Source: Candidatus Saccharimonadia bacterium
GTDB lineage: Bacteria > Patescibacteriota > Saccharimonadia > Saccharimonadales > 2-12-FULL-41-12
Assembly (NCBI GenBank): GCA_963717365.1
Contig: OY970327.1
Coordinates: 863,752 to 927,751, forward strand
DNA: 64,000 bases
Reading direction: 5' to 3'
Part shown: positions 1 through 64,000 of the stretch, piece after piece
Layout: each line of letters begins with the position of its first letter
Numbering within the stretch: the stretch's first letter is position 1
Translations under genes and position numbers: made by a program
Notes under the pieces: generated by a model
What the model was told of the DNA's origin: nothing
Database searches by the model: none
What the model saw: the letters and a program-made list of their open reading frames with translations, nothing else

Positions 1-393
1 TTGGCTAAAGGCCAGATCCTTCTCGTCGATACTGGTTCGATACGGTGTAATAAAAATTTTTACAAAGTCATCTTCTACCTTATATCTCAACTTATCAGCC
101 TTGGACTTATCGAGTGAGATAATAAAGTCTCGTAAACTGTTAGTGCTCTTTTCGAGAGTACTTTCTGGCTCCAAGAATTCAAGGGTGGACGGTACTTTGC
201 CGCTAAAAACAGCAGTGGCGTGCTTATCGTGTTTGCTTAGCGCCAAAGTTAAACCAATACATGCCGCCAACTGATCAATCGAAGGGTCATTACTTACCGT
301 AATCAGTATTTTGCTGGCAGATTTTATCCGTTCGACAATTTGCGGCATCTGACCGGAGTCGGAGTCGGATTTATTACTAGTCTTTGGTGGCAT
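1..393 (-). CDS. hypothetical protein, N-terminal 131 codons only (runs off left edge); weak resemblance to DHH/NrnA-type phosphoesterase N-domain
   Basis: Hand translation of minus strand from ATG (cat at 391-393): MPPKTSNKSDSDSGQMPQIVERIKSASKILITVSNDPSIDQLAACIGLTLALSKHDKHATAVFSGKVP..., open to position 1. Absent from ORF track because truncated. Confidence 0.5.
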   Translation of the reverse strand, partial: MPPKTSNKSDSDSGQMPQIVERIKSASKILITVSNDPSIDQLAACIGLTLALSKHDKHATAVFSGKVPSTLEFLEPESTLEKSTNSLRDFIISLDKSKADKLRYKVEDDFVKIFITPYRTSIDEKDLAFSQ

Positions 394-557
394 AACTTTT
401 TTCTTTTTGTTTGTACTGCGTTTTTATATTGTTATTTTGTAAGTAAATATAGCATAAGCTGATTGATAAGTCCATAGCACAAATACAGTTTATATAAGTA
501 TAAGCTTTATTAATTATATAAATATGAATATAATCCTATTAATCTAACAATAAAGTC

Positions 558-833
558 ATGATTAACCACTACGAAAATTTTATCAATTCAGGTTTTTGTC
601 CTCCCTGTCCGGAGTGGCCGATATATTTAAATGACATTGATGCTGCTTTCCCCGAAGAAGCGGTCGAGATTAATAAATGTTGGAAAGATGATGCCGAACT
701 CGCCGTAAACTCCTGCCACCGGGCATGGCAGATCTCTCAAGGCTTACCGGCTTGGGCTCCGGTTCCGACTACTTGTCCATATGCTAAGGGATGCCGCCTG
801 CCAGATTTACAAACGGTGGTAGATACGGTATAA
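558..833 (+). CDS. hypothetical small Cys-rich protein
   Basis: 91-aa ORF in AT-rich gap upstream of rpsT; Cys motifs CPPCPEW, CWKD, CPYAKGC; no clear SD and no family recognised. Confidence 0.3.
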   Translation: MINHYENFINSGFCPPCPEWPIYLNDIDAAFPEEAVEINKCWKDDAELAVNSCHRAWQISQGLPAWAPVPTTCPYAKGCRLPDLQTVVDTV

Positions 834-880
834 TTTTCTTAATTATAATCACATAAATCTTAAGAGGAATTAGACATACT

Positions 881-1363
881 ATGCCCATCATTAAATCCGC
901 TCAAAAACGAGTCCGTACCGCCAAGAAAGCGACAACTCGCAACGTAAAAACCAAGCGTACCCTAAAAACAGCGGTAAAAGCCTTCCAGGGCGCCATCAAA
1001 AGCGGCGATAAAAAAGCCGGTAGTGCATTAAAGAAAGCGCAGAGTGCTATTGACCAAGCTGCTAAAAAGAATGTTATTCACAAGAATAAAGCAGCCCGCA
1101 AAAAGAGCCAGTTGGCCAAGGCTGCTAAAATCGCCGCTGGCGTAACAGTTGTAGTCGGCGCAGCAGCAGCTGCGTCAAAGACTTCAAAGAAGAAGTCAGC
1201 ACCTGCTAAGAAAACCGCTGCTCCTGCCGCTAAAAAGACGGCTTCTACTAAGAAACCAGTGGCTACAAAGAAAACACCAGTCGCAAAGAAAACTACTACC
1301 GCAAAAGCTCCTGCTAAAAAGCCTGCCGCTAAAAAAGCCGCATCGAAGACCAGCAAAAAATAG
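881..1363 (+). CDS. rpsT: 30S ribosomal protein S20 with ~75-aa Lys/Ala/Pro/Thr-rich C-terminal extension
   Basis: N-terminus MPIIKSAQKRVRTAKKATTRNVKTKRTLKTAVKAF... is a typical S20; SD-like aagaggaa upstream; tail is KKxA/PAKK repeats. Confidence 0.9.
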   Translation: MPIIKSAQKRVRTAKKATTRNVKTKRTLKTAVKAFQGAIKSGDKKAGSALKKAQSAIDQAAKKNVIHKNKAARKKSQLAKAAKIAAGVTVVVGAAAAASKTSKKKSAPAKKTAAPAAKKTASTKKPVATKKTPVAKKTTTAKAPAKKPAAKKAASKTSKK

Positions 1364-1369
1364 TCTGAT

Positions 1370-1975
1370 TTACTCGCTAAGCGGGTATTCTTTAATCACT
1401 TCGAATTCCAGCATAGGGTCAATTGTCTCTTTGACTAAGCGAAATTTCTCAACTTTTTGATCAAATGTAACCGGTAAACTCTCTACATAATCACCTATCG
1501 GCTGGAGGTCTGTTTCTTTTACGAACCGCCCAAGCGTGGAGTGAATAATTTGTGGCGGCAATTTTGTATTCGGCAACAACGTAGCGTTGTCTAGATATTT
1601 TTTCCTGATCCGCTCAAACCCGCCGTTGTCATACCCAACCATAAAAACAGCGGCAGCTCCCGCCATTATCTTTCCAAACTTTACATCAAAAACAAATTCG
1701 TCTTTTAATGCGTCGGTTATTACTTTGTCGTAATCAGCATAGATTTGTTCAAAAAGCTGGTCCTTGTCTTTGCCATAATCTACCAATGGGGCGATCCAGT
1801 CTAGGAGTGTTATATGAAGCGCATCTGGTGGTGTTAACCAGAGCACATCGCCAAATTGTTCAACCATTTCTTTTTGAATTCCGGTAATAATTCGTTCGTT
1901 CTCCGGGCTAAAACCAACATTTAACATATAGCCGGTAACGTGCTGCTGAACATTCGTATTAACTAAAGTTTTCAT
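1370..1975 (-). CDS. 2H phosphoesterase superfamily protein (LigT/ThpR-like)
   Basis: Two H-x-T/S-x motifs at the expected spacing: ALHITLLD and IIHSTLGRF. Confidence 0.7.
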   Translation of the reverse strand: MKTLVNTNVQQHVTGYMLNVGFSPENERIITGIQKEMVEQFGDVLWLTPPDALHITLLDWIAPLVDYGKDKDQLFEQIYADYDKVITDALKDEFVFDVKFGKIMAGAAAVFMVGYDNGGFERIRKKYLDNATLLPNTKLPPQIIHSTLGRFVKETDLQPIGDYVESLPVTFDQKVEKFRLVKETIDPMLEFEVIKEYPLSE

Positions 1976-1999
1976 CTAGGAACATAATACCAGACCGGA

Positions 2000-2923
2000 C
2001 TAGTACGCCAAGCTGATGATGGCGTAACGCAACGCTTCGTCGTAATCAAAGATTTCGTGCTTGCCACGGTAGTCAATATCACGCAGCAGTTTCATAAATT
2101 CTATAACTTTGGTGCGGCCCATAGCATGAGCAATGCGTTGGCTCTTCTGAATAACATAGGGGCTTATGTTGCTGTCTTGTGCAATTTGGGAGGAGTTGGC
2201 CGAGGACGGTGCAGAGACTGCGATAGCCACGGCATGCATTTGCCAGACCAACATACCATGAATTGCCTGGGGTTCAACTTTTTGCTGTCGCTGTTGGTCG
2301 TACATATGTAGCGCTTGCTTAAGATTGCCAGAGAACACACTATCGATAAGATTAAAAATAGTGCTCGATGGATTTTCATCTGTTAACAAATCGATTGATT
2401 TTTTGGTAACGGCTGGATTGTATAGAACTAACTTTTGGAGTTCATGGCTAAGTCTCATCTGGCTTAAGCCAACTCTCTGCACTAAATATTGAGCGTCGGA
2501 ACGGCTCAGGTTTGCACCCAAACGCGTTGCTTCGCTGGTAAGCCAGCTTGTTAGCTGCCCTTCCTCGAGTTCATTAAATTCCTGAAAACCCGGGAGTTTT
2601 TTAAGCTGTTTGTAGTAAGTACCACGCTTATCAACTTTTGATTCAACAATCACCAAGTCTGTACTATCACCGGCCCGTTCAATTAAAACATTTAGTTTCT
2701 CGGAAGCATCTTTGTTGAGCGATAAGTCGTACACAATGACCATTTTTTTACTTGCCAGAAACGGCAGCGATTCAATGGCGCCGAGGATCTGATCGTAGCT
2801 GGTTTCAGCGGCATCCAGCTTTTCGAGCGCTAAGTCGCCGTGCTCTTTGGTAAAAGCGCCGATAAGCTCATCAAGCCGATCCTTTGCGCTAAACCAATTT
2901 GTTCCCGTAAGAGTTGTAACCAT
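2000..2923 (-). CDS. holA: DNA polymerase III delta subunit
   Basis: 307 aa; N-terminal clamp-loader delta-like region (...DAAETSYDQILGAIESLPFLASKKMVIVYD...); size and layout typical of HolA. Confidence 0.75.
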   Translation of the reverse strand: MVTTLTGTNWFSAKDRLDELIGAFTKEHGDLALEKLDAAETSYDQILGAIESLPFLASKKMVIVYDLSLNKDASEKLNVLIERAGDSTDLVIVESKVDKRGTYYKQLKKLPGFQEFNELEEGQLTSWLTSEATRLGANLSRSDAQYLVQRVGLSQMRLSHELQKLVLYNPAVTKKSIDLLTDENPSSTIFNLIDSVFSGNLKQALHMYDQQRQQKVEPQAIHGMLVWQMHAVAIAVSAPSSANSSQIAQDSNISPYVIQKSQRIAHAMGRTKVIEFMKLLRDIDYRGKHEIFDYDEALRYAIISLAY

Positions 2924-2985
2924 ACTTAGTATTCTAGCGTAAAAAAGATTTTTTAAGTGTTTTGCTAGCGGCTATCAAAGATTTA

Positions 2986-3867
2986 TTATTTCAATTTTAA
3001 TGCTTGGCACTTTGGACAAGTATGTGTACCGCGGCCGGCTACACGAGTTTTTTTAATAGTCGTACCGCAGCGTGGACACGGCAGATTTTCGCGGCGAAAG
3101 ACACGGGCAAAGTCCAGGTAACTACCCCGCTTCCCTCTTGCATTGACATAGTTTCTGTCAGTTGAGCCACCTTTCTCTATTGCCAGTGCTAGAACGTATT
3201 GGATTTCTTCGAACAATAGTTTAAGCCGACTAGGAGAAACATTTTTTACGATAATGGCCGGGTGAATTTTAGCACCCCAGAGACTTTCGTCGGCATAGAT
3301 ATTACCAATGCCGGCAATAACGGTTTGGTCCAGCAACGCGGCTTTGATGCTAGTGTTTTTGCGGCGTTGCAGACGCTTTATTAGTTGCCCGGCCGTAAAA
3401 TCAGCACTAAGTGGCTCTGGTCCCACCTTTTTAAAGAAGTCTAGGTTTTCAACTTCAACAGTAGGCATTAAACGAACCCAGCCAAACTTGCGCTGATCAT
3501 TGAAAAATAATTTGGCTTTTTTAAATTCAATAATAACCCGCGTAGATTTATCTGGCAGATCGTCAACCAGCGAATTATTGGGATGCCCCGCACCGAAGCG
3601 TTCGTGGTTGTCATTGCTGCGATAGACCATCTGCCCGGTCATCTTTAGATGGATAACTAATGTGTAGTTTGTACTCAGGTCGATTAATAAGACTTTAGCC
3701 CGGCGGCGCAAGTTGGTAACACAGGCACCAATTAAGAATTTCTGAACGTCGCTAGGTGCATTTGGAAAACTTTTAGGGTTGTCGTTTGATACGGCAGTAA
3801 CGGCTAAGCCCGGCAGCAGTTCGGCTAAGCCAAGACGGACCGTTTCTACTTCGGGTAACTCTGGCAT
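2986..3867 (-). CDS. mutM: formamidopyrimidine-DNA glycosylase
   Basis: MPELPEVETVRLGL N-terminus (catalytic Pro2/Glu3), H2TH region, C-terminal zinc finger CPRCGTTI...CPKCQ. Confidence 0.93.
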   Translation of the reverse strand: MPELPEVETVRLGLAELLPGLAVTAVSNDNPKSFPNAPSDVQKFLIGACVTNLRRRAKVLLIDLSTNYTLVIHLKMTGQMVYRSNDNHERFGAGHPNNSLVDDLPDKSTRVIIEFKKAKLFFNDQRKFGWVRLMPTVEVENLDFFKKVGPEPLSADFTAGQLIKRLQRRKNTSIKAALLDQTVIAGIGNIYADESLWGAKIHPAIIVKNVSPSRLKLLFEEIQYVLALAIEKGGSTDRNYVNARGKRGSYLDFARVFRRENLPCPRCGTTIKKTRVAGRGTHTCPKCQALKLK

Positions 3868-3911
3868 GTTTCTATAGTACGTTAGGTATACGGCAGTTTA
3901 CTAGGCAATAG

Positions 3912-4511
3912 TTAATTTAGGTTGATACCAGAAGTAAATTCATTGTAGTCAGGAAATTGACGCTGAAATAACTGCTCAATAACAATGCGGTTGCCAGCAA
4001 AAGTTCCAAGCTTTGAGCCACAACTTACCGACCAGGTTCGAAAAGCGTCGCTGCCGCCAGGGGCAATTTCAAAACTATAGGTTTGGCCAAGCGGACAGCT
4101 CTGAGCTTCGTCACCCCGTTCGTCAGGAGAGATAGCCTTAGTGAAGCCGGCACCATTTAAGGCAGCTACAAAAGCCTGGTAAGATTCCTGAGAATTAGAT
4201 AGCTGCTGGGTCTTAATAACCGAATCATTGTAGCCTTGCAAAACTTCTAACTGACGCTTGGTTCGGTCGATCGTAAATCGTATGCTGGTGCGCTTTTCAT
4301 TAGCAACCACTGGACCGCGCACCGTGTAACGTACTGCTTGGTTATTCGTCGGCGCGGCTAGCAGATCAACTTTTTTACTGGTTAGTGTTTGTTGGTCTGG
4401 CGTATCGCTGGTAAATATATTTTTGAATATATTAAAGCCGATAATTATCAGAATAATAGCAAAAATAATCAGTCCAACACCGATGAGATAACGACCAAAA
4501 TTTCGTGGCAT
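3912..4511 (-). CDS. membrane-anchored hypothetical protein
   Basis: ORF track 3912..4664 trimmed to internal ATG (MPRNFGRYLIGVGLIIFAIILIIIGFNIF): one N-terminal TM helix then a soluble domain. Trimming removes overlap with the divergent 4613 ORF. Confidence 0.6.
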   Translation of the reverse strand: MPRNFGRYLIGVGLIIFAIILIIIGFNIFKNIFTSDTPDQQTLTSKKVDLLAAPTNNQAVRYTVRGPVVANEKRTSIRFTIDRTKRQLEVLQGYNDSVIKTQQLSNSQESYQAFVAALNGAGFTKAISPDERGDEAQSCPLGQTYSFEIAPGGSDAFRTWSVSCGSKLGTFAGNRIVIEQLFQRQFPDYNEFTSGINLN

Positions 4512-4612
4512 GAATATATTATACCACATTATATTATCTCTTACCATACTACTCGTGGAAAGCTGCGCAGCCAAGCTTCCCTTCTGCTGTCGTCTTAGCA
4601 TATGATGGGTAT

Positions 4613-4852
4613 ATGACTCAACTACTCGGGGATGTCCTAACTGGCCGCAATTACGGCGAGCCACCGGAAATTCGCCAAATTAAAGAATTCGTACAAGCTG
4701 AAATTGGCTTGGTCCCAGCCGTTTCGGTTAACCCGGAAACATTTGTGATTAAAGTGCCGTCCGCGGCAGCTGCTGGCGCCCTGCGCACCAAATTATTTCT
4801 GCTACAGAAACAACTGGATGACAAGCGACGGGTTATCATCCGAATTAGCTAA
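4613..4852 (+). CDS. small conserved-looking protein, tentative DUF721/DciA-like
   Basis: 79 aa; pattern ...PETFVIKVPSAAAAGALRTKLFLLQKQL... resembles the DUF721 'strand plus helix' core. Recognition is weak. Confidence 0.4.
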   Translation: MTQLLGDVLTGRNYGEPPEIRQIKEFVQAEIGLVPAVSVNPETFVIKVPSAAAAGALRTKLFLLQKQLDDKRRVIIRIS

Positions 4853-4854
4853 GT

Positions 4855-7524
4855 TTACAGTTCGCCCCAATTCTTACCCAACGATGTATCTACCGTTAGT
4901 TTAACCGGCAGCTTGTGCACCTGTTCCATGATTTCTTTAATGTCAGCCGCGACAGCTTTTGCCTGGTCATCAGGACACTCTATTAGAATGGAGTCATGGA
5001 CCTGCAGCAGCATATGACACTCTTTGCGGTCGCTCAGATAGTTTTGAACTTTTATCATGGCCAGTTTTATAAGATCAGCGCCGGTGCCCTGGATTGGCAT
5101 GTTGATAGCGGCGCGCTCGGCGCCCTGGCGTACCATGAAGTTGCTGGAATGAATATCGGGCATCGGCCTTCTGCGGCCGAACAGTGTTTCTACGTACCCC
5201 TGCTCGCGAGCAACGACCTTGAGATTGTTCATATATTCAAAGATTGGTTTACGAAGTTCAAAATACTTATCGATGAATTGCTTGGCGGCCACAAAACTCA
5301 TGCCAGTGGCAATACCAAGACCATGCGGGCTCATGCCGTATAGTACACCAAAGTTGATTACTTTAGCGTCGCGGCGCATCTGTTTAGTGACGTCTTCCGG
5401 CTCACGGCCATACACTTGGGCAGCAGTGGCCGTGTGGACGTCGACGTCGCGGTTGAACATATCAATCAGCTCTTCATCTTTGGCCAAAACTGACGCCAAA
5501 CGCAGCTCAATTTGGCTGTAGTCGGCGCTAACAAAACTAAAGCCAGGCTTTGCGACAAACGCAGTGCGGATATGATTACCAAGCTCGGTGCGGACAGGGA
5601 TATTCTGCAAATTAGGGTCAATTGAACTCAGCCGGCCAGTTTGGGCGGTCGTCATATTATAAGTAGTGTGAATGCGCCCTTCCTCGTCAACTTGGGTTGG
5701 CAGCGTTTCCACGTAGGTGCTCATCAGTTTGGTAACTTCGCGGTACTGAGTAATGAGTTCAATAATCGGGTGCTCAGCGCGCAGCTTGTCGAGTTCCGCC
5801 GCGGCCGTACTATAGCCCGTTTTACCTTTTTTAACACCTTGGGTTGGCAGTTTTAGTTTCTCAAACAAAATAACGGCTAGCTGGGCGGGGCTGCTGACAT
5901 TAAATTCTTCGTCGGCATGTCCGTAAATCTGTTGCTCGAGGTCACTGATAGTGTCTTTGAGTTGTTCCGAAAAATCGTTCAAGTAATCACTATCGAGTAA
6001 AATCCCGCGGTGCTCCATTTGGGCCAGTACAGAAATGACTGGCCACTCTATGTCTTCGGCTAGTTTTTTGAGCTTTGGAATCGCTTCAAGCGCTTTATCT
6101 TGCTGCTCATATAACGCCCTGATGATCGCCATTATCTCTGGCGTGCGTTCTATAAACTCTTCGGGAGAAATATTTTCCAGTTCGGGACCGGTGTAGTCCA
6201 AATCAGCCTGTGCCAGTTCTGTTAATGTTTGTTCACGGCGCAAGCTATTGAGTAAAAAGCTGCCAACGAGCACGTCATGATGGACAGTACTGAGTTCTGC
6301 TTGAAGTTCAATGGCAACTTTAGCAGTGTTTTTGAGGTTGTAGCCAATCTTTTTAACAGCTTTTTGTTCGAGCAAACTAGCCAGGCCTTTGTAAACTTTT
6401 GTGAGATTGATGGCGTACGCTTGTTTGGAGTCGGGGCTTACTAGCAACCACTGCGGATCACGTCCATGCCTGCCCGCCGCGTAGCTATGAATTATTACTT
6501 CCTTCCATTTAGACGTATCGATTTTGTCAAAATCAGATTGTGTTTCAATTGTAGTGATTTTTGGCAGATTAAGCGCGATACTGGAATCAGTAATCACCGC
6601 GGCCTCGTCTTCAGACATTTGCATAATGTCCGGCAGCTGCCGGACAAGCGTCCGGAATTCAAACTTTTTCAGCAGTTCGTGCACCTTGGTAGGACTCACT
6701 TTGCTGCCGTCAACTTCGTTTAGATCAAGCGTAATAGGAGCGTCGGTCCATATCTGCGCCAATTTTTTACTCAAATACGCTAACTCTCTGCCGTCTTTAA
6801 GTTTTTTATGGGTTGACCCGGAGATCAGTTCGATATTTTCATAAATATTGTCGAGCGAGTCATAGTCTTTTAATAATTGAATAGCACCTTTTTCGCCAAT
6901 ACCTGGCACACCGGGGATATTATCCGAACTATCCCCTTTTAGGGCTTTTAGATCCAGGAATTGCTCAGGGGTAATTTCATACTTTGCAAAGAAGCTATCC
7001 GGCTCAAACATCTCTATGTTACTCAAACCTTTTTTGAGCGCATAGACATGAGTCATCGGGCCAACGCATTGCAACATATCCAGGTCAGACGTGATCATCA
7101 TGGTTTCAATACCCTGCGCATCAGCCTGTTTAGCAAAAGTCCCCATAATGTCGTCAGCTTCATAATCGTCAAGTTCATACAGCGGCCAGCCAAAGGCTTG
7201 CAAAAGCTCATGTAGCAGCGGGATCTGGACATAAAAATCAGGCGGTGGCGGTTTTCGGTTTGCTTTGTACTGTGGATATATCTCGAGTCGTTTACGAATG
7301 TTAGTTTTTGGCTTGTCCCAGGCAACACAGACATAATCCGGTTTAAGCCGGCGGATAACTTCTAGGGCCATAACGGCGAATCCATAGACGCCGCCGGTAG
7401 GCGTACCATCTTTAGTACTCAGATTTGGCATGGCGTAGTAACCACGGTAAAAAACACTTTTCCCGTCAATAATTGCCAGTTTTTTTGGAGTTTCTTTGGC
7501 TGATTTATGCTTCATCTCTGCCAT
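4855..7524 (-). CDS. polA: DNA polymerase I
   Basis: 889 aa; 5'-nuclease domain (DNIPGVPGIGEKGA), family A motifs DYSQIELR, RRDAKVINFGVLYG, LQVHDS. Confidence 0.95.
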   Translation of the reverse strand: MAEMKHKSAKETPKKLAIIDGKSVFYRGYYAMPNLSTKDGTPTGGVYGFAVMALEVIRRLKPDYVCVAWDKPKTNIRKRLEIYPQYKANRKPPPPDFYVQIPLLHELLQAFGWPLYELDDYEADDIMGTFAKQADAQGIETMMITSDLDMLQCVGPMTHVYALKKGLSNIEMFEPDSFFAKYEITPEQFLDLKALKGDSSDNIPGVPGIGEKGAIQLLKDYDSLDNIYENIELISGSTHKKLKDGRELAYLSKKLAQIWTDAPITLDLNEVDGSKVSPTKVHELLKKFEFRTLVRQLPDIMQMSEDEAAVITDSSIALNLPKITTIETQSDFDKIDTSKWKEVIIHSYAAGRHGRDPQWLLVSPDSKQAYAINLTKVYKGLASLLEQKAVKKIGYNLKNTAKVAIELQAELSTVHHDVLVGSFLLNSLRREQTLTELAQADLDYTGPELENISPEEFIERTPEIMAIIRALYEQQDKALEAIPKLKKLAEDIEWPVISVLAQMEHRGILLDSDYLNDFSEQLKDTISDLEQQIYGHADEEFNVSSPAQLAVILFEKLKLPTQGVKKGKTGYSTAAAELDKLRAEHPIIELITQYREVTKLMSTYVETLPTQVDEEGRIHTTYNMTTAQTGRLSSIDPNLQNIPVRTELGNHIRTAFVAKPGFSFVSADYSQIELRLASVLAKDEELIDMFNRDVDVHTATAAQVYGREPEDVTKQMRRDAKVINFGVLYGMSPHGLGIATGMSFVAAKQFIDKYFELRKPIFEYMNNLKVVAREQGYVETLFGRRRPMPDIHSSNFMVRQGAERAAINMPIQGTGADLIKLAMIKVQNYLSDRKECHMLLQVHDSILIECPDDQAKAVAADIKEIMEQVHKLPVKLTVDTSLGKNWGEL

Positions 7525-7977
7525 ACTTTACAGTATACGATAGATGTGGAGTTTTCTCTCGTTATGCTTAGAGTCTGACAAAATTCCTCTAATGGCCCCT
7601 AGGCAGCGCGGAGTTCAACTTGCGGAAATCGCGCCTGAAAGTGCGGGCTCTGGACAAGTACCTGCAAACACATTTTACCAGGACGAATTGCTCCAGTGTT
7701 CAATGCTGTGTCTACTTCTTGCGAAGCTAGACTTTGGTTTAGCTCATTAGTTGCCATAACCGTCTGTCCGGCTGAACCGTTTGGGCAGCAGCAACCTGGG
7801 GCATAAAGCGAAGTGTCTCGCGGCTAAACTGCGTATATACGCGGTGGCGTTCGACTTTATCTTTGGTTGGTTTATTTATTCTAGGCATAAGTTCTTGTCT
7901 ACAAGGTAACAGACAATTGTCCGGGTGGCAATAAAGTGTTAATTTAATACAACGATTAATGCAGTAAGATTTGTAAA

Positions 7978-8820
7978 TTATATTGTGTTTACCAATATTC
8001 TACCGAGGACACGCGCTTTTGATGGTTTCACTTTTTGCTCATAAATAATCAATGGATTTTTCTGTATCTCGTTTGCTGTCCAAACGTACATATCTACGGC
8101 AGTCTGCACCGGGATACGAAGACGTTTTGGGATATATTTGTATCCGTCGCCTGCCTTATGCTGCCATGCCTTGTATCGATTAAGTTGGAAATGTATAAAT
8201 TTGATGAAGTCTATGGGTTGCCGGGTGGCAGTTTCGTGAGTTACATCTGGGAGATTGAATCGTTTTAGATCATTAGCTGGGAAATAACAGCGGCCCAAGT
8301 CAATATCCTCTTGGATATCACGAATAAAGTTAAGGTATTGCAACGCCCTGCCCTGCAGCTGGGCAGCTTCGGTGGCTGCCGGTTTGAGACCCATAATTTT
8401 TGCCATCATTAATCCAACAACTTCTGAAGAGCCATACATATAGTGCAGTAACTCATCCAGGGTCTTGATTGATTTATGGGTTATATCGGATTCCATTGCA
8501 TCCAGGAATGATTCAACCCAAGCCACATCAAAATTATGTTTGCGGGCTACTCGGAGCATGTTTTTGGCCACTCGCTGGTTAGTCTTATCGGCTGAATGTT
8601 TGGTGGTATCAAGACTTGGATTAGTCACAGATGCTGCCCATATCTGTCGTAAATTACGGAAGCTGTCTTTGTCGGCCGGTATCTGATCAACGTAGTCGTC
8701 GGCTACTCGAACAAAGCTATATAAGTCGAATACATCTTTTCTAACGCTCGCTGGAAAAAACAATGAACTGAGAAAAAAAGTGGTGCTGCCTCGCTTAAAG
8801 ATTGTTTTTTCTTGATTCAT
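7978..8820 (-). CDS. squalene/phytoene synthase family protein
   Basis: Asp-rich motifs YSFVRVADDYVDQ and FIRDIQEDIDLGRCYFP match the trans-isoprenyl diphosphate synthase head-to-head family. Confidence 0.85.
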   Translation of the reverse strand: MNQEKTIFKRGSTTFFLSSLFFPASVRKDVFDLYSFVRVADDYVDQIPADKDSFRNLRQIWAASVTNPSLDTTKHSADKTNQRVAKNMLRVARKHNFDVAWVESFLDAMESDITHKSIKTLDELLHYMYGSSEVVGLMMAKIMGLKPAATEAAQLQGRALQYLNFIRDIQEDIDLGRCYFPANDLKRFNLPDVTHETATRQPIDFIKFIHFQLNRYKAWQHKAGDGYKYIPKRLRIPVQTAVDMYVWTANEIQKNPLIIYEQKVKPSKARVLGRILVNTI

Positions 8821-8828
8821 AAATTATT

Positions 8829-9938
8829 TTAACTTACCTGTTTTATAAGATACTGTGCCAAGTCGTCGAGGAACTGCACTGTTTCGGGAGTCCACCGTTT
8901 TGCGTATTGCTTAAGCGAGCCGCGAGCCGCATCAATATGATTAGCGGCAGCTTTTTTAGCATTCACAATCGCTCCGGAGCCGATTAAAATGTCTTTGCAT
9001 CTCTGAAATTCATCCTCGCACAGAGCTTGATTCCCCAAGCAGGACGCCAGAAAAGCGGCATTGTCAGGCGTAGCATGACGTAGTGCATACTCAGTTAACA
9101 AGGTTTGCTTGCCTTCTCGGATATCATCACTGGCAGTCTTACCACTTTCTCCTGTCTGGCTTAGCACTTTTAGGTCATCGATAATCTGGAATGCTTTACC
9201 TGTGTGCAGCGCGTATTCGATGATTGCGTTGGTATCTTCGCAAGGAGCGCCGGCTAAAACCATTCCCATGTGAATAGGGTTTAAAAAACTGTAATGAGCA
9301 GTTTTCCATTGTAGAACATTTTCAATTTCAGATACTGTTACTTTTTCTGAAGTTATTTCGTTAATAATATCATGTGTCTGTCCGTGAACGGTTACGGCCA
9401 TGGTGTGGTTCATGATATTAATAGCTTTGACGCGTAATTCATCACTTACATCCAGGTTCGCAAGCAGCATTTCGGCCCGATGCAAACCAAGCAGCGCAGC
9501 ATTTATGGCAAGCGACATTCCGTTATGCACGGGTTCGCCTTTCCATTTTTCTAGCACGTGTGCGGACTCAAGTAATTTATGGGCACTTGGGCCTCCCCTA
9601 CGCAGCGCTCCTCTGTCTTGGATATCATCGATAATGAGAATGTAAGCATGTATCATCTCCACTGCCCGGGCGGCATGGATGATCATCGTCTGGTTGGTGC
9701 CACCACACATTTCGTAACCAACCATTGCTAGAGTCCCACGAAGACGTTTGCAGTCTCGTTGGAGTATATCGCTGAAGGTATCACTAACGAGTAACGATGG
9801 AGTACCATAGGTTTGCTTTGTCTGCCCTGCGACTTCTGCGCAGTACTCTGCGATATCATCGTCTATCAACTGTTTGTATTCATTAAGCTGTTGCTTGAAC
9901 ACATTTTGAGAAGATTCTGTCGGAACAGCACGACTCAT
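8829..9938 (-). CDS. polyprenyl diphosphate synthase (FPP/GGPP synthase family)
   Basis: First and second Asp-rich motifs LIIDDIQDRGALRRG and FQIIDDLKV. Confidence 0.9.
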   Translation of the reverse strand: MSRAVPTESSQNVFKQQLNEYKQLIDDDIAEYCAEVAGQTKQTYGTPSLLVSDTFSDILQRDCKRLRGTLAMVGYEMCGGTNQTMIIHAARAVEMIHAYILIIDDIQDRGALRRGGPSAHKLLESAHVLEKWKGEPVHNGMSLAINAALLGLHRAEMLLANLDVSDELRVKAINIMNHTMAVTVHGQTHDIINEITSEKVTVSEIENVLQWKTAHYSFLNPIHMGMVLAGAPCEDTNAIIEYALHTGKAFQIIDDLKVLSQTGESGKTASDDIREGKQTLLTEYALRHATPDNAAFLASCLGNQALCEDEFQRCKDILIGSGAIVNAKKAAANHIDAARGSLKQYAKRWTPETVQFLDDLAQYLIKQVS

Positions 9939-10501
9939 AGTAAGTCTTTTAGGAATTTTTCGGCGGTTTGTTTGAATGACTCAATACTATCGCTATCATT
10001 AGTAAGAAAACGGTCGGCGGCAGCTTTAACCCCTGCTACATTTAAGGTAGCAGCGTCGCCAGAGTGTTGCATTTCTGACTGTTCTTCCGCTAAAAACTGT
10101 TCGAAGCTTTTATTATCTTCAACTCGGCCGCGGGCAGAACGCGTTATCCGGTCATAGCGAATTTTTGGATCTGAGTCGATCCAGACTACTACGCCGTTTA
10201 GTTCGTGGACTCGGTCTACTTCGCCCGAGTTGCGCAAACTGCCAACTACTAGTTTATCGATTCCGGCAGCCTTGGCCGCTTCGACACCTTTGTCGACAAT
10301 AACACCCAAGCCATGCTCGCGCCGCCACTCGGCACTAACCATACGCTTATTTTCCCGCTCGTGTGGCAATCCGCGCTTGGTCAGTTCGTCACCAAGCATA
10401 TCGGTGGCTGAAGCAAAATAAAAACCATGCTTCTCAACCAACATATGTGCGATAGTATCTTTTCCACTACCGTTACTACCAGCAACCCCAATAACTTTCA
10501 T
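9935..10501 (-). CDS. P-loop nucleoside/nucleotide kinase-like protein (dephospho-CoA kinase / NMP kinase fold)
   Basis: Walker A GVAGSNGSGKDT at N-terminus, 188 aa; stop overlaps the polyprenyl synthase start by 4 nt. Confidence 0.65.
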   Translation of the reverse strand: MKVIGVAGSNGSGKDTIAHMLVEKHGFYFASATDMLGDELTKRGLPHERENKRMVSAEWRREHGLGVIVDKGVEAAKAAGIDKLVVGSLRNSGEVDRVHELNGVVVWIDSDPKIRYDRITRSARGRVEDNKSFEQFLAEEQSEMQHSGDAATLNVAGVKAAADRFLTNDSDSIESFKQTAEKFLKDLL

Positions 10502-10520
10502 CTATTTAACTATACCAGTT

Positions 10521-11639
<1,119 letters not shown>

Positions 11640-11752
11640 GTATTCTCCTAAATCTTATGTCGCACAAGATACTAAATTTATTAACATTTCATTAAAATTT
11701 AATGAAATGTTCGTTTTCTATTCGTATTTTACTAACTATCACTCTATTTTGC

Positions 11753-13501
11753 CTACTCTCGGGTACGCCGTAGTAGCTGATTGAGCTTATTCACCCGGGC
11801 TAGTAAGCCGGCAGCTTCTGCTTCGGAAGCAGTTTTGAGTTTTTTTCGAATTATTTGGTTTTGCTTTTTTACAAAATGGTCTATTACCGTGGCCCTAAGT
11901 CGTGCGGCTTCGTATTGAAGTTCCGTCATATCGATCTCGCCGTATAGTTCTTCGAACTGTAATGAGAGTATTTTAACATAATCACTAATTGGTTGCAATT
12001 CTTTAGCCTTAGTAAGATTACCGTCAAAATCAGGGTCACTTTGCAGATAGGCAGCGACGGTCTGAGCGTCAGTACCCGTAAACATGTGTTTGCTTGTATG
12101 ATCCAAATAATGCCGGGCACTGGGTAGCATCAGCATAATCCCCAGAAACCGCTCTTGAACCCTAAGATCTTCCCTGGCCACCGGCGACTCTTGCTGGGCA
12201 TTCGCACTAACAGCTTTACGTCGTTGCGTGTCACTCTTAACAGCGCTTAGTTTTGCTCGTAATGAATCAGCATGTACCTCTGTTAATTCGGCAATTTTTT
12301 GAATATAATGGTCCTGCTCTACAGGGTCTGTTAGAAGTTTTACTATTGCCAGCGAAACATCACTAAACTGACGCTTACCAGATGCACTACTCAGATCAAG
12401 ACGCTGCTGGTACATGCTAAGCAGCCAGTCAAGCGCTGGTTCATGGTTATCAATTGCCTGCGCCCATAAACTGGGATCCTGCTTAATCAACTCATCGGGA
12501 TCTTTGCCGTTTGGAATGGTGACAATCCCTAGATCAACACCAACCTTTCCAGCAATAGGAATGGCTCGTTCGGCAGCTGCAATGCCAGCTTTATCTTGGT
12601 CGAATGCCAAGCGAACATCTGGCGTCAACCGGCTTAATGCCTTGAGCTGCATTTCAGTCAGTGCCGTCCCGGCCGTTGCTACTACGTTAGTAATGCCTGC
12701 TTGATGAGAAGCTATTACGTCCAAATTTCCCTCTACTAGTACGGCAATTTTTTCTTTTTGAATCGCCTTCTTAGCCAGATGCAGGCCGTAGACATGACGG
12801 CTTTTATCGTAGAGCGGCGTGGCAGGCGTATTAATATACTTGGGTGCATTTTCGATGTCTTTTAGTAGCCGGGCCGTGAAACCAATCACTTGACCAAAGG
12901 GGTCACATAAGGGCACCATGATGCGGCCACGGAACATATCTGACAATCCGCCGCGACGATCAACTGATACTCCGGCAGCCCGAAGCTCTTCTTCCGTAAA
13001 TTTTTTTGACATCAAATAATCAGTTAAGACGCGTTGGCCATCTGGGCTATAACCGATTCGGAAATCAATAATCGTCTGTTTGGTATAGCCGCGTCTTTTA
13101 ATAATATATTCATAGGCTTCTTTATGAGTGCTGAATTGTACTTGGTAAAATTTGGCGGCGGCATCAAGCAAACTGAACAATCGTGCTTTGTCGGGACCTT
13201 TATTGCCTCCTTTTTTCTCGTACTGCTCTAGGTCGACACCTGCCTTACGTGCTAGCAGTGTCAGCGAATCTTTAAAATCAATGCCCTCAACTTCTTGTAT
13301 AAAGGTAAACATATCTCCACCGCGTCCCGAACTGAAATCATGCCAGATCTGTTTTTCAGGGCTAACTACAAAACTGGGAGTTCTCTCGGCCGAAAATGGG
13401 CTTAAGCCTTTAAAGTTTTTGCCGGCGCGCTTTAGTTGCACGTATTCGCTAATCACATCCTCAATACTCAATCGGGCTTTAACTTCTTGTACCGCGTCCA
13501 T
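11753..13501 (-). CDS. dnaG: DNA primase
   Basis: ORF track 11753..13543 trimmed to MDAVQEVKARLSIEDVISEYVQL. TOPRIM region (VLVEGNLDVIASHQAG, AFDQDKAG). The N-terminal zinc-ribbon region is present but its ligands are substituted (see finding). Confidence 0.92.
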   Translation of the reverse strand: MDAVQEVKARLSIEDVISEYVQLKRAGKNFKGLSPFSAERTPSFVVSPEKQIWHDFSSGRGGDMFTFIQEVEGIDFKDSLTLLARKAGVDLEQYEKKGGNKGPDKARLFSLLDAAAKFYQVQFSTHKEAYEYIIKRRGYTKQTIIDFRIGYSPDGQRVLTDYLMSKKFTEEELRAAGVSVDRRGGLSDMFRGRIMVPLCDPFGQVIGFTARLLKDIENAPKYINTPATPLYDKSRHVYGLHLAKKAIQKEKIAVLVEGNLDVIASHQAGITNVVATAGTALTEMQLKALSRLTPDVRLAFDQDKAGIAAAERAIPIAGKVGVDLGIVTIPNGKDPDELIKQDPSLWAQAIDNHEPALDWLLSMYQQRLDLSSASGKRQFSDVSLAIVKLLTDPVEQDHYIQKIAELTEVHADSLRAKLSAVKSDTQRRKAVSANAQQESPVAREDLRVQERFLGIMLMLPSARHYLDHTSKHMFTGTDAQTVAAYLQSDPDFDGNLTKAKELQPISDYVKILSLQFEELYGEIDMTELQYEAARLRATVIDHFVKKQNQIIRKKLKTASEAEAAGLLARVNKLNQLLRRTRE

Positions 13502-13609
13502 AAAAGCTATTTTACATCTCCTAACACCAGTGTAAGGCACCATTAAGAAATAGCCAATTCGGTAAGATTAGCGGTTAGCTCTTAGACTTTTTAGCGTTAG
13601 GACTATAAA

Positions 13610-14236
13610 ATGATAGGCATGCCTCCCCAACAGCAAAATTCTTATGATTTTATTCTAAACAGTAGCCCCAAGCCACCGAGCGGTCCATCACTGGGTGGTA
13701 GCAAGATCGGCCGGGTTTTAGTTGCGGTTGTTGGCGCGGTCATATTAATTATCGTGGCGGTAACAATTAATAGTTTTCTCAGTAGCAGCGGCAAGGAACA
13801 AGACCTGCGTCTCATAGAGGTTGCCAAGTCCCAAACTGAATTGATCCGTGTGGCTAACCTTGCCACTGTGCAGGGAAAATCCAAAGATCTAAATACCCGT
13901 ATTTTTGCGGTTAATACTCGCGCTTCGCTTGAATCATCTACTAAAGAGACACAGGCTCTGCTGGTAACTCGTGGGCTCAAGCAGAAAAATTTTAGTAAAC
14001 TACTAGCGGCTAGTGCTAACCCAAAAACCGATGCCGCGCTTGATGAAGCTACCAAAAATAACCGCTTTGATGAAACGTTTTTGAAACTTATGGAAAAACA
14101 GCTGGCTGATTATCAGAAGTTGCTCAAAGTCGCCCACGAGGGTGGCAGCCCTGCCGAAAAGCAGGTCTTAACTAAGTCATTCGATAACGCCAAGCTACTG
14201 GCTATTAAATTTAGTGCCAGTAGCACCGCGCCATAA
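13610..14236 (+). CDS. membrane-anchored hypothetical protein
   Basis: 208 aa, single TM (VLVAVVGAVILIIVAVTINSFL) after a short N-terminal tail; no family recognised. Confidence 0.6.
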   Translation: MIGMPPQQQNSYDFILNSSPKPPSGPSLGGSKIGRVLVAVVGAVILIIVAVTINSFLSSSGKEQDLRLIEVAKSQTELIRVANLATVQGKSKDLNTRIFAVNTRASLESSTKETQALLVTRGLKQKNFSKLLAASANPKTDAALDEATKNNRFDETFLKLMEKQLADYQKLLKVAHEGGSPAEKQVLTKSFDNAKLLAIKFSASSTAP

Positions 14237-14269
14237 CCTTTGAGCCTGGCATGATCTATCCAGGCTGAG

Positions 14270-14614
14270 TTAATCAATGGTCGGTATGGCATTGCTATTG
14301 CCTGCCGCCAAGTCATAACTATGCCGGATCAAGCCTTGCACTTCTTCCCATGGCAGCTGCCCGCTTAAAACGATCGTATTCCAGTGCTTTTTATTCAGGT
14401 GATAGCCGGGCATAACCGTTTCATATTTTTCTCTGAGTACTACGGCCAGCTGTGGGTCGCATTTTAGACTGATGCTCACCGGCTCACGTCCCTCAGCGAT
14501 TAACGCAAACATTTTATCGTTGATTTTATAGACTGCCACATCTTCACCAAACGGATATTCTCGCACGGCATTGGGCATTTCAAAAATGTAGTCTTCAACT
14601 ATTTTGTGGTTCAT
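14270..14614 (-). CDS. MmcQ/YjbR family DNA-binding protein
   Basis: PFGEDVAVYKINDKMFALI...ISLKCDP...MPGYHLNKKHWNTIVL matches the YjbR pattern. Confidence 0.8.
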   Translation of the reverse strand: MNHKIVEDYIFEMPNAVREYPFGEDVAVYKINDKMFALIAEGREPVSISLKCDPQLAVVLREKYETVMPGYHLNKKHWNTIVLSGQLPWEEVQGLIRHSYDLAAGNSNAIPTID

Positions 14615-14671
14615 GTATTATAGAAGTATAGCATTTAACGTCTATAGAATTGACATTTAAGTAATAAGGTT

Positions 14672-14938
14672 ATGATACGAAAACATTTACTTTCTTTTGC
14701 TGAAACATGCCGAGCAGTAGCTCAAGGCACTCCGGAAGAGCACGCCGCTTTGGCAGCAATCCGGACAGAACGTAACCGTGTTGCTGAAGTTATGCCTGTT
14801 GAACTTGCAAAGAGTTATGCTGCATGCGCTCAGGCAACCGGCTACTTAGCCGTAAGAAATGCTCAAACTGCTCGGCATGATGTGTACGAACATGTTACCG
14901 GCGAGTTTACTGCCGTTCCTCCCCAAACTATGCTTTAG
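14672..14938 (+). CDS. hypothetical protein
   Basis: 88-aa ORF filling the gap between convergent neighbours; no motif recognised. Confidence 0.4.
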   Translation: MIRKHLLSFAETCRAVAQGTPEEHAALAAIRTERNRVAEVMPVELAKSYAACAQATGYLAVRNAQTARHDVYEHVTGEFTAVPPQTML

Positions 14939-14939
14939 G

Positions 14940-15500
14940 TTAACTGGCTACTGACGCCGGCTGGTGTTGAAGCCAGTCCAAATATTCTTGTAGTTCAGAG
15001 ATACTTGCGTGAATATCATCATACGCACGATGGGCTTCTTTTTTCTCATGTTTAAGTCCGTATTTTGCCTGCATTATTATTTTAAAACTGCTCACATCAA
15101 GCATTCGATAGTGGAGCAGCGCATCAATTTCCGGCCACAGAGCTGTAATGAAGCGACGATCATTATGAATAGAATTACCTGCTAAAACAGCGGGCTCACC
15201 CTTAAACTGTGTATTAATAAAAGTTACGAGTTCCTTTACGACGTCCTGTTCACGCCTACCTTTAGTTCGGCAACTTTCTATTAAGCCGTTTTTTGTATGA
15301 TGTTCAACGCACCACTCATTCATAGTTGTTAGTTTTTCTTCGGGCTGAAAGATTATGGCATGGTAACTGGCAAGCGAGTTAAAATTAAAGTCAGTAACTT
15401 CGGCAGCAACTTCTAATATAACATCGGTGGCGCTATCCAAGCCGGTCAACTCCAGATCAATCCAGAGCAACCTGGTAGCCACGGCGTCTTTATCTATCAT
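14940..15500 (-). CDS. orn: oligoribonuclease
   Basis: LLWIDLELTGLD...ILEVAAEVTD DEDDh exonuclease motifs, C-terminal HRAYDDI. Confidence 0.9.
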   Translation of the reverse strand: MIDKDAVATRLLWIDLELTGLDSATDVILEVAAEVTDFNFNSLASYHAIIFQPEEKLTTMNEWCVEHHTKNGLIESCRTKGRREQDVVKELVTFINTQFKGEPAVLAGNSIHNDRRFITALWPEIDALLHYRMLDVSSFKIIMQAKYGLKHEKKEAHRAYDDIHASISELQEYLDWLQHQPASVAS

Positions 15501-15567
15501 TACAGATATTATATATCATTGAGTAGAGATTTTATTTCTGGTTGCTATATAGTGTAAGCTAAGCATT

Positions 15568-16314
15568 ATGACACGTAAAAAATCTCTTTTAATCATTAGT
15601 TTGTTCTCTTTTATATTGCTAGCCGGTCTAGCTACGGCGATTTACATAATTGTGAAACAGCAAGTAGACAAATCAGCAGAGGTAGTTCAGAAAATACCAG
15701 AACAACCTAACAACGAGCCGAGCTTATTCACATTTGATAAAAATCGCTACCCCACCGACAAACCCGAGAGCCCATGGGTGGTGATTAATAAACAGCGACC
15801 CTTGCTTCCCACCTATATCCCCGCCGATTTGAAAACTGTCAGCAGCGCACAGTTACAAACACAAGCCGCAGCTGATCTTGAGCAACTAATTACGGTCGCG
15901 GCACAAAATAACGCAGTTTTACGGGTTATCAGTGGCTACCGATCATATGATACTCAAAAGACACTCTATAATAATTACGTTAAAAAAGATGGACAAGCCA
16001 AAGCTGATACGTATAGCGCTCGTCCTGGTCATAGCGAACATCAAACCGGGCTGGCAGCCGACCTTGGCAATGGCAGCGGGCATTGCGACCTCGATATTTG
16101 TTTTGCAACCACTGCTGGTGGGCAATGGCTGGCTAATAATGCTCATACCTATGGTTTTATTATCCGTTATCCAGAAGCTAAGACGGCAATAACTGGCTTC
16201 CAGTACGAGCCCTGGCACATCCGCTACGTTGGCGTTGATTTAGCCAATGAACTACGTGCAAAAAAACAGACAATGGAAGAATTTTTTAGCCTGCCGGCCG
16301 CGCCTAATTATTAA
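15568..16314 (+). CDS. D-alanyl-D-alanine carboxypeptidase, peptidase M15 (VanY-like), membrane anchored
   Basis: SGYRSYDTQ, PGHSEHQTGLAADL, EPWHIRYVG zinc-peptidase motifs; N-terminal TM. Confidence 0.88.
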   Translation: MTRKKSLLIISLFSFILLAGLATAIYIIVKQQVDKSAEVVQKIPEQPNNEPSLFTFDKNRYPTDKPESPWVVINKQRPLLPTYIPADLKTVSSAQLQTQAAADLEQLITVAAQNNAVLRVISGYRSYDTQKTLYNNYVKKDGQAKADTYSARPGHSEHQTGLAADLGNGSGHCDLDICFATTAGGQWLANNAHTYGFIIRYPEAKTAITGFQYEPWHIRYVGVDLANELRAKKQTMEEFFSLPAAPNY

Positions 16315-16316
16315 AT

Positions 16317-16706
16317 TTATTTTTTACTTTGAAAATCTAGGCTGGCGGAATTAATACAGTAACGTTTGCCACCCGGCTGGTCATAGGCATCATCAAACAC
16401 GTGGCCTAAATGTCCGTCGCAGGTTCCACATTCTACTTCTACGCGGGCGACTCCCAAGCTAGTATCATCAAGTAACTTTACTTTGTCCGAACTGGCTACA
16501 TCATAAAAACTAGGCCAACCGGAGCCAGAGTCAAATTTATGGTCGCTCTTAAACAAAATGGTGCCGCAGGCAGCGCAAGTATAGTCTCCAGTATCCTTAT
16601 TATTGAGCAGATGTCCGGTGAAGGGTGGCTCGGTCCCTTTTTCCCTTAAAATCTTATACTGGCCCGGGGTTAAACGGTTTTTCCAGTCTTCATTTGTTAA
16701 CTGCAT
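16317..16706 (-). CDS. msrB: peptide-methionine (R)-S-oxide reductase
   Basis: Trimmed from 16317..16817 to MQLTNEDWKNRLTPGQYKILREKGTEPPFTG; CxxC pairs and GHLGHVFDD...RYCINS. Confidence 0.93.
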   Translation of the reverse strand: MQLTNEDWKNRLTPGQYKILREKGTEPPFTGHLLNNKDTGDYTCAACGTILFKSDHKFDSGSGWPSFYDVASSDKVKLLDDTSLGVARVEVECGTCDGHLGHVFDDAYDQPGGKRYCINSASLDFQSKK

Positions 16707-16753
16707 AATTGCATGTATTATACTTGAGCTTAGAAGAGTATACTGTACGTAAT

Positions 16754-17467
16754 ATGACAAAATATCTGATAATGGCATTGGTAGCCGGTATTGCCATTTT
16801 CGCGGGCGGTTATGCAATTTACACTATGATGCATAAAGATAAAGGAAGTGCTGCTAAGAGCATTGCGTTTGGTGAAGGCTTATCATATGTAGCCATTGGC
16901 GACTCCTATACTATTGGTGAAGGCGAAGCTGAGACAAATCGTTGGCCAAATCAACTTGTGGCAGGGCTTAAGGTAGAAGGCACGAAAATGTTCTTAGCGG
17001 CAAACCTTAGTCGCACCGGTTATACCACGCAAGATATTCAGACCCGTGAAATTGACATGCTTAAAAAAGCTAACCCAGATTTTGTGACACTTCTGGTAGG
17101 TGTTAATGATTATATTCAGGGAGCTAGTGCCGATGAGTTTACCAATCGCTACAGAAAGACACTAGATGACATCCAGGCCGCCGCGCCAAAAGCGAAAATA
17201 CTACTTATTACCATACCTGATTTTAGTAAAACCCCTGCTGGTGCCACTATTGGTAACCCAGTGGCAAGCGAATCAGGTATCCGTACCTATAATAAGATTA
17301 TTATTACCGAAGCCACTCAACGCAAGCTAGCGGTTGCCGACATTTTTGCTATCAGCCAAAAGTCATCCTCCGCTGGCGAACTAGTATCCGACGGTCTACA
17401 CCCTTCCGGCGCGCAGTACACCAAATGGTTGTCTGTCATCCAGCCAAAAGCCAAACAAGTTAATTAA
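16754..17467 (+). CDS. SGNH/GDSL hydrolase family protein, membrane anchored
   Basis: Trimmed to MTKYLIMALVAG; block I VAIGDSYTIGEG, block V DGLHPS. Confidence 0.8.
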   Translation: MTKYLIMALVAGIAIFAGGYAIYTMMHKDKGSAAKSIAFGEGLSYVAIGDSYTIGEGEAETNRWPNQLVAGLKVEGTKMFLAANLSRTGYTTQDIQTREIDMLKKANPDFVTLLVGVNDYIQGASADEFTNRYRKTLDDIQAAAPKAKILLITIPDFSKTPAGATIGNPVASESGIRTYNKIIITEATQRKLAVADIFAISQKSSSAGELVSDGLHPSGAQYTKWLSVIQPKAKQVN

Positions 17468-17480
17468 ACACTTTTGTTAT

Positions 17481-17966
17481 TTAAGTTTTTTTCTTGTCAA
17501 CTTTGTCGAGCTTGAGAGCACGAATAATGTAGTAAATAATAGCTACTACCGCCAAGAAGCTAATTAAAACATAGGCGAACTGGCCCCAGGAAAATACAGC
17601 GGTTTTATCGAGTTCCGAGATAGTCAGCGTAAATTTTTTCTGACTCAAGTCTCCCTGTCCCGGCAAGATCAATCCCAAAATTGGGTTAACAAAACTGGCA
17701 ATTAACTGGTCAACTAATAATTTAATCTGGGTACCAATAACCAGACCTATCGCCAGACCAACCACGCCTTGTTCACGGAAGAATGCCATAAAGCCATCAA
17801 GTCGAGTTACCTGCGATGTTTTTGTGGCTGTTCTCCGGGCATGTGCCCGAGCCGTAGCTGCTGCTTTGGCTCCTGCTGCTTTGGCAGTCCTAGTTGAGTA
17901 AGCGTCTTTAGTAGGTTTTCCAGTAGTTTTTGCTGTGTTTTTTCCTGAATTATTAGCTTGAGTCAT
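17481..17966 (-). CDS. mscL: large-conductance mechanosensitive channel with N-terminal basic extension
   Basis: FFREQGVVGLAIGLVIGTQIKLLVDQLIASFVNPILGLI matches the MscL TM1 region; ~57 aa Ala/Thr/Lys/Arg-rich leader; ATGA overlap with upstream gene. Confidence 0.85.
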   Translation of the reverse strand: MTQANNSGKNTAKTTGKPTKDAYSTRTAKAAGAKAAATARAHARRTATKTSQVTRLDGFMAFFREQGVVGLAIGLVIGTQIKLLVDQLIASFVNPILGLILPGQGDLSQKKFTLTISELDKTAVFSWGQFAYVLISFLAVVAIIYYIIRALKLDKVDKKKT

Positions 17967-18631
17967 AGCAATTGCTCCTTATTTTTTTCTATTTCACTAA
18001 TTAATATCTTCTGTAGCTGTCCGACTGTTGACACCAGGTGATCGGGGTGATAGCGTTCTAAAATAGAGATATCTTGCAGACCCCAGGATACCGCGATACT
18101 TTTCACCCCGGCCCGTTTGGCCGCCTGGATATCACGCACTTCATCGCCAATCATCCAAACTGCTTCCCGTGGAAGTCCGGTGCGCTGTACCAGCTCATTT
18201 ATAACCGAGGATTTACTACCAAATGACCGTTTGCGACGGTAGAGTATTTGCAAGTCATCCTGCAACCCATACCGCTCCAGAACGTGCTGGATAGTTTCTG
18301 AAGCATTACGACTTAAGATATAAGGCTCAATACCCTGGCTGCGCAGTTTGTGTATCATTTTTGGCACACCGGGGAATAGCTGTACTTTTTCCGACTCAAG
18401 TTTCATCAGCTTACGAACGCTTCCTACCAACAGCGGGAATTGCCAAAACCTAACGCCTGACCATTTGCGAGCTTCCCGCAGGCTGCCACGGCGCAATAAG
18501 GCATAATCTTTATCAGTCATAACGGTAAGTTTATTCTTGCTGGCAATTTCTGAATAAATTCGTCTAATAATAGGACCGCTGTCAGCCAGCGTACCATCGA
18601 AGTCAAAGATAACTATCGGCTTAGCAGCCAC
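17963..18631 (-). CDS. HAD-superfamily hydrolase (phosphoglycolate phosphatase-like)
   Basis: Motif I IVIFDFDGTLADS, motif IV-like MIGDEVRDIQAAKRAG. Confidence 0.8.
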   Translation of the reverse strand: MAAKPIVIFDFDGTLADSGPIIRRIYSEIASKNKLTVMTDKDYALLRRGSLREARKWSGVRFWQFPLLVGSVRKLMKLESEKVQLFPGVPKMIHKLRSQGIEPYILSRNASETIQHVLERYGLQDDLQILYRRKRSFGSKSSVINELVQRTGLPREAVWMIGDEVRDIQAAKRAGVKSIAVSWGLQDISILERYHPDHLVSTVGQLQKILISEIEKNKEQLL

Positions 18632-20286
18632 TACATTTGCTCCGGCTTTGGCATGCCCAGAATGGTTAAACCGTTACTCAATGTCTTCTCGTAAGCCTGA
18701 ACCAATGAAACACGCTCGGCGGTTCGCGCATGGCCAATCACCCGGCTTTGCTCGTAAAAACGGTTGAAAGCGACCGCCAGTTCATATAAATAATTACAGA
18801 TATGGTGCGGCGAATAATCAGCTAGGGCTGCTGTGAACGTCTCCGGGTATAACCCAATCTGCCGGGCAAGACTACGCTCCGCGGCATCAAGTTCTTTTGT
18901 TTTTGGTGCAGCTTCAATACCATCTAGTTTACGCAAAATGCTTCGGGCACGTACCAATGCGTATTGCAGATATGGACCGCTATTACCTTCTAAACTGACC
19001 GATTCTTTTGGATCATAAATAATATCGCCGCCAATCCGATTTTTGAGGAACGAATACTTGATTGCGCCGAGGGTAACTTGCTCATCATTCTTACCATTCT
19101 CTACTTCATTAGCTTTGGCAGTCTCATCAATTACCTGGGTCGCCGGTATAATATTACCTAAACGGCTACTCATTTTTACGCCACCCACCAGTTTAACCAT
19201 GCCGTGAGAAACATAGGTGCTTAATTGGACAAGTTCGGGTAAAAACTGTTCAACGGCTTTCATGACCACGGCCATATAATGCATTTGTTCGTCGGCAGTG
19301 ACAATAATTGAGCGGTTAAAGTGGTAGTCATCATATTTTTTAAGAATCAGGCCAACTTCTTTAGCTTCATACGTTGGTAGCCCTTCTTTGTTGATAAAAA
19401 CCCGCGTATGCAGCCCATAGGGTTCGCCCTTAAATACTACTGCGCCCTCAGATTCTTCAAAGACTTTGCCAATTTGTTCCCTAACCGCTGCTAAACCCGA
19501 CTCAGCTACTTCGCTCTCAGGATAATAGCGGTCCATTTTGGTACCAAGACGCTCGTAAAACGCATCAAATGCCTGGTAACTCCAATCGCGGCAGGTCCAA
19601 TAGATCTGTGCTAATGGCGAATCATGGTCGTTTTTGGCATGAAATTGATAGACTTGTTTATTGAGGGCTGTGATCTCGGCTTTAGCCCGCTCGTTCTCGG
19701 TATAGGCATTATTCCCTTCAACGTAAGCTGCCGACATCCAAGCAGATCGTTCTTTGTCTGGAATATCCTGGAGTTTGTCTGGAAACTCACCACCTAGACG
19801 ACGCAGCATGGCCCACATCGTTCTAGCGACATGCAAACCAACATCACCACCATAATTTACTCGATGAACGGTGGCACCTGCTGTTTCCATAAGACTAGCG
19901 ATAACATCACCAACAACAGTGGTATAAATATGACCGGCATGCAGAATCTTAAAGGGATTTGGGTCGGAGTACTCAGTAATAATGACTTGGTTTGCGAAGG
20001 GTTTCGGCAAATTAGTAGCATCCAGAGCTGCGTCAAAAATATGTTCATCGGTAACCCGGATATTGATAAAACCCGGCCCGGCTACAGAAGCATCCACACC
20101 GAGCTTATCAACAATCGCCTGTGCCACTTCCCGGGGGTTCTTACCAAGTTTCTTGGCCAGCTGCATGGCAATATTAGTCGCGAAGTCGCCAAACTGTTCC
20201 TCTGGTCGCGTGAGCGCCACGTCAGCTTCTACACCAAACAGCTCATCGCAAACATGCCTAATAGTCTCCGTTAGTTCTTCTCTCAT
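18631..20286 (-). CDS. argS: arginine--tRNA ligase
   Basis: 551 aa class I synthetase, HIGH-type HAGHIYTTVVGD, MSSRLGN, ArgS-type C-terminal anticodon-binding domain. Confidence 0.95.
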   Translation of the reverse strand: MREELTETIRHVCDELFGVEADVALTRPEEQFGDFATNIAMQLAKKLGKNPREVAQAIVDKLGVDASVAGPGFINIRVTDEHIFDAALDATNLPKPFANQVIITEYSDPNPFKILHAGHIYTTVVGDVIASLMETAGATVHRVNYGGDVGLHVARTMWAMLRRLGGEFPDKLQDIPDKERSAWMSAAYVEGNNAYTENERAKAEITALNKQVYQFHAKNDHDSPLAQIYWTCRDWSYQAFDAFYERLGTKMDRYYPESEVAESGLAAVREQIGKVFEESEGAVVFKGEPYGLHTRVFINKEGLPTYEAKEVGLILKKYDDYHFNRSIIVTADEQMHYMAVVMKAVEQFLPELVQLSTYVSHGMVKLVGGVKMSSRLGNIIPATQVIDETAKANEVENGKNDEQVTLGAIKYSFLKNRIGGDIIYDPKESVSLEGNSGPYLQYALVRARSILRKLDGIEAAPKTKELDAAERSLARQIGLYPETFTAALADYSPHHICNYLYELAVAFNRFYEQSRVIGHARTAERVSLVQAYEKTLSNGLTILGMPKPEQM

Positions 20287-20357
20287 TTAGTTCCCAGTAT
20301 ATCAGTTAAACCTTTTACAGATCAGTACTACTACCGCGTGAATTGTTTAAAAAGTAA

Positions 20358-21044
20358 TTATTTGGTACGAAGCAAGCGGATTGATTCGTAAATTACGGTG
20401 TAGCCACCGAATAGCATCAAGAATAGTACTAGCGTTGTCTGGTATGTCTGCAGATGGGCATCGGGGTTTATTACCCGATCCGAGACGTCAAACAACAATC
20501 CAGTTGGCTGAAGCAATATATCCCATGTATTCCAACGACTATAACGCCCTAGGCAAATTGCAAAACTAACAACCAGAAATAGTAGCCCTATTAGGCCGTA
20601 TGCGTTGCGCTCACGAAAACGTCGTAACATTTGGCTGTGTACCAGATACACGCTAAGGTAGCCGAACATCATACCAGCCACAATAAAATTTGCTAGCAAG
20701 GTAATATCAAACAGTAAATCAGCTTCGTAATTGGAACGCAGGTGGATTAAGTCAGTAATAATATAGAAACTGTTTGGTAGGAAAAGAATCCAGGCTATAG
20801 TCAGTACAATTTGCTGCCACTTTAACCAGCCGAATTTCTGTATCCTGAATACGAGCCACCAGGCTAATAGAGCCGGAATTATTGCTAGTGCCAAGTTCCA
20901 AATCAAGAAATTATAGCGTTGACTGTCACTAGCAATAATCCGAATCAACAACATACTAATCGCAGTAATTGATAGCAGGCTAAGACTTAGTATAAACCGG
21001 TATGGTGCTACTAGTTTAACTTGCGACATATGCTTTTTGCTCAT
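20358..21044 (-). CDS. DUF1361-like polytopic membrane protein
   Basis: IWNLALAIIPALLAWW and FLPNSFYIITDLIHL motifs; about 6 TM segments. Confidence 0.6.
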   Translation of the reverse strand: MSKKHMSQVKLVAPYRFILSLSLLSITAISMLLIRIIASDSQRYNFLIWNLALAIIPALLAWWLVFRIQKFGWLKWQQIVLTIAWILFLPNSFYIITDLIHLRSNYEADLLFDITLLANFIVAGMMFGYLSVYLVHSQMLRRFRERNAYGLIGLLFLVVSFAICLGRYSRWNTWDILLQPTGLLFDVSDRVINPDAHLQTYQTTLVLFLMLFGGYTVIYESIRLLRTK

Positions 21045-21139
21045 TCGGCTCAGCTCTTCTCATTACTAACGTTTACGCTTATACTATTCACTGAATACTA
21101 TTGAATACTAGAAACAAAGCATAAAGCAAGGGGGTGGCG

Positions 21140-21613
21140 ATGTTTGATGACAAGCCAACAGATCAAAAGCATAATACAATCAACGACGGCACAGGCGGGA
21201 TTTCGGTTCCTCCCCTCAGCTTAGGCGATAACCCCGTAGCCCCCCAGACCGCTGACAGCCCGGTAAGCTCAGCTCCTACTACTCCAACCGTTGTATTACC
21301 ATCTCAGGCCACTGACACTACTGCTGCGCCAGGTACAACTGCTCCTGCTTCTACCCCAGCCCCTGGCTCCCTAGAAGAAATGAAACACAAAGCCTTAGAA
21401 CAACTGTCGCCACTGGTTAATCACCTTGAGCAAACGCCTGAGGAGAAATATAAAACGCTAATGATGATGATCCAAGCTTCCGATAATCAGGACTTACTTG
21501 GTGAAGCATACGAAAATGCCCAAAAAATTACCGATGATAAAGCCAAGGCCGAAGCTCTGCTAAATATCGTTAATGAAATTAACTACTTTACTCAGAAACA
21601 GGCGAGTAGTTAG
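21140..21613 (+). CDS. hypothetical protein, Pro/Thr/Ala-rich N-terminal half
   Basis: ATG at 21140 sits 5-6 nt after aaggggg SD (track starts at GTG 21134); no family recognised. Confidence 0.55.
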   Translation: MFDDKPTDQKHNTINDGTGGISVPPLSLGDNPVAPQTADSPVSSAPTTPTVVLPSQATDTTAAPGTTAPASTPAPGSLEEMKHKALEQLSPLVNHLEQTPEEKYKTLMMMIQASDNQDLLGEAYENAQKITDDKAKAEALLNIVNEINYFTQKQASS

Positions 21614-21956
21614 GCCTGGCTCCCAGATCGGCTGCACGCAGCCGATTCATCTGTTGAGCCTGTGCTTCATATAGTCGATTGATCGCTTGGGTTAGCATAC
21701 GTACCTCCTGACGAGTCGCTGTAATCTGAGTTTCTACCGCAGCAATACGGCGCCACATTTGATCGTTTTGATTATTTGCCTGCCTAATTAATGTCTGGGT
21801 TTCAACATGAAAGGCATTGACTGTATTAAGAATACGGTCACGGGCACTGTCGGCGGCCCCTTGGATGTCGTAGCGGGTTACGAGACGATCCAGTATTTTG
21901 TTTTTTGCGCCGTCGGTTATTGCCAGGAGATCCTGGCGGGTTAATGGTGTGGGCAT
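21588..21956 (-). CDS. hypothetical coiled-coil protein
   Basis: 122 aa, heptad-like Q/R/A-rich sequence; 3' end overlaps the convergent 21140 gene by 26 nt. Confidence 0.5.
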   Translation of the reverse strand: MPTPLTRQDLLAITDGAKNKILDRLVTRYDIQGAADSARDRILNTVNAFHVETQTLIRQANNQNDQMWRRIAAVETQITATRQEVRMLTQAINRLYEAQAQQMNRLRAADLGARPNYSPVSE

Positions 21957-22249
21957 GAAGTGTTCTCCCTTTATTATTACTATTTTGTTCTAAAAAATGA
22001 GGACGTAACTTTCCGGGCCGAGAAAAAAGGCCTGGTACCCATGAACTGGGTAAGCCAAGCCTTTTGATAATCGAATTGTATATGTTGAAGGTTGCAACCG
22101 CCAATACTATCTAAAGATTGGCTTCCTGCGTTCCCAAAAGTGTTTCTCAAGCGCACTTTTGTACTTGTATTATATGCGACTCTGTATATCGCGTGTCAAT
22201 ATTGATTATGCTAGAAAGAATTATATAACTGGTTATCTAACAGATTGCT

Positions 22250-22687
22250 CTACATGCCCTCATCACCGGTGTGCGGTAATGGTGTATCACCTAGTGCAGG
22301 AGTAGCGGCTGGCGTAGGCGCTGGCGAAGGTGTTGTAGTTGGTGTCGGAGTTTCAGGATTAGATGGCGTTGAGGTTGCCGGTGGCGTATCCGGGGTTTCA
22401 GGAGTTGCCGTCTGTGCGTCTTCCGGGTTGTTGCTCCCGTCATTCTGATCCTTGTTTTCACTAGTTGTCTGTTCGGTAGAACTATCTTCACCGCGAATCT
22501 GGTTATATATAAAACGGCCGCCAAAGAATAAGGCCGCTGCTACCGCAATAGTTGCAAGCAAAGCGCCAATGCCCAGTAGAATGGCTGCTCCGCGACGTTG
22601 TCGCTTCTCTGTTTGATAATATTCTTTTACTTCATCAGGCAGTGCACTTTGCTGTCTGTTTCTGCGGAAACGGTCAAATATAGCCAT
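22250..22687 (-). CDS. membrane-anchored hypothetical protein with Pro/Thr-rich C-terminus
   Basis: AAGGAG SD upstream; MAIFDRFRRNRQ..., one TM (AAILLGIGALLATIAVAAALFFGG), then a TPxTP-rich tail. Confidence 0.6.
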   Translation of the reverse strand: MAIFDRFRRNRQQSALPDEVKEYYQTEKRQRRGAAILLGIGALLATIAVAAALFFGGRFIYNQIRGEDSSTEQTTSENKDQNDGSNNPEDAQTATPETPDTPPATSTPSNPETPTPTTTPSPAPTPAATPALGDTPLPHTGDEGM

Positions 22688-22841
22688 GGATTTTTCTTTA
22701 CTCCTTAGTAGTGTTTAAACTAATACTACTATATATTAGCTTTTTATGCAAGTTACTTGGTGCTTATATTCACAGTTTAAATATGTATAATATGGTACAA
22801 TTTTGAACATTACCATTAACGTGTTCCAACAAGGAGCTTAC

Positions 22842-23411
22842 ATGCTTGCAAAAATTATCAACGAAACAACTGACGCGGTAGTAGCCGCCGTACAAGGAGT
22901 TGACGACATTGTCGGCGCCGTCTCAACAACCGTAAAAGATCAGACAGTCAACCTGATCCAAAACGTTGGAGAAGTCGGTGGCAGCACGATTGACGTAGCC
23001 GCCTCAATTGCTGATGGCGCTATTAAAGGTGTTGGCCAGGTTGGCGGGTCAGTCGCTAGTGTGGCCTTTAGCACGGTTGAAAACATCGTTCAAGGTGTTA
23101 GTGATGTTAGCGGCGACGTACTCGGCGCTGTTAACGGAGCAGCCCGGGGCGTTGTCCAAGGTGCCAGCGAGACCGGTAAAGACATCGGTTCAGCCGCTGT
23201 AGGAGCCGTTGAAGGCGCTATCAAGGCAGCCGGAGACATCGGCGCCGATACGGCCGAAGCCGCCAAAGCCGCTACCAGTGGCGCGCTTGATGCTGCTACC
23301 AGCATTGGCGGCGACGCAGCTCAGACAGTACGAGATGCCCTGCTTTCAGCTGCGGCTCTTCCACGAGATGTGATTGAATCAGTTATTCGTGGCAGCGAAG
23401 ACAAGAAATAG
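22842..23411 (+). CDS. Gly/Ala/Val-rich protein built of ~13 consecutive 11-residue repeats
   Basis: Trimmed to the ATG 6 nt after aaggag. Sequence parses into 11-mers (GGSTIDVAASI ADGAIKGVGQV GGSVASVAFST VENIVQGVSDV SGDVLGAVNGA ...). Confidence 0.65.
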   Translation: MLAKIINETTDAVVAAVQGVDDIVGAVSTTVKDQTVNLIQNVGEVGGSTIDVAASIADGAIKGVGQVGGSVASVAFSTVENIVQGVSDVSGDVLGAVNGAARGVVQGASETGKDIGSAAVGAVEGAIKAAGDIGADTAEAAKAATSGALDAATSIGGDAAQTVRDALLSAAALPRDVIESVIRGSEDKK

Positions 23412-23423
23412 TCTTCCAAGCGA

Positions 23424-24200
23424 TTAAATCGTTTCAAAAAGGACGGCGCTGAAGATAGGCCGTCCTTTTTTATATTCCCGAGTAGGTGAACATGGCTTGT
23501 TCCGTAGTTTGCCACCGGCAATCAAAGTCGCTGATGAACCTCCGTCAAGATTTAACGCATCTGTTATCCCCATGCTTCTGAGCAATTGGGCAAACTCCTG
23601 AAAAGTGAGACCAGCCTCAGTTTCTCTGTAACCGTCACCAGCCAGAACATTAAAAATATAATCCCGGTTTGTCCCGATCGCCGAACGCGGAAAACGGCCC
23701 GCACTAATATCATTATCGAACTGCGCGGCACCTTCAGAAAAACCTTCTGGGTCTTCACTTTCAGAAATAACGGATTGGCCGTTCTGTACCAGCAATGGTC
23801 CTGCCTGTAACAGATCTGTCCGTGGCCGCGGCGGCAATATATAACGCGGGGCAATAGTCAGCCCACCTACCGGGCTAATGTACAAGCTCCCGCGTGAATG
23901 GTGCCACGGGCTAATAAATGGAATAGTTTTTTGCTGGACTCCGTTTATCCACATATCACCAAGTGGCATATTTTCGGCGCAAGAAAAAAATCCGCCAGAA
24001 ATAGCCTCAGTTACCCCGCTTTGGCTACACCAATCCAGTAATACGGTCTCTTTTTCAAAAGACTGCAAGCGGGGTCGTACCGCGGCTCGGGCATAGGCGG
24101 CCACATGCACCGTTGTCATCGCGCCGTCATCTAGCCTTACCTGGAAAGAATGATATGCAGCAGTTGCTAGTTTTGTTTTAATTTGTGCCTGCAGAGTCAT
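23424..24200 (-). CDS. phosphodiester glycosidase family protein (DUF2233/NAGPA-like)
   Basis: LQAGPLLVQNG, RSAIGTNRD, GLTFQEFAQLLRSMGITDALNLDGGSSATLI. Confidence 0.75.
   Translation of the reverse strand: MTLQAQIKTKLATAAYHSFQVRLDDGAMTTVHVAAYARAAVRPRLQSFEKETVLLDWCSQSGVTEAISGGFFSCAENMPLGDMWINGVQQKTIPFISPWHHSRGSLYISPVGGLTIAPRYILPPRPRTDLLQAGPLLVQNGQSVISESEDPEGFSEGAAQFDNDISAGRFPRSAIGTNRDYIFNVLAGDGYRETEAGLTFQEFAQLLRSMGITDALNLDGGSSATLIAGGKLRNKPCSPTREYKKGRPIFSAVLFETI
23441..23471 (+). terminator. rho-independent terminator candidate for the 11-mer repeat gene
   Basis: GGACGGC (23441-47) / GCCGTCC (23459-65) stem followed by TTTTTT; embedded in the 3' coding end of the convergent gene. Confidence 0.6.
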
Positions 24201-24278
24201 ATTTTTTGAATGTTTATATTAAAATACTATTAGCATAAGCTTATCACGAGGAACGGTATCAGGTGAAACAAAATATAA

Positions 24279-24316
24279 TTGGCACTCTTGACATCCGAGT
24301 GCCAATTTTTTATATT
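24279..24316 (+). promoter_or_regulatory. CIRCE-like inverted repeat overlapping the hsp20 promoter
   Basis: TTGGCACTC-N9-GAGTGCCAA (24279-24305). The N9 contains TTGACA (24288-93), then a 17-nt spacer, then TATATT (24311-16). Confidence 0.7.
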
Positions 24317-24361
24317 ATTACTAGGGTCAAACCCTAACTAATCTCAAGAAAGGAGAATAAT

Positions 24362-24841
24362 ATGGCTCTCGTAAAACGTACAAGTAACGACTACGGTATT
24401 CGCGGTTTGCATAACCAGATCGATGAGATGTTTGATAGCTTCTTTCGGTCTAGCCTTATGCCGTCGCAGTCTCAAAACTTCGCTTCGCTTGATATTTACA
24501 GTGAAGACGACAAATGCATGGTCGTAGAAATGCACGCTCCCGGCTTTGAAGAGAAAGACATCGATGTAAGTTTGCAGAACGGTGTCTTAGAGATCAAAGC
24601 CCAGCGCGGCGACAAGCAGGAAGATAAAGACGGCAAACGCGGCTACTTCCTGCGGGAAAGCTCTTCCAGCTACTACCGCCGGATCGCCCTGCCTGAATAC
24701 GTAGACGAAAACAACGTCCAAGCCGACCTCGACAAAGGTGTCCTTAAGATCAGGATCCCCTTCGCCGAACGGCCCGAACCAAAACGTATCAAAATTAAAG
24801 CCAGCAGTGGCAAGGCCAAGTTAGGCAATAAGAATAGTTAG
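24362..24841 (+). CDS. Hsp20/alpha-crystallin family small heat-shock protein
   Basis: aaaggag SD; alpha-crystallin domain (VVEMHAPGFEEKDIDVSLQNGVLEIKA...RRIALPEYV...ADLDKGVLKIRIP). Confidence 0.92.
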   Translation: MALVKRTSNDYGIRGLHNQIDEMFDSFFRSSLMPSQSQNFASLDIYSEDDKCMVVEMHAPGFEEKDIDVSLQNGVLEIKAQRGDKQEDKDGKRGYFLRESSSSYYRRIALPEYVDENNVQADLDKGVLKIRIPFAERPEPKRIKIKASSGKAKLGNKNS

Positions 24842-24861
24842 TACTTACCGACTATTAAGAA

Positions 24862-24891
24862 ATACCCCTGTTATACACAGGGGTATTTTTA
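24862..24891. terminator. bidirectional rho-independent terminator candidate
   Basis: ATACCCCTG (24862-70) / CAGGGGTAT (24878-86) then TTTTT; lies between the convergent hsp20 and TrmB-like genes. Confidence 0.7.
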
Positions 24892-25638
24892 TGCTTTAGG
24901 CAGAGCACCGCCCCATATCTGCCCAAATATCACCCGGAAGGTTTCGGCAATGATATCATTAGTCATAACCGTAGTAATAACTGTTGGTTGATACGCCGTA
25001 ATGCCTACTTTATTACCGTAGATAGCGATCTCCCCTATCAATGGTGTGTCGCCCCAAAACCGTACTTCGTAGCCATTGGCCTGAAATGCTTTGACGTCCA
25101 GCCAGTTTTTGGCGTCGTTGTGAAAGATTATCCGAGCCTGAGTACCGCGAGCATGACGTTTCTTGACTGCTTGTTGCAATACTTCTAGGGCTTCCTTGTT
25201 CTCAGGCACTACATTGCTGGCTAGCACATCTATTGGTGGATCAGACCGGGCAATATCTTCCTGGAATGATTTATAGCCCGCCAAGCCTTCAAAATAGACT
25301 ACCCCTGGTTTATGCTGGCCTAGCTGGTAATTCGAGATAAGCTGCGGCAATACTCCCGCTAAAGTTACCTGTTTTTGCTTGAGCGACTGCTGCTGCCGCT
25401 GCAATAGCTTCCGAAGTGTAATTGGATCTGCCGCGGCGTACTTACGGACTGCTCCTCTGTCATCAGCCGCAATAAGCTCCTGTTCTGCCAACCGGTCAAG
25501 CACCATATAGGTGTTGGTGCGACTTTCTTGCAGTTCCTTGGCTATCTGGGCGGCAGTCAGTGCTGGCATATTCATCAGGAACAGGTAGAATTTTGATTCT
25601 TTTTCATTGAGCCCGAGTTGTTGCAGTGCTTGTTCCAT
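24889..25638 (-). CDS. TrmB-family HTH transcriptional regulator
   Basis: N-terminus LGLNEKESKFYLFLMNMPALTAAQIAKELQESRTNTYMVLDRLAEQELI is a TrmB-type winged helix. Confidence 0.7.
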   Translation of the reverse strand: MEQALQQLGLNEKESKFYLFLMNMPALTAAQIAKELQESRTNTYMVLDRLAEQELIAADDRGAVRKYAAADPITLRKLLQRQQQSLKQKQVTLAGVLPQLISNYQLGQHKPGVVYFEGLAGYKSFQEDIARSDPPIDVLASNVVPENKEALEVLQQAVKKRHARGTQARIIFHNDAKNWLDVKAFQANGYEVRFWGDTPLIGEIAIYGNKVGITAYQPTVITTVMTNDIIAETFRVIFGQIWGGALPKA

Positions 25639-25795
25639 ATTGGAAGTATAGTTGAGTATGCAATGATTGTCAATGTTTTATTGACATTATTAACAGATAT
25701 ATAAATATATTTGTTAATAATATAATTGACAATATAAAGATTTTATGCAATAATGTAGTCAAACCTTCAAGCAAAGGTAACAAGGAGAAATCATA

Positions 25796-26974
25796 ATGTC
25801 AGAGCAATTACCAAACTACGAAAAAACCCGTATTAATGATGAGGATAAGGCACGCCATATGGCAGATTATATGGATGGGATTATGGAGGCCGCACTTGAA
25901 TCTAAGGAAGCAAAGCTTGATGCCGAAAAAAATATTCCGATGCTACAGGGAGCACTTGACGAGTGGACGCATCAAGCCGCTGGCCGAGTATTAAATGAAC
26001 TGTACCCTGAAAAAGACTACGCGCCTACCATTGGTAATGCGCAACACTTGCTGTCTGAGCATAAGCGTATTGTTAAAAGCCGGAAAAAACGAGAAGTCAC
26101 ATATCGTCGGCAGGCCGATGAAATTGCTCAGGAAGCCGGTGACCGGTATGATGCCAAATTAGCTGAAAAAGAACGTCGGCACCTCGCCGCACAGAAAATA
26201 ATGGCAACCTATGCCACCTTACAACGGGAAGACGAGTCTCAGACCAGAATTCAGGATGAAGACAAAGCCCATGTTATGGCACATGCGGCTGACTGGTGGG
26301 CTGGTATTTCAGCTGATCACCGCGCACAAAACGAAGACGATAGCTGGACGCAAAAAACGGCTGATCGCCAAGCCGAAGAAGTCGGCAAAGTCTACGACCA
26401 GAAACAAGCCGAACGTGCCCGCGATTACAGCCAGCTAAGCCGCGCTGAGGAACCAAAAACCCGTATTGAAAATGAAGACAAAGCCCAGGAAATAGCCAAT
26501 AAAATAAAACAGAATATGGATATTGCCGCCGGGTATTACCCCTATGGTTCTTACGAGTCTCAAGAAGAATTTAAGAATTCAAAGTTAGCTGAGACTGAAG
26601 CAGATAAGTTAGGGAAACTAGCAGACGCAAACCGTGATGTGATTTACGCCGGCTATTACTATGATCTGGCCCATAGCCAGCTAGAGGCCCGGGTAGATGA
26701 CACTCTAAAGGCATACATTATGGCTGACCGGGCCGATCATCATATATCAGCGGCGCTAGAGATCGAAAAAAGCGGCGATAACCCACAAGCTGCAGCTGCT
26801 CAGCGCCAAGAAGCTAAACGATGGGCCAACATTATGGGCAGCGAATATGATCAGTACGGCCCGCAGATTGCCGGCCAGGTAACCGTCATGAATATTGACG
26901 AAGAAACCGGCACTGTTCAGCGGATAGATCCTGGTGTTTTGATTTCGAAAAACGATACTAAGCGGAATGACTAA
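25796..26974 (+). CDS. hypothetical protein with four internal ~75-aa repeat modules
   Basis: aaggag SD; recurring TRI(N/Q/E)DEDKA..MA motif at about aa 11, 150, 222 and (degenerate) 299, each followed by a GDRYD/GKVYD-type segment. Confidence 0.65.
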   Translation: MSEQLPNYEKTRINDEDKARHMADYMDGIMEAALESKEAKLDAEKNIPMLQGALDEWTHQAAGRVLNELYPEKDYAPTIGNAQHLLSEHKRIVKSRKKREVTYRRQADEIAQEAGDRYDAKLAEKERRHLAAQKIMATYATLQREDESQTRIQDEDKAHVMAHAADWWAGISADHRAQNEDDSWTQKTADRQAEEVGKVYDQKQAERARDYSQLSRAEEPKTRIENEDKAQEIANKIKQNMDIAAGYYPYGSYESQEEFKNSKLAETEADKLGKLADANRDVIYAGYYYDLAHSQLEARVDDTLKAYIMADRADHHISAALEIEKSGDNPQAAAAQRQEAKRWANIMGSEYDQYGPQIAGQVTVMNIDEETGTVQRIDPGVLISKNDTKRND

Positions 26975-27010
26975 AAAGAGCCTACCACAGCGCTACCGAG
27001 AATAAAAATT

Positions 27011-28075
27011 ATGTCTGAAACCTTACTACAGCCGCAGCTGGATATATACGACCAGCTGACTGGCCAGCCGCGGCGTGACTTCTACGATATGCAGCACTTC
27101 CCTGTCGCCAGTGATGAAGAATTGTTAAAGCAAGCAATGCTGGACCAGGATTGGAGTCATGCGATTGAAGAGAATGGCCTGCCAGAAGATACGCCATTAA
27201 CTGAATATCTGGAAGACCCAGAGGATGACCCCGAGCTATTTAATAAGCTATGGGCTGGAGATATCTCCGCTATCCCTGTTATGTACGAGAGGTATTCTAA
27301 AAAAGCAGAAGGAATAGCTCGTAAATATATTTCCTTGGTAGGCGAACACCATATCGATGATGATCTACTGCAAGCCGCCCAACTTGGTCTTGGGGAAGCC
27401 GCTAAAGCAATTATTGAACATCGCACAAAAATGGATAATATTGGTGTGATTGTTTATTACCGAGTCCTGGGTCAAGTATATATAGAACTCACCCGCAATA
27501 ACCACTTTGGCTCTGAACGGTTTGGCAGAAAACAACATAAACTTTTTACCACCGAAGAGTTGCTTACTACTGAGCTTGGCCGACATCCTAGTTTGTGCGA
27601 AGTAGCTGCAAAAATGGGTTGTACGAACGAAGAAGTGCGCTTTTTACGGCTTACCCAGCGGGTTCTCCCGATTGAAGAAACATCAAATAGGCTGGATATG
27701 CCAAGTACGGAGGAATCTGTTCATACTGTCAGGGTCGTAGATGAACCTCTTGCTGAGACAAGTCTTTTATCTGAAAGTACTGAGGACATTGTTTTGAATA
27801 CTATAAATGATGATTTAAGAAGGGAAGCCGAACGTAAAGTAGTTCAGCAGGCGCTCAAATCCTTAAGCGCTTTGGATCGAGATATATTCGGACGGGCTTA
27901 CGGTTTGAATGGCTATTCTGAAATACAAGATTCAAAAGAGATAGCAGCTGAGGTAGGAGAAACCCGAGAAAATGTTCGACAGATTCTCTGTCGTAGACGA
28001 AAAAGGCTACAAAAGCAGCTGACAAGTCCTTACGACACTACTGAATCCGAAGCTATTGCTGACGGTCGGTTTTAA
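27011..28075 (+). CDS. divergent sigma-70 family protein
   Basis: Region 2-like DDDLLQAAQLGLGEAAKAI, region 3-like ELGRHPSLCEVAAKMGCTNEEV, region 4 HTH LSALDRDIFGRAYGL...SKEIAAEVGETRENVRQILCRRRKRL. Confidence 0.65.
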   Translation: MSETLLQPQLDIYDQLTGQPRRDFYDMQHFPVASDEELLKQAMLDQDWSHAIEENGLPEDTPLTEYLEDPEDDPELFNKLWAGDISAIPVMYERYSKKAEGIARKYISLVGEHHIDDDLLQAAQLGLGEAAKAIIEHRTKMDNIGVIVYYRVLGQVYIELTRNNHFGSERFGRKQHKLFTTEELLTTELGRHPSLCEVAAKMGCTNEEVRFLRLTQRVLPIEETSNRLDMPSTEESVHTVRVVDEPLAETSLLSESTEDIVLNTINDDLRREAERKVVQQALKSLSALDRDIFGRAYGLNGYSEIQDSKEIAAEVGETRENVRQILCRRRKRLQKQLTSPYDTTESEAIADGRF

Positions 28076-28230
28076 GTAATGACAAAGCGTCCGGGCTATC
28101 CTGCAATTTTAGAAAATTAAGCATAAACGTTAAATATAATACAGTTTTTACTGAGTTTGCATTATATACTCTGACTCCTAACGATAACATGTAATCATTA
28201 GGGCTATACAGTTAATGACAGGGGAGTAAG

Positions 28231-28512
28231 ATGAGTTTAGGCTTTGAGCACGAACGAGAGATTCAGGCACAAGAACATGAGCGCATAGTCAGCCAATTTT
28301 TGGCGCAGCTAGACAAAGGCATTGCCCCTGAGGACTACTTACCGCCAAATAACGACGAAGATAGCGGCGACGGCGGTCTCCGTGAACCAGCATCACCAAA
28401 ACCCAGACCTACCCCTCCAACTATCGAGTACCTTGACCCGCGATCAGGCGGTGACTCGCCCTTTACCCAGCGTTGCGGTGACTTTACGCTTCAGCTAGCT
28501 GGAGTTTCCTAG
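28231..28512 (+). CDS. hypothetical protein
   Basis: 93 aa, ggggag SD 6 nt upstream; acidic/Pro-rich; no family recognised. Confidence 0.45.
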   Translation: MSLGFEHEREIQAQEHERIVSQFLAQLDKGIAPEDYLPPNNDEDSGDGGLREPASPKPRPTPPTIEYLDPRSGGDSPFTQRCGDFTLQLAGVS

Positions 28513-28567
28513 ATTAGATCTAATTTTTCCGTGTTCCGCAATTAACGCGATGGTGCAGGGATTGATC

Positions 28568-30220
28568 CTACATACCCATCATGCCGCCGCCCATGCCGCT
28601 CATATCAGGAGCGCCGCTGGAGGCTTTTTCAGGAACTTCAACTACCATGGCACCCATCGTCATGGCTGTTCCAGCGATGGAGCTGGCGCTTTCGACGGCT
28701 TTTTTAGTGACAACAACTGGGTCAATGACACCATTCGCCTTGAGGTCTACTAATGCAGCCGGGTTGTTAACGTTTACGCCCTGCCCTGCTTTGGCAGCGT
28801 CACGGACTTTTGGTAGCCATTCGTCAGGGTTTAGGCCAGCATTGCTTAGGATGATGCGGAAAGGCTGGTCAAGCGCACTCTGTAAGATGGTGGCGCCGGC
28901 TGCAGTTGAGTCGGTGCCGTCTATCTTCATCTTCTTTGCTAAGTTAACCAGTGTTACACCGCCGCCCGGCACAATACCTTCGCTTAAGGCAGCCTTAACG
29001 GCAGCCACGGCGTCGTCAACACGGAATTTCTTCTCTTCAATTTCAGTTTCGGAAGAGCCCCCGACCTTAATGACGGCGACTTTGCCAGACAACGCGGCGC
29101 GGCGCTGCTGAAGGAAATCTTTATCGTACGCGCTGGAAGAAGCGATCATCTGGGCATCAATCTGATCAATCCGGGCCTGGATGGCGGCTGGAGTACCAGC
29201 ACCCTCGATGATGGTAGTACTGTCTTTGCCGACAATTACCTTGCGTGCCGAACCGACAACTTCTAATTCAACGTTCTCAAACGTCATACCTAAGTCGGAA
29301 GAAATAACAGTCGCGCCAGTTAGGACAGCGATATCAGTCAGGATATCTTTGCGGCGGTCGCCAAATGATGGTGCTTTGACAGCAACGGTGTTAAACACGC
29401 CTTTAAGCTTGTTCAGTACCAGTGTTCCAAGGGCTTCGCCTTCAACGTCTTCGGCAATCAAAATCAAGTCTTTTTTACCAGTCTGAGCCAGTTTTTCAAG
29501 CAATGGCAGGAATTCCTGGATAGAGCTGATTTTGCCGTCAGTAATAACAATGGCTGGTTTAGCCAGAGCGGCTTCCATTCGAGCAGTGTCGGTTACCATA
29601 TACGGGCTGATGAAGCCGCGGTCCATTGTAAAGCCTTCCACGACTTCGCTTTCTAGGTTTAGCCCCTGGCCTTCTTCTACGGTCACTACGCCTTCTTTGC
29701 CGACTTTATCAATGACATCGGCGATTAGTTCGCCAATGACGCTGTCACCGGCTGAGATGGTCGCTACTTCGGCTACACGGGACTTTTTGCCCTTAATGTC
29801 TTCGGCTAGGCCGTCCAGTTGGGTAATTACGTCGTGGGCGGCCTGTTCTAGGCCTTTGCGAAGCAGCATTGGGTTGTGTCCGGCAGCAATCAGCTTATTC
29901 GCTTCGTTCAGAATATGATATGTCAGCACGGTTACGGTAGTCGTACCGTCGCCAGCGACGTCGTTCATTTTGTTGGCGGCTTGTTTAATCAGGTCGGCAC
30001 CGACTTTGTAGCCAAGCGTTTCGTCATCAACATCAGCCAGCTCAACGCTCTTCGCGACGGTTACCCCGTCATGCGTAACGGTTGGGTTGCCATAGCTTTT
30101 GCTGATAATTACGTTGCGGCCTTTTGGCCCCATGGTCGTCTTCACTGCGTTGTAAAGCAGTTCTGCCCCGCCCAAGACGCGGCGCCGGGCGTCATCGTCA
30201 TAAAATACTTTCTTTGCCAT
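28568..30220 (-). CDS. groL: chaperonin GroEL
   Basis: MAKKVFYDDDARR...GPKGRNV...DGTTT; C-terminal GGM-type tail MSGMGGGMMGM. Confidence 0.97.
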   Translation of the reverse strand: MAKKVFYDDDARRRVLGGAELLYNAVKTTMGPKGRNVIISKSYGNPTVTHDGVTVAKSVELADVDDETLGYKVGADLIKQAANKMNDVAGDGTTTVTVLTYHILNEANKLIAAGHNPMLLRKGLEQAAHDVITQLDGLAEDIKGKKSRVAEVATISAGDSVIGELIADVIDKVGKEGVVTVEEGQGLNLESEVVEGFTMDRGFISPYMVTDTARMEAALAKPAIVITDGKISSIQEFLPLLEKLAQTGKKDLILIAEDVEGEALGTLVLNKLKGVFNTVAVKAPSFGDRRKDILTDIAVLTGATVISSDLGMTFENVELEVVGSARKVIVGKDSTTIIEGAGTPAAIQARIDQIDAQMIASSSAYDKDFLQQRRAALSGKVAVIKVGGSSETEIEEKKFRVDDAVAAVKAALSEGIVPGGGVTLVNLAKKMKIDGTDSTAAGATILQSALDQPFRIILSNAGLNPDEWLPKVRDAAKAGQGVNVNNPAALVDLKANGVIDPVVVTKKAVESASSIAGTAMTMGAMVVEVPEKASSGAPDMSGMGGGMMGM

Positions 30221-30295
30221 CTCCAGATACTCCTTAGGTTTAAGCTTGTCGCGCTAAGCACGTACTAGTTTAGTGCTTTAGCTTGCGTTTAATAA

Positions 30296-30589
30296 TTACT
30301 TAACGGTTGCCATTACGTCTTCTTCACGTACTAAAATATAGTCCGTCCCAGCGACTTTAACATCGGTGGTGCTGTAACTTTTATAAACAATCCGGTCACC
30401 GGGTTTCAGTGTCATTTTAATCCGTTCGTTGTCATCGCCAACTTTGCCGGGACCAACGGCGACCACTTTGGCGATCTTTGGCTTTTCGGTCGCGTTATCC
30501 GGCAAGTATAGGCCGCTGGCGGTTTTGGTAGCGGCGGCTTCGGCTTCGGCCACCACATAATCTGCTAATGGTTGGATTGGTACTGCCAT
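30296..30589 (-). CDS. groS: co-chaperonin GroES
   Basis: 97 aa, IQPLADYVVAE...ASGLYLPD...GDRIVYKSY. Confidence 0.95.
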   Translation of the reverse strand: MAVPIQPLADYVVAEAEAAATKTASGLYLPDNATEKPKIAKVVAVGPGKVGDDNERIKMTLKPGDRIVYKSYSTTDVKVAGTDYILVREEDVMATVK

Positions 30590-30700
30590 CTGTCCTCCTT
30601 GGGCGTTTTCATTAATTTGTTAGCTACAAGGCTAATGATGAGCTACTGTGTTCCCGCAAGGAAGCCGGCTTTAGGCGCTGGATACTCACACACTAACTCG

Positions 30701-30738
30701 TCAGCACTCACTATAGCTGAGTGCCAAAAACCGGTCAA
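30701..30738 (-). promoter_or_regulatory. groES promoter with overlapping CIRCE-like operator
   Basis: Read on the minus strand: TTGACC (30733-38), 17-nt spacer, TATAGT (30710-15). TTGGCACTC-N9-GAGTGCTGA (30701-30727) spans the spacer and the -10. Confidence 0.7.
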
Positions 30739-30797
30739 GAGTAGTTTAATTAAATCGAGTGCTCTGCAGTTTAGTGCTATTTCTTTGGCTTTCAAAA

Positions 30798-30830
30798 GTG
30801 TATCACTTGTGTATCACTTGTGTATCACTT
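30798..30830. repeat. three perfect tandem copies of an 11-bp unit GTGTATCACTT
   Basis: Direct reading: gtgtatcactt x3 at 30798-30808, 30809-30819, 30820-30830. Confidence 0.95.
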
Positions 30831-30857
30831 CGCCGTGGCCTTACAGGGGTTAAATAA

Positions 30858-30890
30858 TTTAATGTGATACATGGCATGTATCACATTAAA
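30858..30890. repeat. 33-nt perfect palindrome (16-nt arms, 1-nt centre) containing the same GTATCAC core
   Basis: tttaatgtgatacatg g catgtatcacattaaa. Lies 33 nt downstream of the stop of the minus-strand gene ending at 30923, so it may also act as its terminator. Confidence 0.9.
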
Positions 30891-30922
30891 AACAACAAAA
30901 CTTGATGTGTGTTTACGGGCTA

Positions 30923-31936
30923 CTATCGGCGCTGTCTTTTAATTTCGTTGACATGCTCAATAATCGCTTTTAAAGATACGCCATTATTCATATTCGAGAT
31001 TCGTTCAGCGTAATCCGGCCGATCATAACTGGCCAGCACCGGCACATCGGGATGATGCGCCAGCTGCTTAAACTCATTGCGCAGCCTTAGGGCATCTTTG
31101 TCAACTTCTGGAAAACGGCGGCTTAAGAACCAGGCGCCTAGTCTTTGTGTACTATTTACTGATTGTCCAGACAAACGATCATCCCGGTCGTCAACTCCCC
31201 GGCCTGTCGGATCTTTCGCTTTATACCAAACTGGCAAATCTATGTTCGTTTGCGAACCATCTGACCTTCTATGTATGCCCTTCATCCAGTACTCGCTGGC
31301 AATTTGCGAAGTTGGAAAGGCTTTTTCGAAAAACCGCTGCGCGATCTGTAGGGTACGCCCGGATGTATAAACCTCGTCAATAATGAGTATAGTTTTGTTA
31401 TCAAGCGACGATTCCACGGTGTCAATTTCTTCGGTTAAGCCATTTTCTTTTTCAGTAGGCTTAACAAATATGGATCGTAAGCTGCGCACGATACTGGTAT
31501 CTACTTCATCAATATCCATATAACCGGTACCGCCCGGGTCTACCTTGTTAACCCACTGCTCCCGGTCAATATTTACAAATTTAAAGTCGGGCTTTTTGGC
31601 TACTTCACCCGTGCTAGGATCGGCGGCCATTTGCGGCCATAATTCTTTGGTAAGCCATGCCAGCGGACGAGCGGACTTATCAAGCCAAACAACAACATCG
31701 GGAATCTTTTTCTCCTTCTCACCGGTTTCTTTACTTTCTACTTCCACACCATGGGTCATCAAATAGATGAGGTTGTCGGTACGCTGGATGTATTCCATGC
31801 GCAATTGCTGGTCTGTCTTGTATTTTCCGTCCGCACGGTTATGACCAATTAATAATTCATATTCAAAATTATCCGCTGGCACCTGCGGTTCATCTGCTTC
31901 TGGAGCGGGAAATGGGTGAGGTTTTCGTTCTAGCAT
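30923..31936 (-). CDS. phosphoribosyltransferase-domain protein
   Basis: Type I PRT PRPP-binding motif NKTILIIDEVYTSGRTL; the rest is not recognised. Confidence 0.6.
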   Translation of the reverse strand: MLERKPHPFPAPEADEPQVPADNFEYELLIGHNRADGKYKTDQQLRMEYIQRTDNLIYLMTHGVEVESKETGEKEKKIPDVVVWLDKSARPLAWLTKELWPQMAADPSTGEVAKKPDFKFVNIDREQWVNKVDPGGTGYMDIDEVDTSIVRSLRSIFVKPTEKENGLTEEIDTVESSLDNKTILIIDEVYTSGRTLQIAQRFFEKAFPTSQIASEYWMKGIHRRSDGSQTNIDLPVWYKAKDPTGRGVDDRDDRLSGQSVNSTQRLGAWFLSRRFPEVDKDALRLRNEFKQLAHHPDVPVLASYDRPDYAERISNMNNGVSLKAIIEHVNEIKRQRR

Positions 31937-32393
31937 ATTTTAGTTTGATTACTGCTGTTTATTATAGCAAATTATTGCTTTGTTGTCAATATAAATGATT
32001 TGTTAAAATTTTATATTATGAAACAATATCTGCCTAACAATTTACCTTAAAAAGGCGACATTTGGTAATTATTGCGTCAACTAAATTTCTGGCTCAGCTG
32101 TATTCACTTAAAATATATGCATTCAGTGAATCCTCCCCACCTTTTTGGTCTTGACGTTAAAAGCATTTAGTTATATACAAATACTGATCCTTTGTCGAGT
32201 TTTTAAATTACTCCATCGGATTGTACATTGACAAGTCAGACAAAGCGCATGAGGCGAGCAAGGTGGTATCAATAGAGGTGGTATTATCTTGCTCCCCTCA
32301 TGCCAGGAAGAGAACCTATACAAAACTCAAGCAAGGGCTGACATACCGTCAGGCAGTACTCAGGCACACCTACAAAACCCAGGAAAGGCCGCA

Positions 32394-33161
32394 ATGGACG
32401 AACCAACCCGGACACGTGAGCGCCAGGAGCGTCATCTGAAAACCGATCATCCGCGGACACTGGAAGAACTGGCCTCTATCGCCAACCGTGAGCATTCGCT
32501 TGCGGAGCTGGCTGCACAGACCGTATTGCAACATGCCATCGCCGCAGGCGAAGCACTGATCGCAGCACGGGAGATCGTACCCCCCGGGGAATGGTCCCGC
32601 TGGCTAGACCAGAACTTCCAGGCCACACAGTCGGTTGCCTATGGCTACATCCGTGTCGCTACCCACAAGGAGAACATCCCGGAAGGGACAACCGGTGTCA
32701 AGCCTGCTCTTGCAGTTCTGAGCGGGTACCCGCAGGCCCGTGGACCGTTCATGGTGGAACGCGAACAGCCTGAAAAGCGCGCGGAAGCAATTCGCATGCA
32801 CAACGAGAGCGATTTGTCTTCCCAGGAAATCGCCCGCCGGCTGAATGAAAGACCAGGCACGGTGTGGCGATGGCTCAACCCCGCAGCCGCGGCAAGGAAG
32901 CAACGCGCATCCGAAACCAAGCGGCGCAAGGCTGCCAAGGCACTCCGCGAGCAGGAACGTGAGCGCGAGATCAAACGGGCTGTCCGCAAAGCTGGCGCGG
33001 CACTAGCCGAGGCATACTCGATGGCGGAGCGTATGGGCGCCGTACTTGACCAGGCGGTCAACGAGGCAGCCGACGAGGAAGCGCATGAGGCACTGACCGA
33101 GGCCATCCGGTACCGCAACAAGATGCGCGACCAGATTGTGCGAGCGCTTGGGGTGTCATGA
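32394..33161 (+). CDS. DUF3102-like protein with C-terminal HTH (phage/plasmid-type)
   Basis: Trimmed to the ATG after aggaaagg. ...AIAAGEALIAAREIVPPGEWSRWLDQNFQATQSVAYGYIRVA... matches the DUF3102 pattern; LSSQEIARRLNERPGTVWRWLN is HTH-like; GC-rich codons. Confidence 0.65.
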   Translation: MDEPTRTRERQERHLKTDHPRTLEELASIANREHSLAELAAQTVLQHAIAAGEALIAAREIVPPGEWSRWLDQNFQATQSVAYGYIRVATHKENIPEGTTGVKPALAVLSGYPQARGPFMVEREQPEKRAEAIRMHNESDLSSQEIARRLNERPGTVWRWLNPAAAARKQRASETKRRKAAKALREQEREREIKRAVRKAGAALAEAYSMAERMGAVLDQAVNEAADEEAHEALTEAIRYRNKMRDQIVRALGVS

Positions 33162-33181
33162 CGACATCTCTATGAATCGAG

Positions 33182-33246
33182 GCGTCGTGGACGCGGTGGC
33201 TCATGCGAGCATACCGCGTCCACGACGCAATTCCTTTTTCCTTTTT
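33182..33246 (+). terminator. GC-rich rho-independent terminator of the cassette ORF
   Basis: Perfect 16-bp stem GCGTCGTGGACGCGGT (33182-97) / ACCGCGTCCACGACGC (33213-28) followed by ttcctttttcctttttg. Confidence 0.75.
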
Positions 33247-33354
33247 GTCTGACTTGTCATAACTTACTTTTATAGATGTGTATCTATACTGACGAGTCCA
33301 AGAGGACGAAAAGTAACCAATTAATCCTTACTCAGATATCTTCGCCAGAAAAAG

Positions 33355-34635
33355 CTAATGCTTTAACAATTCCCTGGCTACTTCTCTCTCGTCCCAAGGC
33401 TCCTTGTGGCCGCCCATATTACGGTAGTCCTGATGACCGATACCGGTTAGTAGGACAGTATCACCTGGTTTGGCGGCTTTAAAGGCTTGCTGAATGGCTT
33501 TTCGCCGGTCATCAACTAATACTGTCCTAGATTGAGCGTGAGCGGCTGTTATGCCCTCGTAGACCTGCTGGCGGATAGCCTGCGGGTCTTCGGTATACGT
33601 TTCGTCGTCTGTTAAGAAAATATGATCGGCTAGTTCGGCGGCAATTTTGCCCATTGGTGCCCGTTTGGTCTTGTCACGGTCACCGGTGGCACCAAAAACC
33701 ACAATTACCTTCCCTTTGGTGAGTTCCTTGAGCGCGGTTAAGACATTTTCAAGCGCATCAGGAGTGATGGCGTAATCAACGATAACGCTAAATTTCTGGC
33801 CGGCATCTATTTGTTCCATGCGGCCAGGTACCGATTCCAGACTGGCGATCCCCCGGCTAATAACGTCTTTTTCCAAACCAGCGGCTAAACCAACTCCGTA
33901 AGCTGCTAGGGCGTTATAGGCGTTGAACTTACCAATAAGTTTTGAGGTAAACGTAATGTGATCATCGTTGTATAGGGCTGTTATGGCTGAGCCGCTGGCC
34001 GACAAGGCGCACGTTTTCAGTCTCAAGTCTGCTTCCGATTGTTCGCCGTAACTGATTATTTTTCCTGCAGCGCGAGTTTTAAAGTAGTTAAACCATTCAT
34101 CATCGGCATTTAAAACGCACCATTTGGCTTTGTATTGCGGGCCGAATAACCGGGCTTTGGCGGCCGCATACCGTTCCATAGTACGGTGATAATCGAGGTG
34201 CTCCTGCGTCAGGTTGGTCATCACGGCAATCTCGACGGGAATTCCATAACCACGACCCTGATCAAGCGCGTGACTGGTGATTTCCAAAATTATCCAATCA
34301 ACCGCAGCGGCGCGGGCATAAGCCAAAAACCGTTGAACATCAGCTTCGCTGCTCACCGTCATGTGAGTTTTATTCGGGAAGCGTTTGCCGGCAATTTCAA
34401 TATAAGCAGTGGTGTAAACGGCAGTTTTGAGGCCGCCTGACCGCAGCATAGCGTTCACGTAGCTGGCAGTGGTAGTTTTGCCGTTGGTGCCGGTGATGGC
34501 AATAACACGAGCACCACGGGCTGGAAACCCGTAACGGGCTTGCCAGAACATTCCCCTGCCCTTCCGGAACGCTGTTTCGGCAACGCGCAGAGCTGGACCG
34601 CGTACAGTTTTACGGATCAGCGCTTTTGGTTTCAT
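33355..34635 (-). CDS. Mur ligase family protein (MurE-like, short N-terminus)
   Basis: VIAITGTNGKTTTASYV ATP-binding motif, central and C-terminal Mur ligase domains, FLTDDETYTEDPQAI resembles the MurE C-terminal motif. Confidence 0.8.
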   Translation of the reverse strand: MKPKALIRKTVRGPALRVAETAFRKGRGMFWQARYGFPARGARVIAITGTNGKTTTASYVNAMLRSGGLKTAVYTTAYIEIAGKRFPNKTHMTVSSEADVQRFLAYARAAAVDWIILEITSHALDQGRGYGIPVEIAVMTNLTQEHLDYHRTMERYAAAKARLFGPQYKAKWCVLNADDEWFNYFKTRAAGKIISYGEQSEADLRLKTCALSASGSAITALYNDDHITFTSKLIGKFNAYNALAAYGVGLAAGLEKDVISRGIASLESVPGRMEQIDAGQKFSVIVDYAITPDALENVLTALKELTKGKVIVVFGATGDRDKTKRAPMGKIAAELADHIFLTDDETYTEDPQAIRQQVYEGITAAHAQSRTVLVDDRRKAIQQAFKAAKPGDTVLLTGIGHQDYRNMGGHKEPWDEREVARELLKH

Positions 34636-34652
34636 AGTTTAATGATAGCAGT

Positions 34653-35210
34653 TTAGCCGTTTGGGCTGTTACAAATACGAACTGACTTATGAAGGTTCGC
34701 GGCTGCCCGGGGCTCTAGCAACGTACCGAGCGGAAGAGCTTCCCTGTTAGCAGAATCTTTGGGACCGGTGATAGCAAACTGGTAGAGCTGGTATCCGGGC
34801 CGGTCCTGGACAAATTCGCTATGGTCAACTAGAGCGTGAAGCTCAAGCAGGACACTATGCTCCCAGCAGGCCAGTTCCAGATTAGTCTCATCCGTGGCAA
34901 AACCGAGTATTTTACCCGTGCGTCCATCAACATATATGTCGCGCGTGAATTGTTCTTGCCTGCTTATGATCGCGCCACCGACTGTCTCTATTTTTGTACC
35001 ACCCCGGTTATTGTCGGCCGATATATCAAAATGCACATCAATTGTTTCTGAGTTATCGCTTACAATTTCATCATCTGGCTGATAGATACCCAGACCCTCA
35101 AACCGTTGGTATAGGTCTTTTGAACTGTTATCAAGGACAGGATTTGAACGATGGCGCAACCGCGCAAACTCCCATCTTTCTTTGCATAATCCAGGTTGGC
35201 GCTCATACAT
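34653..35210 (-). CDS. hypothetical protein
   Basis: 185-aa ORF divergent from tsaD; no motif recognised. Confidence 0.5.
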   Translation of the reverse strand: MYERQPGLCKERWEFARLRHRSNPVLDNSSKDLYQRFEGLGIYQPDDEIVSDNSETIDVHFDISADNNRGGTKIETVGGAIISRQEQFTRDIYVDGRTGKILGFATDETNLELACWEHSVLLELHALVDHSEFVQDRPGYQLYQFAITGPKDSANREALPLGTLLEPRAAANLHKSVRICNSPNG

Positions 35211-35288
35211 AATTACTTATATAAAAACACTTCTGGAACAGTGGTGTCAACGACTGTGGACGAGTTCTGTATACTACATCTATCTGTT

Positions 35289-36350
35289 ATGAAAATTCTT
35301 GGCATTGAAACCAGTTGTGATGAAACCGCTGCAGCGGTAGTAGAAGATGGCTGTCGGCTACTCTCGAACGCCGTTGCCAGTTCGATGGACCTGCACGCAG
35401 CCTATGGCGGCGTAGTGCCGGAAATCGCCGCTCGCAGCCACATTGAAGCCATGATGCCGGTTGTAAACCAAGCACTGTCCAATGCTTCTGCCGGCTGGGA
35501 TGACATCGACGGCATTGCCGTTACCTATGGACCTGGGCTGGGCGGCAGCTTGTTGATAGGCGTCATGACAGCCCGCACCCTGGCTATTACTAAGAAAAAG
35601 CCTTTGTACGCGGTCAACCACGTCACCGCCCATTGCTATGCTAATTTTCTAACCAGCACTTCCCTGCCCGGCTACACGCTGCCGGCTAAGCAGCCAGAAT
35701 TTCCGTTGCTGGCGTTAATTGTCAGCGGTGGGCACAGCCAGCTCGTGCTGTTCCGCAATTATTTTGATTATGAAATTCTGGGACGCACCCGGGATGATGC
35801 CATTGGCGAAGCCTTTGATAAGGTCGCTAAAATCATTGGCCTCCCCTACCCCGGCGGCCCAAGTATCAGCAAAAAAGCCCTTAAAGGCAACCCCTTGGCT
35901 TACAAATTTCCTAAGGCAAATATGGATTCACCGTATGATTTCAGTTTTTCAGGTCTGAAAACTGCCGTTTTACGTACTGCTCAGGCGGCCGTCGGCAAGT
36001 CGTATGACTTCCCTAGTTTTCAGATTGCGCCCTTGTTAACAGATACACAGGTAGCTGATATTGCCGCCAGCTTCCAGCAGGCTGCGATTGAAACCGCGGT
36101 GGATAAAACGCTGCGGGCTTTTGAAGAATATTCGCCTAAAAATATTATTATTGCCGGCGGCGTGGCGGCCAACCAGGAATTACGCCGCCAGATGACAGAA
36201 CGGCTGCCAATTGCAATTGGATATACCGACATGAAGCTATGCACCGATAACGGCGCGATGATCGCGGCTTGCGGCAGCTATATGGTCCAGGCCGGACATG
36301 CTCCAGCAGACCCCTTTTCGCTCAATATTGAGCCAAATTTATCGATGTAA
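35289..36350 (+). CDS. tsaD: tRNA N6-adenosine threonylcarbamoyltransferase
   Basis: Trimmed to MKILGIETSCDETAAAVV; VNHVTAHCYA metal-binding His pair; GGVAAN. Confidence 0.93.
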   Translation: MKILGIETSCDETAAAVVEDGCRLLSNAVASSMDLHAAYGGVVPEIAARSHIEAMMPVVNQALSNASAGWDDIDGIAVTYGPGLGGSLLIGVMTARTLAITKKKPLYAVNHVTAHCYANFLTSTSLPGYTLPAKQPEFPLLALIVSGGHSQLVLFRNYFDYEILGRTRDDAIGEAFDKVAKIIGLPYPGGPSISKKALKGNPLAYKFPKANMDSPYDFSFSGLKTAVLRTAQAAVGKSYDFPSFQIAPLLTDTQVADIAASFQQAAIETAVDKTLRAFEEYSPKNIIIAGGVAANQELRRQMTERLPIAIGYTDMKLCTDNGAMIAACGSYMVQAGHAPADPFSLNIEPNLSM

Positions 36351-36709
36351 CGGTTATTTTTTCTTAAAATTGCTTATGCCTATAATCTGTTTAACAATAA
36401 TCTTGTGGAAAACTTAGAATTATGACGCTTGTGTTAAATATCTTACAGGCTATACTAAGTAACTGAAAACAAAAAGTTTTTGCTCGTGGGCTAAACAAAA
36501 AGTTGGCTCACGAGCTTCAAAACTGATCGGGTAATAAACCAGACGTTTTGTACAAATACAATTCGGGTAACAGCGAGACTAGGGTTAAGCACTTTTGATA
36601 CTACAAAAGGATTTTATTCTATTGTCAAGTTACTTTTCACGTGGAAATTATAAATTACAACGATTTATTAAATTATTATTAAATTTTGCCCGAAATTTCA
36701 TTAAATCTT

Positions 36710-37087
36710 ATGAAGTCACCCCAGTTAGCTAAAATATTCGGTCCAAGACCATTTCTTGTAAAACTGGTAATTATTGCTTTGCTTTTTATAGCATTTATCC
36801 TATTTGTTTGGCTATTTATTCTGCGCGGGCACACTCAGATTACGCGGGTAGGGGAGTATATCCCTGGGGCAGCTTCCTGTAACAGCTATATTCTTGAGAA
36901 CGGCATTAGAATTGACGATAATTGCAAGATAGAAGCAATACCGGGGTTTAAGGGGACAGAACAAAGACAGCCGAACGCGGATGTCATTGGGTCTCCCATA
37001 AAAGGGGACCGTGTACTACTGTTTACCGAGATAGCAAACCTCAAAAGCGGAGCGGTCGATAAAGCAGTCTTTAAACTGCCTTTTTAA
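36710..37087 (+). CDS. hypothetical small membrane-anchored protein
   Basis: Trimmed to the ATG (MKSPQLAKIFG...), one TM (LVIIALLFIAFILFVWLFIL); isolated in a ~940-bp gene-poor stretch. Confidence 0.4.
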   Translation: MKSPQLAKIFGPRPFLVKLVIIALLFIAFILFVWLFILRGHTQITRVGEYIPGAASCNSYILENGIRIDDNCKIEAIPGFKGTEQRQPNADVIGSPIKGDRVLLFTEIANLKSGAVDKAVFKLPF

Positions 37088-37291
37088 CATCGAGGGGTTA
37101 CCTTCAACCAGTTCGTAGCGGCTGAAGGATAAGACGTTAACCTAGTTTGGGCACTATATCCGCGTTTCATTAATATTTCATGAAGTTAAAATATAGTGCT
37201 GGAGCAAGGGTTAGTAAGATAAAAGAATTCTGAAGTTACTAGCAAGGACTTGATTGAGCTCCTCCAACAGAGGTGATATACTGATGGCTTA

Positions 37292-39856
37292 ATGAAGTTA
37301 TCCAAAGCCTACGAACCGAATCAATACGAATCTGATATCTATGCCCTTTGGGAGAAGAGCGGAGCGTTTGTGCCCCAGGCTCGCGGCAGCAAAAAAACCT
37401 ACTCAATTGTGATGCCGCCGCCTAACGCCAATGCTAATCTGCACATTGGTTATGGCTTATCAGCTGGGCTTGAGGATATTGCCGCCCGCTATCATCGGAT
37501 GAAAGGGGAAGCCACATTATTACTACCTGGTGCCGATCACGCTGGCTTCGAAACGCAGTCAGTCTACGAAAAACATCTAGCCAAAGAAGGCAAGAGCCGG
37601 TTTGATTTTAGTAGAGAAGAGCTGTATAGCCAAATTTGGGATTTTGTCGCGCTTAACAGAGGTAATTTTGAGCAGCAAATTCGTCAACTGGGTATTAGCT
37701 GCGACTGGAACCAGTACACCTTTACCTTGGACGAAAAGATTGTTAGCCAGGCCTATGCGACCTTTAAGAAAATGTGGGATGAAGGTTTAATTTACCGCGG
37801 CGAACGGCTGGTTAACTATTGTACGTTCCATGGCACCGGCTTTGCCGACATAGAAGTTGAATATAAAGACGCCACTACGCCGCTCTATTACATGAAATAC
37901 GGGCCGTTTGAGCTGGCAACCACTCGGCCAGAAACTAAATTTGGCGATACGGCTGTGGCGGTTCACCCGGATGATGAGCGCTACAAGCAGTATGTTAACC
38001 AAATAATTACCGTAGAGGGCCTTACCGGGCCGTTTGAGCTACGCGTTGTTGCCGATGAAATGGTTGATCCTAACTTCGGTACAGGTGCTGTTAAAATTAC
38101 ACCAGCGCATGACTTTAATGACTATGAAGTTGCTAAGCGACATAACCTTCAGGCAGTACGAGTTATTAATCATGACGGTACGCTCAACCAAAAAACAGGG
38201 AAGTACGCTGGCATGAGCGTCTTAGATGCCCGCAAGGCTGTCGCAGAGGATCTCGACAAAAAAGGGCTACTCGTCAAAGTTGATAAAGATTATAAAAATC
38301 GAGTTGGGGTGTGCTATAAATGCGGCACTATTATTGAGCCGATGTTGATGGAACAGTGGTTCATAAATATGCAGCCATTAGCTAAACAAGCTATTGAAGT
38401 ACTAAAAAAAGAAAAGATTACTTTCTACCCAAGCAGTAAAAAAGACCAATTAATTGTTTACTTACAGGGGTTACGAGATTGGAATATCAGCCGCCAAATT
38501 GCGTGGGGGATACCAATCCCAGCCTTTAAGAATGTAGATGACGCTGATGATTGGATTTTTGACGAGCGGGTTGATCAGGAAATCATAGAGGTAAACGGCA
38601 AAACCTACCACCGGGATCCGGATGTGTTTGACACCTGGTTTAGTAGCTCTAGTTGGCCCTATGCGACACTTGATTATCCGGACGGCGAGAACTTTAAAAA
38701 ATTCTACCCAAATGGGCTGATGGAAACTGGCGGTGAAATTCTCTACCCTTGGGTAAGTCGCATGATCATGCTCGGCTTATACGTGACCGGAGAGGTGCCT
38801 TTTAAAGAAGTCTACATTCATGGCTATGTGATGGCCGAAGACGGCTCAAAGATGAGCAAATCCATCGGTAACGTCGTTGACCCAGTCCCACTGATTGAAC
38901 AGTATGGCTCCGACGCTTTGCGCATGGGTATTCTAGCCGGACGTACACCAGCGGTTAACAGGGGCTATGATTCAAGGCGGGTTGAAGAAGCCCGTAACTT
39001 CTGCAACAAACTGTGGAACGTCGCCCGCTACATAGAGGACATCCTAGGTGAAAACGTATCGCTTGGTGCCACCGCACAACCCGTAACCGTTGCTGACCAT
39101 TGGATATTGGGCCGATTGAACAGTGCCACCAAAACACTCAGTGGTCATCTAGACAGATATCGCTTCAGTGAGGGTTATGAGCTGCTGTATCACTTGATAT
39201 GGGACGATGTAGCAGATTGGTACATAGAAAGCAGTAAAGGGCATCCTAACGCGTCTGTGTTGAATGTTGTGATGGAGACTATCCTCAAGTTAACTCATCC
39301 TTTTGCGCCATTCGTCACAGAAACTATCTGGCAGACCCTGCAACCAGAGACGAATGATCTGTTAATCACCAGTTCATGGCCTAAAAATCTGCCATTTGAT
39401 AAAAAACAGGGTGCCGACTTTGAAAAACTTAAAACGATAATCAGTGAAATTCGTGCTATTAAGACGCTCTTACACTTAAGTGGCGCTAGTTTATACTTCA
39501 CTGATGCGCCGTTCATTGCTGATAATGCGGTTCTTATTAAAAAACTGGCGAAACTAGACGCTGTTAAGCAAGTAAGCGATGGCCGCGGGCTGCACCTGAC
39601 GCGGGCCAAGGAAAATTGTTGGCTGGACGTTGATTTTACGACCGCCCGTGATTTTACTGACAAATTACGTGATAAACAGGCGAGTATAGTTAAACAGGTT
39701 GAAAATCTCACCGGCCGCCTGGGCAATGAAGCTTACACCAAAAAGGCTCCTAAGCAGCTCGTTAACCAATCAAAACACCAGTTGGAAGAGCTAAACAGTG
39801 AACTGGTAGTTATTGAGAACCAGATTACCCAATTTGAAGAATTACAGAGCCATTAG
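37292..39856 (+). CDS. valS: valine--tRNA ligase
   Basis: 854 aa; PPPNANANLHIGY (HIGH) and SKMSKSIGN (KMSKS); C-terminal coiled coil. Confidence 0.96.
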   Translation: MKLSKAYEPNQYESDIYALWEKSGAFVPQARGSKKTYSIVMPPPNANANLHIGYGLSAGLEDIAARYHRMKGEATLLLPGADHAGFETQSVYEKHLAKEGKSRFDFSREELYSQIWDFVALNRGNFEQQIRQLGISCDWNQYTFTLDEKIVSQAYATFKKMWDEGLIYRGERLVNYCTFHGTGFADIEVEYKDATTPLYYMKYGPFELATTRPETKFGDTAVAVHPDDERYKQYVNQIITVEGLTGPFELRVVADEMVDPNFGTGAVKITPAHDFNDYEVAKRHNLQAVRVINHDGTLNQKTGKYAGMSVLDARKAVAEDLDKKGLLVKVDKDYKNRVGVCYKCGTIIEPMLMEQWFINMQPLAKQAIEVLKKEKITFYPSSKKDQLIVYLQGLRDWNISRQIAWGIPIPAFKNVDDADDWIFDERVDQEIIEVNGKTYHRDPDVFDTWFSSSSWPYATLDYPDGENFKKFYPNGLMETGGEILYPWVSRMIMLGLYVTGEVPFKEVYIHGYVMAEDGSKMSKSIGNVVDPVPLIEQYGSDALRMGILAGRTPAVNRGYDSRRVEEARNFCNKLWNVARYIEDILGENVSLGATAQPVTVADHWILGRLNSATKTLSGHLDRYRFSEGYELLYHLIWDDVADWYIESSKGHPNASVLNVVMETILKLTHPFAPFVTETIWQTLQPETNDLLITSSWPKNLPFDKKQGADFEKLKTIISEIRAIKTLLHLSGASLYFTDAPFIADNAVLIKKLAKLDAVKQVSDGRGLHLTRAKENCWLDVDFTTARDFTDKLRDKQASIVKQVENLTGRLGNEAYTKKAPKQLVNQSKHQLEELNSELVVIENQITQFEELQSH

Positions 39857-39936
39857 AGTTTGCCAGGCTCTTACACGTGGTTTCCCACACTCTCACCCCA
39901 GTACTTTTTAAAATTACACATTTAGTACACACGCCG

Positions 39937-39965
39937 TACACACTGTTTAACGAATCAAGTGTGTA
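39937..39965. terminator. hairpin between convergent valS and DUF805 genes (weak terminator candidate)
   Basis: TACACACT (39937-44) / AGTGTGTA (39958-65), within a stretch carrying several ACACAC/GTGTGT copies; downstream ...gtagtttt. Confidence 0.35.
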
Positions 39966-40015
39966 TTGAGTGTGTAGTTTTGAAAATAAGAAAAAAGTAA
40001 TTTAGAAATTCGTCG

Positions 40016-40498
40016 CTAGAATTTAATAACGAGGTCACGGAGCCGGAAATTTTTGTGTGGCGCCGGCCCAAAGTTATTATGTTTTTTCTGGCCGGGAAGG
40101 GCACACACACCGAGTACGATCACGAAACCGATGATGTTCAGAACCCAGACATCGGCCAGGCGCGAGACTACCTGAAGCAGAATAAACGTCCAAAGCAGTA
40201 GCATACCTGGGTAGCCAATATCATGCATTCGTTTGACAAACAGTACCGCGGCATAAAACCCAAAAAGCAATATCGGGACGGCATATAAGGCATAAAACAC
40301 CTTGAATATTGAAGCCGAACCACCACTGCCGCTGACCAAAATATCGATTATAGCTACTGGACCGATGTATATCAGGGCGATAAAGCCCAGCACTGCCAGA
40401 CCAACGGCATTGCCGAGTACAAACGTTTTGCGATTAATTCGTCCTTTGAAAGCAGGTAACATTAACTCTATTCTGACTGAAGCCGGCCAGAGATTCAA
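40016..40498 (-). CDS. DUF805 family membrane protein
   Basis: FKGRINRKTFVLGN motif plus 4 TM segments; start could be the internal M13. Confidence 0.7.
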   Translation of the reverse strand: MNLWPASVRIELMLPAFKGRINRKTFVLGNAVGLAVLGFIALIYIGPVAIIDILVSGSGGSASIFKVFYALYAVPILLFGFYAAVLFVKRMHDIGYPGMLLLWTFILLQVVSRLADVWVLNIIGFVIVLGVCALPGQKKHNNFGPAPHKNFRLRDLVIKF

Positions 40499-41766
40499 AC
40501 TGAAACAGAATATCCACCTGTTTTTGCCTGTAAATCAAAGTTTTCCTCAATGAAATTAATCACTTTTTGGGGATCAACGCTGTGGTGGAAAACGATATTT
40601 GGTCCATGCTGATCTAGGTACACCGCTTCAATATCGCCGTCAGCATTTGCCGTCAGCCCGCGCGAAGTATTTTCGCCGCACTGGTGGCTGCCGCATTCAT
40701 ATTCGCGCTGTGAGACCGTTGATATTACAGAGCCGGGCTTAATTGGGCAATGGAAATGCACAATGCAGTCTTTGTCGGAGTGTTGTTCGAACACAATGCG
40801 CTGGGATTGACCGCCGACCGAGGGTTTGCTGCCGTAGGCCAGTACTTTATCATCGCCGTCTGTTTCAACTTTAACTAAACCAATTTCATCAAGCTGGTTA
40901 AAATTTGTCTTGCGACGCGAGGTTAGGAACGTGCCTGACCCAATTTTGGCAGCGAAATGCCCGGCCGTAACACCGAGAAATGCTTTATAGGCACCCTCTT
41001 GTATACAGTGATCAACTACTCGGCGCAGACTAGGGTAGACTTCCTCGCTTTGCCAGGGAACTGGTTCGCCAGCGATGACGGTCGATTCGGTAAAACTCAT
41101 CTGAGAACGCCACTTGGCAATATCTACCAGGCCTTCCAAGGCGACTTGCCGGTCAGTGCTTTCGTGGTAAGCCGCTTCCTCGGGGGTAATTACCATGTTG
41201 TTACGTGTACGAGTATCGTTTGCAAGGACTAGATTTAACCCATTCTGCTTAAGCAATCTTAGCCCAGCCGAGTACTGCATATCCGGTGGCGCCCCGACGG
41301 TAGTTTTAAAGCCGACCGCGAATATGTCTTTGCGCGGTTTCTGGCCATTAACTGATTCACGGCGCAACATTGGTATGATTTTTGGGTTTGGCTCAAGTTC
41401 CATAGCTTGTGAATCAGCCGAACTAAGACGGTCAGCCGTACGGTCAGAGTCAATGTCACCGACTTTGCCACGGAAATCACAGATTACCGGCGACCAAAAT
41501 ATCATTTTAGTTGCATAGTCACCGACAATTACGGCCGCAAGCTGGCGTAAGTCGTCGGAAGTTTCTAGCCGGCTGGAGGGATCTGCCATGCGCGTCAGAT
41601 GTACATTGGCTTCCATTTCAGGCATGATTTCCTGGCATAGTTCGCCCAAGTGGCGAGCAGTTGCTCCATAAGCTGGGGCTGCAAGAGCTAGGTGGCTCCT
41701 GACCGGCTCAATAGTACCGCCACCGATGATGTGAATTTGTTTGTGATAACTTTCCTGACGTTCCAT
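40495..41766 (-). CDS. two-domain protein: CoaB-like (DFP fold) N-terminal half plus class II aldolase/adducin-like C-terminal half
   Basis: N-half IHIIGGGTIEPVRSHLALAAPAYGATARHLG...NPKIIPMLR...FAVGFKTT...NLVLANDT parallels phosphopantothenate-cysteine ligase. C-half GVTAGHFAAKIGSGTFLTSRRK...LVKVE...CIVHFHC parallels class II aldolases. Confidence 0.6.
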   Translation of the reverse strand: MERQESYHKQIHIIGGGTIEPVRSHLALAAPAYGATARHLGELCQEIMPEMEANVHLTRMADPSSRLETSDDLRQLAAVIVGDYATKMIFWSPVICDFRGKVGDIDSDRTADRLSSADSQAMELEPNPKIIPMLRRESVNGQKPRKDIFAVGFKTTVGAPPDMQYSAGLRLLKQNGLNLVLANDTRTRNNMVITPEEAAYHESTDRQVALEGLVDIAKWRSQMSFTESTVIAGEPVPWQSEEVYPSLRRVVDHCIQEGAYKAFLGVTAGHFAAKIGSGTFLTSRRKTNFNQLDEIGLVKVETDGDDKVLAYGSKPSVGGQSQRIVFEQHSDKDCIVHFHCPIKPGSVISTVSQREYECGSHQCGENTSRGLTANADGDIEAVYLDQHGPNIVFHHSVDPQKVINFIEENFDLQAKTGGYSVSV

Positions 41767-41876
41767 TTAGACACTCCTTTATTACGGTATGACACATCGT
41801 AAATAATTATTTTAGTGGTCGACAGTTTTTTGTATATAATTAATATATACAAATTATTTTATATCTGTAATTTTAA

Positions 41877-42632
41877 ATGAAATTATCTCATACAATTTTA
41901 ACTAAAGCTGGTTTGAATAAGTCTGAGACGACGGTTTACCTTGCTGGCAAACAACTTGGCGACGTCTCGAGCGGGGAACTAATCCGTAACGTTAAGCTGC
42001 CTCGCCAGACGGTATTGAGTGCTCTGCGTGGGCTCCAAGAATACGGACTTTGCCTATTTAAACGTAGAGATGGTCGCAGTTATATTTATGCTATGCAAGA
42101 AATCAGTGCCATTACTTCGCACTTGGGAAGACGGATTCGGGTAGTTGAAGCGTTGATTGACAATATCGAAAAACTGCCGGCTGAAGACCTAAACCAGACT
42201 ACCATAACAGATGGGATAGGTAGCCAGCAGCTACAGGATCATTTAGAACGAGCGCTTCGTTGCTCCAGTCGACAATGGCGAATTATTGCGCCCAGAGATA
42301 ACGCGCTACGGTATTTGCCGGCAAACTATGTAAATTACTTCAAGCGTGTCCGTTCAGAGCGGCAAATTAGTAGCCAGACACTCTGGGAACATACCTTCAG
42401 CGACCAAACAATTAGTCTCATCGATACACTGATGCGCAAGCCTCGTTACATACCAAAGAATTCAACAAAACATATTCCGGCAATCTTACTCAGTTTTGAT
42501 GATTCACTACTGTTTATTAGCGGGAAGGAGAAGGCATCAAGCACCTTAATTACAAATCGCGACGTAGTGGCTACCTATACTATTATTTTTGACTTAGCGT
42601 GGCAGACTTGCCGTGAATCATCAAAAGGCTAG
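41877..42632 (+). CDS. TrmB-like HTH transcriptional regulator
   Basis: N-terminus LTKAGLNKSETTVYLAGKQLGDVSSGELIRNVKLPRQTVLSALRGLQEYGL. Confidence 0.6.
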   Translation: MKLSHTILTKAGLNKSETTVYLAGKQLGDVSSGELIRNVKLPRQTVLSALRGLQEYGLCLFKRRDGRSYIYAMQEISAITSHLGRRIRVVEALIDNIEKLPAEDLNQTTITDGIGSQQLQDHLERALRCSSRQWRIIAPRDNALRYLPANYVNYFKRVRSERQISSQTLWEHTFSDQTISLIDTLMRKPRYIPKNSTKHIPAILLSFDDSLLFISGKEKASSTLITNRDVVATYTIIFDLAWQTCRESSKG

Positions 42633-43490
42633 CGCTTCGCGGATGCGGCGGATCGACTCATCAGGCGCATAATCATCAAACCACAGGGTTTGCCAGCCAG
42701 CCCGTTCGGCGGCTAGTAAATTAATCTTAGTGTCATCAACAAAGAGAATCTCCGAGGAAGGACTGCCTGCTTTCTCGGCCGCGATCTGGTATATTGCCGG
42801 GTCTGGCTTGATCAATTTGACCTCCGATGAGTCAACGATCGCGTTGTACGGAATATCTGGTATCAAGCCACGTTCTATCATCGCCGGGATAAAACCAGGC
42901 ATAATATTGCTGAGCAGCCCGACGTTATAGTATTGGGACACTTCTTTCAACAGCGATGCAGTTACATCAATGTTCACAATCGCGTTCAGGTAATATGTCA
43001 TCCAATCAAACGTCTCCACCTCAAAGCAACGGGCCAGCACGGAATTGAATTCTTCCAGCGGCATTATGCCCTTACAGACCGCATCATTGTATTGCAAATA
43101 GGTTGCTTCGACAATATCGGAGTCAATTCCCGTATCAGCCGCAACAGCCGCAAACGTTCGTTGATAAAACTGCACCAAACAACCATTTATATCAAAATAA
43201 ACAAACGAGATCCCGCTTTTTGATTGTTTTTTCCCCCTTGTGGCCATGCCGCTGAGCAGCACATCTACCGTAGTATCGAGGGCACTCGCAATCTGTTGTA
43301 TCGTAAAGATTGAGGGCGACTTGATAGCGCCGCGTTCAATTTTGGCGAGCGTAGAATAACTCAGCCCAGATTTTTGGCATAACTGTTGCTGTGTGTAGCC
43401 GGCAGCCTGCCGAGCTTCCTGCAACCGCACTCCCAACCCTTTTTCGTCCATAGCCATATCATACCAGTTATACGGCTGATAATCGAGCAA
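42621..43490 (-). CDS. XRE-type HTH domain fused to a HAD-like hydrolase domain
   Basis: LGVRLQEARQAAGYTQQQLCQKSGLSYSTLAKIERG (XRE HTH), then VYFDINGCLV ... LFVDDTKINLLAAERAGW (HAD motifs I and IV). True start may be M12/M14. Confidence 0.75.
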   Translation of the reverse strand: MLDYQPYNWYDMAMDEKGLGVRLQEARQAAGYTQQQLCQKSGLSYSTLAKIERGAIKSPSIFTIQQIASALDTTVDVLLSGMATRGKKQSKSGISFVYFDINGCLVQFYQRTFAAVAADTGIDSDIVEATYLQYNDAVCKGIMPLEEFNSVLARCFEVETFDWMTYYLNAIVNIDVTASLLKEVSQYYNVGLLSNIMPGFIPAMIERGLIPDIPYNAIVDSSEVKLIKPDPAIYQIAAEKAGSPSSEILFVDDTKINLLAAERAGWQTLWFDDYAPDESIRRIREALAF

Positions 43491-43530
43491 AACTAGCCAT
43501 TTACGGCCAGTCTTGATTAGTCTGCTGAAT

Positions 43531-43767
43531 TTAGCTGGTCGCGTCGTCTACTAATTTTACGATGCTTAAAATAAAGAAAAATGCGATGGCTCCGGCGATA
43601 ACCCCAACAATAATTGAAGATTTGTTATTACCACCGGTGCGACGCAGCGTTTTATTCCAAACCCATGTACCAACGCTTATCCCAACGATTGCACCTATTA
43701 TTGTTCCACTAAACATATTGTATGTAAGTATAGCCCATAGGCAGCCAAAGTTGTATAGCCATTGCAA
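43531..43767 (-). CDS. small two-TM membrane protein
   Basis: 78-aa ORF with two Gly/Ile-rich hydrophobic segments; start uncertain. Confidence 0.4.
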   Translation of the reverse strand: MQWLYNFGCLWAILTYNMFSGTIIGAIVGISVGTWVWNKTLRRTGGNNKSSIIVGVIAGAIAFFFILSIVKLVDDATS

Positions 43768-43812
43768 TTTAGAATCTAGATTTTGTTAGGGAATGGCTAT
43801 ACAGTAGTGATC

Positions 43813-44835
43813 ATGAATATAGCTAGAGGAATAGTGAGCTGGATCAGCTTATACCTAGTAGGTATCTTTTTTGTCCTAACCGCGAGTATGTACGCGTTAT
43901 TTGGCACAATAAACGCTGATATTATTGCCAAGACACTCCAGGAAGAAAATACATACTCCAAAATAGTGCCTGCGGTTTTGTCGAGCGCAGAAAAGGATAC
44001 GACTGGCAGCATACACCAATTACCGCTCCAATCACCTTGGGTCCGAAGCGCTGCTGAAACGGCTTTTCCGCCGTCTGATCTGCAACAAAAGAGTGAAGTT
44101 GCCATAAACAGTACCTTCGCCTGGTTGGAAGGGAAGACCTCCAAACCAGAATTTACGATTGATTTTAGCCAAAATAAGCAACGTTTTAGCGAGGAACTTG
44201 GTAAAAATCTGGAGCAGCAACTGAGTAGCTTACCCCCTTGTGGCCTGAGCAATATACCTACTTCGGTTAATGTTTATACCGCCACTTGCTTGCCGCCTGG
44301 GGTTAGCCCGGGGCAAGTTAAAAGTGTTGTTAGCCAGCAAATCGCAACCGATACCAGCTTCTTGAAGGATCCAATTTTTTCTTCCGATGATTTAACGAAA
44401 GAAAAAAGTACCCTAGAAGGAGTAGGCGCACCTGCCGTCATAAAAGAAAATCCGTTAACTGGGTTAGACGGATTGCGGGGCCTGTTCGAAAATAAGAATT
44501 TGTTGCTATGGTTGCTGCCTATCATCACCGTAGCGCTAGTTGTCATGGGTGTTCTTTTGGCAACAAGTCGGGAGAAAGCGCTACGGCGCCTAACACGATC
44601 ATTCTTTTTTTCAGCCATTGGCTTACTCGCCGTTGGGCTCGTATTGGGCTATGTCGTAGACCAATTGGGCGCTCTAGAAACAACTGACGCAGTAGCAAAC
44701 GATTTGCTTAGGCCTGTTTTTCTTAACCTGACCACGCAGTTAGCAACCTATTTCTTCATCTCCGCCGGCATTGGCCTGTTGATGGCAATAGTACTATTCG
44801 CCGGTCGAAGACAAATGAAACAACATACGTTTTAA
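43813..44835 (+). CDS. hypothetical polytopic membrane protein with a large extracytoplasmic loop
   Basis: Trimmed to the ATG (MNIARGIVSWISLYLVGIFFVL); N-terminal TM, ~230-aa loop, 3 C-terminal TM segments. Confidence 0.6.
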   Translation: MNIARGIVSWISLYLVGIFFVLTASMYALFGTINADIIAKTLQEENTYSKIVPAVLSSAEKDTTGSIHQLPLQSPWVRSAAETAFPPSDLQQKSEVAINSTFAWLEGKTSKPEFTIDFSQNKQRFSEELGKNLEQQLSSLPPCGLSNIPTSVNVYTATCLPPGVSPGQVKSVVSQQIATDTSFLKDPIFSSDDLTKEKSTLEGVGAPAVIKENPLTGLDGLRGLFENKNLLLWLLPIITVALVVMGVLLATSREKALRRLTRSFFFSAIGLLAVGLVLGYVVDQLGALETTDAVANDLLRPVFLNLTTQLATYFFISAGIGLLMAIVLFAGRRQMKQHTF

Positions 44836-44846
44836 GATTGAGCGAG

Positions 44847-45437
44847 TTACTGGTGGACTGGAAATGCCCAGCGAGTGCAATGAATAGTCTCTGCGCCAAT
44901 ACGAGCGATCGTGCCTGGCTCCAGTTCTAACACGGGTTTTGCATTCAATTCCTGAAGGGCTTCAGTCTGGGCTGAGGCGACGTAACCTCCGACAGAAAGC
45001 TCACCGATAAACATGCCGGATCCGCCGTAACGGTCAAGGCCAAGATACAAATTATCATCGTCTTTAGCAATTGCTGAGAAGGGACCGCGAAGACGAGAGA
45101 TTACTTTTTGGAACGCATAGCCAAAATCACGGCCGTCTTCAAGCAAGTCTTCTATGGCTGTGCCGACGATAATATTATTTATAGTAGGGGCGTTTTCTAC
45201 ATTTAAGCCAAGGATACCGTAACGATTACCGAATTTATGCATTTCGGTTAACTTACCTTCGTGCGTGAACATAAAGCCGGCGTCAGAGTTTCCGGAAGTG
45301 TATATCATTTCATCTGGCTGCTGAGGGAGGGGAGGATAGAGAATTGTATCGCCCGGTATAACTATGCCCATCAGCGGGCTAGAATTGTTGTTTCTCTGGT
45401 GCGGTAGCACTTCTGGGCTACGTGTTATTGTTGTCAT
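44847..45437 (-). CDS. class II glutamine amidotransferase (Ntn)-like domain protein, nucleophile Cys not evident
   Basis: LRGPFSAIAKDDDNLYLGLDRYGGSGMFIG...YVASAQTEAL...LELEPGTIARI resembles the GATase_2/AsnB N-domain core. Confidence 0.45.
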   Translation of the reverse strand: MTTITRSPEVLPHQRNNNSSPLMGIVIPGDTILYPPLPQQPDEMIYTSGNSDAGFMFTHEGKLTEMHKFGNRYGILGLNVENAPTINNIIVGTAIEDLLEDGRDFGYAFQKVISRLRGPFSAIAKDDDNLYLGLDRYGGSGMFIGELSVGGYVASAQTEALQELNAKPVLELEPGTIARIGAETIHCTRWAFPVHQ

Positions 45438-45562
45438 GTATTTATATCTAGTATGGCACCATACCGATATCAAACCAATTATGCTTTTGATGTAATATTT
45501 ATTACTGCTTGTGGATAACTGCGGTTAACCTCCTAGTGGCCTGCATACGGTACAATAGTCCT

Positions 45563-45928
45563 ATGGCAATACTAGTTATGCTCGGCTGGTGGTACAGCCG
45601 CGGCTGGTTATGGATAATTGATGCGACGATGCGACGTCTGCGCGTAATAGGGCGAACCTTCGCCGTAAAAGTACTGCTTAGAACTTGGTTTTCACCATGG
45701 AAACAAATCTATCGGCAGTCGACATTTCGCAATTTTTTCAGTATCGCGCTTGATAATGCCGTTTCGCGGTCAGTTGGGACAGTAGTTCGAACCTCGATTC
45801 TTTTCTGCGCGCTCTTGCTTGGAATCGGCTCAGTGATGTTTGGGCTAGTCAGCCTGATTATCTGGCCGTTTTTGCCGTTACTTATTATCATTTTGCCAAT
45901 CCTCACATTGAGCGCGGTGACATTCTGA
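45563..45928 (+). CDS. small membrane protein translationally coupled to the Clp-like ATPase
   Basis: Trimmed to the ATG after tacaat; 3 hydrophobic segments; its TGA overlaps the ATG of the next gene (ctgATGg). Confidence 0.55.
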   Translation: MAILVMLGWWYSRGWLWIIDATMRRLRVIGRTFAVKVLLRTWFSPWKQIYRQSTFRNFFSIALDNAVSRSVGTVVRTSILFCALLLGIGSVMFGLVSLIIWPFLPLLIIILPILTLSAVTF

Positions 45929-48336
45929 TGGAATTTAAACTCGACCGCCAAAGTACCCGGGCAGCCCGTGCACGTTACGCCGTGGCCCTAACCCGAACTT
46001 CGATAATTGCTACTGCTTACGTTGTAGGTATCGGCTCTGTAGTTGGTGGGTTAACTCTACTCGCCACCGGATCGGCTCTTGGCTGGATGGCGTTAATGCC
46101 GGCGGCGTTAATTACCAGCGTATTTTTATGGTACAGGGGCAATCTGGCAAATATTCCGCCTGGTACGTTTGAAACTGCCACGGCAATTTTATTGCACGAA
46201 GCCCTGGAACCAAAGACGCTGGCTCGCTTAAGGCCAACCGATGATAATGCGAGTAACCTGTCCGCCACTGATATCTGGCAGGCGCTTAAGGGTTGTGAGG
46301 AAAATTTCTTTCTAGGCAATCGTTACCTAATTGATGATAGTTTTTTTGAGCAAATTATTAGCCAGGAGCCGCGCTCCGGGCAGGCTGTCTGGGAAAAGGC
46401 TAGCCAACTCCAAAAAAAATATGAATCTGTTGGATACCCCAACATGATTCTATTTATGGCACTTATAAGTTCAGTGCCGAATGTTGAACAGATGCTGCGT
46501 GGTATCAGCTTGGAGCTCGATGATATTGAAACCAGCGTTCCCTGGATGGCTGACATTAAAGAAAAGCGGCAACTGGCCCGTAGTAAAAAGGGTCTCGGCG
46601 GCATCGGTCGTGACTGGGCCTATGGCTACACACCAATCTTACGCAATCTTGGCCACAATATATCTGAGGGCATAGAACAACATGGCTTCTTTAGCGATAC
46701 TCGCATGCATGACCAAATAGTCCAGCAAATGGCACAGATAATGGGCAGCAGCAATAGCACAATTACCCTTGTTGGGGATGAGGGCGTTGGCAAAACTACC
46801 TGCGTCTATGCGTTTGCTGAACGACTGCTAGCTGATGGCAGCCTGCCAAAACAAATTCGCTACAGCCAGGTTGTTGAGCTAGATGCTTCGGTTTTAATCG
46901 CCAACGCCAAACACCCAGGCGAGCTAGAAGACCTGATGCTGCATATTTTTGCCGAAGCCAGCCGGGCAAAGAATATTATCTTATTCTTTGACGAGGCTCA
47001 GTTATTCTTCGGTTCCAAAACAGGCAGTGTTGATCTATCGCACGTCTTATTGCCAGTTTTAGAATCAGGTAGCATTCGTATTATTTTGGCTATGAACCCG
47101 CAGCATTGGCAGTATCTGGCCAGCAGTGGCGTAGCAGCCCGCTTAAAGCCAATTAATGTGCCGGCCGCCAACGAAGACAACACCATCGCCGTGTTACGCG
47201 ATCAAGTTGGTCTTATGGAATACCGACACAAGATTGTTTACACCTATCAAGCGCTGCAGGAAGCTTATAAATTAGGCAGCCGTTACGTAACAACTCATTC
47301 GATGCCAGGCGCGGCACTGACCGTTTTGCAAACTACTGCTACCACTACGCAGGAAAAATTGGTTACCCGGATAGAGGTTCAGCAGGCTATTGAACAAGCA
47401 TACGGCATAAAGCTGCAGACGGCTGATGCCGGTGAATCAAGCAGCTTGTTAAATCTGGAAACGGAGCTACGGCAGCAAGTTATCAGCCAGGACCGAGCCA
47501 TCAGCGTAATAGCCAACGCTCTGCGCCGTTCGCGTAGCGGCGTTGGTAACCCCGACCGGCCGATTGGTACGTTCTTATTCCTAGGGCCCACCGGCGTTGG
47601 TAAAACTGAACTTTCTAAGGCGTTAGCTCGTTCATACTTTGGGAACGAAAGTGCTTTAATACGGGTGGATATGAACCAATACGTTGCAGCCGAAGACGTT
47701 GCCCGCCTGATAGCTCCGATGCAGGGCACCGAACTTGGCTTTCTGGGCGAAGTCCGCAAAAAACCATTCAGCGTTATTCTGTTCGACGAAATTGAGAAGG
47801 CCCATTCGTCAGTTGTTAATGCTTTGCTACAAATGCTTGATGAAGGCATGATGCGCGACACCGACAACCGGGCAGTATCCTTCCGCGATGCCATAATCAT
47901 TGCTACATCTAACGCCGGCGCCGACCAGATTCGAACGTTTTTGGACGAGGGCAAAGAGCTGGCCGATCTGGAATCAACCTTTGTCGATACGCTGATCAGC
48001 CGCGGTAGTTTCGCGCCTGAATTTATTAACCGTTTTGATGAAGTAGTCTTGTTCAAGCCACTGTCGCCGGACGAGTTAGTTAAGGTAATCGACTTAATTA
48101 TTGCCGGCATTAATAAGACTCTGGATAACCAAAAGGTTACCGTGGTACTGACCGATCAGGCCAAACGCTGGCTGGTTGATAAGGGTTACGACTCGCGACT
48201 TGGTGCCCGCCCAATGCGCCGCATGGCACAACGTTACGTTGAAAATATTGTAGCCAAGCGCATTTTAGAGCGAACTGTCCAGCCAGGCGGTACTGTCCAA
48301 TTGGATGCGGCTGATTTTGAATCTACCAGCCAATAA
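45928..48336 (+). CDS. double-AAA+ Clp/Hsp100-family ATPase with two N-terminal TM helices
   Basis: D1 Walker A GDEGVGKTT, Walker B ILFFDEAQ; D2 Walker A GPTGVGKTE, Walker B ILFDEIEKAH, sensor-2 GARPMRR. N-terminus IIATAYVVGIGSVVGGLTLLA / GWMALMPAALITSVFLWY is hydrophobic. Confidence 0.88.
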   Translation: MEFKLDRQSTRAARARYAVALTRTSIIATAYVVGIGSVVGGLTLLATGSALGWMALMPAALITSVFLWYRGNLANIPPGTFETATAILLHEALEPKTLARLRPTDDNASNLSATDIWQALKGCEENFFLGNRYLIDDSFFEQIISQEPRSGQAVWEKASQLQKKYESVGYPNMILFMALISSVPNVEQMLRGISLELDDIETSVPWMADIKEKRQLARSKKGLGGIGRDWAYGYTPILRNLGHNISEGIEQHGFFSDTRMHDQIVQQMAQIMGSSNSTITLVGDEGVGKTTCVYAFAERLLADGSLPKQIRYSQVVELDASVLIANAKHPGELEDLMLHIFAEASRAKNIILFFDEAQLFFGSKTGSVDLSHVLLPVLESGSIRIILAMNPQHWQYLASSGVAARLKPINVPAANEDNTIAVLRDQVGLMEYRHKIVYTYQALQEAYKLGSRYVTTHSMPGAALTVLQTTATTTQEKLVTRIEVQQAIEQAYGIKLQTADAGESSSLLNLETELRQQVISQDRAISVIANALRRSRSGVGNPDRPIGTFLFLGPTGVGKTELSKALARSYFGNESALIRVDMNQYVAAEDVARLIAPMQGTELGFLGEVRKKPFSVILFDEIEKAHSSVVNALLQMLDEGMMRDTDNRAVSFRDAIIIATSNAGADQIRTFLDEGKELADLESTFVDTLISRGSFAPEFINRFDEVVLFKPLSPDELVKVIDLIIAGINKTLDNQKVTVVLTDQAKRWLVDKGYDSRLGARPMRRMAQRYVENIVAKRILERTVQPGGTVQLDAADFESTSQ

Positions 48337-48340
48337 AGGC

Positions 48341-49015
48341 TTATTTTGACGCAAAAACCTCAAGAAATTGCACTGTTTGCTCAACAGTAGAGTGTTCAAG
48401 CGCCGGCACTTCTTCTATAGAACAGCCAAACAGTTTTTTATAAGCATTCAGTACAATGGGCAATTCTGCAGCAACAGCTTCCAGCTTCGCTCTGGTTACA
48501 TGCGGTGCGGTAGGACCTTCAACTCCTGCTAGACTGGTCTCCGCGGCTTCAGGACTGGCCTGTAAATGAACAATGGCATCGGCGCGGGGAGAATGCGAAA
48601 TACGGTCAAAAAACCCTAAGCGTCTAACTGTTGATAGCCTGCCGAGTGGACCGGCGTACACAGCAGCATAGGTTGCCGGATCAATGCGATGGGCATCGCG
48701 TACGCTCAAAAGAAAGTCGGAACGAGCCATGCCCCTATAATCCAGCGCTTTTCGTGCAATAGTGAAAGCGCCAAGCCGAGCCAAAGCATCAATTTTTGAG
48801 TGGCTATTGTCAACGCTTAGCTTCTCTATAGTATTGAATTCATGGGCTACAATTTCACCCCCTTGAAATAAGAAGAAACCAGTACTGTCTGTAACTCCAA
48901 TTGACCGGCTAGGGTACATTTCGCTAAGCTGTTCTGCTGCAAACTGGGCAACGGTGGACTTACCGCTACCGTCAATTCCTTCAATTATGGCTATGGGGGA
49001 AGATGGCAATTTCAT
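48341..49015 (-). CDS. dTMP kinase-like P-loop kinase
   Basis: Trimmed to MKLPSSPIAIIEGIDGSGKSTVAQ (typical thymidylate kinase P-loop); the rest is divergent. Confidence 0.6.
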   Translation of the reverse strand: MKLPSSPIAIIEGIDGSGKSTVAQFAAEQLSEMYPSRSIGVTDSTGFFLFQGGEIVAHEFNTIEKLSVDNSHSKIDALARLGAFTIARKALDYRGMARSDFLLSVRDAHRIDPATYAAVYAGPLGRLSTVRRLGFFDRISHSPRADAIVHLQASPEAAETSLAGVEGPTAPHVTRAKLEAVAAELPIVLNAYKKLFGCSIEEVPALEHSTVEQTVQFLEVFASK

Positions 49016-49185
49016 AATAAAATCTACTGTCGTAAGATTTATTATATCATACTTTAATGTATATTGCAATAGATCGTAATGGCTATACCTACCCTATTAA
49101 ATACTATTGCTTATATTACACTTTTGTGCTATAATGTATTCACTCAGTCATCTATACAAAAATTAAACGAAAACAGCTTAGTAAA

Positions 49186-50424
49186 ATGGAAAAACGAACA
49201 CCTCGGGCAGAAGATGAAACCAACCAGCAACCTAATAATAGATTTCAACAATTTCTTGATACATCACAACGGTTTCTTGGAGCGACTGGCGCGACTTTAG
49301 CTCTGTTAGGAGTTGGACCAGCAGTGGCAAATGCCAACCATTCTGAAACATATCCTAAAGCGCCTAGCCCAAAAAATGTGCTCAAAAAGCCATCTTCCTT
49401 GTCAGGATACAATGTACCGCTTAGCCCCGAGACAAGACGGCAAGGGGCAGAAGCTACCGTACAGATACGATTTAGGTACACAAATATGGATAACAGCGAT
49501 GAGCAGCCGTGGCAGCAGGGCTGCACGGCAGTGAAAACTACGATTGACGGGCAGGTTCGCCTTTCAACTGCGGCCCATTGTTTTGATATGTTAACCGAAG
49601 CCCGGGGAGGACTAATAGAAGATAAACCCGGAGACCCAAAGGCAGTTGATTTTATAGAACAAGCCAACGCTTTTATTGAGTATGCTGTCTTTGATCCTAA
49701 AGTACGGGTAGCATCTCTCCGCAAGCCTCTGGCTAAAATTGATGGTATATCAATTGGGAAAAAGCAGGATTGGGCTTTACTAAGTGTAACCCCGCTTGAA
49801 ACTCCGCCCGAAGATGTGCCTCGTACTTTTGAACAAATCCCGGCTTTAAAATTGGCCAGCAAGCAGAGCGAGGCAGTACCCCGGCCAGCTCGCGGGCAAA
49901 GAGTTTCTCTGAACGGAATGCCTGCAGCCACAGGCGATAAGCAATCATCAAGCTTGGGGCGATATTTAGGACGAATACGCGTAACCAACCAAGATGGTAT
50001 CCAGACATATCTTGATGTTGTTGGCAGTAAGCCCAAGACAATGGCTGAAGATAGTTGCTTACCTGGGGCTAGCGGTGGATCCTTTACGGCTACAATCGGA
50101 GGTAAGTTAACCTATGTATCGGGCGCCTATCAACAGATTGTTAATGAAACCTGGGCTCCTGCTCTCTTTAATGGATACCCACAGGACTCGCAACCCACAG
50201 ACGTAAGCAACGAAATTGAAGCCAATAAATACTGGAGAACTGTTTTCCAAAATCAACTTGGAGTAAATACTAAAACTTTTAGTACGTTATGTGGTTTTAC
50301 CGTGAACCTGCCTAACTCTGTTAATACACTGAATTCAGGTTTTGGTGTTTCTATCCCTGCTCAACCAGTAGGTTTTGACAACGGTAAAGGCGGCACTGAC
50401 GGTGATTCAGTCAGTATGAAATAA
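49186..50424 (+). CDS. secreted trypsin-like (S1) serine protease homolog
   Basis: Signal-like LGATGATLALLGVGPAVANA; His motif STAAHCFD; Ser motif CLPGASGGSF. Confidence 0.7.
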   Translation: MEKRTPRAEDETNQQPNNRFQQFLDTSQRFLGATGATLALLGVGPAVANANHSETYPKAPSPKNVLKKPSSLSGYNVPLSPETRRQGAEATVQIRFRYTNMDNSDEQPWQQGCTAVKTTIDGQVRLSTAAHCFDMLTEARGGLIEDKPGDPKAVDFIEQANAFIEYAVFDPKVRVASLRKPLAKIDGISIGKKQDWALLSVTPLETPPEDVPRTFEQIPALKLASKQSEAVPRPARGQRVSLNGMPAATGDKQSSSLGRYLGRIRVTNQDGIQTYLDVVGSKPKTMAEDSCLPGASGGSFTATIGGKLTYVSGAYQQIVNETWAPALFNGYPQDSQPTDVSNEIEANKYWRTVFQNQLGVNTKTFSTLCGFTVNLPNSVNTLNSGFGVSIPAQPVGFDNGKGGTDGDSVSMK

Positions 50425-50429
50425 AAATG

Positions 50430-50519
50430 TGGCGGAAGGGGTGGGATTCGAACCCACGGTACCGTTGCCGGCACGACGGTTTTCAAGACCGTTTCCTTAA
50501 ACCGCTCGGACACCCTTCC
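50430..50519 (-). tRNA. tRNA-Ser (anticodon UGA), CCA encoded
   Basis: Reverse complement GGAAGGGTGTCCGAGCGGTTTAAGGAAACGGTCTTGAAAACCGT...GGGTTCGAATCCCACCCCTTCCGCCA; loop CTTGAAA; long variable arm. Confidence 0.9.
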
Positions 50520-50598
50520 GTATTTTTGTAACTTTATAGTTGAAAGTCAACTTATTATACCAGAGGTGACCGAGTAGATCTAACTTAGAATTAATTGC

Positions 50599-50955
50599 CT
50601 ATTTTGAATGAATAGCCTGCCGCGCGACATATTCCTGAACCCGTATCTGACGTTGTTCTGTTAGCCACAATCCGATCTGCAACATATTACTGATCAGAAG
50701 AATGGAAACTGCGGCAAACAATACGCTGATACCAGGAATGCCGATAGCAGTGATAGGGTCAAAGCTAAATAACCGTACCGCCGGTTCGGTAACAAAAGTA
50801 ATTACCTGCTCAACGGAGCCTTTGTCTTTCATGCCATAAAAGGCAAAGAGCCCGCGGAGCGATAACAATAGGGTTATTAACCACGTAGTAACAGATATAC
50901 GCTGCTGGATAGTTTTGAAAGGGGACAAGCGGTTAGGTGTAGTCGGTTCAGGCAT
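50599..50955 (-). CDS. membrane protein (weak YggT-like resemblance)
   Basis: 118 aa, 2-3 TM segments, VTEPAVRLF segment. Confidence 0.45.
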   Translation of the reverse strand: MPEPTTPNRLSPFKTIQQRISVTTWLITLLLSLRGLFAFYGMKDKGSVEQVITFVTEPAVRLFSFDPITAIGIPGISVLFAAVSILLISNMLQIGLWLTEQRQIRVQEYVARQAIHSK

Positions 50956-50999
50956 AAGAATATTAGGTTACGTTATAAAGGAAAAGTGGTTAGAGCGTC

Positions 51000-51137
51000 T
51001 TAGTATAGGCTGGAGGAACGACCCTCCCGGGCAAGGTCTTCTATTAATTCATCGACATCTTTGCGTAATTCAGGATGCTCACGTGTTTTACCGTCTATAA
51101 ATTTATGTATTCTTCGATTCAATGTTACTGAACTCAT
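51000..51137 (-). CDS. possible 45-aa small protein
   Basis: Hand-found ORF below the track cutoff: MSSVTLNRRIHKFIDGKTREHPELRKDVDELIEDLAREGRSSSLY, with GAGGA 8 nt upstream. Confidence 0.25.
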   Translation of the reverse strand: MSSVTLNRRIHKFIDGKTREHPELRKDVDELIEDLAREGRSSSLY

Positions 51138-51276
51138 CGGTTTAGTCCTCACTTATATTTGTTATCACTCACTACTTTACGCATCTTGTGCTTATCAGAC
51201 TGTAAGAAAAGTTACGTGCTAATGTTTATGTCAGTTTTATAGCGAGAGACAACTCCAATGTGCGATAATTACACCG

Positions 51277-51525
51277 ATGCAAAGAAAATCAGCCGTACTC
51301 ACGTTCATCCAGACAGAACGCGCCCAAGGAGCCAGCGACCGACAAATCCGGCATAAGTTGCTGGATGCTGGCTGGCATATGGATATTATCCAGAAAGCGA
51401 TGAACCATCAGGAGCCAGTAGCGGTTCCCGAAGTTAGGCCGACAATTTCTAAAAAAGTTAAGCATGGGATCCAATCAAAATTACGGAAAAAGAAGCCCGG
51501 GAAGCGGATCTCGAAGCAAAGCTGA
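51277..51525 (+). CDS. hypothetical small basic protein
   Basis: 82-aa ORF; Lys-rich C-terminus; no family recognised. Confidence 0.4.
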   Translation: MQRKSAVLTFIQTERAQGASDRQIRHKLLDAGWHMDIIQKAMNHQEPVAVPEVRPTISKKVKHGIQSKLRKKKPGKRISKQS

Positions 51526-51592
51526 TAGTTTTAAGGTGGTTCAGGTGGAATATTTCTGGTATACTCTACATCTGTTAGCGAATCCATAATAC

Positions 51593-51685
51593 GGAGAGGT
51601 ACCCAAGTGGCTCAAGGGGACGGTTTGCTAAATCGTTAGAGGGGCGAGAGTTCCTGCGAGGGTTCGAATCCCTCTCTCTCCGCCA
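51593..51685 (+). tRNA. tRNA-Ser (anticodon GCU), CCA encoded
   Basis: GGAGAGGTACCCAAGTGGCTCAAGGGGACGGTTTGCTAAATCGT...GGGTTCGAATCCCTCTCTCTCCGCCA; loop TTGCTAA; long variable arm; TATACT -10 about 25 nt upstream. Confidence 0.9.
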
Positions 51686-51694
51686 TATAAAAAG

Positions 51695-51718
51695 ACCCCG
51701 ATACAGCGGGGTATTTTT
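51695..51718 (+). terminator. rho-independent terminator after tRNA-Ser(GCU)
   Basis: ACCCCG (51695-700) / CGGGGT (51707-12) followed by ATTTTTAT. Confidence 0.8.
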
Positions 51719-51731
51719 ATATGGCGGTAGA

Positions 51732-51850
51732 AGAGAGGGTATGAACCCAAAGGGTTCGGCGGACGAGGAGCACAGACATAACTGTGCTTGCGTAGTTATG
51801 CCGAGCACCGCAGGAAGAAGCGCGGCCGAGGCCGCGCGCTATCCCTCTCT
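51732..51850 (+). ncRNA. candidate structured RNA / leader (three hairpins closed by an 8-bp stem), class unknown
   Basis: AGAGAGGG (51732-39) pairs with CCCTCTCT (51843-50). Internal hairpins: GAACCC-AAA-GGGTTC (51743-57), GCACAG-ACATAA-CTGTGC (51770-87), GCGCGGCC-GA-GGCCGCGC (51820-37). Confidence 0.3.
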
Positions 51851-51900
51851 CACTGTCAATCAGGCGGGCTTTTTCTCCTACAGCCCACGTCTGATACAAT

Positions 51901-52464
51901 ATGCTTATGCAACCAGGTACTGATCAGGATAGCAACGCGAACTGGGCTTTTCGCAATGAGGATGAGGCGTACGGCGAACCGTCTTCCGACGCGCCGGAGA
52001 CCCAGATAGAGCCGGTGAGCTGGACGGCTTCAGAGTTTATCGCGCACCATAAAGATCCTGTCTGGTACGGCACGCTTGTGGGGGCTGTGCTGACGCTTTG
52101 CGTCGCTATCTACTTCGTCACTAAAGATGTTATTTCAATTATAGCCATTGTGGTGGTAGCTATTTTATTTCTGATTGCCAGCGCCAAGAAGCCTGAGCAA
52201 CGGCTCTATATGGTAGACTTGCAGGGAATCTCGATTGGCCAGAAATTTTATCCCTACGGTATGTTTAAATCATTCGCCTTACGCCAAGAGGGCGCAATTG
52301 GCACAATTACCTTTATGCCGCTGCAGCGGCTAATGCCAGAAATTTCAATTTATTTCGCACCTGAGGATGAGGACAGCATTGTCGACGTTTTAGCAAGCAG
52401 CCTGCCAAATGACCAGCGGGCAGAACGCAGTACCGACCGCCTAATGAAGCGCTTGCGATTTTAA
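51901..52464 (+). CDS. hypothetical membrane protein
   Basis: 187 aa; acidic N-terminus, two TM segments (WYGTLVGAVLTLCVAIYFV, IIAIVVVAILFLIA), soluble C-domain. Confidence 0.6.
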   Translation: MLMQPGTDQDSNANWAFRNEDEAYGEPSSDAPETQIEPVSWTASEFIAHHKDPVWYGTLVGAVLTLCVAIYFVTKDVISIIAIVVVAILFLIASAKKPEQRLYMVDLQGISIGQKFYPYGMFKSFALRQEGAIGTITFMPLQRLMPEISIYFAPEDEDSIVDVLASSLPNDQRAERSTDRLMKRLRF

Positions 52465-52578
52465 ATACCTCTTCCGAGGATAATTTCCACCAGCATTGGT
52501 GCCAAAGCTGGTATTTTACACCTAAGCGTGCTAAAATAACCCCTGTTTTGCACCTGAAATCGCATTGATATCATATGT

Positions 52579-52655
52579 GTACCCGTAGCTCAGCTGGATA
52601 GAGCGTTGGCTTGCGGAGCCAGAGGTCGTAGGTTCGAATCCTGCCGGGTATACCA
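52579..52655 (+). tRNA. tRNA-Arg (anticodon GCG by hand fold), CCA encoded
   Basis: GTACCCGTAGCTCAGCTGGATAGAGCGTTGGCTTGCGGAGCCAGAGGTCGTAGGTTCGAATCCTGCCGGGTATACCA; anticodon loop TTGCGGA; G1-U72 wobble. Confidence 0.85.
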
Positions 52656-52696
52656 TACACTTGACAAATTCATGTTTGTTTGCTATTATATAGCAT

Positions 52697-53161
52697 ATGA
52701 AAAATACAATAAACAGATTACCTCGAATTACTGGCTACCAATCTGTTGACTTAAGCTCTGATGATATAGCCGTGGGTCCTGGCCGCAGTGCGCAGACTCA
52801 CGTTGAAATACGTCAACCTGCCTATATAAAAGCTGGCGGAAATGTGCTAAGACTATCTTTAATAGGCCGACAGGCTCACCCTGAACATGGTGACTACGAG
52901 GATATTTTTGAAGTTGAGAATCTTAGTTCTCCAGATAATGACGCGAGGATGACTATTACGGAACAAACAGTAGTTGGACGCCAAACAACTCCCGAACTAC
53001 AGCTCGATGATACAGCCAGCAGAAGCCACCTAAAAATTACACCCATGGCAAGCGCTGTATTAATCTCAGATCTTGATAGCACCAATAGCACAGTTGTACA
53101 GGCTGTCAATCTTAAAACGGACTACACGCTAGTTAACCAGCCTATTCCTCCTAATCTATAA
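52697..53161 (+). CDS. FHA domain-containing protein
   Basis: C-terminal VVGRQTTPELQLDDTASRSHLKI...ISDLDSTNSTVV matches the FHA core (GR...SR.H...D..S.NG). Confidence 0.65.
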   Translation: MKNTINRLPRITGYQSVDLSSDDIAVGPGRSAQTHVEIRQPAYIKAGGNVLRLSLIGRQAHPEHGDYEDIFEVENLSSPDNDARMTITEQTVVGRQTTPELQLDDTASRSHLKITPMASAVLISDLDSTNSTVVQAVNLKTDYTLVNQPIPPNL

Positions 53162-53362
53162 TTGGGGTTAGAATTCTCTTGTGCTAGTCTTGTGTTTTCT
53201 GTGTTAGGAATGAGGCGCCTGGCCAGCTAGACATAGCAATGTTAGGCCATAGCATTCGCATCAGACGCAATTACCCACCTAGCGACGATTAACAGTCATT
53301 AAATAAAGAATTTACGGCAGGGAAATTCTGTCTTTTACTCATAACGCGGTACCATGTAAGTT

Positions 53363-53959
53363 ATGCAAACTTTCATTGTTGAACAGAAAATTACGGCACT
53401 AGCCAATCAGTACCGGGTGTTTGCCGGCGGCCAAAACGGCGAAAAAGGCGAGCTAGTCTCTTTTGCGCATCAGAAACGTTTTGCGTTTAAAGAACAGGTT
53501 GAGTTCTTTGCTGACGAGTCTAAGTCTACTCTGGCTTTTAGGGTCAAAGCAGAGAAGACCTTAGATGTTCATGGAAAATTTATTGTCACTGACCCTCCGG
53601 GTAACCGCATTGGCGCGGTTCGAAAAGCGTTTAAATCTTCGTTGCTGCGGAGCACGTGGGAGGTTCTTGATTCTCAAGATGAGGTTCAGGTGATTATACG
53701 GGAGCGCAGCCAAGCTATGGCCATTTTCCGGCGTATATGGGGGCTTATACCCTATTTAGGGGATATCCCGTTTCTATTTAAGTATCACTTTGACTTCATC
53801 AAACCAAGTGCCCAAGAGGTAGTGGGTGCCTACTATAAAATGACTCGCTTCCGGGATAATTACCGGCTTGAGATTACTGACGATAGTTTAGCTGAAAAAG
53901 TTGGCTGGCAAACGTTAGTAGCCCAGGCAGTTCTTTTAGATGCTCTTCAGGGAAGATAA
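53363..53959 (+). CDS. LURP-one-related / YxjI (tubby C-terminal-like) family protein
   Basis: FIVEQKITALANQYRVF...FAFKEQVEFFADESKSTLAFRVKAEK...GKFIVTDPPGNRIGAVRK repeating beta-hairpin pattern. Confidence 0.55.
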   Translation: MQTFIVEQKITALANQYRVFAGGQNGEKGELVSFAHQKRFAFKEQVEFFADESKSTLAFRVKAEKTLDVHGKFIVTDPPGNRIGAVRKAFKSSLLRSTWEVLDSQDEVQVIIRERSQAMAIFRRIWGLIPYLGDIPFLFKYHFDFIKPSAQEVVGAYYKMTRFRDNYRLEITDDSLAEKVGWQTLVAQAVLLDALQGR

Positions 53960-53967
53960 GTGTAACT

Positions 53968-54336
53968 CTAAATACTCTTGTCCGGGGTTATGTTATCGTC
54001 CATGGTTTTATGAGTAATAAATGTTGCAACTAGGTAGTAGCCGTCTATTCTAGTCTTGAGCGGCACGATATCACCATCAAAGACTATCTTCATTTGGTTC
54101 TCGGGTACACAAAGCTCATTGATTTGCTCATCGGTAAGCTGCCCGTCAAAATTTTCTGGCGGATCACATTTATACACTGTTGTGATAATATCCTCCTCGT
54201 CACATTCCACCACGGCGATTTTACCAATTTTGCCTCCGGTAACTTCAAGGTCAACAACGTAGCTTTGGCATGCCAGCAGCTCTACCAGCGGACGTTCGTT
54301 CTCATGGGGCACTTGCTGTGTAATAAATGTGGGCAT
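53968..54336 (-). CDS. hypothetical protein
   Basis: 122-aa ORF, tightly spaced (14 nt) behind the 54351 ORF. Confidence 0.5.
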   Translation of the reverse strand: MPTFITQQVPHENERPLVELLACQSYVVDLEVTGGKIGKIAVVECDEEDIITTVYKCDPPENFDGQLTDEQINELCVPENQMKIVFDGDIVPLKTRIDGYYLVATFITHKTMDDNITPDKSI

Positions 54337-54350
54337 AGTATTATGTCTTC

Positions 54351-54959
54351 TTATGATTTGGGGTTAATTATTGTCATGTTTACGTTTTGCATGGGCGGAT
54401 CGGTCGTAAAATCCATGGCCAGCACCGCATAATGACCCATTGGCGACTGGTCGGTCTTTATGGCTATTATGCCGCGTTCATTTCCATCTACAAATTCACC
54501 GCTGATAGTTCTGGGTATATTGGGATACAAAAACTTGGGCGTCAAATGATCGAAATATCCGTACACGCCATTGACGGGCTTAAAGTCCACAACGGTGAAG
54601 CTTAGTGATTTGCCAGCCAGCAGAAGATTTGCGTGCATTGTTTGAAATTTTCTATAAACACCCTCCAAATCTCTCCTTAGTGCAAGTTGTAATTCAGTTT
54701 CGCCAAGGGAATAGTGGGCCTCGAGGATATCCGGCCCGACTTCAAAGCCCTCTATGGCAATGCGGGATATATCTTTAATGTGTTTTTTCCTTTGCCTACG
54801 AATCAACTTGCGTTCAATAGCCGCCTCAATTGTTTGCTGGTCCCATAATAAGCTAGTCTGCTGGCTTAAAGCTTTGGTAGCCTGGTGCGTCTCACGATAA
54901 ATATCAAATACTTGTGCCTCGGTAGACTGCTGCATTTCAGGTGTTTGAACAGTATTCAT
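54351..54959 (-). CDS. hypothetical protein
   Basis: 202-aa ORF; no motif recognised. Confidence 0.55.
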   Translation of the reverse strand: MNTVQTPEMQQSTEAQVFDIYRETHQATKALSQQTSLLWDQQTIEAAIERKLIRRQRKKHIKDISRIAIEGFEVGPDILEAHYSLGETELQLALRRDLEGVYRKFQTMHANLLLAGKSLSFTVVDFKPVNGVYGYFDHLTPKFLYPNIPRTISGEFVDGNERGIIAIKTDQSPMGHYAVLAMDFTTDPPMQNVNMTIINPKS

Positions 54960-55033
54960 GGGTTCCTTTTAATAAAATGATGCACCAACCTATTATAATT
55001 TGCAAGCACTAGTAATTTAGATTGGAGCTAGAA

Positions 55034-55069
55034 CCTAAAAGCGAACGCGGCCGCGTCAATCTTGGCCGG
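55034..55069. repeat. direct repeat copy A (duplicate of the comFC 3' end)
   Basis: gcgaacGcggccgcgtcaatcttggccgg at 55041-55069 matches 55491-55519 at 28 of 29 positions. Confidence 0.9.
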
Positions 55070-55082
55070 GCCGGTAACAGTT

Positions 55083-55445
55083 TTAATGCGCAACGATTAC
55101 AGCGATACTCGCAAGCAGGGCCGGCATGCCCTGGATAATCATGATCCGTTTGCTGACTACTACCCCGGCAGTTATAGCGGCGACCATGACGCATATAAGA
55201 AAAAATAACTTGGCTTGAAAGCTTGCAGGCTCATCAAGAGTTAGAGACCAAATAAGCCCGGCGGATAGAAAAAGATTGTAAACACCCTGGTTCATAGCGA
55301 GCGGCTGGGTGATTTCGGCCGTTTTGGGCGTGGTACCAAACACATTCATAGCCCGGGGTGTCTTCCAGAGTAGGCTCTCTAAAACAAAAACTTGGACGTG
55401 GAACAGGGCTATAAACACAATAAGGACGAGGGCAATACTATCCAT
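55083..55445 (-). CDS. DUF1304 family membrane protein
   Basis: ALFHVQVFVLESLLW ... AMNQGVYNLFLSAGLIW motifs. Confidence 0.75.
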   Translation of the reverse strand: MDSIALVLIVFIALFHVQVFVLESLLWKTPRAMNVFGTTPKTAEITQPLAMNQGVYNLFLSAGLIWSLTLDEPASFQAKLFFLICVMVAAITAGVVVSKRIMIIQGMPALLASIAVIVAH

Positions 55446-55477
55446 ATGTCTACTTTACTAATAATGCCGGTTTTCTC

Positions 55478-56152
55478 CTACGCCTTAAAGGCGAACACGG
55501 CCGCGTCAATCTTGGCCGGCTGATAGGTAGAGAGTGCCCAAGCGGCCGTTTGGAGGGTAGCGCCAGTCGTTAGTACATCATCTATGACCAGCAGGTGCTG
55601 GCCGCGCAACTGGTTGCCGTTACGAACCTTAAAGGCGTTTTCCAGCTGGGCAAAACGCTCTGTGCGGCTGGCGCCCACCTGGCGGGTATTTTTAACCCTC
55701 CAGAGGGTTTGTAAGTACGTATAGCGACGGCGGGCGGCAAACTGGCGCGATATTAGCTGGGCTTGGTCGTAACCGCGCAGGCGGACGCGATTAGCAACCG
55801 TTGGCACTGTAGTCACAATAATATCGGGGGGAAGAGGTGGCAGCTGCTGGTTCAGCCATTCGGCGATAACGTATGCGGCAGCTTTAGTTCGTTGGAATTT
55901 AAGCAGCGACACAAGCTGCCGGGCTATTCCGGTATATTCCGCGCCGATCCAAAGATTGCCTATTGGGGTGCTGGTGCTGCATCCAGCGCAAGTAGCAAAA
56001 TCTGGAGATGACTGGCCGCATTTATAGCAACGAGCAGGGGGCGGTATTATTTTTAACTTTGCGCAAGGTGAGCATAATGGAGAGTCTTCCCGTTTGCAGG
56101 CAAGACAGGTATGCGGTGCCAGCAGGGCAATGCTACGCTCTATAATGTTCAT
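55478..56152 (-). CDS. comFC: ComF family protein (ComFC-type phosphoribosyltransferase)
   Basis: N-terminal Cys clusters CLACKRE..CSPC / CYKCG..CAGC; PRT motif LLVIDDVLTTGATL. Confidence 0.85.
   Translation of the reverse strand: MNIIERSIALLAPHTCLACKREDSPLCSPCAKLKIIPPPARCYKCGQSSPDFATCAGCSTSTPIGNLWIGAEYTGIARQLVSLLKFQRTKAAAYVIAEWLNQQLPPLPPDIIVTTVPTVANRVRLRGYDQAQLISRQFAARRRYTYLQTLWRVKNTRQVGASRTERFAQLENAFKVRNGNQLRGQHLLVIDDVLTTGATLQTAAWALSTYQPAKIDAAVFAFKA
55483..55519. repeat. direct repeat copy B (authentic 3' coding end of comFC)
   Basis: gcgaacAcggccgcgtcaatcttggccgg at 55491-55519 encodes ...PAKIDAAVFAFKA-stop on the minus strand. Confidence 0.9.
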
Positions 56153-56348
56153 TCCGCTAGTGTAATCGATTATTGTTACCGCATTATTAACAGGTTGTAG
56201 TAATTATTGTGTTGTAAATAAGTAATGTATGAGCTTGCACCTTGTTATGCATAAGTTATACTGCTTATAAGATAAAAACGCAATCTGCAGCCAGCAACAC
56301 TCTGACTCTAACAAAACAATCTAACAAAATTACCTGGAGGGTACCAGT

Positions 56349-56849
56349 ATGGCGCGACGGAATCGCGATGAAGATCTATTGATGGAAGACGAACTTACCG
56401 CCGCTTTCTTGGGTGACGATGAATTTAATTCGACAGATGATCAACCGCAGACAAATGATGACAGCACAGGGACAGCCGCGCAAGGACAAGCGACAGCAGA
56501 CGAATGGGATGAAGAAGACGCTGTTCCCGGACAACTTGCCGTTGATGTATACGAAACTCGTGAACGCCTTGTTGTAAAAGCTCGCACCGCTGGTGTGAAC
56601 AAGCCTGATCTTGATGTCAGCATCTCTGATAACACACTAAGTATCCGCGGTACACTGAGCGCTGGCAACGAAGAAGACGTTGAGAACTATTTTGTACAAG
56701 AATGTTATTGGGGTGAATTTAGCCGCAGTATCGCCTTGCCGGTTCCTGTCAAAGAAGACGAGATCGAAGCCGTCCTCAAAGATGGTGTCCTGACCGTAAG
56801 TTTTACCAAAGTGAAACAAGACACCGTGAAAAAGATCCAGGTACTTTAA
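56349..56849 (+). CDS. Hsp20/alpha-crystallin family small heat-shock protein (second copy, acidic N-terminus)
   Basis: ggaggg SD; LAVDVYETRERLVVKARTAGVNKPDLDVSISDNTLSIRG...FSRSIALPVPV...AVLKDGVLTVSF. Confidence 0.9.
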   Translation: MARRNRDEDLLMEDELTAAFLGDDEFNSTDDQPQTNDDSTGTAAQGQATADEWDEEDAVPGQLAVDVYETRERLVVKARTAGVNKPDLDVSISDNTLSIRGTLSAGNEEDVENYFVQECYWGEFSRSIALPVPVKEDEIEAVLKDGVLTVSFTKVKQDTVKKIQVL

Positions 56850-56877
56850 AGAGAAGCTGCATTATAGCGTTTACTAG

Positions 56878-56905
56878 CCAGCCCATGCCCTGTGGGCTGG
56901 TTTTT
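56878..56905 (+). terminator. rho-independent terminator after hsp20-2
   Basis: CCAGCCCA (56878-85) / TGGGCTGG (56893-900) followed by TTTTT. Confidence 0.8.
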
Positions 56906-57010
56906 AATTGAAGTCAAATATATAAGCACCAGTAATGTACCTGTAAGCGTATGTTTAAGTGATAAACGAAATGTATTACTTTGAAAAGTCTCTCAAAGAA
57001 GAGACTGGGA

Positions 57011-57061
57011 ATTGTAATTTAAAAACCCTCTCGGATGTCCGGAGGGTTTTTAAATTACAAT
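57011..57061. terminator. 51-nt extended palindrome, bidirectional terminator candidate at the end of the pilin operon
   Basis: attgtaatttaaaaaccctc tcggatgtccg gagggtttttaaattacaat: GC core stem flanked by A5/T5 and further complementary AT arms. Confidence 0.65.
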
Positions 57062-57076
57062 CTATTACTGTATTAC

Positions 57077-57547
57077 TTAAGATGTAGTTACGTCTGCTGA
57101 TTTGCCAAGGACAAAGCGGACGATGAACTGCGCAAGGGCAACGATGACAAGACCTATAATAGCGTACAGGATAGTGTTTTTGGCACCGGTGACATTACCA
57201 CTGTCACCACCGGAGGTGATGTACTTGAATCCACCGTATACGATCATAATGACCGCGATGATACCAACGATTAAGGAGAACAAGTTAACAATTGTTCTTA
57301 CGATAGTATTAAAACGTGTGTTGGTGTTAGCAGCTGTGGCAGCACAGGCAGCAGTACCTGTTCCGACTGTATCAACTTCGTTTGGTATATCAAGTTTACT
57401 ACTTGAGTGACATACGGCTTCGCTTACTCCACCAGCACCGGTCCCGGTAGCGTCACCAGAAAACTGCGCGCTTGCCGTTGCAGGCACTAGGAATAGCAGC
57501 CCGCCGAACACAGTAACGGCTAGTGCGGCAAATATATTTTTTAACAT
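57077..57547 (-). CDS. T4SS pilin-like protein (VirB2/TrbC-type), paralog 1
   Basis: Signal peptide MLKNIFAALAVTVFGGLLFLVPATASA; 2 Cys; conserved C-terminal hairpin LIVGIIAVIMIVYGGFKYITSGGDSGNVTGAKNTILYAIIGLVIVALAQFIVRFVLGK. Confidence 0.75.
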   Translation of the reverse strand: MLKNIFAALAVTVFGGLLFLVPATASAQFSGDATGTGAGGVSEAVCHSSSKLDIPNEVDTVGTGTAACAATAANTNTRFNTIVRTIVNLFSLIVGIIAVIMIVYGGFKYITSGGDSGNVTGAKNTILYAIIGLVIVALAQFIVRFVLGKSADVTTS

Positions 57548-57655
57548 TTTGATTATAAACCTTTCTTAATATTCTTTTTATTTTACACTATGTCTGAATA
57601 ATACATCAATATGCTTATGATTACTACTATTTTACGGGTTAGGGGTAGGAGGAGC

Positions 57656-58075
57656 TCAGGTAGGAACATCAACTGCCTTACCAAGGACAAAGCGGACGAT
57701 GAACTGCGCAAGGGCAACAATTATTAATCCTATCAAGGCATAGGTAATGGTAGTTTTGGCAGAAGTGATCTTACCAGAATCTCCACCAGAGGTAATATAC
57801 TTGAAACCTCCTATCACAATAAAGACAACGGCCACAATACCGGTGATAAGGCTTATAAGGTTAACAACATTTGCTATCAGCTTATTAACAGCTGTGGTAG
57901 GCCCGGTAGAATCTGCTCCGGCGCAACTTGGAGCAGCGTCCAGGTCTACTTCGGCGCCGGCACAGGTATTGGAGCGAGTGTCTTGTGCCGTTACTAAATT
58001 ACCGCTAAAAACCATCGAGAGACTAAGAACTGACACGAATGCAAAAGCGGCCAGAATAAAAGTACGTTTTATCAT
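57656..58075 (-). CDS. T4SS pilin-like protein, paralog 2
   Basis: Signal peptide; Cys pair NTCAGAEVDLDAAPSC; ITGIVAVVFIVIGGFKYITSGGDSGKITSAKTTITYALIGLIIVALAQFIVRFVLGK. Confidence 0.75.
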   Translation of the reverse strand: MIKRTFILAAFAFVSVLSLSMVFSGNLVTAQDTRSNTCAGAEVDLDAAPSCAGADSTGPTTAVNKLIANVVNLISLITGIVAVVFIVIGGFKYITSGGDSGKITSAKTTITYALIGLIIVALAQFIVRFVLGKAVDVPT

Positions 58076-58476
58076 GTGGCTTTCCCAATCACGAACCGGA
58101 CAAATACTTGGGCGAGGGCAACTACAATTAAGCCAACTGCCGCGTAAATAATGCCATTCCTGGCCGAGGTGATGGCGTTGGAGTCACCGGCAGAAGTTAT
58201 AAACTTAAATCCGTTTACGATAATCATGACCACAGCCACAATACCAACGACTAAGGACAATACGTTGATGACATTCTTAATTGTGTTTTCCAGGGTACCG
58301 GCGGCTTCTTTCTCTTTACAGTTCGCGTTGGTGCCATCGAGGTTAGCGCCTTTACAGGCTGCTCCTTTGGAACCTTCAAAAATCGCTGCCGCAGGATCAG
58401 CAAAGCTGAGCACGGCAAAAAGTCCGACCAGAACGGAAATTATTAAGCTAGTTTTCTTCAGAGATAGTGTCTGCAT
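58072..58476 (-). CDS. T4SS pilin-like protein, paralog 3
   Basis: Signal peptide; Cys pair ACKGANLDGTNANC; VVGIVAVVMIIVNGFKFITSAGDSNAITSARNGIIYAAVGLIVVALAQVFVRFVIGK; 4-nt overlap with paralog 2. Confidence 0.75.
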   Translation of the reverse strand: MQTLSLKKTSLIISVLVGLFAVLSFADPAAAIFEGSKGAACKGANLDGTNANCKEKEAAGTLENTIKNVINVLSLVVGIVAVVMIIVNGFKFITSAGDSNAITSARNGIIYAAVGLIVVALAQVFVRFVIGKAT

Positions 58477-58478
58477 TT

Positions 58479-58880
58479 TTATATAAATCCTACTTTTCCT
58501 ATTATAAACCTTACGAGGACTTGCGCCAGTGCCGCAATTATTAACCCGACAAAAGCATAGAGAATTCGCTCACGCGCCTGAGTCACATCTTGCGGATTAC
58601 TACCAGAGGAAATGTATTTGAGCCCGGCCAATATGATGATGATAACCGCAACGATACCAGTGATGACTGATAACAGGTTTATGACAGTGGTAAGTATACC
58701 TTTTGGCCCAAAGATTGGGTTTTCAGCATCTGCTGCAGGGTTATTGTCTACGCAGATAGAAGAACTTGCCGTCCTACCTGTGCAATTTTTTCCAATGACA
58801 TCCACCGCGCTTACCGAAGCAGGAATGGTCAGCAGGGGAATGGCTAAAAGCGATACAAGTAAAAGATAGCGTTTTAACAT
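58479..58880 (-). CDS. T4SS pilin-like protein, paralog 4
   Basis: Signal peptide; Cys pair NCTGRTASSSIC; ITGIVAVIIIILAGLKYISSGSNPQDVTQARERILYAFVGLIIAALAQVLVRFIIGK. Confidence 0.75.
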   Translation of the reverse strand: MLKRYLLLVSLLAIPLLTIPASVSAVDVIGKNCTGRTASSSICVDNNPAADAENPIFGPKGILTTVINLLSVITGIVAVIIIILAGLKYISSGSNPQDVTQARERILYAFVGLIIAALAQVLVRFIIGKVGFI

Positions 58881-58882
58881 AG

Positions 58883-59215
58883 TTAAAGCCTTCCCACCAC
58901 GGTAAGCACTATAACCTCGGCGCTGAGCGAAACCATTAAGCCAATCAAGGCGTAGATAATAGTCTTTTTGGCTTTTGATATAGCTTCGGGGTTACCTTCG
59001 GCCGTGACGTAGCTGATAGCCCCTAGAATGATTACCAGTACGGTTATGGCAGCTATGGCACCGAATAGAATGGCAAGACCTTTCTGTAATTCCGCTTCAT
59101 TGGCTGCTACCTTTGGTATCCCACTGAGACAATTTGTGCCGGTTTCTTCGCCGGTACAGTTTTTACGCTGCTCAACTTTTGTTTGGGCAAATGTGTATAG
59201 TAATGATTTGATCAT
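58883..59215 (-). CDS. T4SS pilin-like protein, paralog 5 (shortest, weak signal peptide)
   Basis: Cys pair NCTGEETGTNC; LFGAIAAITVLVIILGAISYVTAEGNPEAISKAKKTIIYALIGLMVSLSAEVIVLTVVGR. Confidence 0.7.
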   Translation of the reverse strand: MIKSLLYTFAQTKVEQRKNCTGEETGTNCLSGIPKVAANEAELQKGLAILFGAIAAITVLVIILGAISYVTAEGNPEAISKAKKTIIYALIGLMVSLSAEVIVLTVVGRL

Positions 59216-59970
59216 CCTTGGAACCTTCCTGCAATAAAGCTTATAACGGTTGTGGCAATAATAGCCAATAGCATTCCTATAAGTGCATCCACCACAGTAT
59301 TCTTGGCTTTGCCGGTTTTTTCTGGGTTGCCCTGAGAGGTCGTGTATTTAACTCCACCAATAATAACGAAGGCAATCGCGACTAAAATTGCTAGCCGCAA
59401 CAATATTTCACCCACCGCTAACACAATTAACCAGATGTCACTCAGCCCGCTGAGTTGAGGGTTACAGTCTGTTCCGGGCTCTTTATCTAGGTATTTGTAC
59501 CAGGTAGGGAAGCCAAAGAAACTGCCGCGGCACGAGTCCGGAACAGCAGCACCTGCTCCTCCGGCGGCACCACCACCCGATCCACCGCCACCGCCGCCGC
59601 TTCCACCGCCGGCGGCACCACCACCGCCGCCCGCTGCTTCGGCAGCGGCTAGATCACCAACTACCTGGTTCTTGCCGAGCAGATAGCCAGTATTACAACT
59701 ACTTCTCTCGGCTGATGGCCGGCGGCCACAGACTTGATTTTGATTTTCGACTTTATAGCCGGCGCGATAACCAGCCCGGCAGGAGGCTTGCTGCGTTTCA
59801 TTAGCCCGCGTGCTACAGGCTCTTTCAGCAGCCGCCTGAAGCGCTTCGGTGTTTTTCACCTGCGCGTCAGCCGGCGGGGGCATAACAAGCGTAAGGCCCA
59901 GGATACTTATAAGCCCGATGATCAGCCAAAGAATATGCCGATGGATTAGTGATTTAGTCATGCGGCACAA
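59212..59970 (-). CDS. enlarged pilin-family protein, paralog 6 (6 Cys, Gly/Ala tract)
   Basis: N-terminal TM/signal; Cys-containing repeats; AAGGGGGAAGGGSGGGGGGSGGGAAGGAGAA tract; C-terminal hairpin VAIAFVIIGGVKYTTSQGNPEKTGKAKNTVVDALIGMLLAIIATTVISFIAGR. Confidence 0.7.
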   Translation of the reverse strand: MCRMTKSLIHRHILWLIIGLISILGLTLVMPPPADAQVKNTEALQAAAERACSTRANETQQASCRAGYRAGYKVENQNQVCGRRPSAERSSCNTGYLLGKNQVVGDLAAAEAAGGGGGAAGGGSGGGGGGSGGGAAGGAGAAVPDSCRGSFFGFPTWYKYLDKEPGTDCNPQLSGLSDIWLIVLAVGEILLRLAILVAIAFVIIGGVKYTTSQGNPEKTGKAKNTVVDALIGMLLAIIATTVISFIAGRFQG

Positions 59971-60757
59971 TACCCAAGCTGTGAATTATTAGGTCGGCTG
60001 TGAATAGTGTTCCGGCGAAAACTCCACCAGGTACCAGATATTGTAGCAACGAGAAAGAGACCAAGTACAAGAACAGGCCGACAATTACATTTTGAATCCG
60101 ACTTTTTGCAGCTTGGCTAGCCTCGGCGTTGCCCTCGGAGGCAGAATACTGAATACCTGAAATAATCATAGCCATCACTAACACAATGCCAATACCGTAA
60201 GAAAGAAAGCGGATGATGGCATAGGTCATATCCTCAATGGGGCCCATACCGGCTGGACCATTGTCGCCAATGCAACCAAAGTTAAAGCGTGTTGTTACTT
60301 GATCGCCAGCCGTAGCGTTACCGCATTTATGCCCTTCGGCAGAGGTGTTACTAGCAGCACGCGGAGATAGTAGCTTGTCGTTAGCGGGATCAACTGGATC
60401 GTCTGCGGGGTCTGCTGTTGGGTCTGCGGGGTTAGAGCCGGTCGAAGCGGGCGGGGCAATAGAATCACCTGGAGTGCTTCCGCCACCAGACGTGGCTGGT
60501 TTGTTTGTATACCTCGAAATTACTCTTCGTTCGCACTCTTCTTTATCGCTCTGAGAAGAAACACTCGTACACTCCTGTAGTACTTTGGCTTTACAGGCGT
60601 CTTTATTAATTTTTATGTCGCAAGTGGCCGACTGGCTGGCTTGCGCTCCAACTTGTGCCGGAACATTATTAGCAGCAATAACAATAAAGAAAGATGTGAG
60701 AGCCCACACTGCAATGAGCAGTATTTTTGCTGGCTTAGAAATTGAGAGATATGTCAT
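59954..60757 (-). CDS. enlarged pilin-family protein, paralog 7 (6 Cys, Pro/Asp-rich linker), first gene of the operon
   Basis: Signal/TM; CDIKINKDACKAKVLQECTS...EECERR; PADPTADPADDPVDPAND linker; C-terminal hairpin GIVLVMAMIISGIQYSASEGNAEASQAAKSRIQNVIVGLFLYLVSFSLLQYLV. Confidence 0.65.
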   Translation of the reverse strand: MTYLSISKPAKILLIAVWALTSFFIVIAANNVPAQVGAQASQSATCDIKINKDACKAKVLQECTSVSSQSDKEECERRVISRYTNKPATSGGGSTPGDSIAPPASTGSNPADPTADPADDPVDPANDKLLSPRAASNTSAEGHKCGNATAGDQVTTRFNFGCIGDNGPAGMGPIEDMTYAIIRFLSYGIGIVLVMAMIISGIQYSASEGNAEASQAAKSRIQNVIVGLFLYLVSFSLLQYLVPGGVFAGTLFTADLIIHSLGIVPHD

Positions 60758-60914
60758 GGATTTTGATTTTTAGCTTATTTAAGTCTAAGTATGCATCCAT
60801 TTTGGGTTTTTTTCAACAGAAAGCCTGTTTGGAGAGTCCAAAATCACTGCTCGACTTCTAGCCGCGTGTGTTTTATTATTAAGCGTAAGGAATATGTCTT
60901 AGAATTTAAAGATT

Positions 60915-61877
60915 ATGGTGATAAAGAAACAAAAGACCAAAAAATTTTATATTTTGCTCGTTGCGGCGGTCAGTTTTTTGTCAGTTTTTAGCATTTTGCT
61001 TCCATCACCACAACCTGTCTCGGCACAGGGTAGCGGTAACAACCTTTTGGCTAACATGGGTAAAAGTTGTAATAAGATGAAAAAAACAGGCAGTGAAGTG
61101 AGTGACGCCGATACGCTTTGGTATGGCTGCGAAAGAATACAAGATGCCCTCAAAGAAAAGTTTGGCTGTGACGGCGGAATGTTCTATTCGGTTGATAAGG
61201 CGACTGATCCGGATGACCCGAGTGTTACGCAGACGCTTTGGTATACTAACGCACAAAAATACAGTGCTTGCGTCGGGAAAGTACAAGCACAATTGAATCT
61301 TATAAAGTCTGCTGAGTGCGCATCTATGCGCCATAGTTCTTTTGATGATTCCATTGATAGCCCAGCATGGAAAAAGTGTGAAAAATCACAAAATAACCTA
61401 GCTGCGTTAATCGGATGCGACTCCGGTATGTTTGAAGAAATCCCGAACAAAGAAAATCTTTGGAGACCCATACCAGCCAAACTCACTAGCTGCCAAACAA
61501 AGATTGACACCGCAAAAAATACTAAGCTAACTGATTCTGATGGCAATGAAACTACAGCGGAAACGGCAGCTCCTCCGCCCGCCAGCGCCGGCGGAGGTTC
61601 GGGTAGTGGGTCTACAGATCCTGCAACGCCGGATTGCGATGCCACTAAAGGCGTGCCCCTGAGCTGGATCATCTGCCCGGTTATCGATTCTGGCGTTAAT
61701 ATGACAGACTACGCTTTTAATAAACTTATCCGGCCGTTACTAGAAGATATACCGGTTAGTATTAACCCTGATGACCCATCTTTTAAAGCCTGGAGCAGCT
61801 TCCGCATCCTAGGTAACGTGCTGCTGGTGGGAAGCTTATTAATGGTGGTTTATTCACAGGCAAGGGGGCCTAAATAA
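60915..61877 (+). CDS. secreted Cys-module repeat protein with C-terminal TM anchor (T4SS locus)
   Basis: Signal peptide FYILLVAAVSFLSVFSILLP; three modules of type (L/A)W..C(E/..)...L....(F/I)GCD(G/S)GMF; poly-Gly/Ser linker; C-terminal ILGNVLLVGSLLMVVY. Confidence 0.65.
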   Translation: MVIKKQKTKKFYILLVAAVSFLSVFSILLPSPQPVSAQGSGNNLLANMGKSCNKMKKTGSEVSDADTLWYGCERIQDALKEKFGCDGGMFYSVDKATDPDDPSVTQTLWYTNAQKYSACVGKVQAQLNLIKSAECASMRHSSFDDSIDSPAWKKCEKSQNNLAALIGCDSGMFEEIPNKENLWRPIPAKLTSCQTKIDTAKNTKLTDSDGNETTAETAAPPPASAGGGSGSGSTDPATPDCDATKGVPLSWIICPVIDSGVNMTDYAFNKLIRPLLEDIPVSINPDDPSFKAWSSFRILGNVLLVGSLLMVVYSQARGPK

Positions 61878-63868
61878 TGTTAGACGCATACGCCGTACGT
61901 AAAGCTATCCCCCGTATTGTCTTGGCGGTAATTGCTATAAATCTGTCGATCTACTTATGTGTTGCAGCCCTAGACCTTATCGAAGTCATTGGACGCGGCA
62001 TGAACAATTTACTGGTATCACCGTTTATTGATGGCGCGGATTACAAAGGGACAAAGATTGAAAGCAATGCCGAGACTGGCATCGTAGGCGTAATCGGAGT
62101 AGCAGGTTTCTTAGGGGGACTCACAGCCGCAATATTTGTAGCTATTACAAACCCGCTTGCTATCCTTGGTTTTTTGCTGCCTTTACTGGGAACTGTCGCT
62201 CTAATCGCGGTGGCAATCTTGTTTACTCTGGTAGTTCGGCAAGGTTTACTAGTCTTTCTTATTATTATTTCGCCGGTGGCAATTGTTTGTTATGTACTAC
62301 CGGGAACAGAAAAATACTTTAAGCAGTGGTTTGACCTCTTCCTAAAAACCTTGATGATTTACCCAATTATTGCCGTGATATTTGCAATGTCCAATGTGTT
62401 GGCCGCCATATTACTTACTAACGCCAGTGGTAGCGCTGCCAGTGCCTTTACTAACCCGGCATCTGCCTTTCAGAGTGCCTTTACCTTTGCTCAAACAGAG
62501 ACTTCCGATGCGTCCGGAGTCGTGAAACTCTTGGTCGCTATTATTGTTATATACGCTCCGCTAGCTTTAATCCCATTCTCGTTTAAGTTAGCCGGCGGCG
62601 CGATTGGCCAAATTGCTAACGTCGCTAACAAGCAAGCCAGCGGTTCTGCAGCTGGCCTTCGTAACCGCATAGCAAAATCCAAGGAAGATCCGGACAGTAC
62701 ATTTGGTAAAGCTAAACTAAAAGCAAAGAGCCAGCGCGTTGACAGCGGCATGACCATGCGCCAGATAGCTGCCAGACGTCCCGGAGCGAATCGAGCTCAA
62801 CGAATGTCTGCTGCCAGAGAATATGACCAGAAGAAGGTTACTGCGCAGTCTCAGGAAGGTTTTGGCTTTAAATCCTACCAGCAAGACAGTGACGTTATGC
62901 AGAGTCTGGTGATGAATGACCAAGAAGTCTCTCTCCATAGAGCCACGCAAACCAGAAATCTAGAACAGGCGAGAGCTGCCGTTGCGCAAACAGAAACAGA
63001 TCGAGCAAATGGCACGATTGGAGCACAAGAGTATAGCGATCGTATGGCCGAACAACAAGGCAACGTTACTGCAGCAGAACGTCAACTTGCCGCCCACTCT
63101 GTTGCTGACCGCATTGGGCGTACCGGCGCTAATAGGCGGGCCGCATTTCTTAACGCTGATCGTATTAAATACAACCCGACGGACGGGCAAATTGGCTATG
63201 AAGACAACTTGGCACGTGCCGAGGAAATATTCGGGGGTGGCAGCTCAACCGCTGAAGCTATGAACGCGTTCCAGGCAATAGCTAAAGGCCCTGCCGGACG
63301 TGCCGACCTATCTGGCCAACTCTACGGCCGAGCATACGACCTGGATCGTGCAACCGGCGCTCAGTCAACTTATACTCTTATGAATCAAGGGCGTCCTGAT
63401 AGTGTGGCGCAGTTAGCCGACCAACATATTGACAGAGTTAACGACGTCAATGCAAGTGAGGAGGAGAGACAGCGTTCAGCGGCATTTCTGCATACTTTGA
63501 GACAGGCTAAGGGGCAGGGAACTGAGGCAAACAATGCTGTTGTTAACGAGAGATTAGGCAGAATGGATGGTGCACTCACTGGACATGTTGCTAGGAGGGC
63601 TCAACACCACGCAGCTAATGCAGCTACAGTGCCTATAGCTGAAATGAGAAACACTACGGTGACCGAGCCAGATACCCGCCCAGGGGCAGCGCCAGGAGCG
63701 ACAGTTACTCGTGAACGCCAAGAACGAGTTGTCTTAACGCCACAACAACGAACAGACCGAGCTAGACAAGAGGCCGAAAGAACTGCACGTAGAGAACTAG
63801 TAGATCAGTCTCAGGCATACAGCCAGCCAGACCCGCACGAACGAGAACAGCAACAGAATGGGCCATAG
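61877..63868 (+). CDS. VirB6/TrbL-like polytopic membrane protein with ~400-aa hydrophilic C-terminal tail
   Basis: About 6 TM segments in the first ~250 aa, then a Gln/Arg/Ala-rich soluble tail; ATG overlaps the upstream stop (taATG). Confidence 0.6.
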   Translation: MLDAYAVRKAIPRIVLAVIAINLSIYLCVAALDLIEVIGRGMNNLLVSPFIDGADYKGTKIESNAETGIVGVIGVAGFLGGLTAAIFVAITNPLAILGFLLPLLGTVALIAVAILFTLVVRQGLLVFLIIISPVAIVCYVLPGTEKYFKQWFDLFLKTLMIYPIIAVIFAMSNVLAAILLTNASGSAASAFTNPASAFQSAFTFAQTETSDASGVVKLLVAIIVIYAPLALIPFSFKLAGGAIGQIANVANKQASGSAAGLRNRIAKSKEDPDSTFGKAKLKAKSQRVDSGMTMRQIAARRPGANRAQRMSAAREYDQKKVTAQSQEGFGFKSYQQDSDVMQSLVMNDQEVSLHRATQTRNLEQARAAVAQTETDRANGTIGAQEYSDRMAEQQGNVTAAERQLAAHSVADRIGRTGANRRAAFLNADRIKYNPTDGQIGYEDNLARAEEIFGGGSSTAEAMNAFQAIAKGPAGRADLSGQLYGRAYDLDRATGAQSTYTLMNQGRPDSVAQLADQHIDRVNDVNASEEERQRSAAFLHTLRQAKGQGTEANNAVVNERLGRMDGALTGHVARRAQHHAANAATVPIAEMRNTTVTEPDTRPGAAPGATVTRERQERVVLTPQQRTDRARQEAERTARRELVDQSQAYSQPDPHEREQQQNGP

Positions 63869-63876
63869 TATTTTAG

Positions 63877-64000
63877 ATGGCAACCTATAAAGTAATCCAG
63901 GATATTGAGGCGGAGGATAAGTTCCTTGGGCCGTTGACGCTTAAACAGTTTGTGTTTGGGGCAGCCGGCTTATTCTTTGGTTATCTGAGTGTCTATGCCA
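63877..64000 (+). CDS. PrgI/VirB3-like small T4SS membrane protein, N-terminal 41 codons (runs off right edge)
   Basis: Hand translation MATYKVIQDIEAEDKFLGPLTLKQFVFGAAGLFFGYLSVYA matches the PrgI-family N-terminal pattern (..V..DI..EDK..GPLT.KQF). Confidence 0.6.
   Translation, partial: MATYKVIQDIEAEDKFLGPLTLKQFVFGAAGLFFGYLSVYA

Follow-up and report, generated by a model that had tools for sequence, protein, structure and literature searches.

Between two minus-strand genes of a Saccharibacteria-type genome lies a G+C-rich cassette with a single gene and an exact 16-nt inverted repeat, and the question that it raises is what kind of element this is, how far it reaches, and whether its repeats act in DNA or in RNA. 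An earlier note on this DNA had described it as a recently acquired, non-autonomous mobile cassette of about 1 kb bounded by the repeats, MITE-like or a phage/plasmid remnant. Analysing it within the window, i.e. the whole 64-kb stretch of DNA, we suggest that it is probably an acquired single-gene unit of phage origin, ~1.37 kb long and located at the murE / PRT-like junction, whose transcript would be cut in cis by a ribozyme and whose repeats would act in RNA. The features on which this reading is built are collected in Table 1.

Table 1. Features of the insertion and its surroundings, with positions in the window.
Feature	Positions	Strand	Basis and remarks
Inserted segment	31991-33356		no counterpart in L026 and L027
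AAT, possible 3-nt target duplication	31988-31990; second copy 33357-33359		junction alignment; three AT-rich bases, alone not significant
Predicted host promoter of the PRT-like gene, TTGACA-17-TATAAT with TG	31961-31989	-	12/12 consensus positions
AT-rich left arm of the insertion, 30% G+C	31991-32228	+	composition
Left arm of the 16-nt inverted repeat (TGACAAGTCAGACAAA)	32229-32244	+	sequence; pairs with the right arm in the full-length RNA fold
Long 5'-leader hairpin, 24 pairs including 4 G-U	32247-32303	+	-36.6 kcal/mol, z=-7.7
Gene for a 255-aa all-helical DUF3102 + HTH protein	32394-33161	+	Pfam matches, AlphaFold2 model
Perfect 16-bp G+C-rich hairpin, terminator-like	33182-33197 / 33213-33228 (33182-33228)	+	followed by a U-rich run, 33233-33246
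Right arm of the inverted repeat (TTTGTCTGACTTGTCA)	33244-33259	+	exact reverse complement of the left arm
Predicted type III hammerhead ribozyme	33264-33316	+	Rfam, minimum-energy fold, covariation against L015
Ribozyme stem III	33264-69 / 33311-16	+	fold; open stem
Predicted self-cleavage site, after H17 = U33270 (C in L015)	33270-33271	+	canonical hammerhead numbering on the alignment
Ribozyme stem I, 7 bp, 4-nt loop	33271-77 / 33282-88	+	fold; closed stem
Ribozyme core CUGACGA	33289-95	+	canonical CUGANGA
Ribozyme stem II, 4 bp, 4-nt loop	33296-99 / 33304-07	+	fold; closed stem
Ribozyme GAA	33308-10	+	canonical core
Right tail of the insertion	33317-33356	+	junction alignment against relatives

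Extent and site of the insertion

Apart from the source genome, exact-sequence look-ups of the neighbouring genes returned a single, fragmented Logan assembly, and empty sites were therefore taken from diverged relatives. In two related Saccharibacteria-type contigs the gene order is conserved, and murE and the next gene lie at most 34 nt apart. One of them, L026, has a murE that is 87% identical, followed by 34 nt and then the orthologue of the 337-aa PRT-like gene; in the other, L027, murE is 79% identical and the order is TsaD-hyp-MurE-(202 aa)-PRT-like-GroES-GroEL. In the window, the cassette has GroES/GroEL, the PRT-like gene, MurE and TsaD as its neighbours. When the junctions are aligned, homology with the window ends at ...GTTAAAGCATT (33357) and restarts at ATTGACAACAAAGC (31990); based on these empty sites, the ~1,366 bp in between are inserted DNA. 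Recent horizontal acquisition, as the earlier note had proposed, is supported both by the absence of the segment at the same site in these two diverged relatives and by its foreign composition (see below), and the search for a site without the cassette, which the note had recommended, was successful.

The insertion exceeds the 1,031 bp bounded by the repeats, with an extra 238 nt to the left and 97 nt to the right of the arms. The AT-rich left arm of the insertion contains no ORF, has no Rfam match and folds no better than shuffled sequences (z=+0.5), and it carries weak promoter-like sites on the plus strand. On the right, the TAG with which murE now ends takes its final two bases (A33356 and G33355, read on the minus strand) from the tail. 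No part of the insertion recurs elsewhere within the 64-kb window. The promoter of the PRT-like gene overlaps the final murE codons in L026 and L027 as well, and the insertion site is, as judged from the consensus match, the upstream edge of this predicted host promoter.

A gene of phage ancestry

The single ORF is intact, of a length typical of its family, and preceded by AGGAAAGG 6 nt 5' of the ATG. Pfam DUF3102 (PF11300) matches residues 29-153 of the 255-aa protein with 32.8 bits (cut-off 24.4), and the HTH is Sigma70_r4_2 with 28.1 bits (cut-off 25.7); with both domains above their Pfam cut-offs, the DUF3102-HTH gene with its own Shine-Dalgarno sequence that had been noticed from the letters is real, and so is its orientation, on the plus strand against two co-oriented neighbours on the minus strand. 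The AlphaFold2 model of the protein (pLDDT 88.7) is all-helical, and the folds that match it best belong to DUF3102 proteins from tailed phages. A fold search of the PDB gave HTH-only matches, all with E >0.3, and no match to a catalytic fold. Likewise, in the search for a transposase catalytic domain only the HTH scored, far under the cut-offs (IS3 19.5 vs 160 bits; IS630 17.2 vs 100). The JGI label "transposase" on relatives of this protein rests on the HTH only, and for this DUF3102 + HTH family it is unfounded; the earlier observation that the cassette carries neither transposase nor integrase was borne out.

With 61.7% G+C, compared with 46.3% for the window, the ORF is the most G+C-rich of all 768-nt windows (z=5.0) and also the top tetranucleotide outlier, which puts the foreign, G+C-rich composition suggested by hand counts on firm ground; the flanking DNA is at ~29-30% (left intergenic DNA), 51% (murE) and 46% (the other neighbour). 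Hundreds of relatives of the protein are found in DNA phage-like contigs. Relatives that are 45-48% identical lie within long same-strand arrays of small genes (HNH, RNA ligase, DnaB, SNF2, DUF5131, lysozyme) on contigs of 63-69% G+C, and in one such array the best matches of a neighbour gene are Gordonia and Mycobacterium phages. These are the surroundings that one would expect for the high-G+C donor that had been considered possible. Among isolated phages and plasmids, neither a DNA nor a protein match was found. All relatives except one, on the contig L015 described below, are inside phage-like gene arrays and lack a ribozyme; no ribozyme was found adjoining the phage-type relatives, and scans of metagenome and viral proteins gave four loci, none of them with a ribozyme. 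The cassette-type C-terminus was seen only in P0003 among 184 family members (83%, vs <=70% for the others). The gene is thus of phage ancestry, and it is a further record of genes passing to an epibiont lineage from phages whose hosts are high in G+C.

A hammerhead ribozyme next to the right repeat arm

Outside the repeats, starting 4 nt past the right arm, lies an element absent from the earlier note: a type III hammerhead fold that is predicted to be self-cleaving. Hammerhead_3 is the top relevant Rfam match in the cassette, although its 22.0 bits (E=0.1 with all 4,227 families scanned) do not reach the gathering score of 48.5; for the L015 ribozyme, Hammerhead_HH9 scores 17.2 bits vs a gathering score of 52. 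The stems and loops of the ribozyme are short. The catalytic core, C3-U4-G5-A6-N7-G8-A9 and G12-A13-A14, is complete both in the window and in L015 (CUGAUGA, GAA), the A15.1-U16.1 pair is present (A33311 with U33269), and H17 is a non-G residue (U33270). The minimum-energy fold is a three-way hammerhead junction in both copies. Across these two sequences, the only ones available for covariation, 17 of 17 pairs form in both, including five compensatory changes (two in stem I and three in stem II), while in a control with slid partners pairing drops to 29-56% of cells.

The site is the only hammerhead in the 64-kb window. No second ribozyme was detected at the left end in an Rfam scan of 31900-33400 with E up to 10, nor anywhere in the window when one model built from the two hammerheads was run unfiltered over its whole length. 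A match at 51168-51217 (9.8 bits) was rejected as a hammerhead, its core being non-canonical.

A diverged second copy

Known copies of the cassette number two, the second being that on L015, which is without the left end. The L015 protein is 53% identical; the ribozyme of this copy has an intact core, and the right repeat, the hairpins and both ends of the gene are likewise still present. Homology to the window runs on through the ribozyme, with partial similarity for another ~20 nt beyond it. The 3' arm of the 5' hairpin is kept, and in the place equivalent to that of the terminator-like hairpin there is a hairpin of other sequence, again with a U run. The C-terminal 65 codons are under purifying selection, with 90% identity at codon positions 1 and 2 and 46% at position 3; as this is the best-conserved part of the gene, the latter value indicates that synonymous sites are near saturation. 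Despite this, the ribozyme together with the right arm is 82% identical between the two copies, and the non-coding ends are better kept than most of the gene; among the non-coding elements, it is the ribozyme that is conserved best. We take this to mean that the non-coding ends are probably conserved under selection.

Searches with DNA patterns (the right arm together with the beginning of the ribozyme, the left hairpin, and the body of the ribozyme) gave 0 matches in viral contigs. In 596 Gb of genome contigs there was a single 22-mer match, in a Planctomycetota MAG and with no ribozyme after it, a number expected by chance. For finding further copies of the cassette we propose TTTGTCTGNNTTGTCATAACTT together with the ribozyme as a DNA signature.

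Pairing of the repeats in RNA

An exact inverted repeat of 16 nt is beyond chance, the longest one in 300 dinucleotide shuffles of 31900-33400 being 14 nt, found once. The repeat is an exact reverse complement, as first described, and its right arm is where it had been placed; the left arm had been put at 32239-54 and is truly located 10 nt further left, so that 999 nt separate the two arms. The search for further copies of the 16-nt repeat that had been recommended gave none in the 64-kb window.

When the RNA of 32229-33320 is folded, the repeat arms pair together and the ribozyme is in its active fold. A second complement of the right arm is the ribozyme core (-17.7 kcal/mol, vs -8.3 +/- 2.2 for shuffles; p=0.0005). 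With the left arm removed, it is the right arm that captures the core, at -23.7 vs -10.6 kcal/mol, and the ribozyme pairs drop in probability from >0.9 to 0. In L015, the pairing between right arm and core is in the same register and not better than in shuffles (-8.8 kcal/mol, p=0.43). If the pairing in RNA holds, the left arm of the L015 element is predicted to be TGACAAACCAGACAAA.

The 5' hairpin adjoining the left arm has a strand preference: on the minus strand it reaches just -27.3 kcal/mol with 15 pairs, i.e. the plus strand is better by 9 kcal/mol. The perfect 16-bp G+C-rich stem 3' of the ORF, already recognised from the sequence, was confirmed; the hairpin and its U run precede both the right arm and the ribozyme, which many transcripts may therefore never reach. 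A promoter search on the plus strand gave weak promoter-like sites only. One candidate start, with an extended -10 at 32279-87, is downstream of the left repeat arm, which would consequently be missing from the RNA.

A proposed role for the ribozyme

We propose that the unit would be read as an AT-rich leader with the left arm and the long hairpin, then the gene, the terminator-like hairpin, the right arm and finally the ribozyme. Transcripts reading beyond the hairpin would be cleaved in cis after U33270, and such cleavage may also take place in vivo. Cleavage would set the 3' end of the mRNA of the cassette gene and part it from RNA that would otherwise run antisense into murE, and we give such a role in 3'-end processing even chances. 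The repeats could add a switch, in that pairing of the right arm with the left arm would close the mRNA as a panhandle and leave the ribozyme free to fold, whereas a right arm bound to the ribozyme core would block the ribozyme. This switch is a tentative suggestion, and a rather doubtful one.

A more speculative version, which we regard as unlikely, is that of a natural long-range-gated hammerhead, whose core would be masked by the right arm unless the complement 1 kb upstream captures that arm; cleavage would then be licensed only on leader-containing RNAs, and would yield an mRNA with its two ends held together by a 16-bp panhandle. The non-coding frame in such a scheme (leader, the first ~22 and last ~65 codons, hairpin, repeat and ribozyme) would be a portable vehicle, in which the central coding part is swapped with phage alleles by recombination. 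The pairing scheme of left arm, right arm and ribozyme core is simple and testable, and if true it would represent natural control of a ribozyme through long-range pairing inside one mRNA.

Alternative explanations

The repeats might instead act in DNA, either as two protein sites (for the HTH protein of the cassette itself or for a host factor, with looping or repression) or as the halves of an older 32-bp palindrome beside the ribozyme, into the centre of which the gene was inserted. The gene product is indeed an HTH DNA-binding protein, the two arms joined end to end read directly as a perfect palindrome, and L014, the contig of the closest homologue, has a 12-14-nt motif up- and downstream of the gene, once inverted. 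We nonetheless consider this distinctly unlikely. The right arm is kept in L015 at 14 of 16 positions though the HTH segments of the two proteins are just 32% identical, which argues against the repeat being an operator of this protein, and among phage-type loci a flanking inverted repeat is not consistently present. A protein site would also leave the match between the right arm and the ribozyme core unaccounted for, and the G-U-rich hairpin next to the left arm is suggestive of a role in RNA.

It is very unlikely, in our view, that the cassette is a decaying phage remnant with a moron-like gene, in which the hammerhead-like motif and the repeats are fossils without present function. As a single-copy element without mobility genes, with a ribozyme under the Rfam threshold and a terminator-like hairpin upstream of it, the cassette does have the looks of such a remnant, and the role of most bacterial hammerheads is unknown (PMC6765202). 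Decay is nevertheless difficult to reconcile with an intact ORF of family-typical length under purifying selection, and with a ribozyme in which every core residue and five compensatory pairs are retained at near-saturated synonymous divergence, in non-coding ends that are more conserved than most of the gene.

A MITE-like non-autonomous transposon, bounded by the 16-bp repeats as terminal inverted repeats and mobilised in trans by a transposase from another locus, would explain why the inverted repeat is exact beyond chance, why this foreign DNA is missing from relatives and why a second copy exists elsewhere, in L015; both short-read assemblies, moreover, break near the left arm or the hairpin, with an assembly break at 32250-32252. 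An element that ends at the repeats, as the earlier note had it, is contradicted by the empty sites, which put the ends at ~31991 and ~33356: the repeats are internal, the 238 nt and 97 nt outside them were inserted as well, the ribozyme lies outside them, and the homology with L015 extends past the right arm through the ribozyme. There is no target duplication at the repeats, the flanks (...GTACAT / TAACTT...) being without a common repeat, and only the 3-nt AAT at the true junctions. The lack of further copies in the 64-kb window and in viral contigs, and the chance-level 22-mer match in 596 Gb of genomes, do not speak for a transposon either, and no relative of the gene was seen linked to a transposase, nor was a related element bearing one found. 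We therefore judge this explanation highly improbable.

Next to no credence can be given to a DNA copy of a ribozyme-processed circular RNA, retrozyme-like or viroid-like and of Obelisk-like size, cut from transcripts and circularised: while the length of ~1 kb, the single ORF, the type III hammerhead and the ability of the 5' and 3' regions to pair would fit, only one ribozyme is present, with neither another cleavage site nor a direct repeat at the flanks, the RNA does not fold as a rod (28% of pairs on one axis), the protein has its hundreds of relatives in DNA phage-like contigs, and the L015 contig shows no end overlap. An inversion switch between the arms was rejected, as a Logan contig is unbroken through the right arm into murE and no invertase is present.

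Comparison with known systems

Phage morons are self-contained promoter-gene-terminator units of deviant composition. The acquired unit that we favour resembles them in having one gene with its own ribosome-binding site, a terminator-like hairpin and a foreign composition, and in being inserted between two genes; it differs in that it resides in a cellular chromosome and not amid prophage genes, carries a ribozyme, and has weak promoter-like sites only. With MITEs and other non-autonomous TIR transposons it shares its shortness, the exact 16-nt inverted repeat and the lack of a transposase, but its repeats are internal and without target duplication, its full-length gene is under selection, and no further copy was found in the 64-kb window. 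Like retrozymes, viroid-like RNAs and Obelisks, it is ~1 kb long and has a type III hammerhead, and as in Obelisks there is one ORF; unlike these, it is DNA-encoded with relatives in DNA phages, has one ribozyme and a rod fraction of 0.28, and bears no sign of a circle.

The ribozyme itself corresponds to the type III hammerhead (Rfam RF00008) in its core CUGANGA...GAA, in A15.1-U16.1 and H17, and in its closed stems I and II and open stem III; compared with the members of that family, its 22 bits are below the gathering score of 48.5, with 7 bp in stem I and 4 bp in stem II. In prophages, bacterial hammerheads are frequently located at the borders of single genes or of short blocks of genes, and a function in mRNA processing has been suggested for them (PMC3088659; PMC6765202); in the prophages described by Perreault et al. 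(2011), an integrase is often close by, and the gene or block has a ribozyme on either side (PMC3088659). The function of genomically encoded bacterial hammerheads is still largely open (PMC6765202). The cassette agrees with the prophage examples in that, in bacterial DNA, a canonical hammerhead adjoins a phage-type gene whose identity varies from case to case, and that cutting of a gene-length mRNA is proposed. In contrast to them, it has a single ribozyme and no flanking pair, there is no integrase or prophage around, and it stands alone between housekeeping genes of a Saccharibacteria-type genome; its 16-nt arms, 1 kb apart, add an option for long-range pairing that was not described there.

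A full-text literature search on hammerhead and Saccharibacteria found no paper joining the two terms, so that, as far as this search shows, we apparently deal with the first hammerhead tied to a Saccharibacteria-type genome. While most known cases are in complex prophage regions, this one is minimal, with one gene, one ribozyme, a defined insertion and known empty sites. We thus regard the cassette as a new and unusually arranged instance of the association between hammerheads and phage genes, which is known but unexplained.

A hammerhead ribozyme beside the phage-type gene

The main result of our analysis is a hammerhead ribozyme, together with a conserved non-coding frame, around a phage gene. 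The ribozyme, overlooked in the earlier note, is a complete type III hammerhead that starts 4 nt past the right copy of the inverted repeat and reads, on the + strand, UUACUU-U / UAUAGAU-GUGU-AUCUAUA / CUGACGA / GUCC-AAGA-GGAC / GAA / AAGUAA. The Rfam model Hammerhead_3 gives it 22 bits (E=0.1 over 4,227 families), which does not reach the gathering score of 48.5. At the level of sequence, the decisive evidence is the comparison with L015, a 1,030-nt contig with a diverged second copy of the cassette; it encodes a 53%-identical protein (P0003), and its homology to the window extends from the 5' hairpin past the ribozyme. The L015 ribozyme has the same core, with CACAGAU/GUCUGUG as stem I and GCUG/CAGC as stem II; 17/17 pairs form in both sequences, 5 of them changed on both sides, while in a control with the partners slid, pairing fell to 29-56%. 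Each of the two sequences also folds into the three-way junction by itself.

Features of the cassette, in window coordinates
Feature	Position	Strand
Left repeat	32229-32244	
5' hairpin	32247-32303	
ORF (255 aa)	32394-33161	+
G+C-rich stem after the stop codon	33182-97 / 33213-28	
Right repeat	33244-33259	
Stem III	33264-69 / 33311-16	+
H17	U33270	+
Stem I	33271-77 / 33282-88	+
Core (CUGACGA)	33289-95	+
Stem II	33296-99 / 33304-07	+
GAA	33308-10	+

A hammerhead model built from the two sequences was run on the window and on 24 other loci and gave no further site. A weak hammerhead-like match between two tRNA genes (51168-51217, - strand; 9.8 bits, E=9.9) has a non-canonical core (CUGAUAA, GUAA) and is therefore probably due to chance. 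At the stop codon the window has UGACGA (33159-33164) and L015 has UGAUGA (875-880); in each element this agrees with the variable base N7 of its own ribozyme core (33290-33295 and 990-995, respectively), and the 3' half of the right repeat is a possible pairing partner of this stretch. With two sequences only, this agreement may be a coincidence.

The gene and its conserved frame

The earlier description of the gene was borne out: a single ORF lies between the repeats, with AGGAAAGG before its ATG, and its product scores 32.8 bits against Pfam DUF3102 (cut-off 24.4) and has an HTH of the sigma-70 region 4 type. It is indeed G+C-rich (61.7% vs 46.3% for the window); no other 768-nt stretch has so high a value (z=5.0), and none deviates more in tetranucleotide composition. 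Its stop codon is followed by a perfect 16-bp G+C-rich stem and a U-rich run, a terminator-like hairpin that lies upstream of the ribozyme; a hairpin of other sequence and a U run take this place in L015. In the deposited record the same ORF has 290 aa from TTG 32289 (P0047; 32289-33161). The ATG at 32394 is favoured by the alignment of the family and by an independent gene prediction, which probably puts the deposited start 35 codons upstream of the true one. The AlphaFold2 model of the protein is all-helical (pLDDT 88.7); structurally it is closest to DUF3102 proteins of tailed phages, and in the PDB only the HTH finds matches. The HTH is also the basis of the JGI label 'transposase' on relatives.

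In the last 65 codons, the best-conserved part of the gene (83% amino-acid identity to L015), identity is 90% at codon positions 1 and 2 but only 46% at position 3, which shows purifying selection on the gene and synonymous sites near saturation. Despite this near saturation, the ribozyme region is 82% identical between the two copies, and conservation extends to the 5' hairpin (its 3' arm) and to the region of the start codon. Such a pattern of substitutions indicates that the non-coding frame is under selection.

The inverted repeat and its possible pairing as RNA

The 16-nt inverted repeat TGACAAGTCAGACAAA had been reported with its left copy at 32239-54; this copy lies ten nucleotides earlier, while the exact reverse complement and the position of the right copy stand, so that with corrected coordinates the observation is real. 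The copies are separated by 999 nt, and the repeat is not a chance one, because 300 dinucleotide shuffles of the region yielded exact inverted repeats of at most 14 nt. The right repeat is 14/16 identical in L015; the HTHs of the two elements differ strongly (32% identity), yet the repeats are conserved. The only match in the genome collection to a 22-mer spanning the right repeat lies in a Planctomycetota MAG (L017, 7475-7496, -) and has no ribozyme after it; about one such match is expected by chance in 596 Gb.

As RNA, the right repeat is complementary both to the left repeat (16/16) and to the ribozyme core, the left repeat (TGACaAGTC-aGACaAA) being similar to the core (TGACgAGTC[loop]GACgAA). 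Right repeat and ribozyme form a predicted duplex of -17.7 kcal/mol, vs -8.3 +/- 2.2 in shuffles (p=0.0005), and the predicted pair probability of the ribozyme is 0 with the right repeat free and >0.9 without it. When the whole RNA (32229-33320) is folded in silico, the repeats pair with each other and the ribozyme takes its active shape. In L015 the duplex has the same register but is no better than shuffles (p=0.43), and we therefore regard the pairing switch as hypothetical. The 5' hairpin contains 4 G-U pairs and has a predicted energy of -36.6 kcal/mol on the + strand vs -27.3 on the -, which points to a function in the + strand RNA.

The insertion and its boundaries

Both neighbours of the ORF, a 337-aa phosphoribosyltransferase-like (PRT-like) protein and MurE, are encoded on the - strand, and their order is kept in two related contigs, L026 (MurE 87% identical) and L027 (79%). 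In L026, 34 nt separate murE from the start of the PRT-like gene; L027 has the order TsaD-hyp-MurE-(202-aa ORF)-PRT-like-GroES-GroEL. This 202-aa ORF (7321-7929, 44% G+C, no Pfam match) occupies the same junction, which thus varies in two lineages or more. L026 and L027 alike have a TTGACA-17-TATAAT promoter for the downstream gene that overlaps the final codons of murE (L026 1960-2036; L027 7260-7322). On the murE side, the homology of the window ends at ...GTTAAAGCATT (33357) and restarts at ATTGACAACAAAGC...TATAAT (31990 downwards), and ~1,366 bp (31991-33356) are therefore extra. The insertion has split the overlap (31961-31990, 33355-33372), leaving the promoter intact and giving MurE a different C-terminal tail (...ELLKH*) and stop codon; its junctions have only AAT in common.

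Judged from these alignments, the insertion is larger than the repeat-bounded segment, taking in a 238-nt left arm (30% G+C) and 97 nt right of the right repeat, and the repeats are not its termini. The proposal of a MITE-like element bounded by terminal repeats is thus not supported; the defining features of a MITE, of a retrozyme or viroid-like element, or of a transposase gene were not found, and no part of the insertion has another copy within the 64-kb window. The left repeat with its flanks, cATTGACAAgtcagaCAAAGCg (32226-32249), is similar to opposite-strand host sequence at the point of insertion, tATTGACAA-CAAAGCa (31975-31990, -), in the -35 region of the PRT-like promoter; the right repeat is oriented as this host sequence is. 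Short-read assemblies break at the left hairpin or left-arm region in two independent cases: the Logan assembly of ERR12037361 has one contig running up to ~32250 and the next beginning at ~32252, and position 1 of L015 falls within the loop of the corresponding hairpin.

Origin of the gene

The family of the window's protein (P0001; alignment A2) comprises 708 clusters at E<=1e-30, or 8,752 when the limit is E<=1e-10, and a word-indexed search returned 44 matches, far fewer than the 708; no member came from an isolated phage or plasmid record. All relatives with readable context, L015 excepted, lie within long same-strand arrays of small genes that include HNH, RNA ligase, DnaB, SNF2, DUF5131 or lysozyme, on contigs of 63-69% G+C in which no ribozyme was found; a neighbour gene in one array has its best matches in Gordonia and Mycobacterium phages. 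Recent acquisition from a high-G+C, phage-type source, as suggested in the earlier note, is supported. The protein has a mosaic structure, with residues 22-190 nearest to P0002, encoded on a 67.5% G+C contig (by segment 77/56/60/56%, vs 47/25/32/44% to P0003), and the last 65 residues nearest to P0003 (83% vs 68%). The gene ends therefore seem to travel with the non-coding frame, the middle being exchanged with other alleles. The contig of P0002, the closest homologue (L014), carries the motif GGTACACGGCGG at 29-42, 1147-1158 and 1247-1260, both upstream and downstream of the gene and with one inverted copy 1,204 nt away; an operator, a repeat of the phage or chance in G+C-rich DNA could account for this.

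Comparison with known hammerheads

Hundreds of bacterial hammerheads have been found; many have a prophage integrase nearby, and a common arrangement has them flanking one gene or a short block, of varying identity. Processing of long transcripts was suggested as their role (Perreault et al. 2011, PMC3088659), and a 2019 review still described their roles as largely elusive (PMC6765202). By analogy, the cassette would work like hammerheads of that kind. It differs from them in being solitary, with one ribozyme, between housekeeping genes of a Saccharibacteria-type genome, and in having a long-range repeat that is predicted to compete for the ribozyme core.

Follow-up and report, generated by a model that had tools for sequence, protein, structure and literature searches.

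Conserved positional classes of VirB2-like pilins in a probable type IV secretion locus on the chromosome of a Saccharimonadales bacterium

Type IV secretion system (T4SS) loci with a row of VirB2-like pilin genes are real and already described in the ultrasmall Saccharibacteria, and pilin arrays of this type were described in publications from 2020 to 2025. In Candidatus Southlakia epibionticum (S. epibionticum) ML1, the genes SEML1_0006-0021 were reported to be essential for epibiotic growth (Wang 2023, PMC10633639); the essentiality of the T4SS locus is known from this literature. Furthermore, arrays of 2-11 VirB2-like pilins, whose paralogues share a mean identity of 25%, have been catalogued in 383 Patescibacteria assemblies (Quinonero-Coronel 2025, PMC12102498). 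These genes lie in tandem close to virB4, above all in Saccharimonadia, and are divergent in sequence; the 'Sec-secreted array' of Nanosynbacter lyticus TM7x is grouped with them as a close system. As cited in the same paper, Bartonella and Anaplasma phagocytophilum, which are diderm animal pathogens, also carry several tandem virB2-like genes per T4SS locus, thought to be variants of one subunit involved in antigenic variation. The MPF-FATA systems (PrgF/PrgH/PrgI/PrgJ of pCF10; Mbov_0395-family pilin-like protein of Mycoplasma ICE) have one pilin-like gene, are carried by mobile elements and include a relaxase and a coupling protein.

Here, we analysed a window, i.e. the whole stretch of 64,000 nucleotides, from a Saccharimonadales (Saccharibacteria) genome. 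We consider it about 80% probable that positions 57077-64000 are the promoter-proximal half of a chromosomal Patescibacteria-type T4SS locus. It comprises the following features:

57077..57547, minus strand: pilin p1, class A (156 aa; PF18895 61.8 bits, cut-off 26.6)
57656..58075, minus strand: pilin p2, class A (139 aa; PF18895 56.3 bits)
58072..58476, minus strand: pilin p3, positional class B, close to class A (134 aa; PF18895 47.6 bits)
58479..58880, minus strand: pilin p4, class C (133 aa; PF18895 50.9 bits; loop SGSNPQD)
58883..59215, minus strand: pilin p5, class D (110 aa; PF18895 35.9 bits)
59212..59970, minus strand: pilin p6, class E (252 aa; PF18895 28.9 bits)
59954..60757, minus strand: pilin p7, class F, first gene of the array (267 aa; PF18895 24.5 bits, slightly short of the 26.6 cut-off)
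60758..60914, no strand: divergent intergenic region with presumed promoters (157 nt), separating the pilin and VirB6 operons
60915..61877, plus strand: N-terminal portion of an extended VirB6 that is split in two (320 aa; 1-nt overlap with the next gene)
61877..63868, plus strand: VirB6/TrbL-like polytopic protein (663 aa)
63877..64000, plus strand: PrgI/VirB3-family gene, first 41 codons, starting MATYKVIQDIEAEDKF and cut by the window edge

The original prediction had placed seven consecutive minus-strand genes at 57077-60757, opposite divergently transcribed genes, and all these ORFs are present there. The pilin genes are separated by -17, -4, +2, +2 and -4 nt, with a 108-nt spacer before p1, the last gene of the array; the spacing that had been announced (-17 to +3 nt, plus this gap) agrees to within 1 nt. 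All seven proteins match PF18895 (T4SS_pilin) with E-values from 6.7e-17 to 2.9e-5, six of them above the curated cut-off, and p1 also exceeds the cut-off of PF04956 TrbC in a Pfam profile search (30.4 bits for 27.9). They all match NCBIfam NF045849 (Mycoplasma ICE pilin-like conjugal transfer protein) as well, at E-values of 5e-8 to 8e-5 that are below its cut-off. Profile-profile alignment (HHalign) relates the most divergent classes to class A, with probabilities of 98.6% for class E (E 7e-16) and 96% for class F (E 3.5e-9). Judged from these sequence comparisons, the membership of the seven hairpin proteins in a shared family is far beyond chance. Neither holins nor immunity proteins appear among the families matched by the small proteins, with the limit set as loosely as E<=1. 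Moreover, p1 has 4742 relatives at E<=1e-5, some of them named 'pilin' by NCBI.

The seven C-termini consist of two strongly hydrophobic helices flanking a short polar loop. The hairpin motif proposed as common to all fits p1 and p2 exactly and the other five only loosely. An N-terminal hydrophobic signal-like segment is found in six proteins, in line with the claim that most begin with a signal peptide; the exception is the 110-aa p5, which according to hydropathy has two TM helices, together with Cys20 and Cys29. The p1 protein combines a signal peptide, a Cys46/Cys68 pair and the hairpin with its loop GGFKYITSGGDSG; its AF2 model is a confident helical hairpin (helices 66-111 and 116-155, pLDDT about 90). 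The two long proteins are more elaborate. In p6, the signal peptide is followed by a Cys-rich N-terminal module (C..C.GY type), a Gly-rich linker encoded by an imperfect repeat at 59585-59631, the conserved FFGFPTWYKYL and the hairpin. In p7, a signal peptide and an N-terminal module with four Cys lead into a linker rich in Pro and Gly, after which come the conserved motif C..TRFNFGC, the hairpin and a C-terminal QYLVPGGVF tail.

On the divergent side, promoter-like matches occur at 60816-60788 (minus) and 60851-60879 (plus); they are matches at the consensus level only and are not evidence of function. The 320-aa protein has a signal peptide, a Cys-module ectodomain with 10 Cys that shows an internal duplication (E 1e-8) and a C-terminal TM helix, and has no match in Pfam or NCBIfam. 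Its conservation across six loci is confined to the C-terminal module. This module of ~90 aa (CD..PLSWIxCPxID..PVSxNPxD..KAWxxFR) and the VirB6-like N-terminus are joined in a single reading frame in at least 10 homologues (P0044, P0051, P0053, P0057, P0065, P0069, P0103, P0109, P0115 and P0120), and the related locus L007 encodes an 847-aa fusion and lacks a distinct gene in front of it. These ten in-frame fusions and L007 show that the Cys-module protein is the N-terminal part of an extended VirB6, split off as a gene of its own. Hence, the secreted Cys-module protein does exist, signal peptide included, but it is not a separate accessory factor.

The 663-aa protein displays about 6 TM helices within residues 1-240; the ~420 aa that follow form an all-helical domain, probably located in the cytoplasm. 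Its own match to PF04610 TrbL (17 bits, E 0.005) is below the cut-off; 22 of the 41 members of its family match TrbL (best E 2e-7), as had been anticipated for a polytopic VirB6-like protein, and PF19590 TrbL_3 is assigned to many homologues in precomputed annotations. Its AF2 model (pLDDT 80) has no match in the PDB at E<=0.001: the top matches are alpha-helical repeat proteins (importin, condensin, 14-3-3) and no solved VirB6 was retrieved. Profile searches of solved structures likewise returned nothing for the pilin or the VirB6-like family.

The last ORF starts 8 nt past the VirB6-like stop. Its 41 aa are identical to the N-terminus of a 377-aa protein from L002 that matches PF12666 PrgI (38.7 bits, cut-off 27), and the N-terminus is the same in L003, L005 and L006; this bears out its description as PrgI-like. 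L002 is the closest relative (VirB6-like protein 93% identical). It begins inside the pilin array, continues through PrgI and a TraC-like gene (PF26593), which we take to be the TrsD of published accounts, and ends in a truncated VirB4-like gene; the product of the latter shares 75% identity with the N-terminal end of a 638-aa P-loop_TraG/AAA_10 protein. About 2.2 kb separate the VirB6-like stop from the start of this gene, so that the VirB4-type ATPase predicted within a few kb is found in L002; that of the genome studied here would lie beyond the window edge. Pilin-family matches, PrgI-family identity and this VirB4-like gene sustain the assignment to T4SS. Seven related loci (L001-L003 and L005-L008) were compared for synteny. 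In L003 and L005-L008, genes for a ComF-like PRTase and HSP20 precede 6-9 pilins, the secreted piece (in some loci) and the VirB6-like protein, followed by PrgI, the TraC-like protein, the VirB4-like ATPase, a ~977-1186-aa protein and a lysozyme/M23 or amidase. L001 carries HSP20, seven pilins, the secreted piece and VirB6-like, then toxin-antitoxin genes; no PrgI gene was seen up to its contig end.

The locus has the gene order of that of S. epibionticum ML1 (SEML1_0006-0019): ComF, Hsp20, divergent array of PF18895 pilins, VirB6-like, PrgI, TrsD-like, VirB4, ~1100-aa protein and lysozyme, on the chromosome and with no adjacent relaxase or coupling protein. Since this gene order and VirB2-like arrays such as this one are already on record, the kind of locus is known, contrary to the original view of the array as unusual. 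The two loci differ in several respects. S. epibionticum has six pilins, which from gene order and lengths only would correspond to classes F-E-D-C-B-A; on the same grounds, the seven of the window are consistent with an extra class A copy. Instead of the 320-aa and 663-aa genes, S. epibionticum encodes VirB6-like proteins of 1088 and 998 aa separated by a non-essential NTF2-like gene, whereas neither a second VirB6-like gene nor an NTF2-like gene lies between VirB6 and PrgI in the window. With MPF-FATA systems, it has in common PrgI (VirB3), VirB6-like, TrsD-like, VirB4 and a small VirB2-like hairpin protein, but has seven pilins at a core chromosomal locus with no relaxase nearby.

Comparison across genomes revealed a class structure among the pilins. 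C, D, E and F are each a clade of their own, collinear and represented once in 7 of 7 genomes whose VirB6-like proteins are only 26-50% identical. The A/B group is the sole variable one, with 2 to 5 copies (1-4 of class A in the other genomes). Cross-genome best matches fall in the same positional class in 300 of 312 cases, all 12 exceptions being exchanges between A and B, two classes that clustering does not separate cleanly. The best match of p3 in each genome is the gene located next to class C. Each class has its own signature: FFGFPTWYKYL for E, TRFNFGC and VPGG(V/L)F for F, the lack of a signal peptide for D. Since four classes are single-copy and in the same order in all seven genomes and since all six pilin genes of S. 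epibionticum were scored essential with one host (Wang 2023, PMC10633639), the paralogues look like distinct, non-redundant subunits rather than interchangeable antigenic variants. The essential score of upstream pilin genes in Tn-seq could partly be due to polar effects.

According to Quinonero-Coronel 2025 (PMC12102498), the pilins would instead be equivalent variants of one surface subunit, as proposed for the VirB2 paralogues of Bartonella and Anaplasma, for antigenic variation or for versatility towards different host strains; the original prediction likewise viewed them as diversification of one component. The divergence of the paralogues (22-60% pairwise identity in local BLASTP, the maximum being p1 and p2) fits this idea, as does the A/B group, whose copy number varies and whose members are mutually closest. 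Furthermore, the hairpins are more slowly evolving than the N-terminal parts exposed outside (41-77% versus 10-46% identity between orthologues) and the N-terminal Cys modules of E and F are gained or lost among genomes, the class E extension being missing from L003, L005, L007 and L008. However, one-to-one orthology with class-specific signatures and essentiality with a single host are not expected of equivalent variants, the sequences showed neither signs of recent gene conversion nor cassettes of high identity, and the classes, unlike the Bartonella and Anaplasma paralogues, are ancient, collinear and individually conserved. We therefore regard equivalence of the seven pilins as improbable.

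Even less probable is that the hairpin proteins never leave the membrane, serving the T4SS as stator, channel or lipid-handling subunits, or form only a wall-spanning stub without an extracellular filament. According to the literature, experiments have yet to show a pilus in a patescibacterium. Class D has no signal peptide, and the fold, a generic hairpin in the membrane, is also similar to ATP-synthase subunit c; a fold search retrieved generic helical hairpins, with the conjugative pilin 8dfu at rank 12 (E 3.4), and is non-discriminating. Against this stand the homology to VirB2/TrbC-type pilins, the VirB2-like PrgF of the Gram-positive plasmid pCF10, which a preprint reports to be essential for conjugation and predicted to assemble in a pilus-like manner, and the N-terminal Cys modules and flexible linkers, which make most sense outside the cell.

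The 57 kb upstream of the locus encode PolA, DnaG, RpoD, ArgRS, GroEL, ValRS, ClpB-like, TsaD and Fpg. Among 30 upstream ORFs scanned (every ORF of at least 280 aa and ten smaller), none matched relaxase or VirD4-type families, and 11 matched nothing within the E-value limits applied. In the window, the locus adjoins neither a gene for a relaxase, coupling protein or integrase nor an element boundary; a recombinase gene lies 1.8 kb (L005) or 3.8 kb (L007) from the ComF-like gene and none in the window or the other loci. A mating-pair-formation module of an integrated conjugative element, transferring DNA, is very unlikely, despite monoderm (MPF-FATA type) parts (PrgI and VirB4-like ATPase by Pfam, TraC-like by precomputed PF26593), weak matches to the Mycoplasma ICE pilin-like protein and the conserved ComF-like neighbour, because the system is essential for growth, unlike a conjugation module, and its core chromosomal context is syntenic in distant Saccharimonadales; relaxases are moreover reported in only 103 Patescibacteria genomes and the S. 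epibionticum coupling-protein homologue is non-essential and distant from the locus. Given the housekeeping context and the lack of a nearby relaxase or coupling protein, what passes between epibiont and host through this system is most likely protein or other molecules rather than DNA; this non-conjugative use, already foreseen, is also the published view.

On this reading, the locus consists of two operons: one for seven VirB2-like membrane pilins and a divergent one for an extended VirB6, made from two translationally coupled genes, and PrgI/VirB3. By synteny, the TraC-like protein, VirB4 ATPase, ~977-1186-aa protein and cell-wall hydrolase would follow past the window edge. Sec would insert the pilins, six of them by their signal peptides, as two-helix hairpins whose outside loop is probably disulfide-bonded. 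The VirB4/VirB3/VirB6 machine would then extract them and polymerise a short pilus or conduit crossing the cell wall toward the actinobacterial host; we infer this filament, its mixed composition and a secreted substrate. Single-copy classes C-F beside a multi-copy A/B group, the likely bulk subunit, suggest a heteromer in which specialised subunits accompany a major one. Type IV pili and type II secretion pseudopili offer an analogy only, their fold and assembly machine being unrelated and no homology being implied: next to one abundant subunit, their operons encode several low-copy ones that are conserved and non-redundant and in some cases carry extra domains.

Beyond the published accounts compared, the fixed pilin classes and the split VirB6 are what this locus adds. 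Lineage variation concerns the pre-helix N-terminal regions, the optional Cys-rich modules of E and F and the VirB6 ectodomain, which are likely to be the surfaces by which these epibionts contact their hosts.

Seven consecutive genes are encoded on the minus strand between 57077 and 60757, and a secreted Cys protein, a polytopic protein and a third ORF are encoded divergently from them. The original prediction had described precisely this arrangement, and its observation of the locus is confirmed, the ORF list giving exactly the same coordinates for the seven minus-strand genes.

Genes of the locus in the window (lengths of p1 to p7, the seven pilins, are those of the ORF list; letters indicate positional classes)
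57077-57547, minus strand, p1 (class A), 156 aa
57656-58075, minus strand, p2 (class A), 139 aa
58072-58476, minus strand, p3 (class B), 134 aa
58479-58880, minus strand, p4 (class C), 133 aa
58883-59215, minus strand, p5 (class D), 110 aa
59212-59970, minus strand, p6 (class E), 252 aa
59954-60757, minus strand, p7 (class F), 267 aa
60915-61877, divergent from the pilins, secreted Cys protein, 320 aa, signal peptide, ten Cys, C-terminal TM helix
61877-63868, divergent from the pilins, polytopic protein, 663 aa, overlapping the 320-aa gene by 1 nt
8 nt past the 663-aa gene, divergent from the pilins, PrgI-like ORF, beginning MATYKVIQDIEAEDKF and cut by the window edge

All seven small proteins match PF18895 (T4SS_pilin; gathering cut-off 26.6 bits) with E-values from 6.7e-17 to 2.9e-5. 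Six of them score above the curated cut-off (p1 61.8 bits, p2 56.3, p3 47.6, p4 50.9, p5 35.9 and p6 28.9), p7 being 2 bits under it (24.5 bits). Furthermore, profile-profile comparisons align class E orthologues with the class A profile at 98.6% probability (E 7e-16) and class F orthologues, i.e. the class of p7, at 96% (E 3.5e-9). Together with the PF18895 matches, these alignments show that the seven pilins are homologous to one another. The TrbC/VirB2 family PF04956 (cut-off 27.9 bits) is passed by p1 only (30.4 bits); p2 and p4 reach about 24 bits and p7 10.6 bits, and this search gave nothing for p3, p5 and p6. Two strongly hydrophobic helices, separated by a short polar loop, close all seven proteins and a Cys pair immediately precedes the first helix in each of them. 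According to hydropathy, six carry the hydrophobic N-terminal segment that supports the signal peptide predicted for most of them, p5 being devoid of it. The profile searches that had been proposed for these proteins thus return a T4SS pilin family, and no holin or bacteriocin immunity family is found among the Pfam matches even at E<=1, so that such an identity can be rejected.

The AlphaFold2 model of p1 is a helical hairpin (pLDDT about 90), and its family comprises 4742 proteins at E<=1e-5, some of them named 'pilin' by NCBI. A Foldseek search of this model against the PDB gave nothing at E<=0.001, the conjugative pilin of A. pernix (8dfu) being found at rank 12 (E 3.4, TM 0.65 by target length) among generic helical hairpins; these matches argue neither for nor against membership of the VirB2/TrbC pilins. 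The pilin sequence profile had no relevant match in the PDB. Besides, all seven pilins match below threshold (E 5e-8 to 8e-5) the NCBIfam family NF045849, a Mbov_0395-family pilin-like conjugal transfer protein of Mycoplasma ICEs, which hints that the pilin may have come with a monoderm-type T4SS and not from a diderm system.

The window stops before any ATPase gene, and the evidence for VirB4 comes from the T4SS loci of related Saccharimonadales (L001 to L008). In the closest relative, L002, the VirB6-like protein is 93% identical to the 663-aa protein and the DNA is 76-82% identical to the window. The 41 codons of the PrgI-like ORF are identical to the N-terminus of a 377-aa protein of L002 that scores 38.7 bits on PF12666 (PrgI; cut-off 27). 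Past its VirB6-like gene, L002 also carries a TraC-like (PF26593) protein, which we equate with the TrsD-like component described in published work, and a truncated gene of which only the first 196 aa are present, 75% identical to the N-terminus of the VirB4-like ATPase of L003. The latter (638 aa) scores 103 bits on P-loop_TraG and also matches AAA_10 and DUF87. VirB4 is located about 2.2-5.2 kb past the VirB6-like gene in five more distant Saccharimonadales loci, L003 and L005-L008, which share one gene order: ComF-like phosphoribosyltransferase, HSP20, six to nine pilins, (secreted protein), VirB6-like, PrgI, TraC-like, VirB4-like, a protein of about 1000-1190 aa and a lysozyme/peptidase. 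L004 is a second copy of the L003 locus that ends inside the large gene after VirB4, and L001 has the same part from HSP20 to VirB6, followed by toxin-antitoxin genes and the contig end. Since the relatives encode PrgI, TraC-like and VirB4-like proteins next to the same neighbors as in the window, including the ComF-like and HSP20 genes (55478-56849), the assignment to a T4SS-like locus with an expanded pilin set holds, on the basis of the PF18895 pilins, the PrgI identity and the VirB4 genes of the relatives.

In the window, the ComF-like gene (55478-56152, minus strand) and the HSP20 gene (56349-56849, plus strand) flank the class A end of the array. The same two genes flank the array in L003-L008 and in Candidatus Southlakia epibionticum ML1; L001 has HSP20 only at this flank and L002 ends short of that side. 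Hsp20 was scored essential in S. epibionticum, ComF was not. Moreover, the space between the VirB6-like and PrgI genes, which is 8 nt long in the window (63869-63876), is an insertion hot spot. It harbors antitoxin/PIN toxin pairs in L001 (9498-10140), L003 (12004-12643) and L005 (12000-12633), three riboflavin genes and a 387-aa ORF in L006 (12017-14843), and a 420-aa reverse-strand ORF in L007 (12571-13833). A conserved protein of about 977-1186 aa, almost devoid of Pfam signal (weak VanY or M23), is always encoded after VirB4; it is the positional counterpart of the essential SEML1_0007 of S. epibionticum.

Position of the gene encoding the protein of about 977-1186 aa in each locus
L003, 16659-20147
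L005, 16700-20260
L006, 19045-21947
L007, 17965-20988
L008, 15900-18833

The 320-aa protein (60915-61877) contains an internal duplication. Only its last 90 aa or so are conserved across loci, as a CD..PLSWIxCPxID..KAWxxFR module with a TM helix behind it. This module directly precedes the VirB6-like N-terminus, in frame, in at least ten homologues of the VirB6-like protein, and L007 has one fused gene (847 aa) and no separate upstream gene. These in-frame fusions show that the 320-aa and 663-aa genes are the two parts of one extended VirB6 whose outward-facing domain is variable. The 663-aa protein is predicted to have about six TM helices followed by an all-helical domain that AlphaFold2 models confidently. 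Its hydrophobic segments (9-39, 67-92, 78-145 with room for two helices, 151-185 and 209-240) coincide with long helices modelled in residues 4-253 and provide the five or more TM helices, by hydropathy, that VirB6/TrbL requires. On PF04610 (TrbL), it scores 17 bits (E 0.005), under the cut-off of 25.9 bits, and at the family level 22 of the 41 homologues match at E<=0.01 (best 2e-7). Precomputed matches to PF19590 (TrbL_3) exist for many homologues; since none was recovered with the local Pfam for the homologue P0004, we rely on PF04610 at the family level. A Foldseek search of the model against the PDB gave no significant match and listed alpha-helical repeat proteins, i.e. generic helical matches that are neutral as to VirB6 membership, and the VirB6-like family profile had no relevant match among solved structures. 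The 663-aa protein is therefore best classed as VirB6-like.

The remainder of the window, 57 kb, belongs to the core chromosome and encodes PolA, DnaG, RpoD, HolA, ArgRS, GroEL, ValRS, a ClpB-like ATPase, a Mur ligase, TsaD, Fpg and three tRNA genes. Upstream, 30 ORFs (all those of at least 280 aa plus ten smaller ones) were scanned with Pfam and proved to be housekeeping genes, other non-T4SS genes or genes without a Pfam match; none of them matched a family of relaxases, coupling proteins or integrases. Likewise, no relaxase or coupling protein was found in the 10-kb flanks of the relatives' loci. It is thus unlikely that the locus is a conjugative element, and chromosomal synteny with the relatives' loci leads us to reject a mobile-element reading. 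This reduced Saccharimonadales chromosome also carries a squalene/phytoene synthase gene (PF00494) adjoining a polyprenyl synthetase gene (PF00348; both at 7978-9938, minus strand) and encodes a small FHA-domain protein (52697-53161). Several ORFs of 122-412 aa have no Pfam match at E limits of 1e-5 or 1e-3 (25796-26974, 30923-31936, 43783-44835, 49186-50424, 51901-52464 and 53968-54959).

S. epibionticum ML1 carries an apparent T4SS (SEML1_0006-0019) that is essential for epibiotic growth, and all six of its PF18895 genes (0014-0019) were scored essential in the supplementary tables of the same study (Wang et al. 2023, PMC10633639). Its gene order is that of the window and the relatives, including Hsp20 (0020) and ComF (0021). 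Furthermore, 441 VirB2 arrays of 2-11 genes have been published from 383 assemblies, especially of Saccharimonadia (Quinonero-Coronel et al. 2025, PMC12102498). Hence, the locus is another instance of an already known system and not a new kind, and the pilin expansion that had been put forward as unusual is not a novelty.

To compare the copies, 52 pilins from seven genomes were aligned all against all. From the HSP20 end, they form collinear positional classes: A (one to four copies), B, C, D, E and F. Of 312 best cross-genome matches, 300 stay within one positional class, the 12 exceptions all being between A and B. In average-linkage clustering, C, D and E are clades with exactly one member per genome; F, with seven proteins (one per genome), stands apart from the other classes but in sub-clusters, and A and B merge. 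A scheme of six clean classes was therefore dropped, unsupervised clustering setting apart only C, D, E and F. Comparing copy number across related genomes, as had been proposed, thus gives four firm single-copy classes and, for A and B taken together as one group, two to five copies. Class D is recognized by its lack of a signal peptide (hydropathy), class E by FFGFPTWYKYL ahead of the hairpin, and class F by C..TRFNFGC ahead of it and VPGG(V/L)F behind. Identity between orthologues is 41-77% in the hairpin and 10-46% in the N-terminal part, and only some of the genomes have the long, Cys-rich N-terminal modules in their E and F pilins. In p6, a Gly-rich linker is encoded by an imperfect CCG/15-nt tandem repeat (59585-59631), so that its length could be variable.

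The pilin genes of the window are spaced by -17, -4, +2, +2 and -4 nt, and an AT-rich gap of 108 nt (57548-57655) precedes the last one (class A). From F to B, spacing ranges from -17 to +19 nt in the window, L001, L003 and L007, and up to 37 nt in the others. In four of the seven genomes, no spacer of the array is longer than the one preceding a class A copy. Ahead of the terminal class A gene, the spacer measures 86-92 nt in L001 and L003, similar to that of the window, and the class A copies of the other four genomes have 11-75 nt in front. The presumed major pilin (class A) may possibly have its own promoter; promoter and terminator scans gave only consensus-level matches, little above shuffled expectation, to which we give no weight.

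The original prediction had considered antigenic diversification as a reason for seven pilins. The single-copy, collinear C, D, E and F classes of seven genomes argue against it, and the class pattern is better explained by subunits that form a fixed, non-redundant set than by antigenic variants drawn from a pool. This pattern, and the fact that all six S. epibionticum pilin genes were scored essential, together suggest a heteromeric assembly. The boldest reading, to which we give a probability of about 0.4, is that the array represents at least five distinct VirB2-like types that form an obligate, fixed set, in an order kept across Saccharimonadales. Classes C to F would be single-copy and A/B would be the duplicating bulk subunit, all building one heteromeric pilus or conduit, with host specificity residing in swappable Cys-rich N-terminal modules carried by E and F, as well as in the detachable ectodomain of the split VirB6. 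Most likely, judging from homology and published essentiality, a VirB4-driven machine would assemble several distinct VirB2-like subunits into a short pilus or conduit directed at the host, and the system would probably move molecules other than DNA. In a Gram-positive system, a December 2025 preprint describes the VirB2-like PrgF as essential for conjugation by plasmid pCF10 and predicts that it forms a pilus-like assembly; no patescibacterium is known to polymerize its pilins into an extracellular pilus.

No T4SS other than that of Patescibacteria has been reported as essential to its own bacterium. If the pilins of the Patescibacteria system are fixed, non-redundant classes, what has to be explained is how several VirB2-like subunits build one structure. 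To our knowledge, a major/minor subunit logic comes so far only from type IV pili, and the proposed assembly, if true, would be the first heteropolymeric VirB2-type pilus. Moreover, concrete candidates for host recognition would then be available in the pre-helix loops, in the N-terminal modules of classes E and F and in the ectodomain of VirB6, all open to test in the genetically tractable S. epibionticum.
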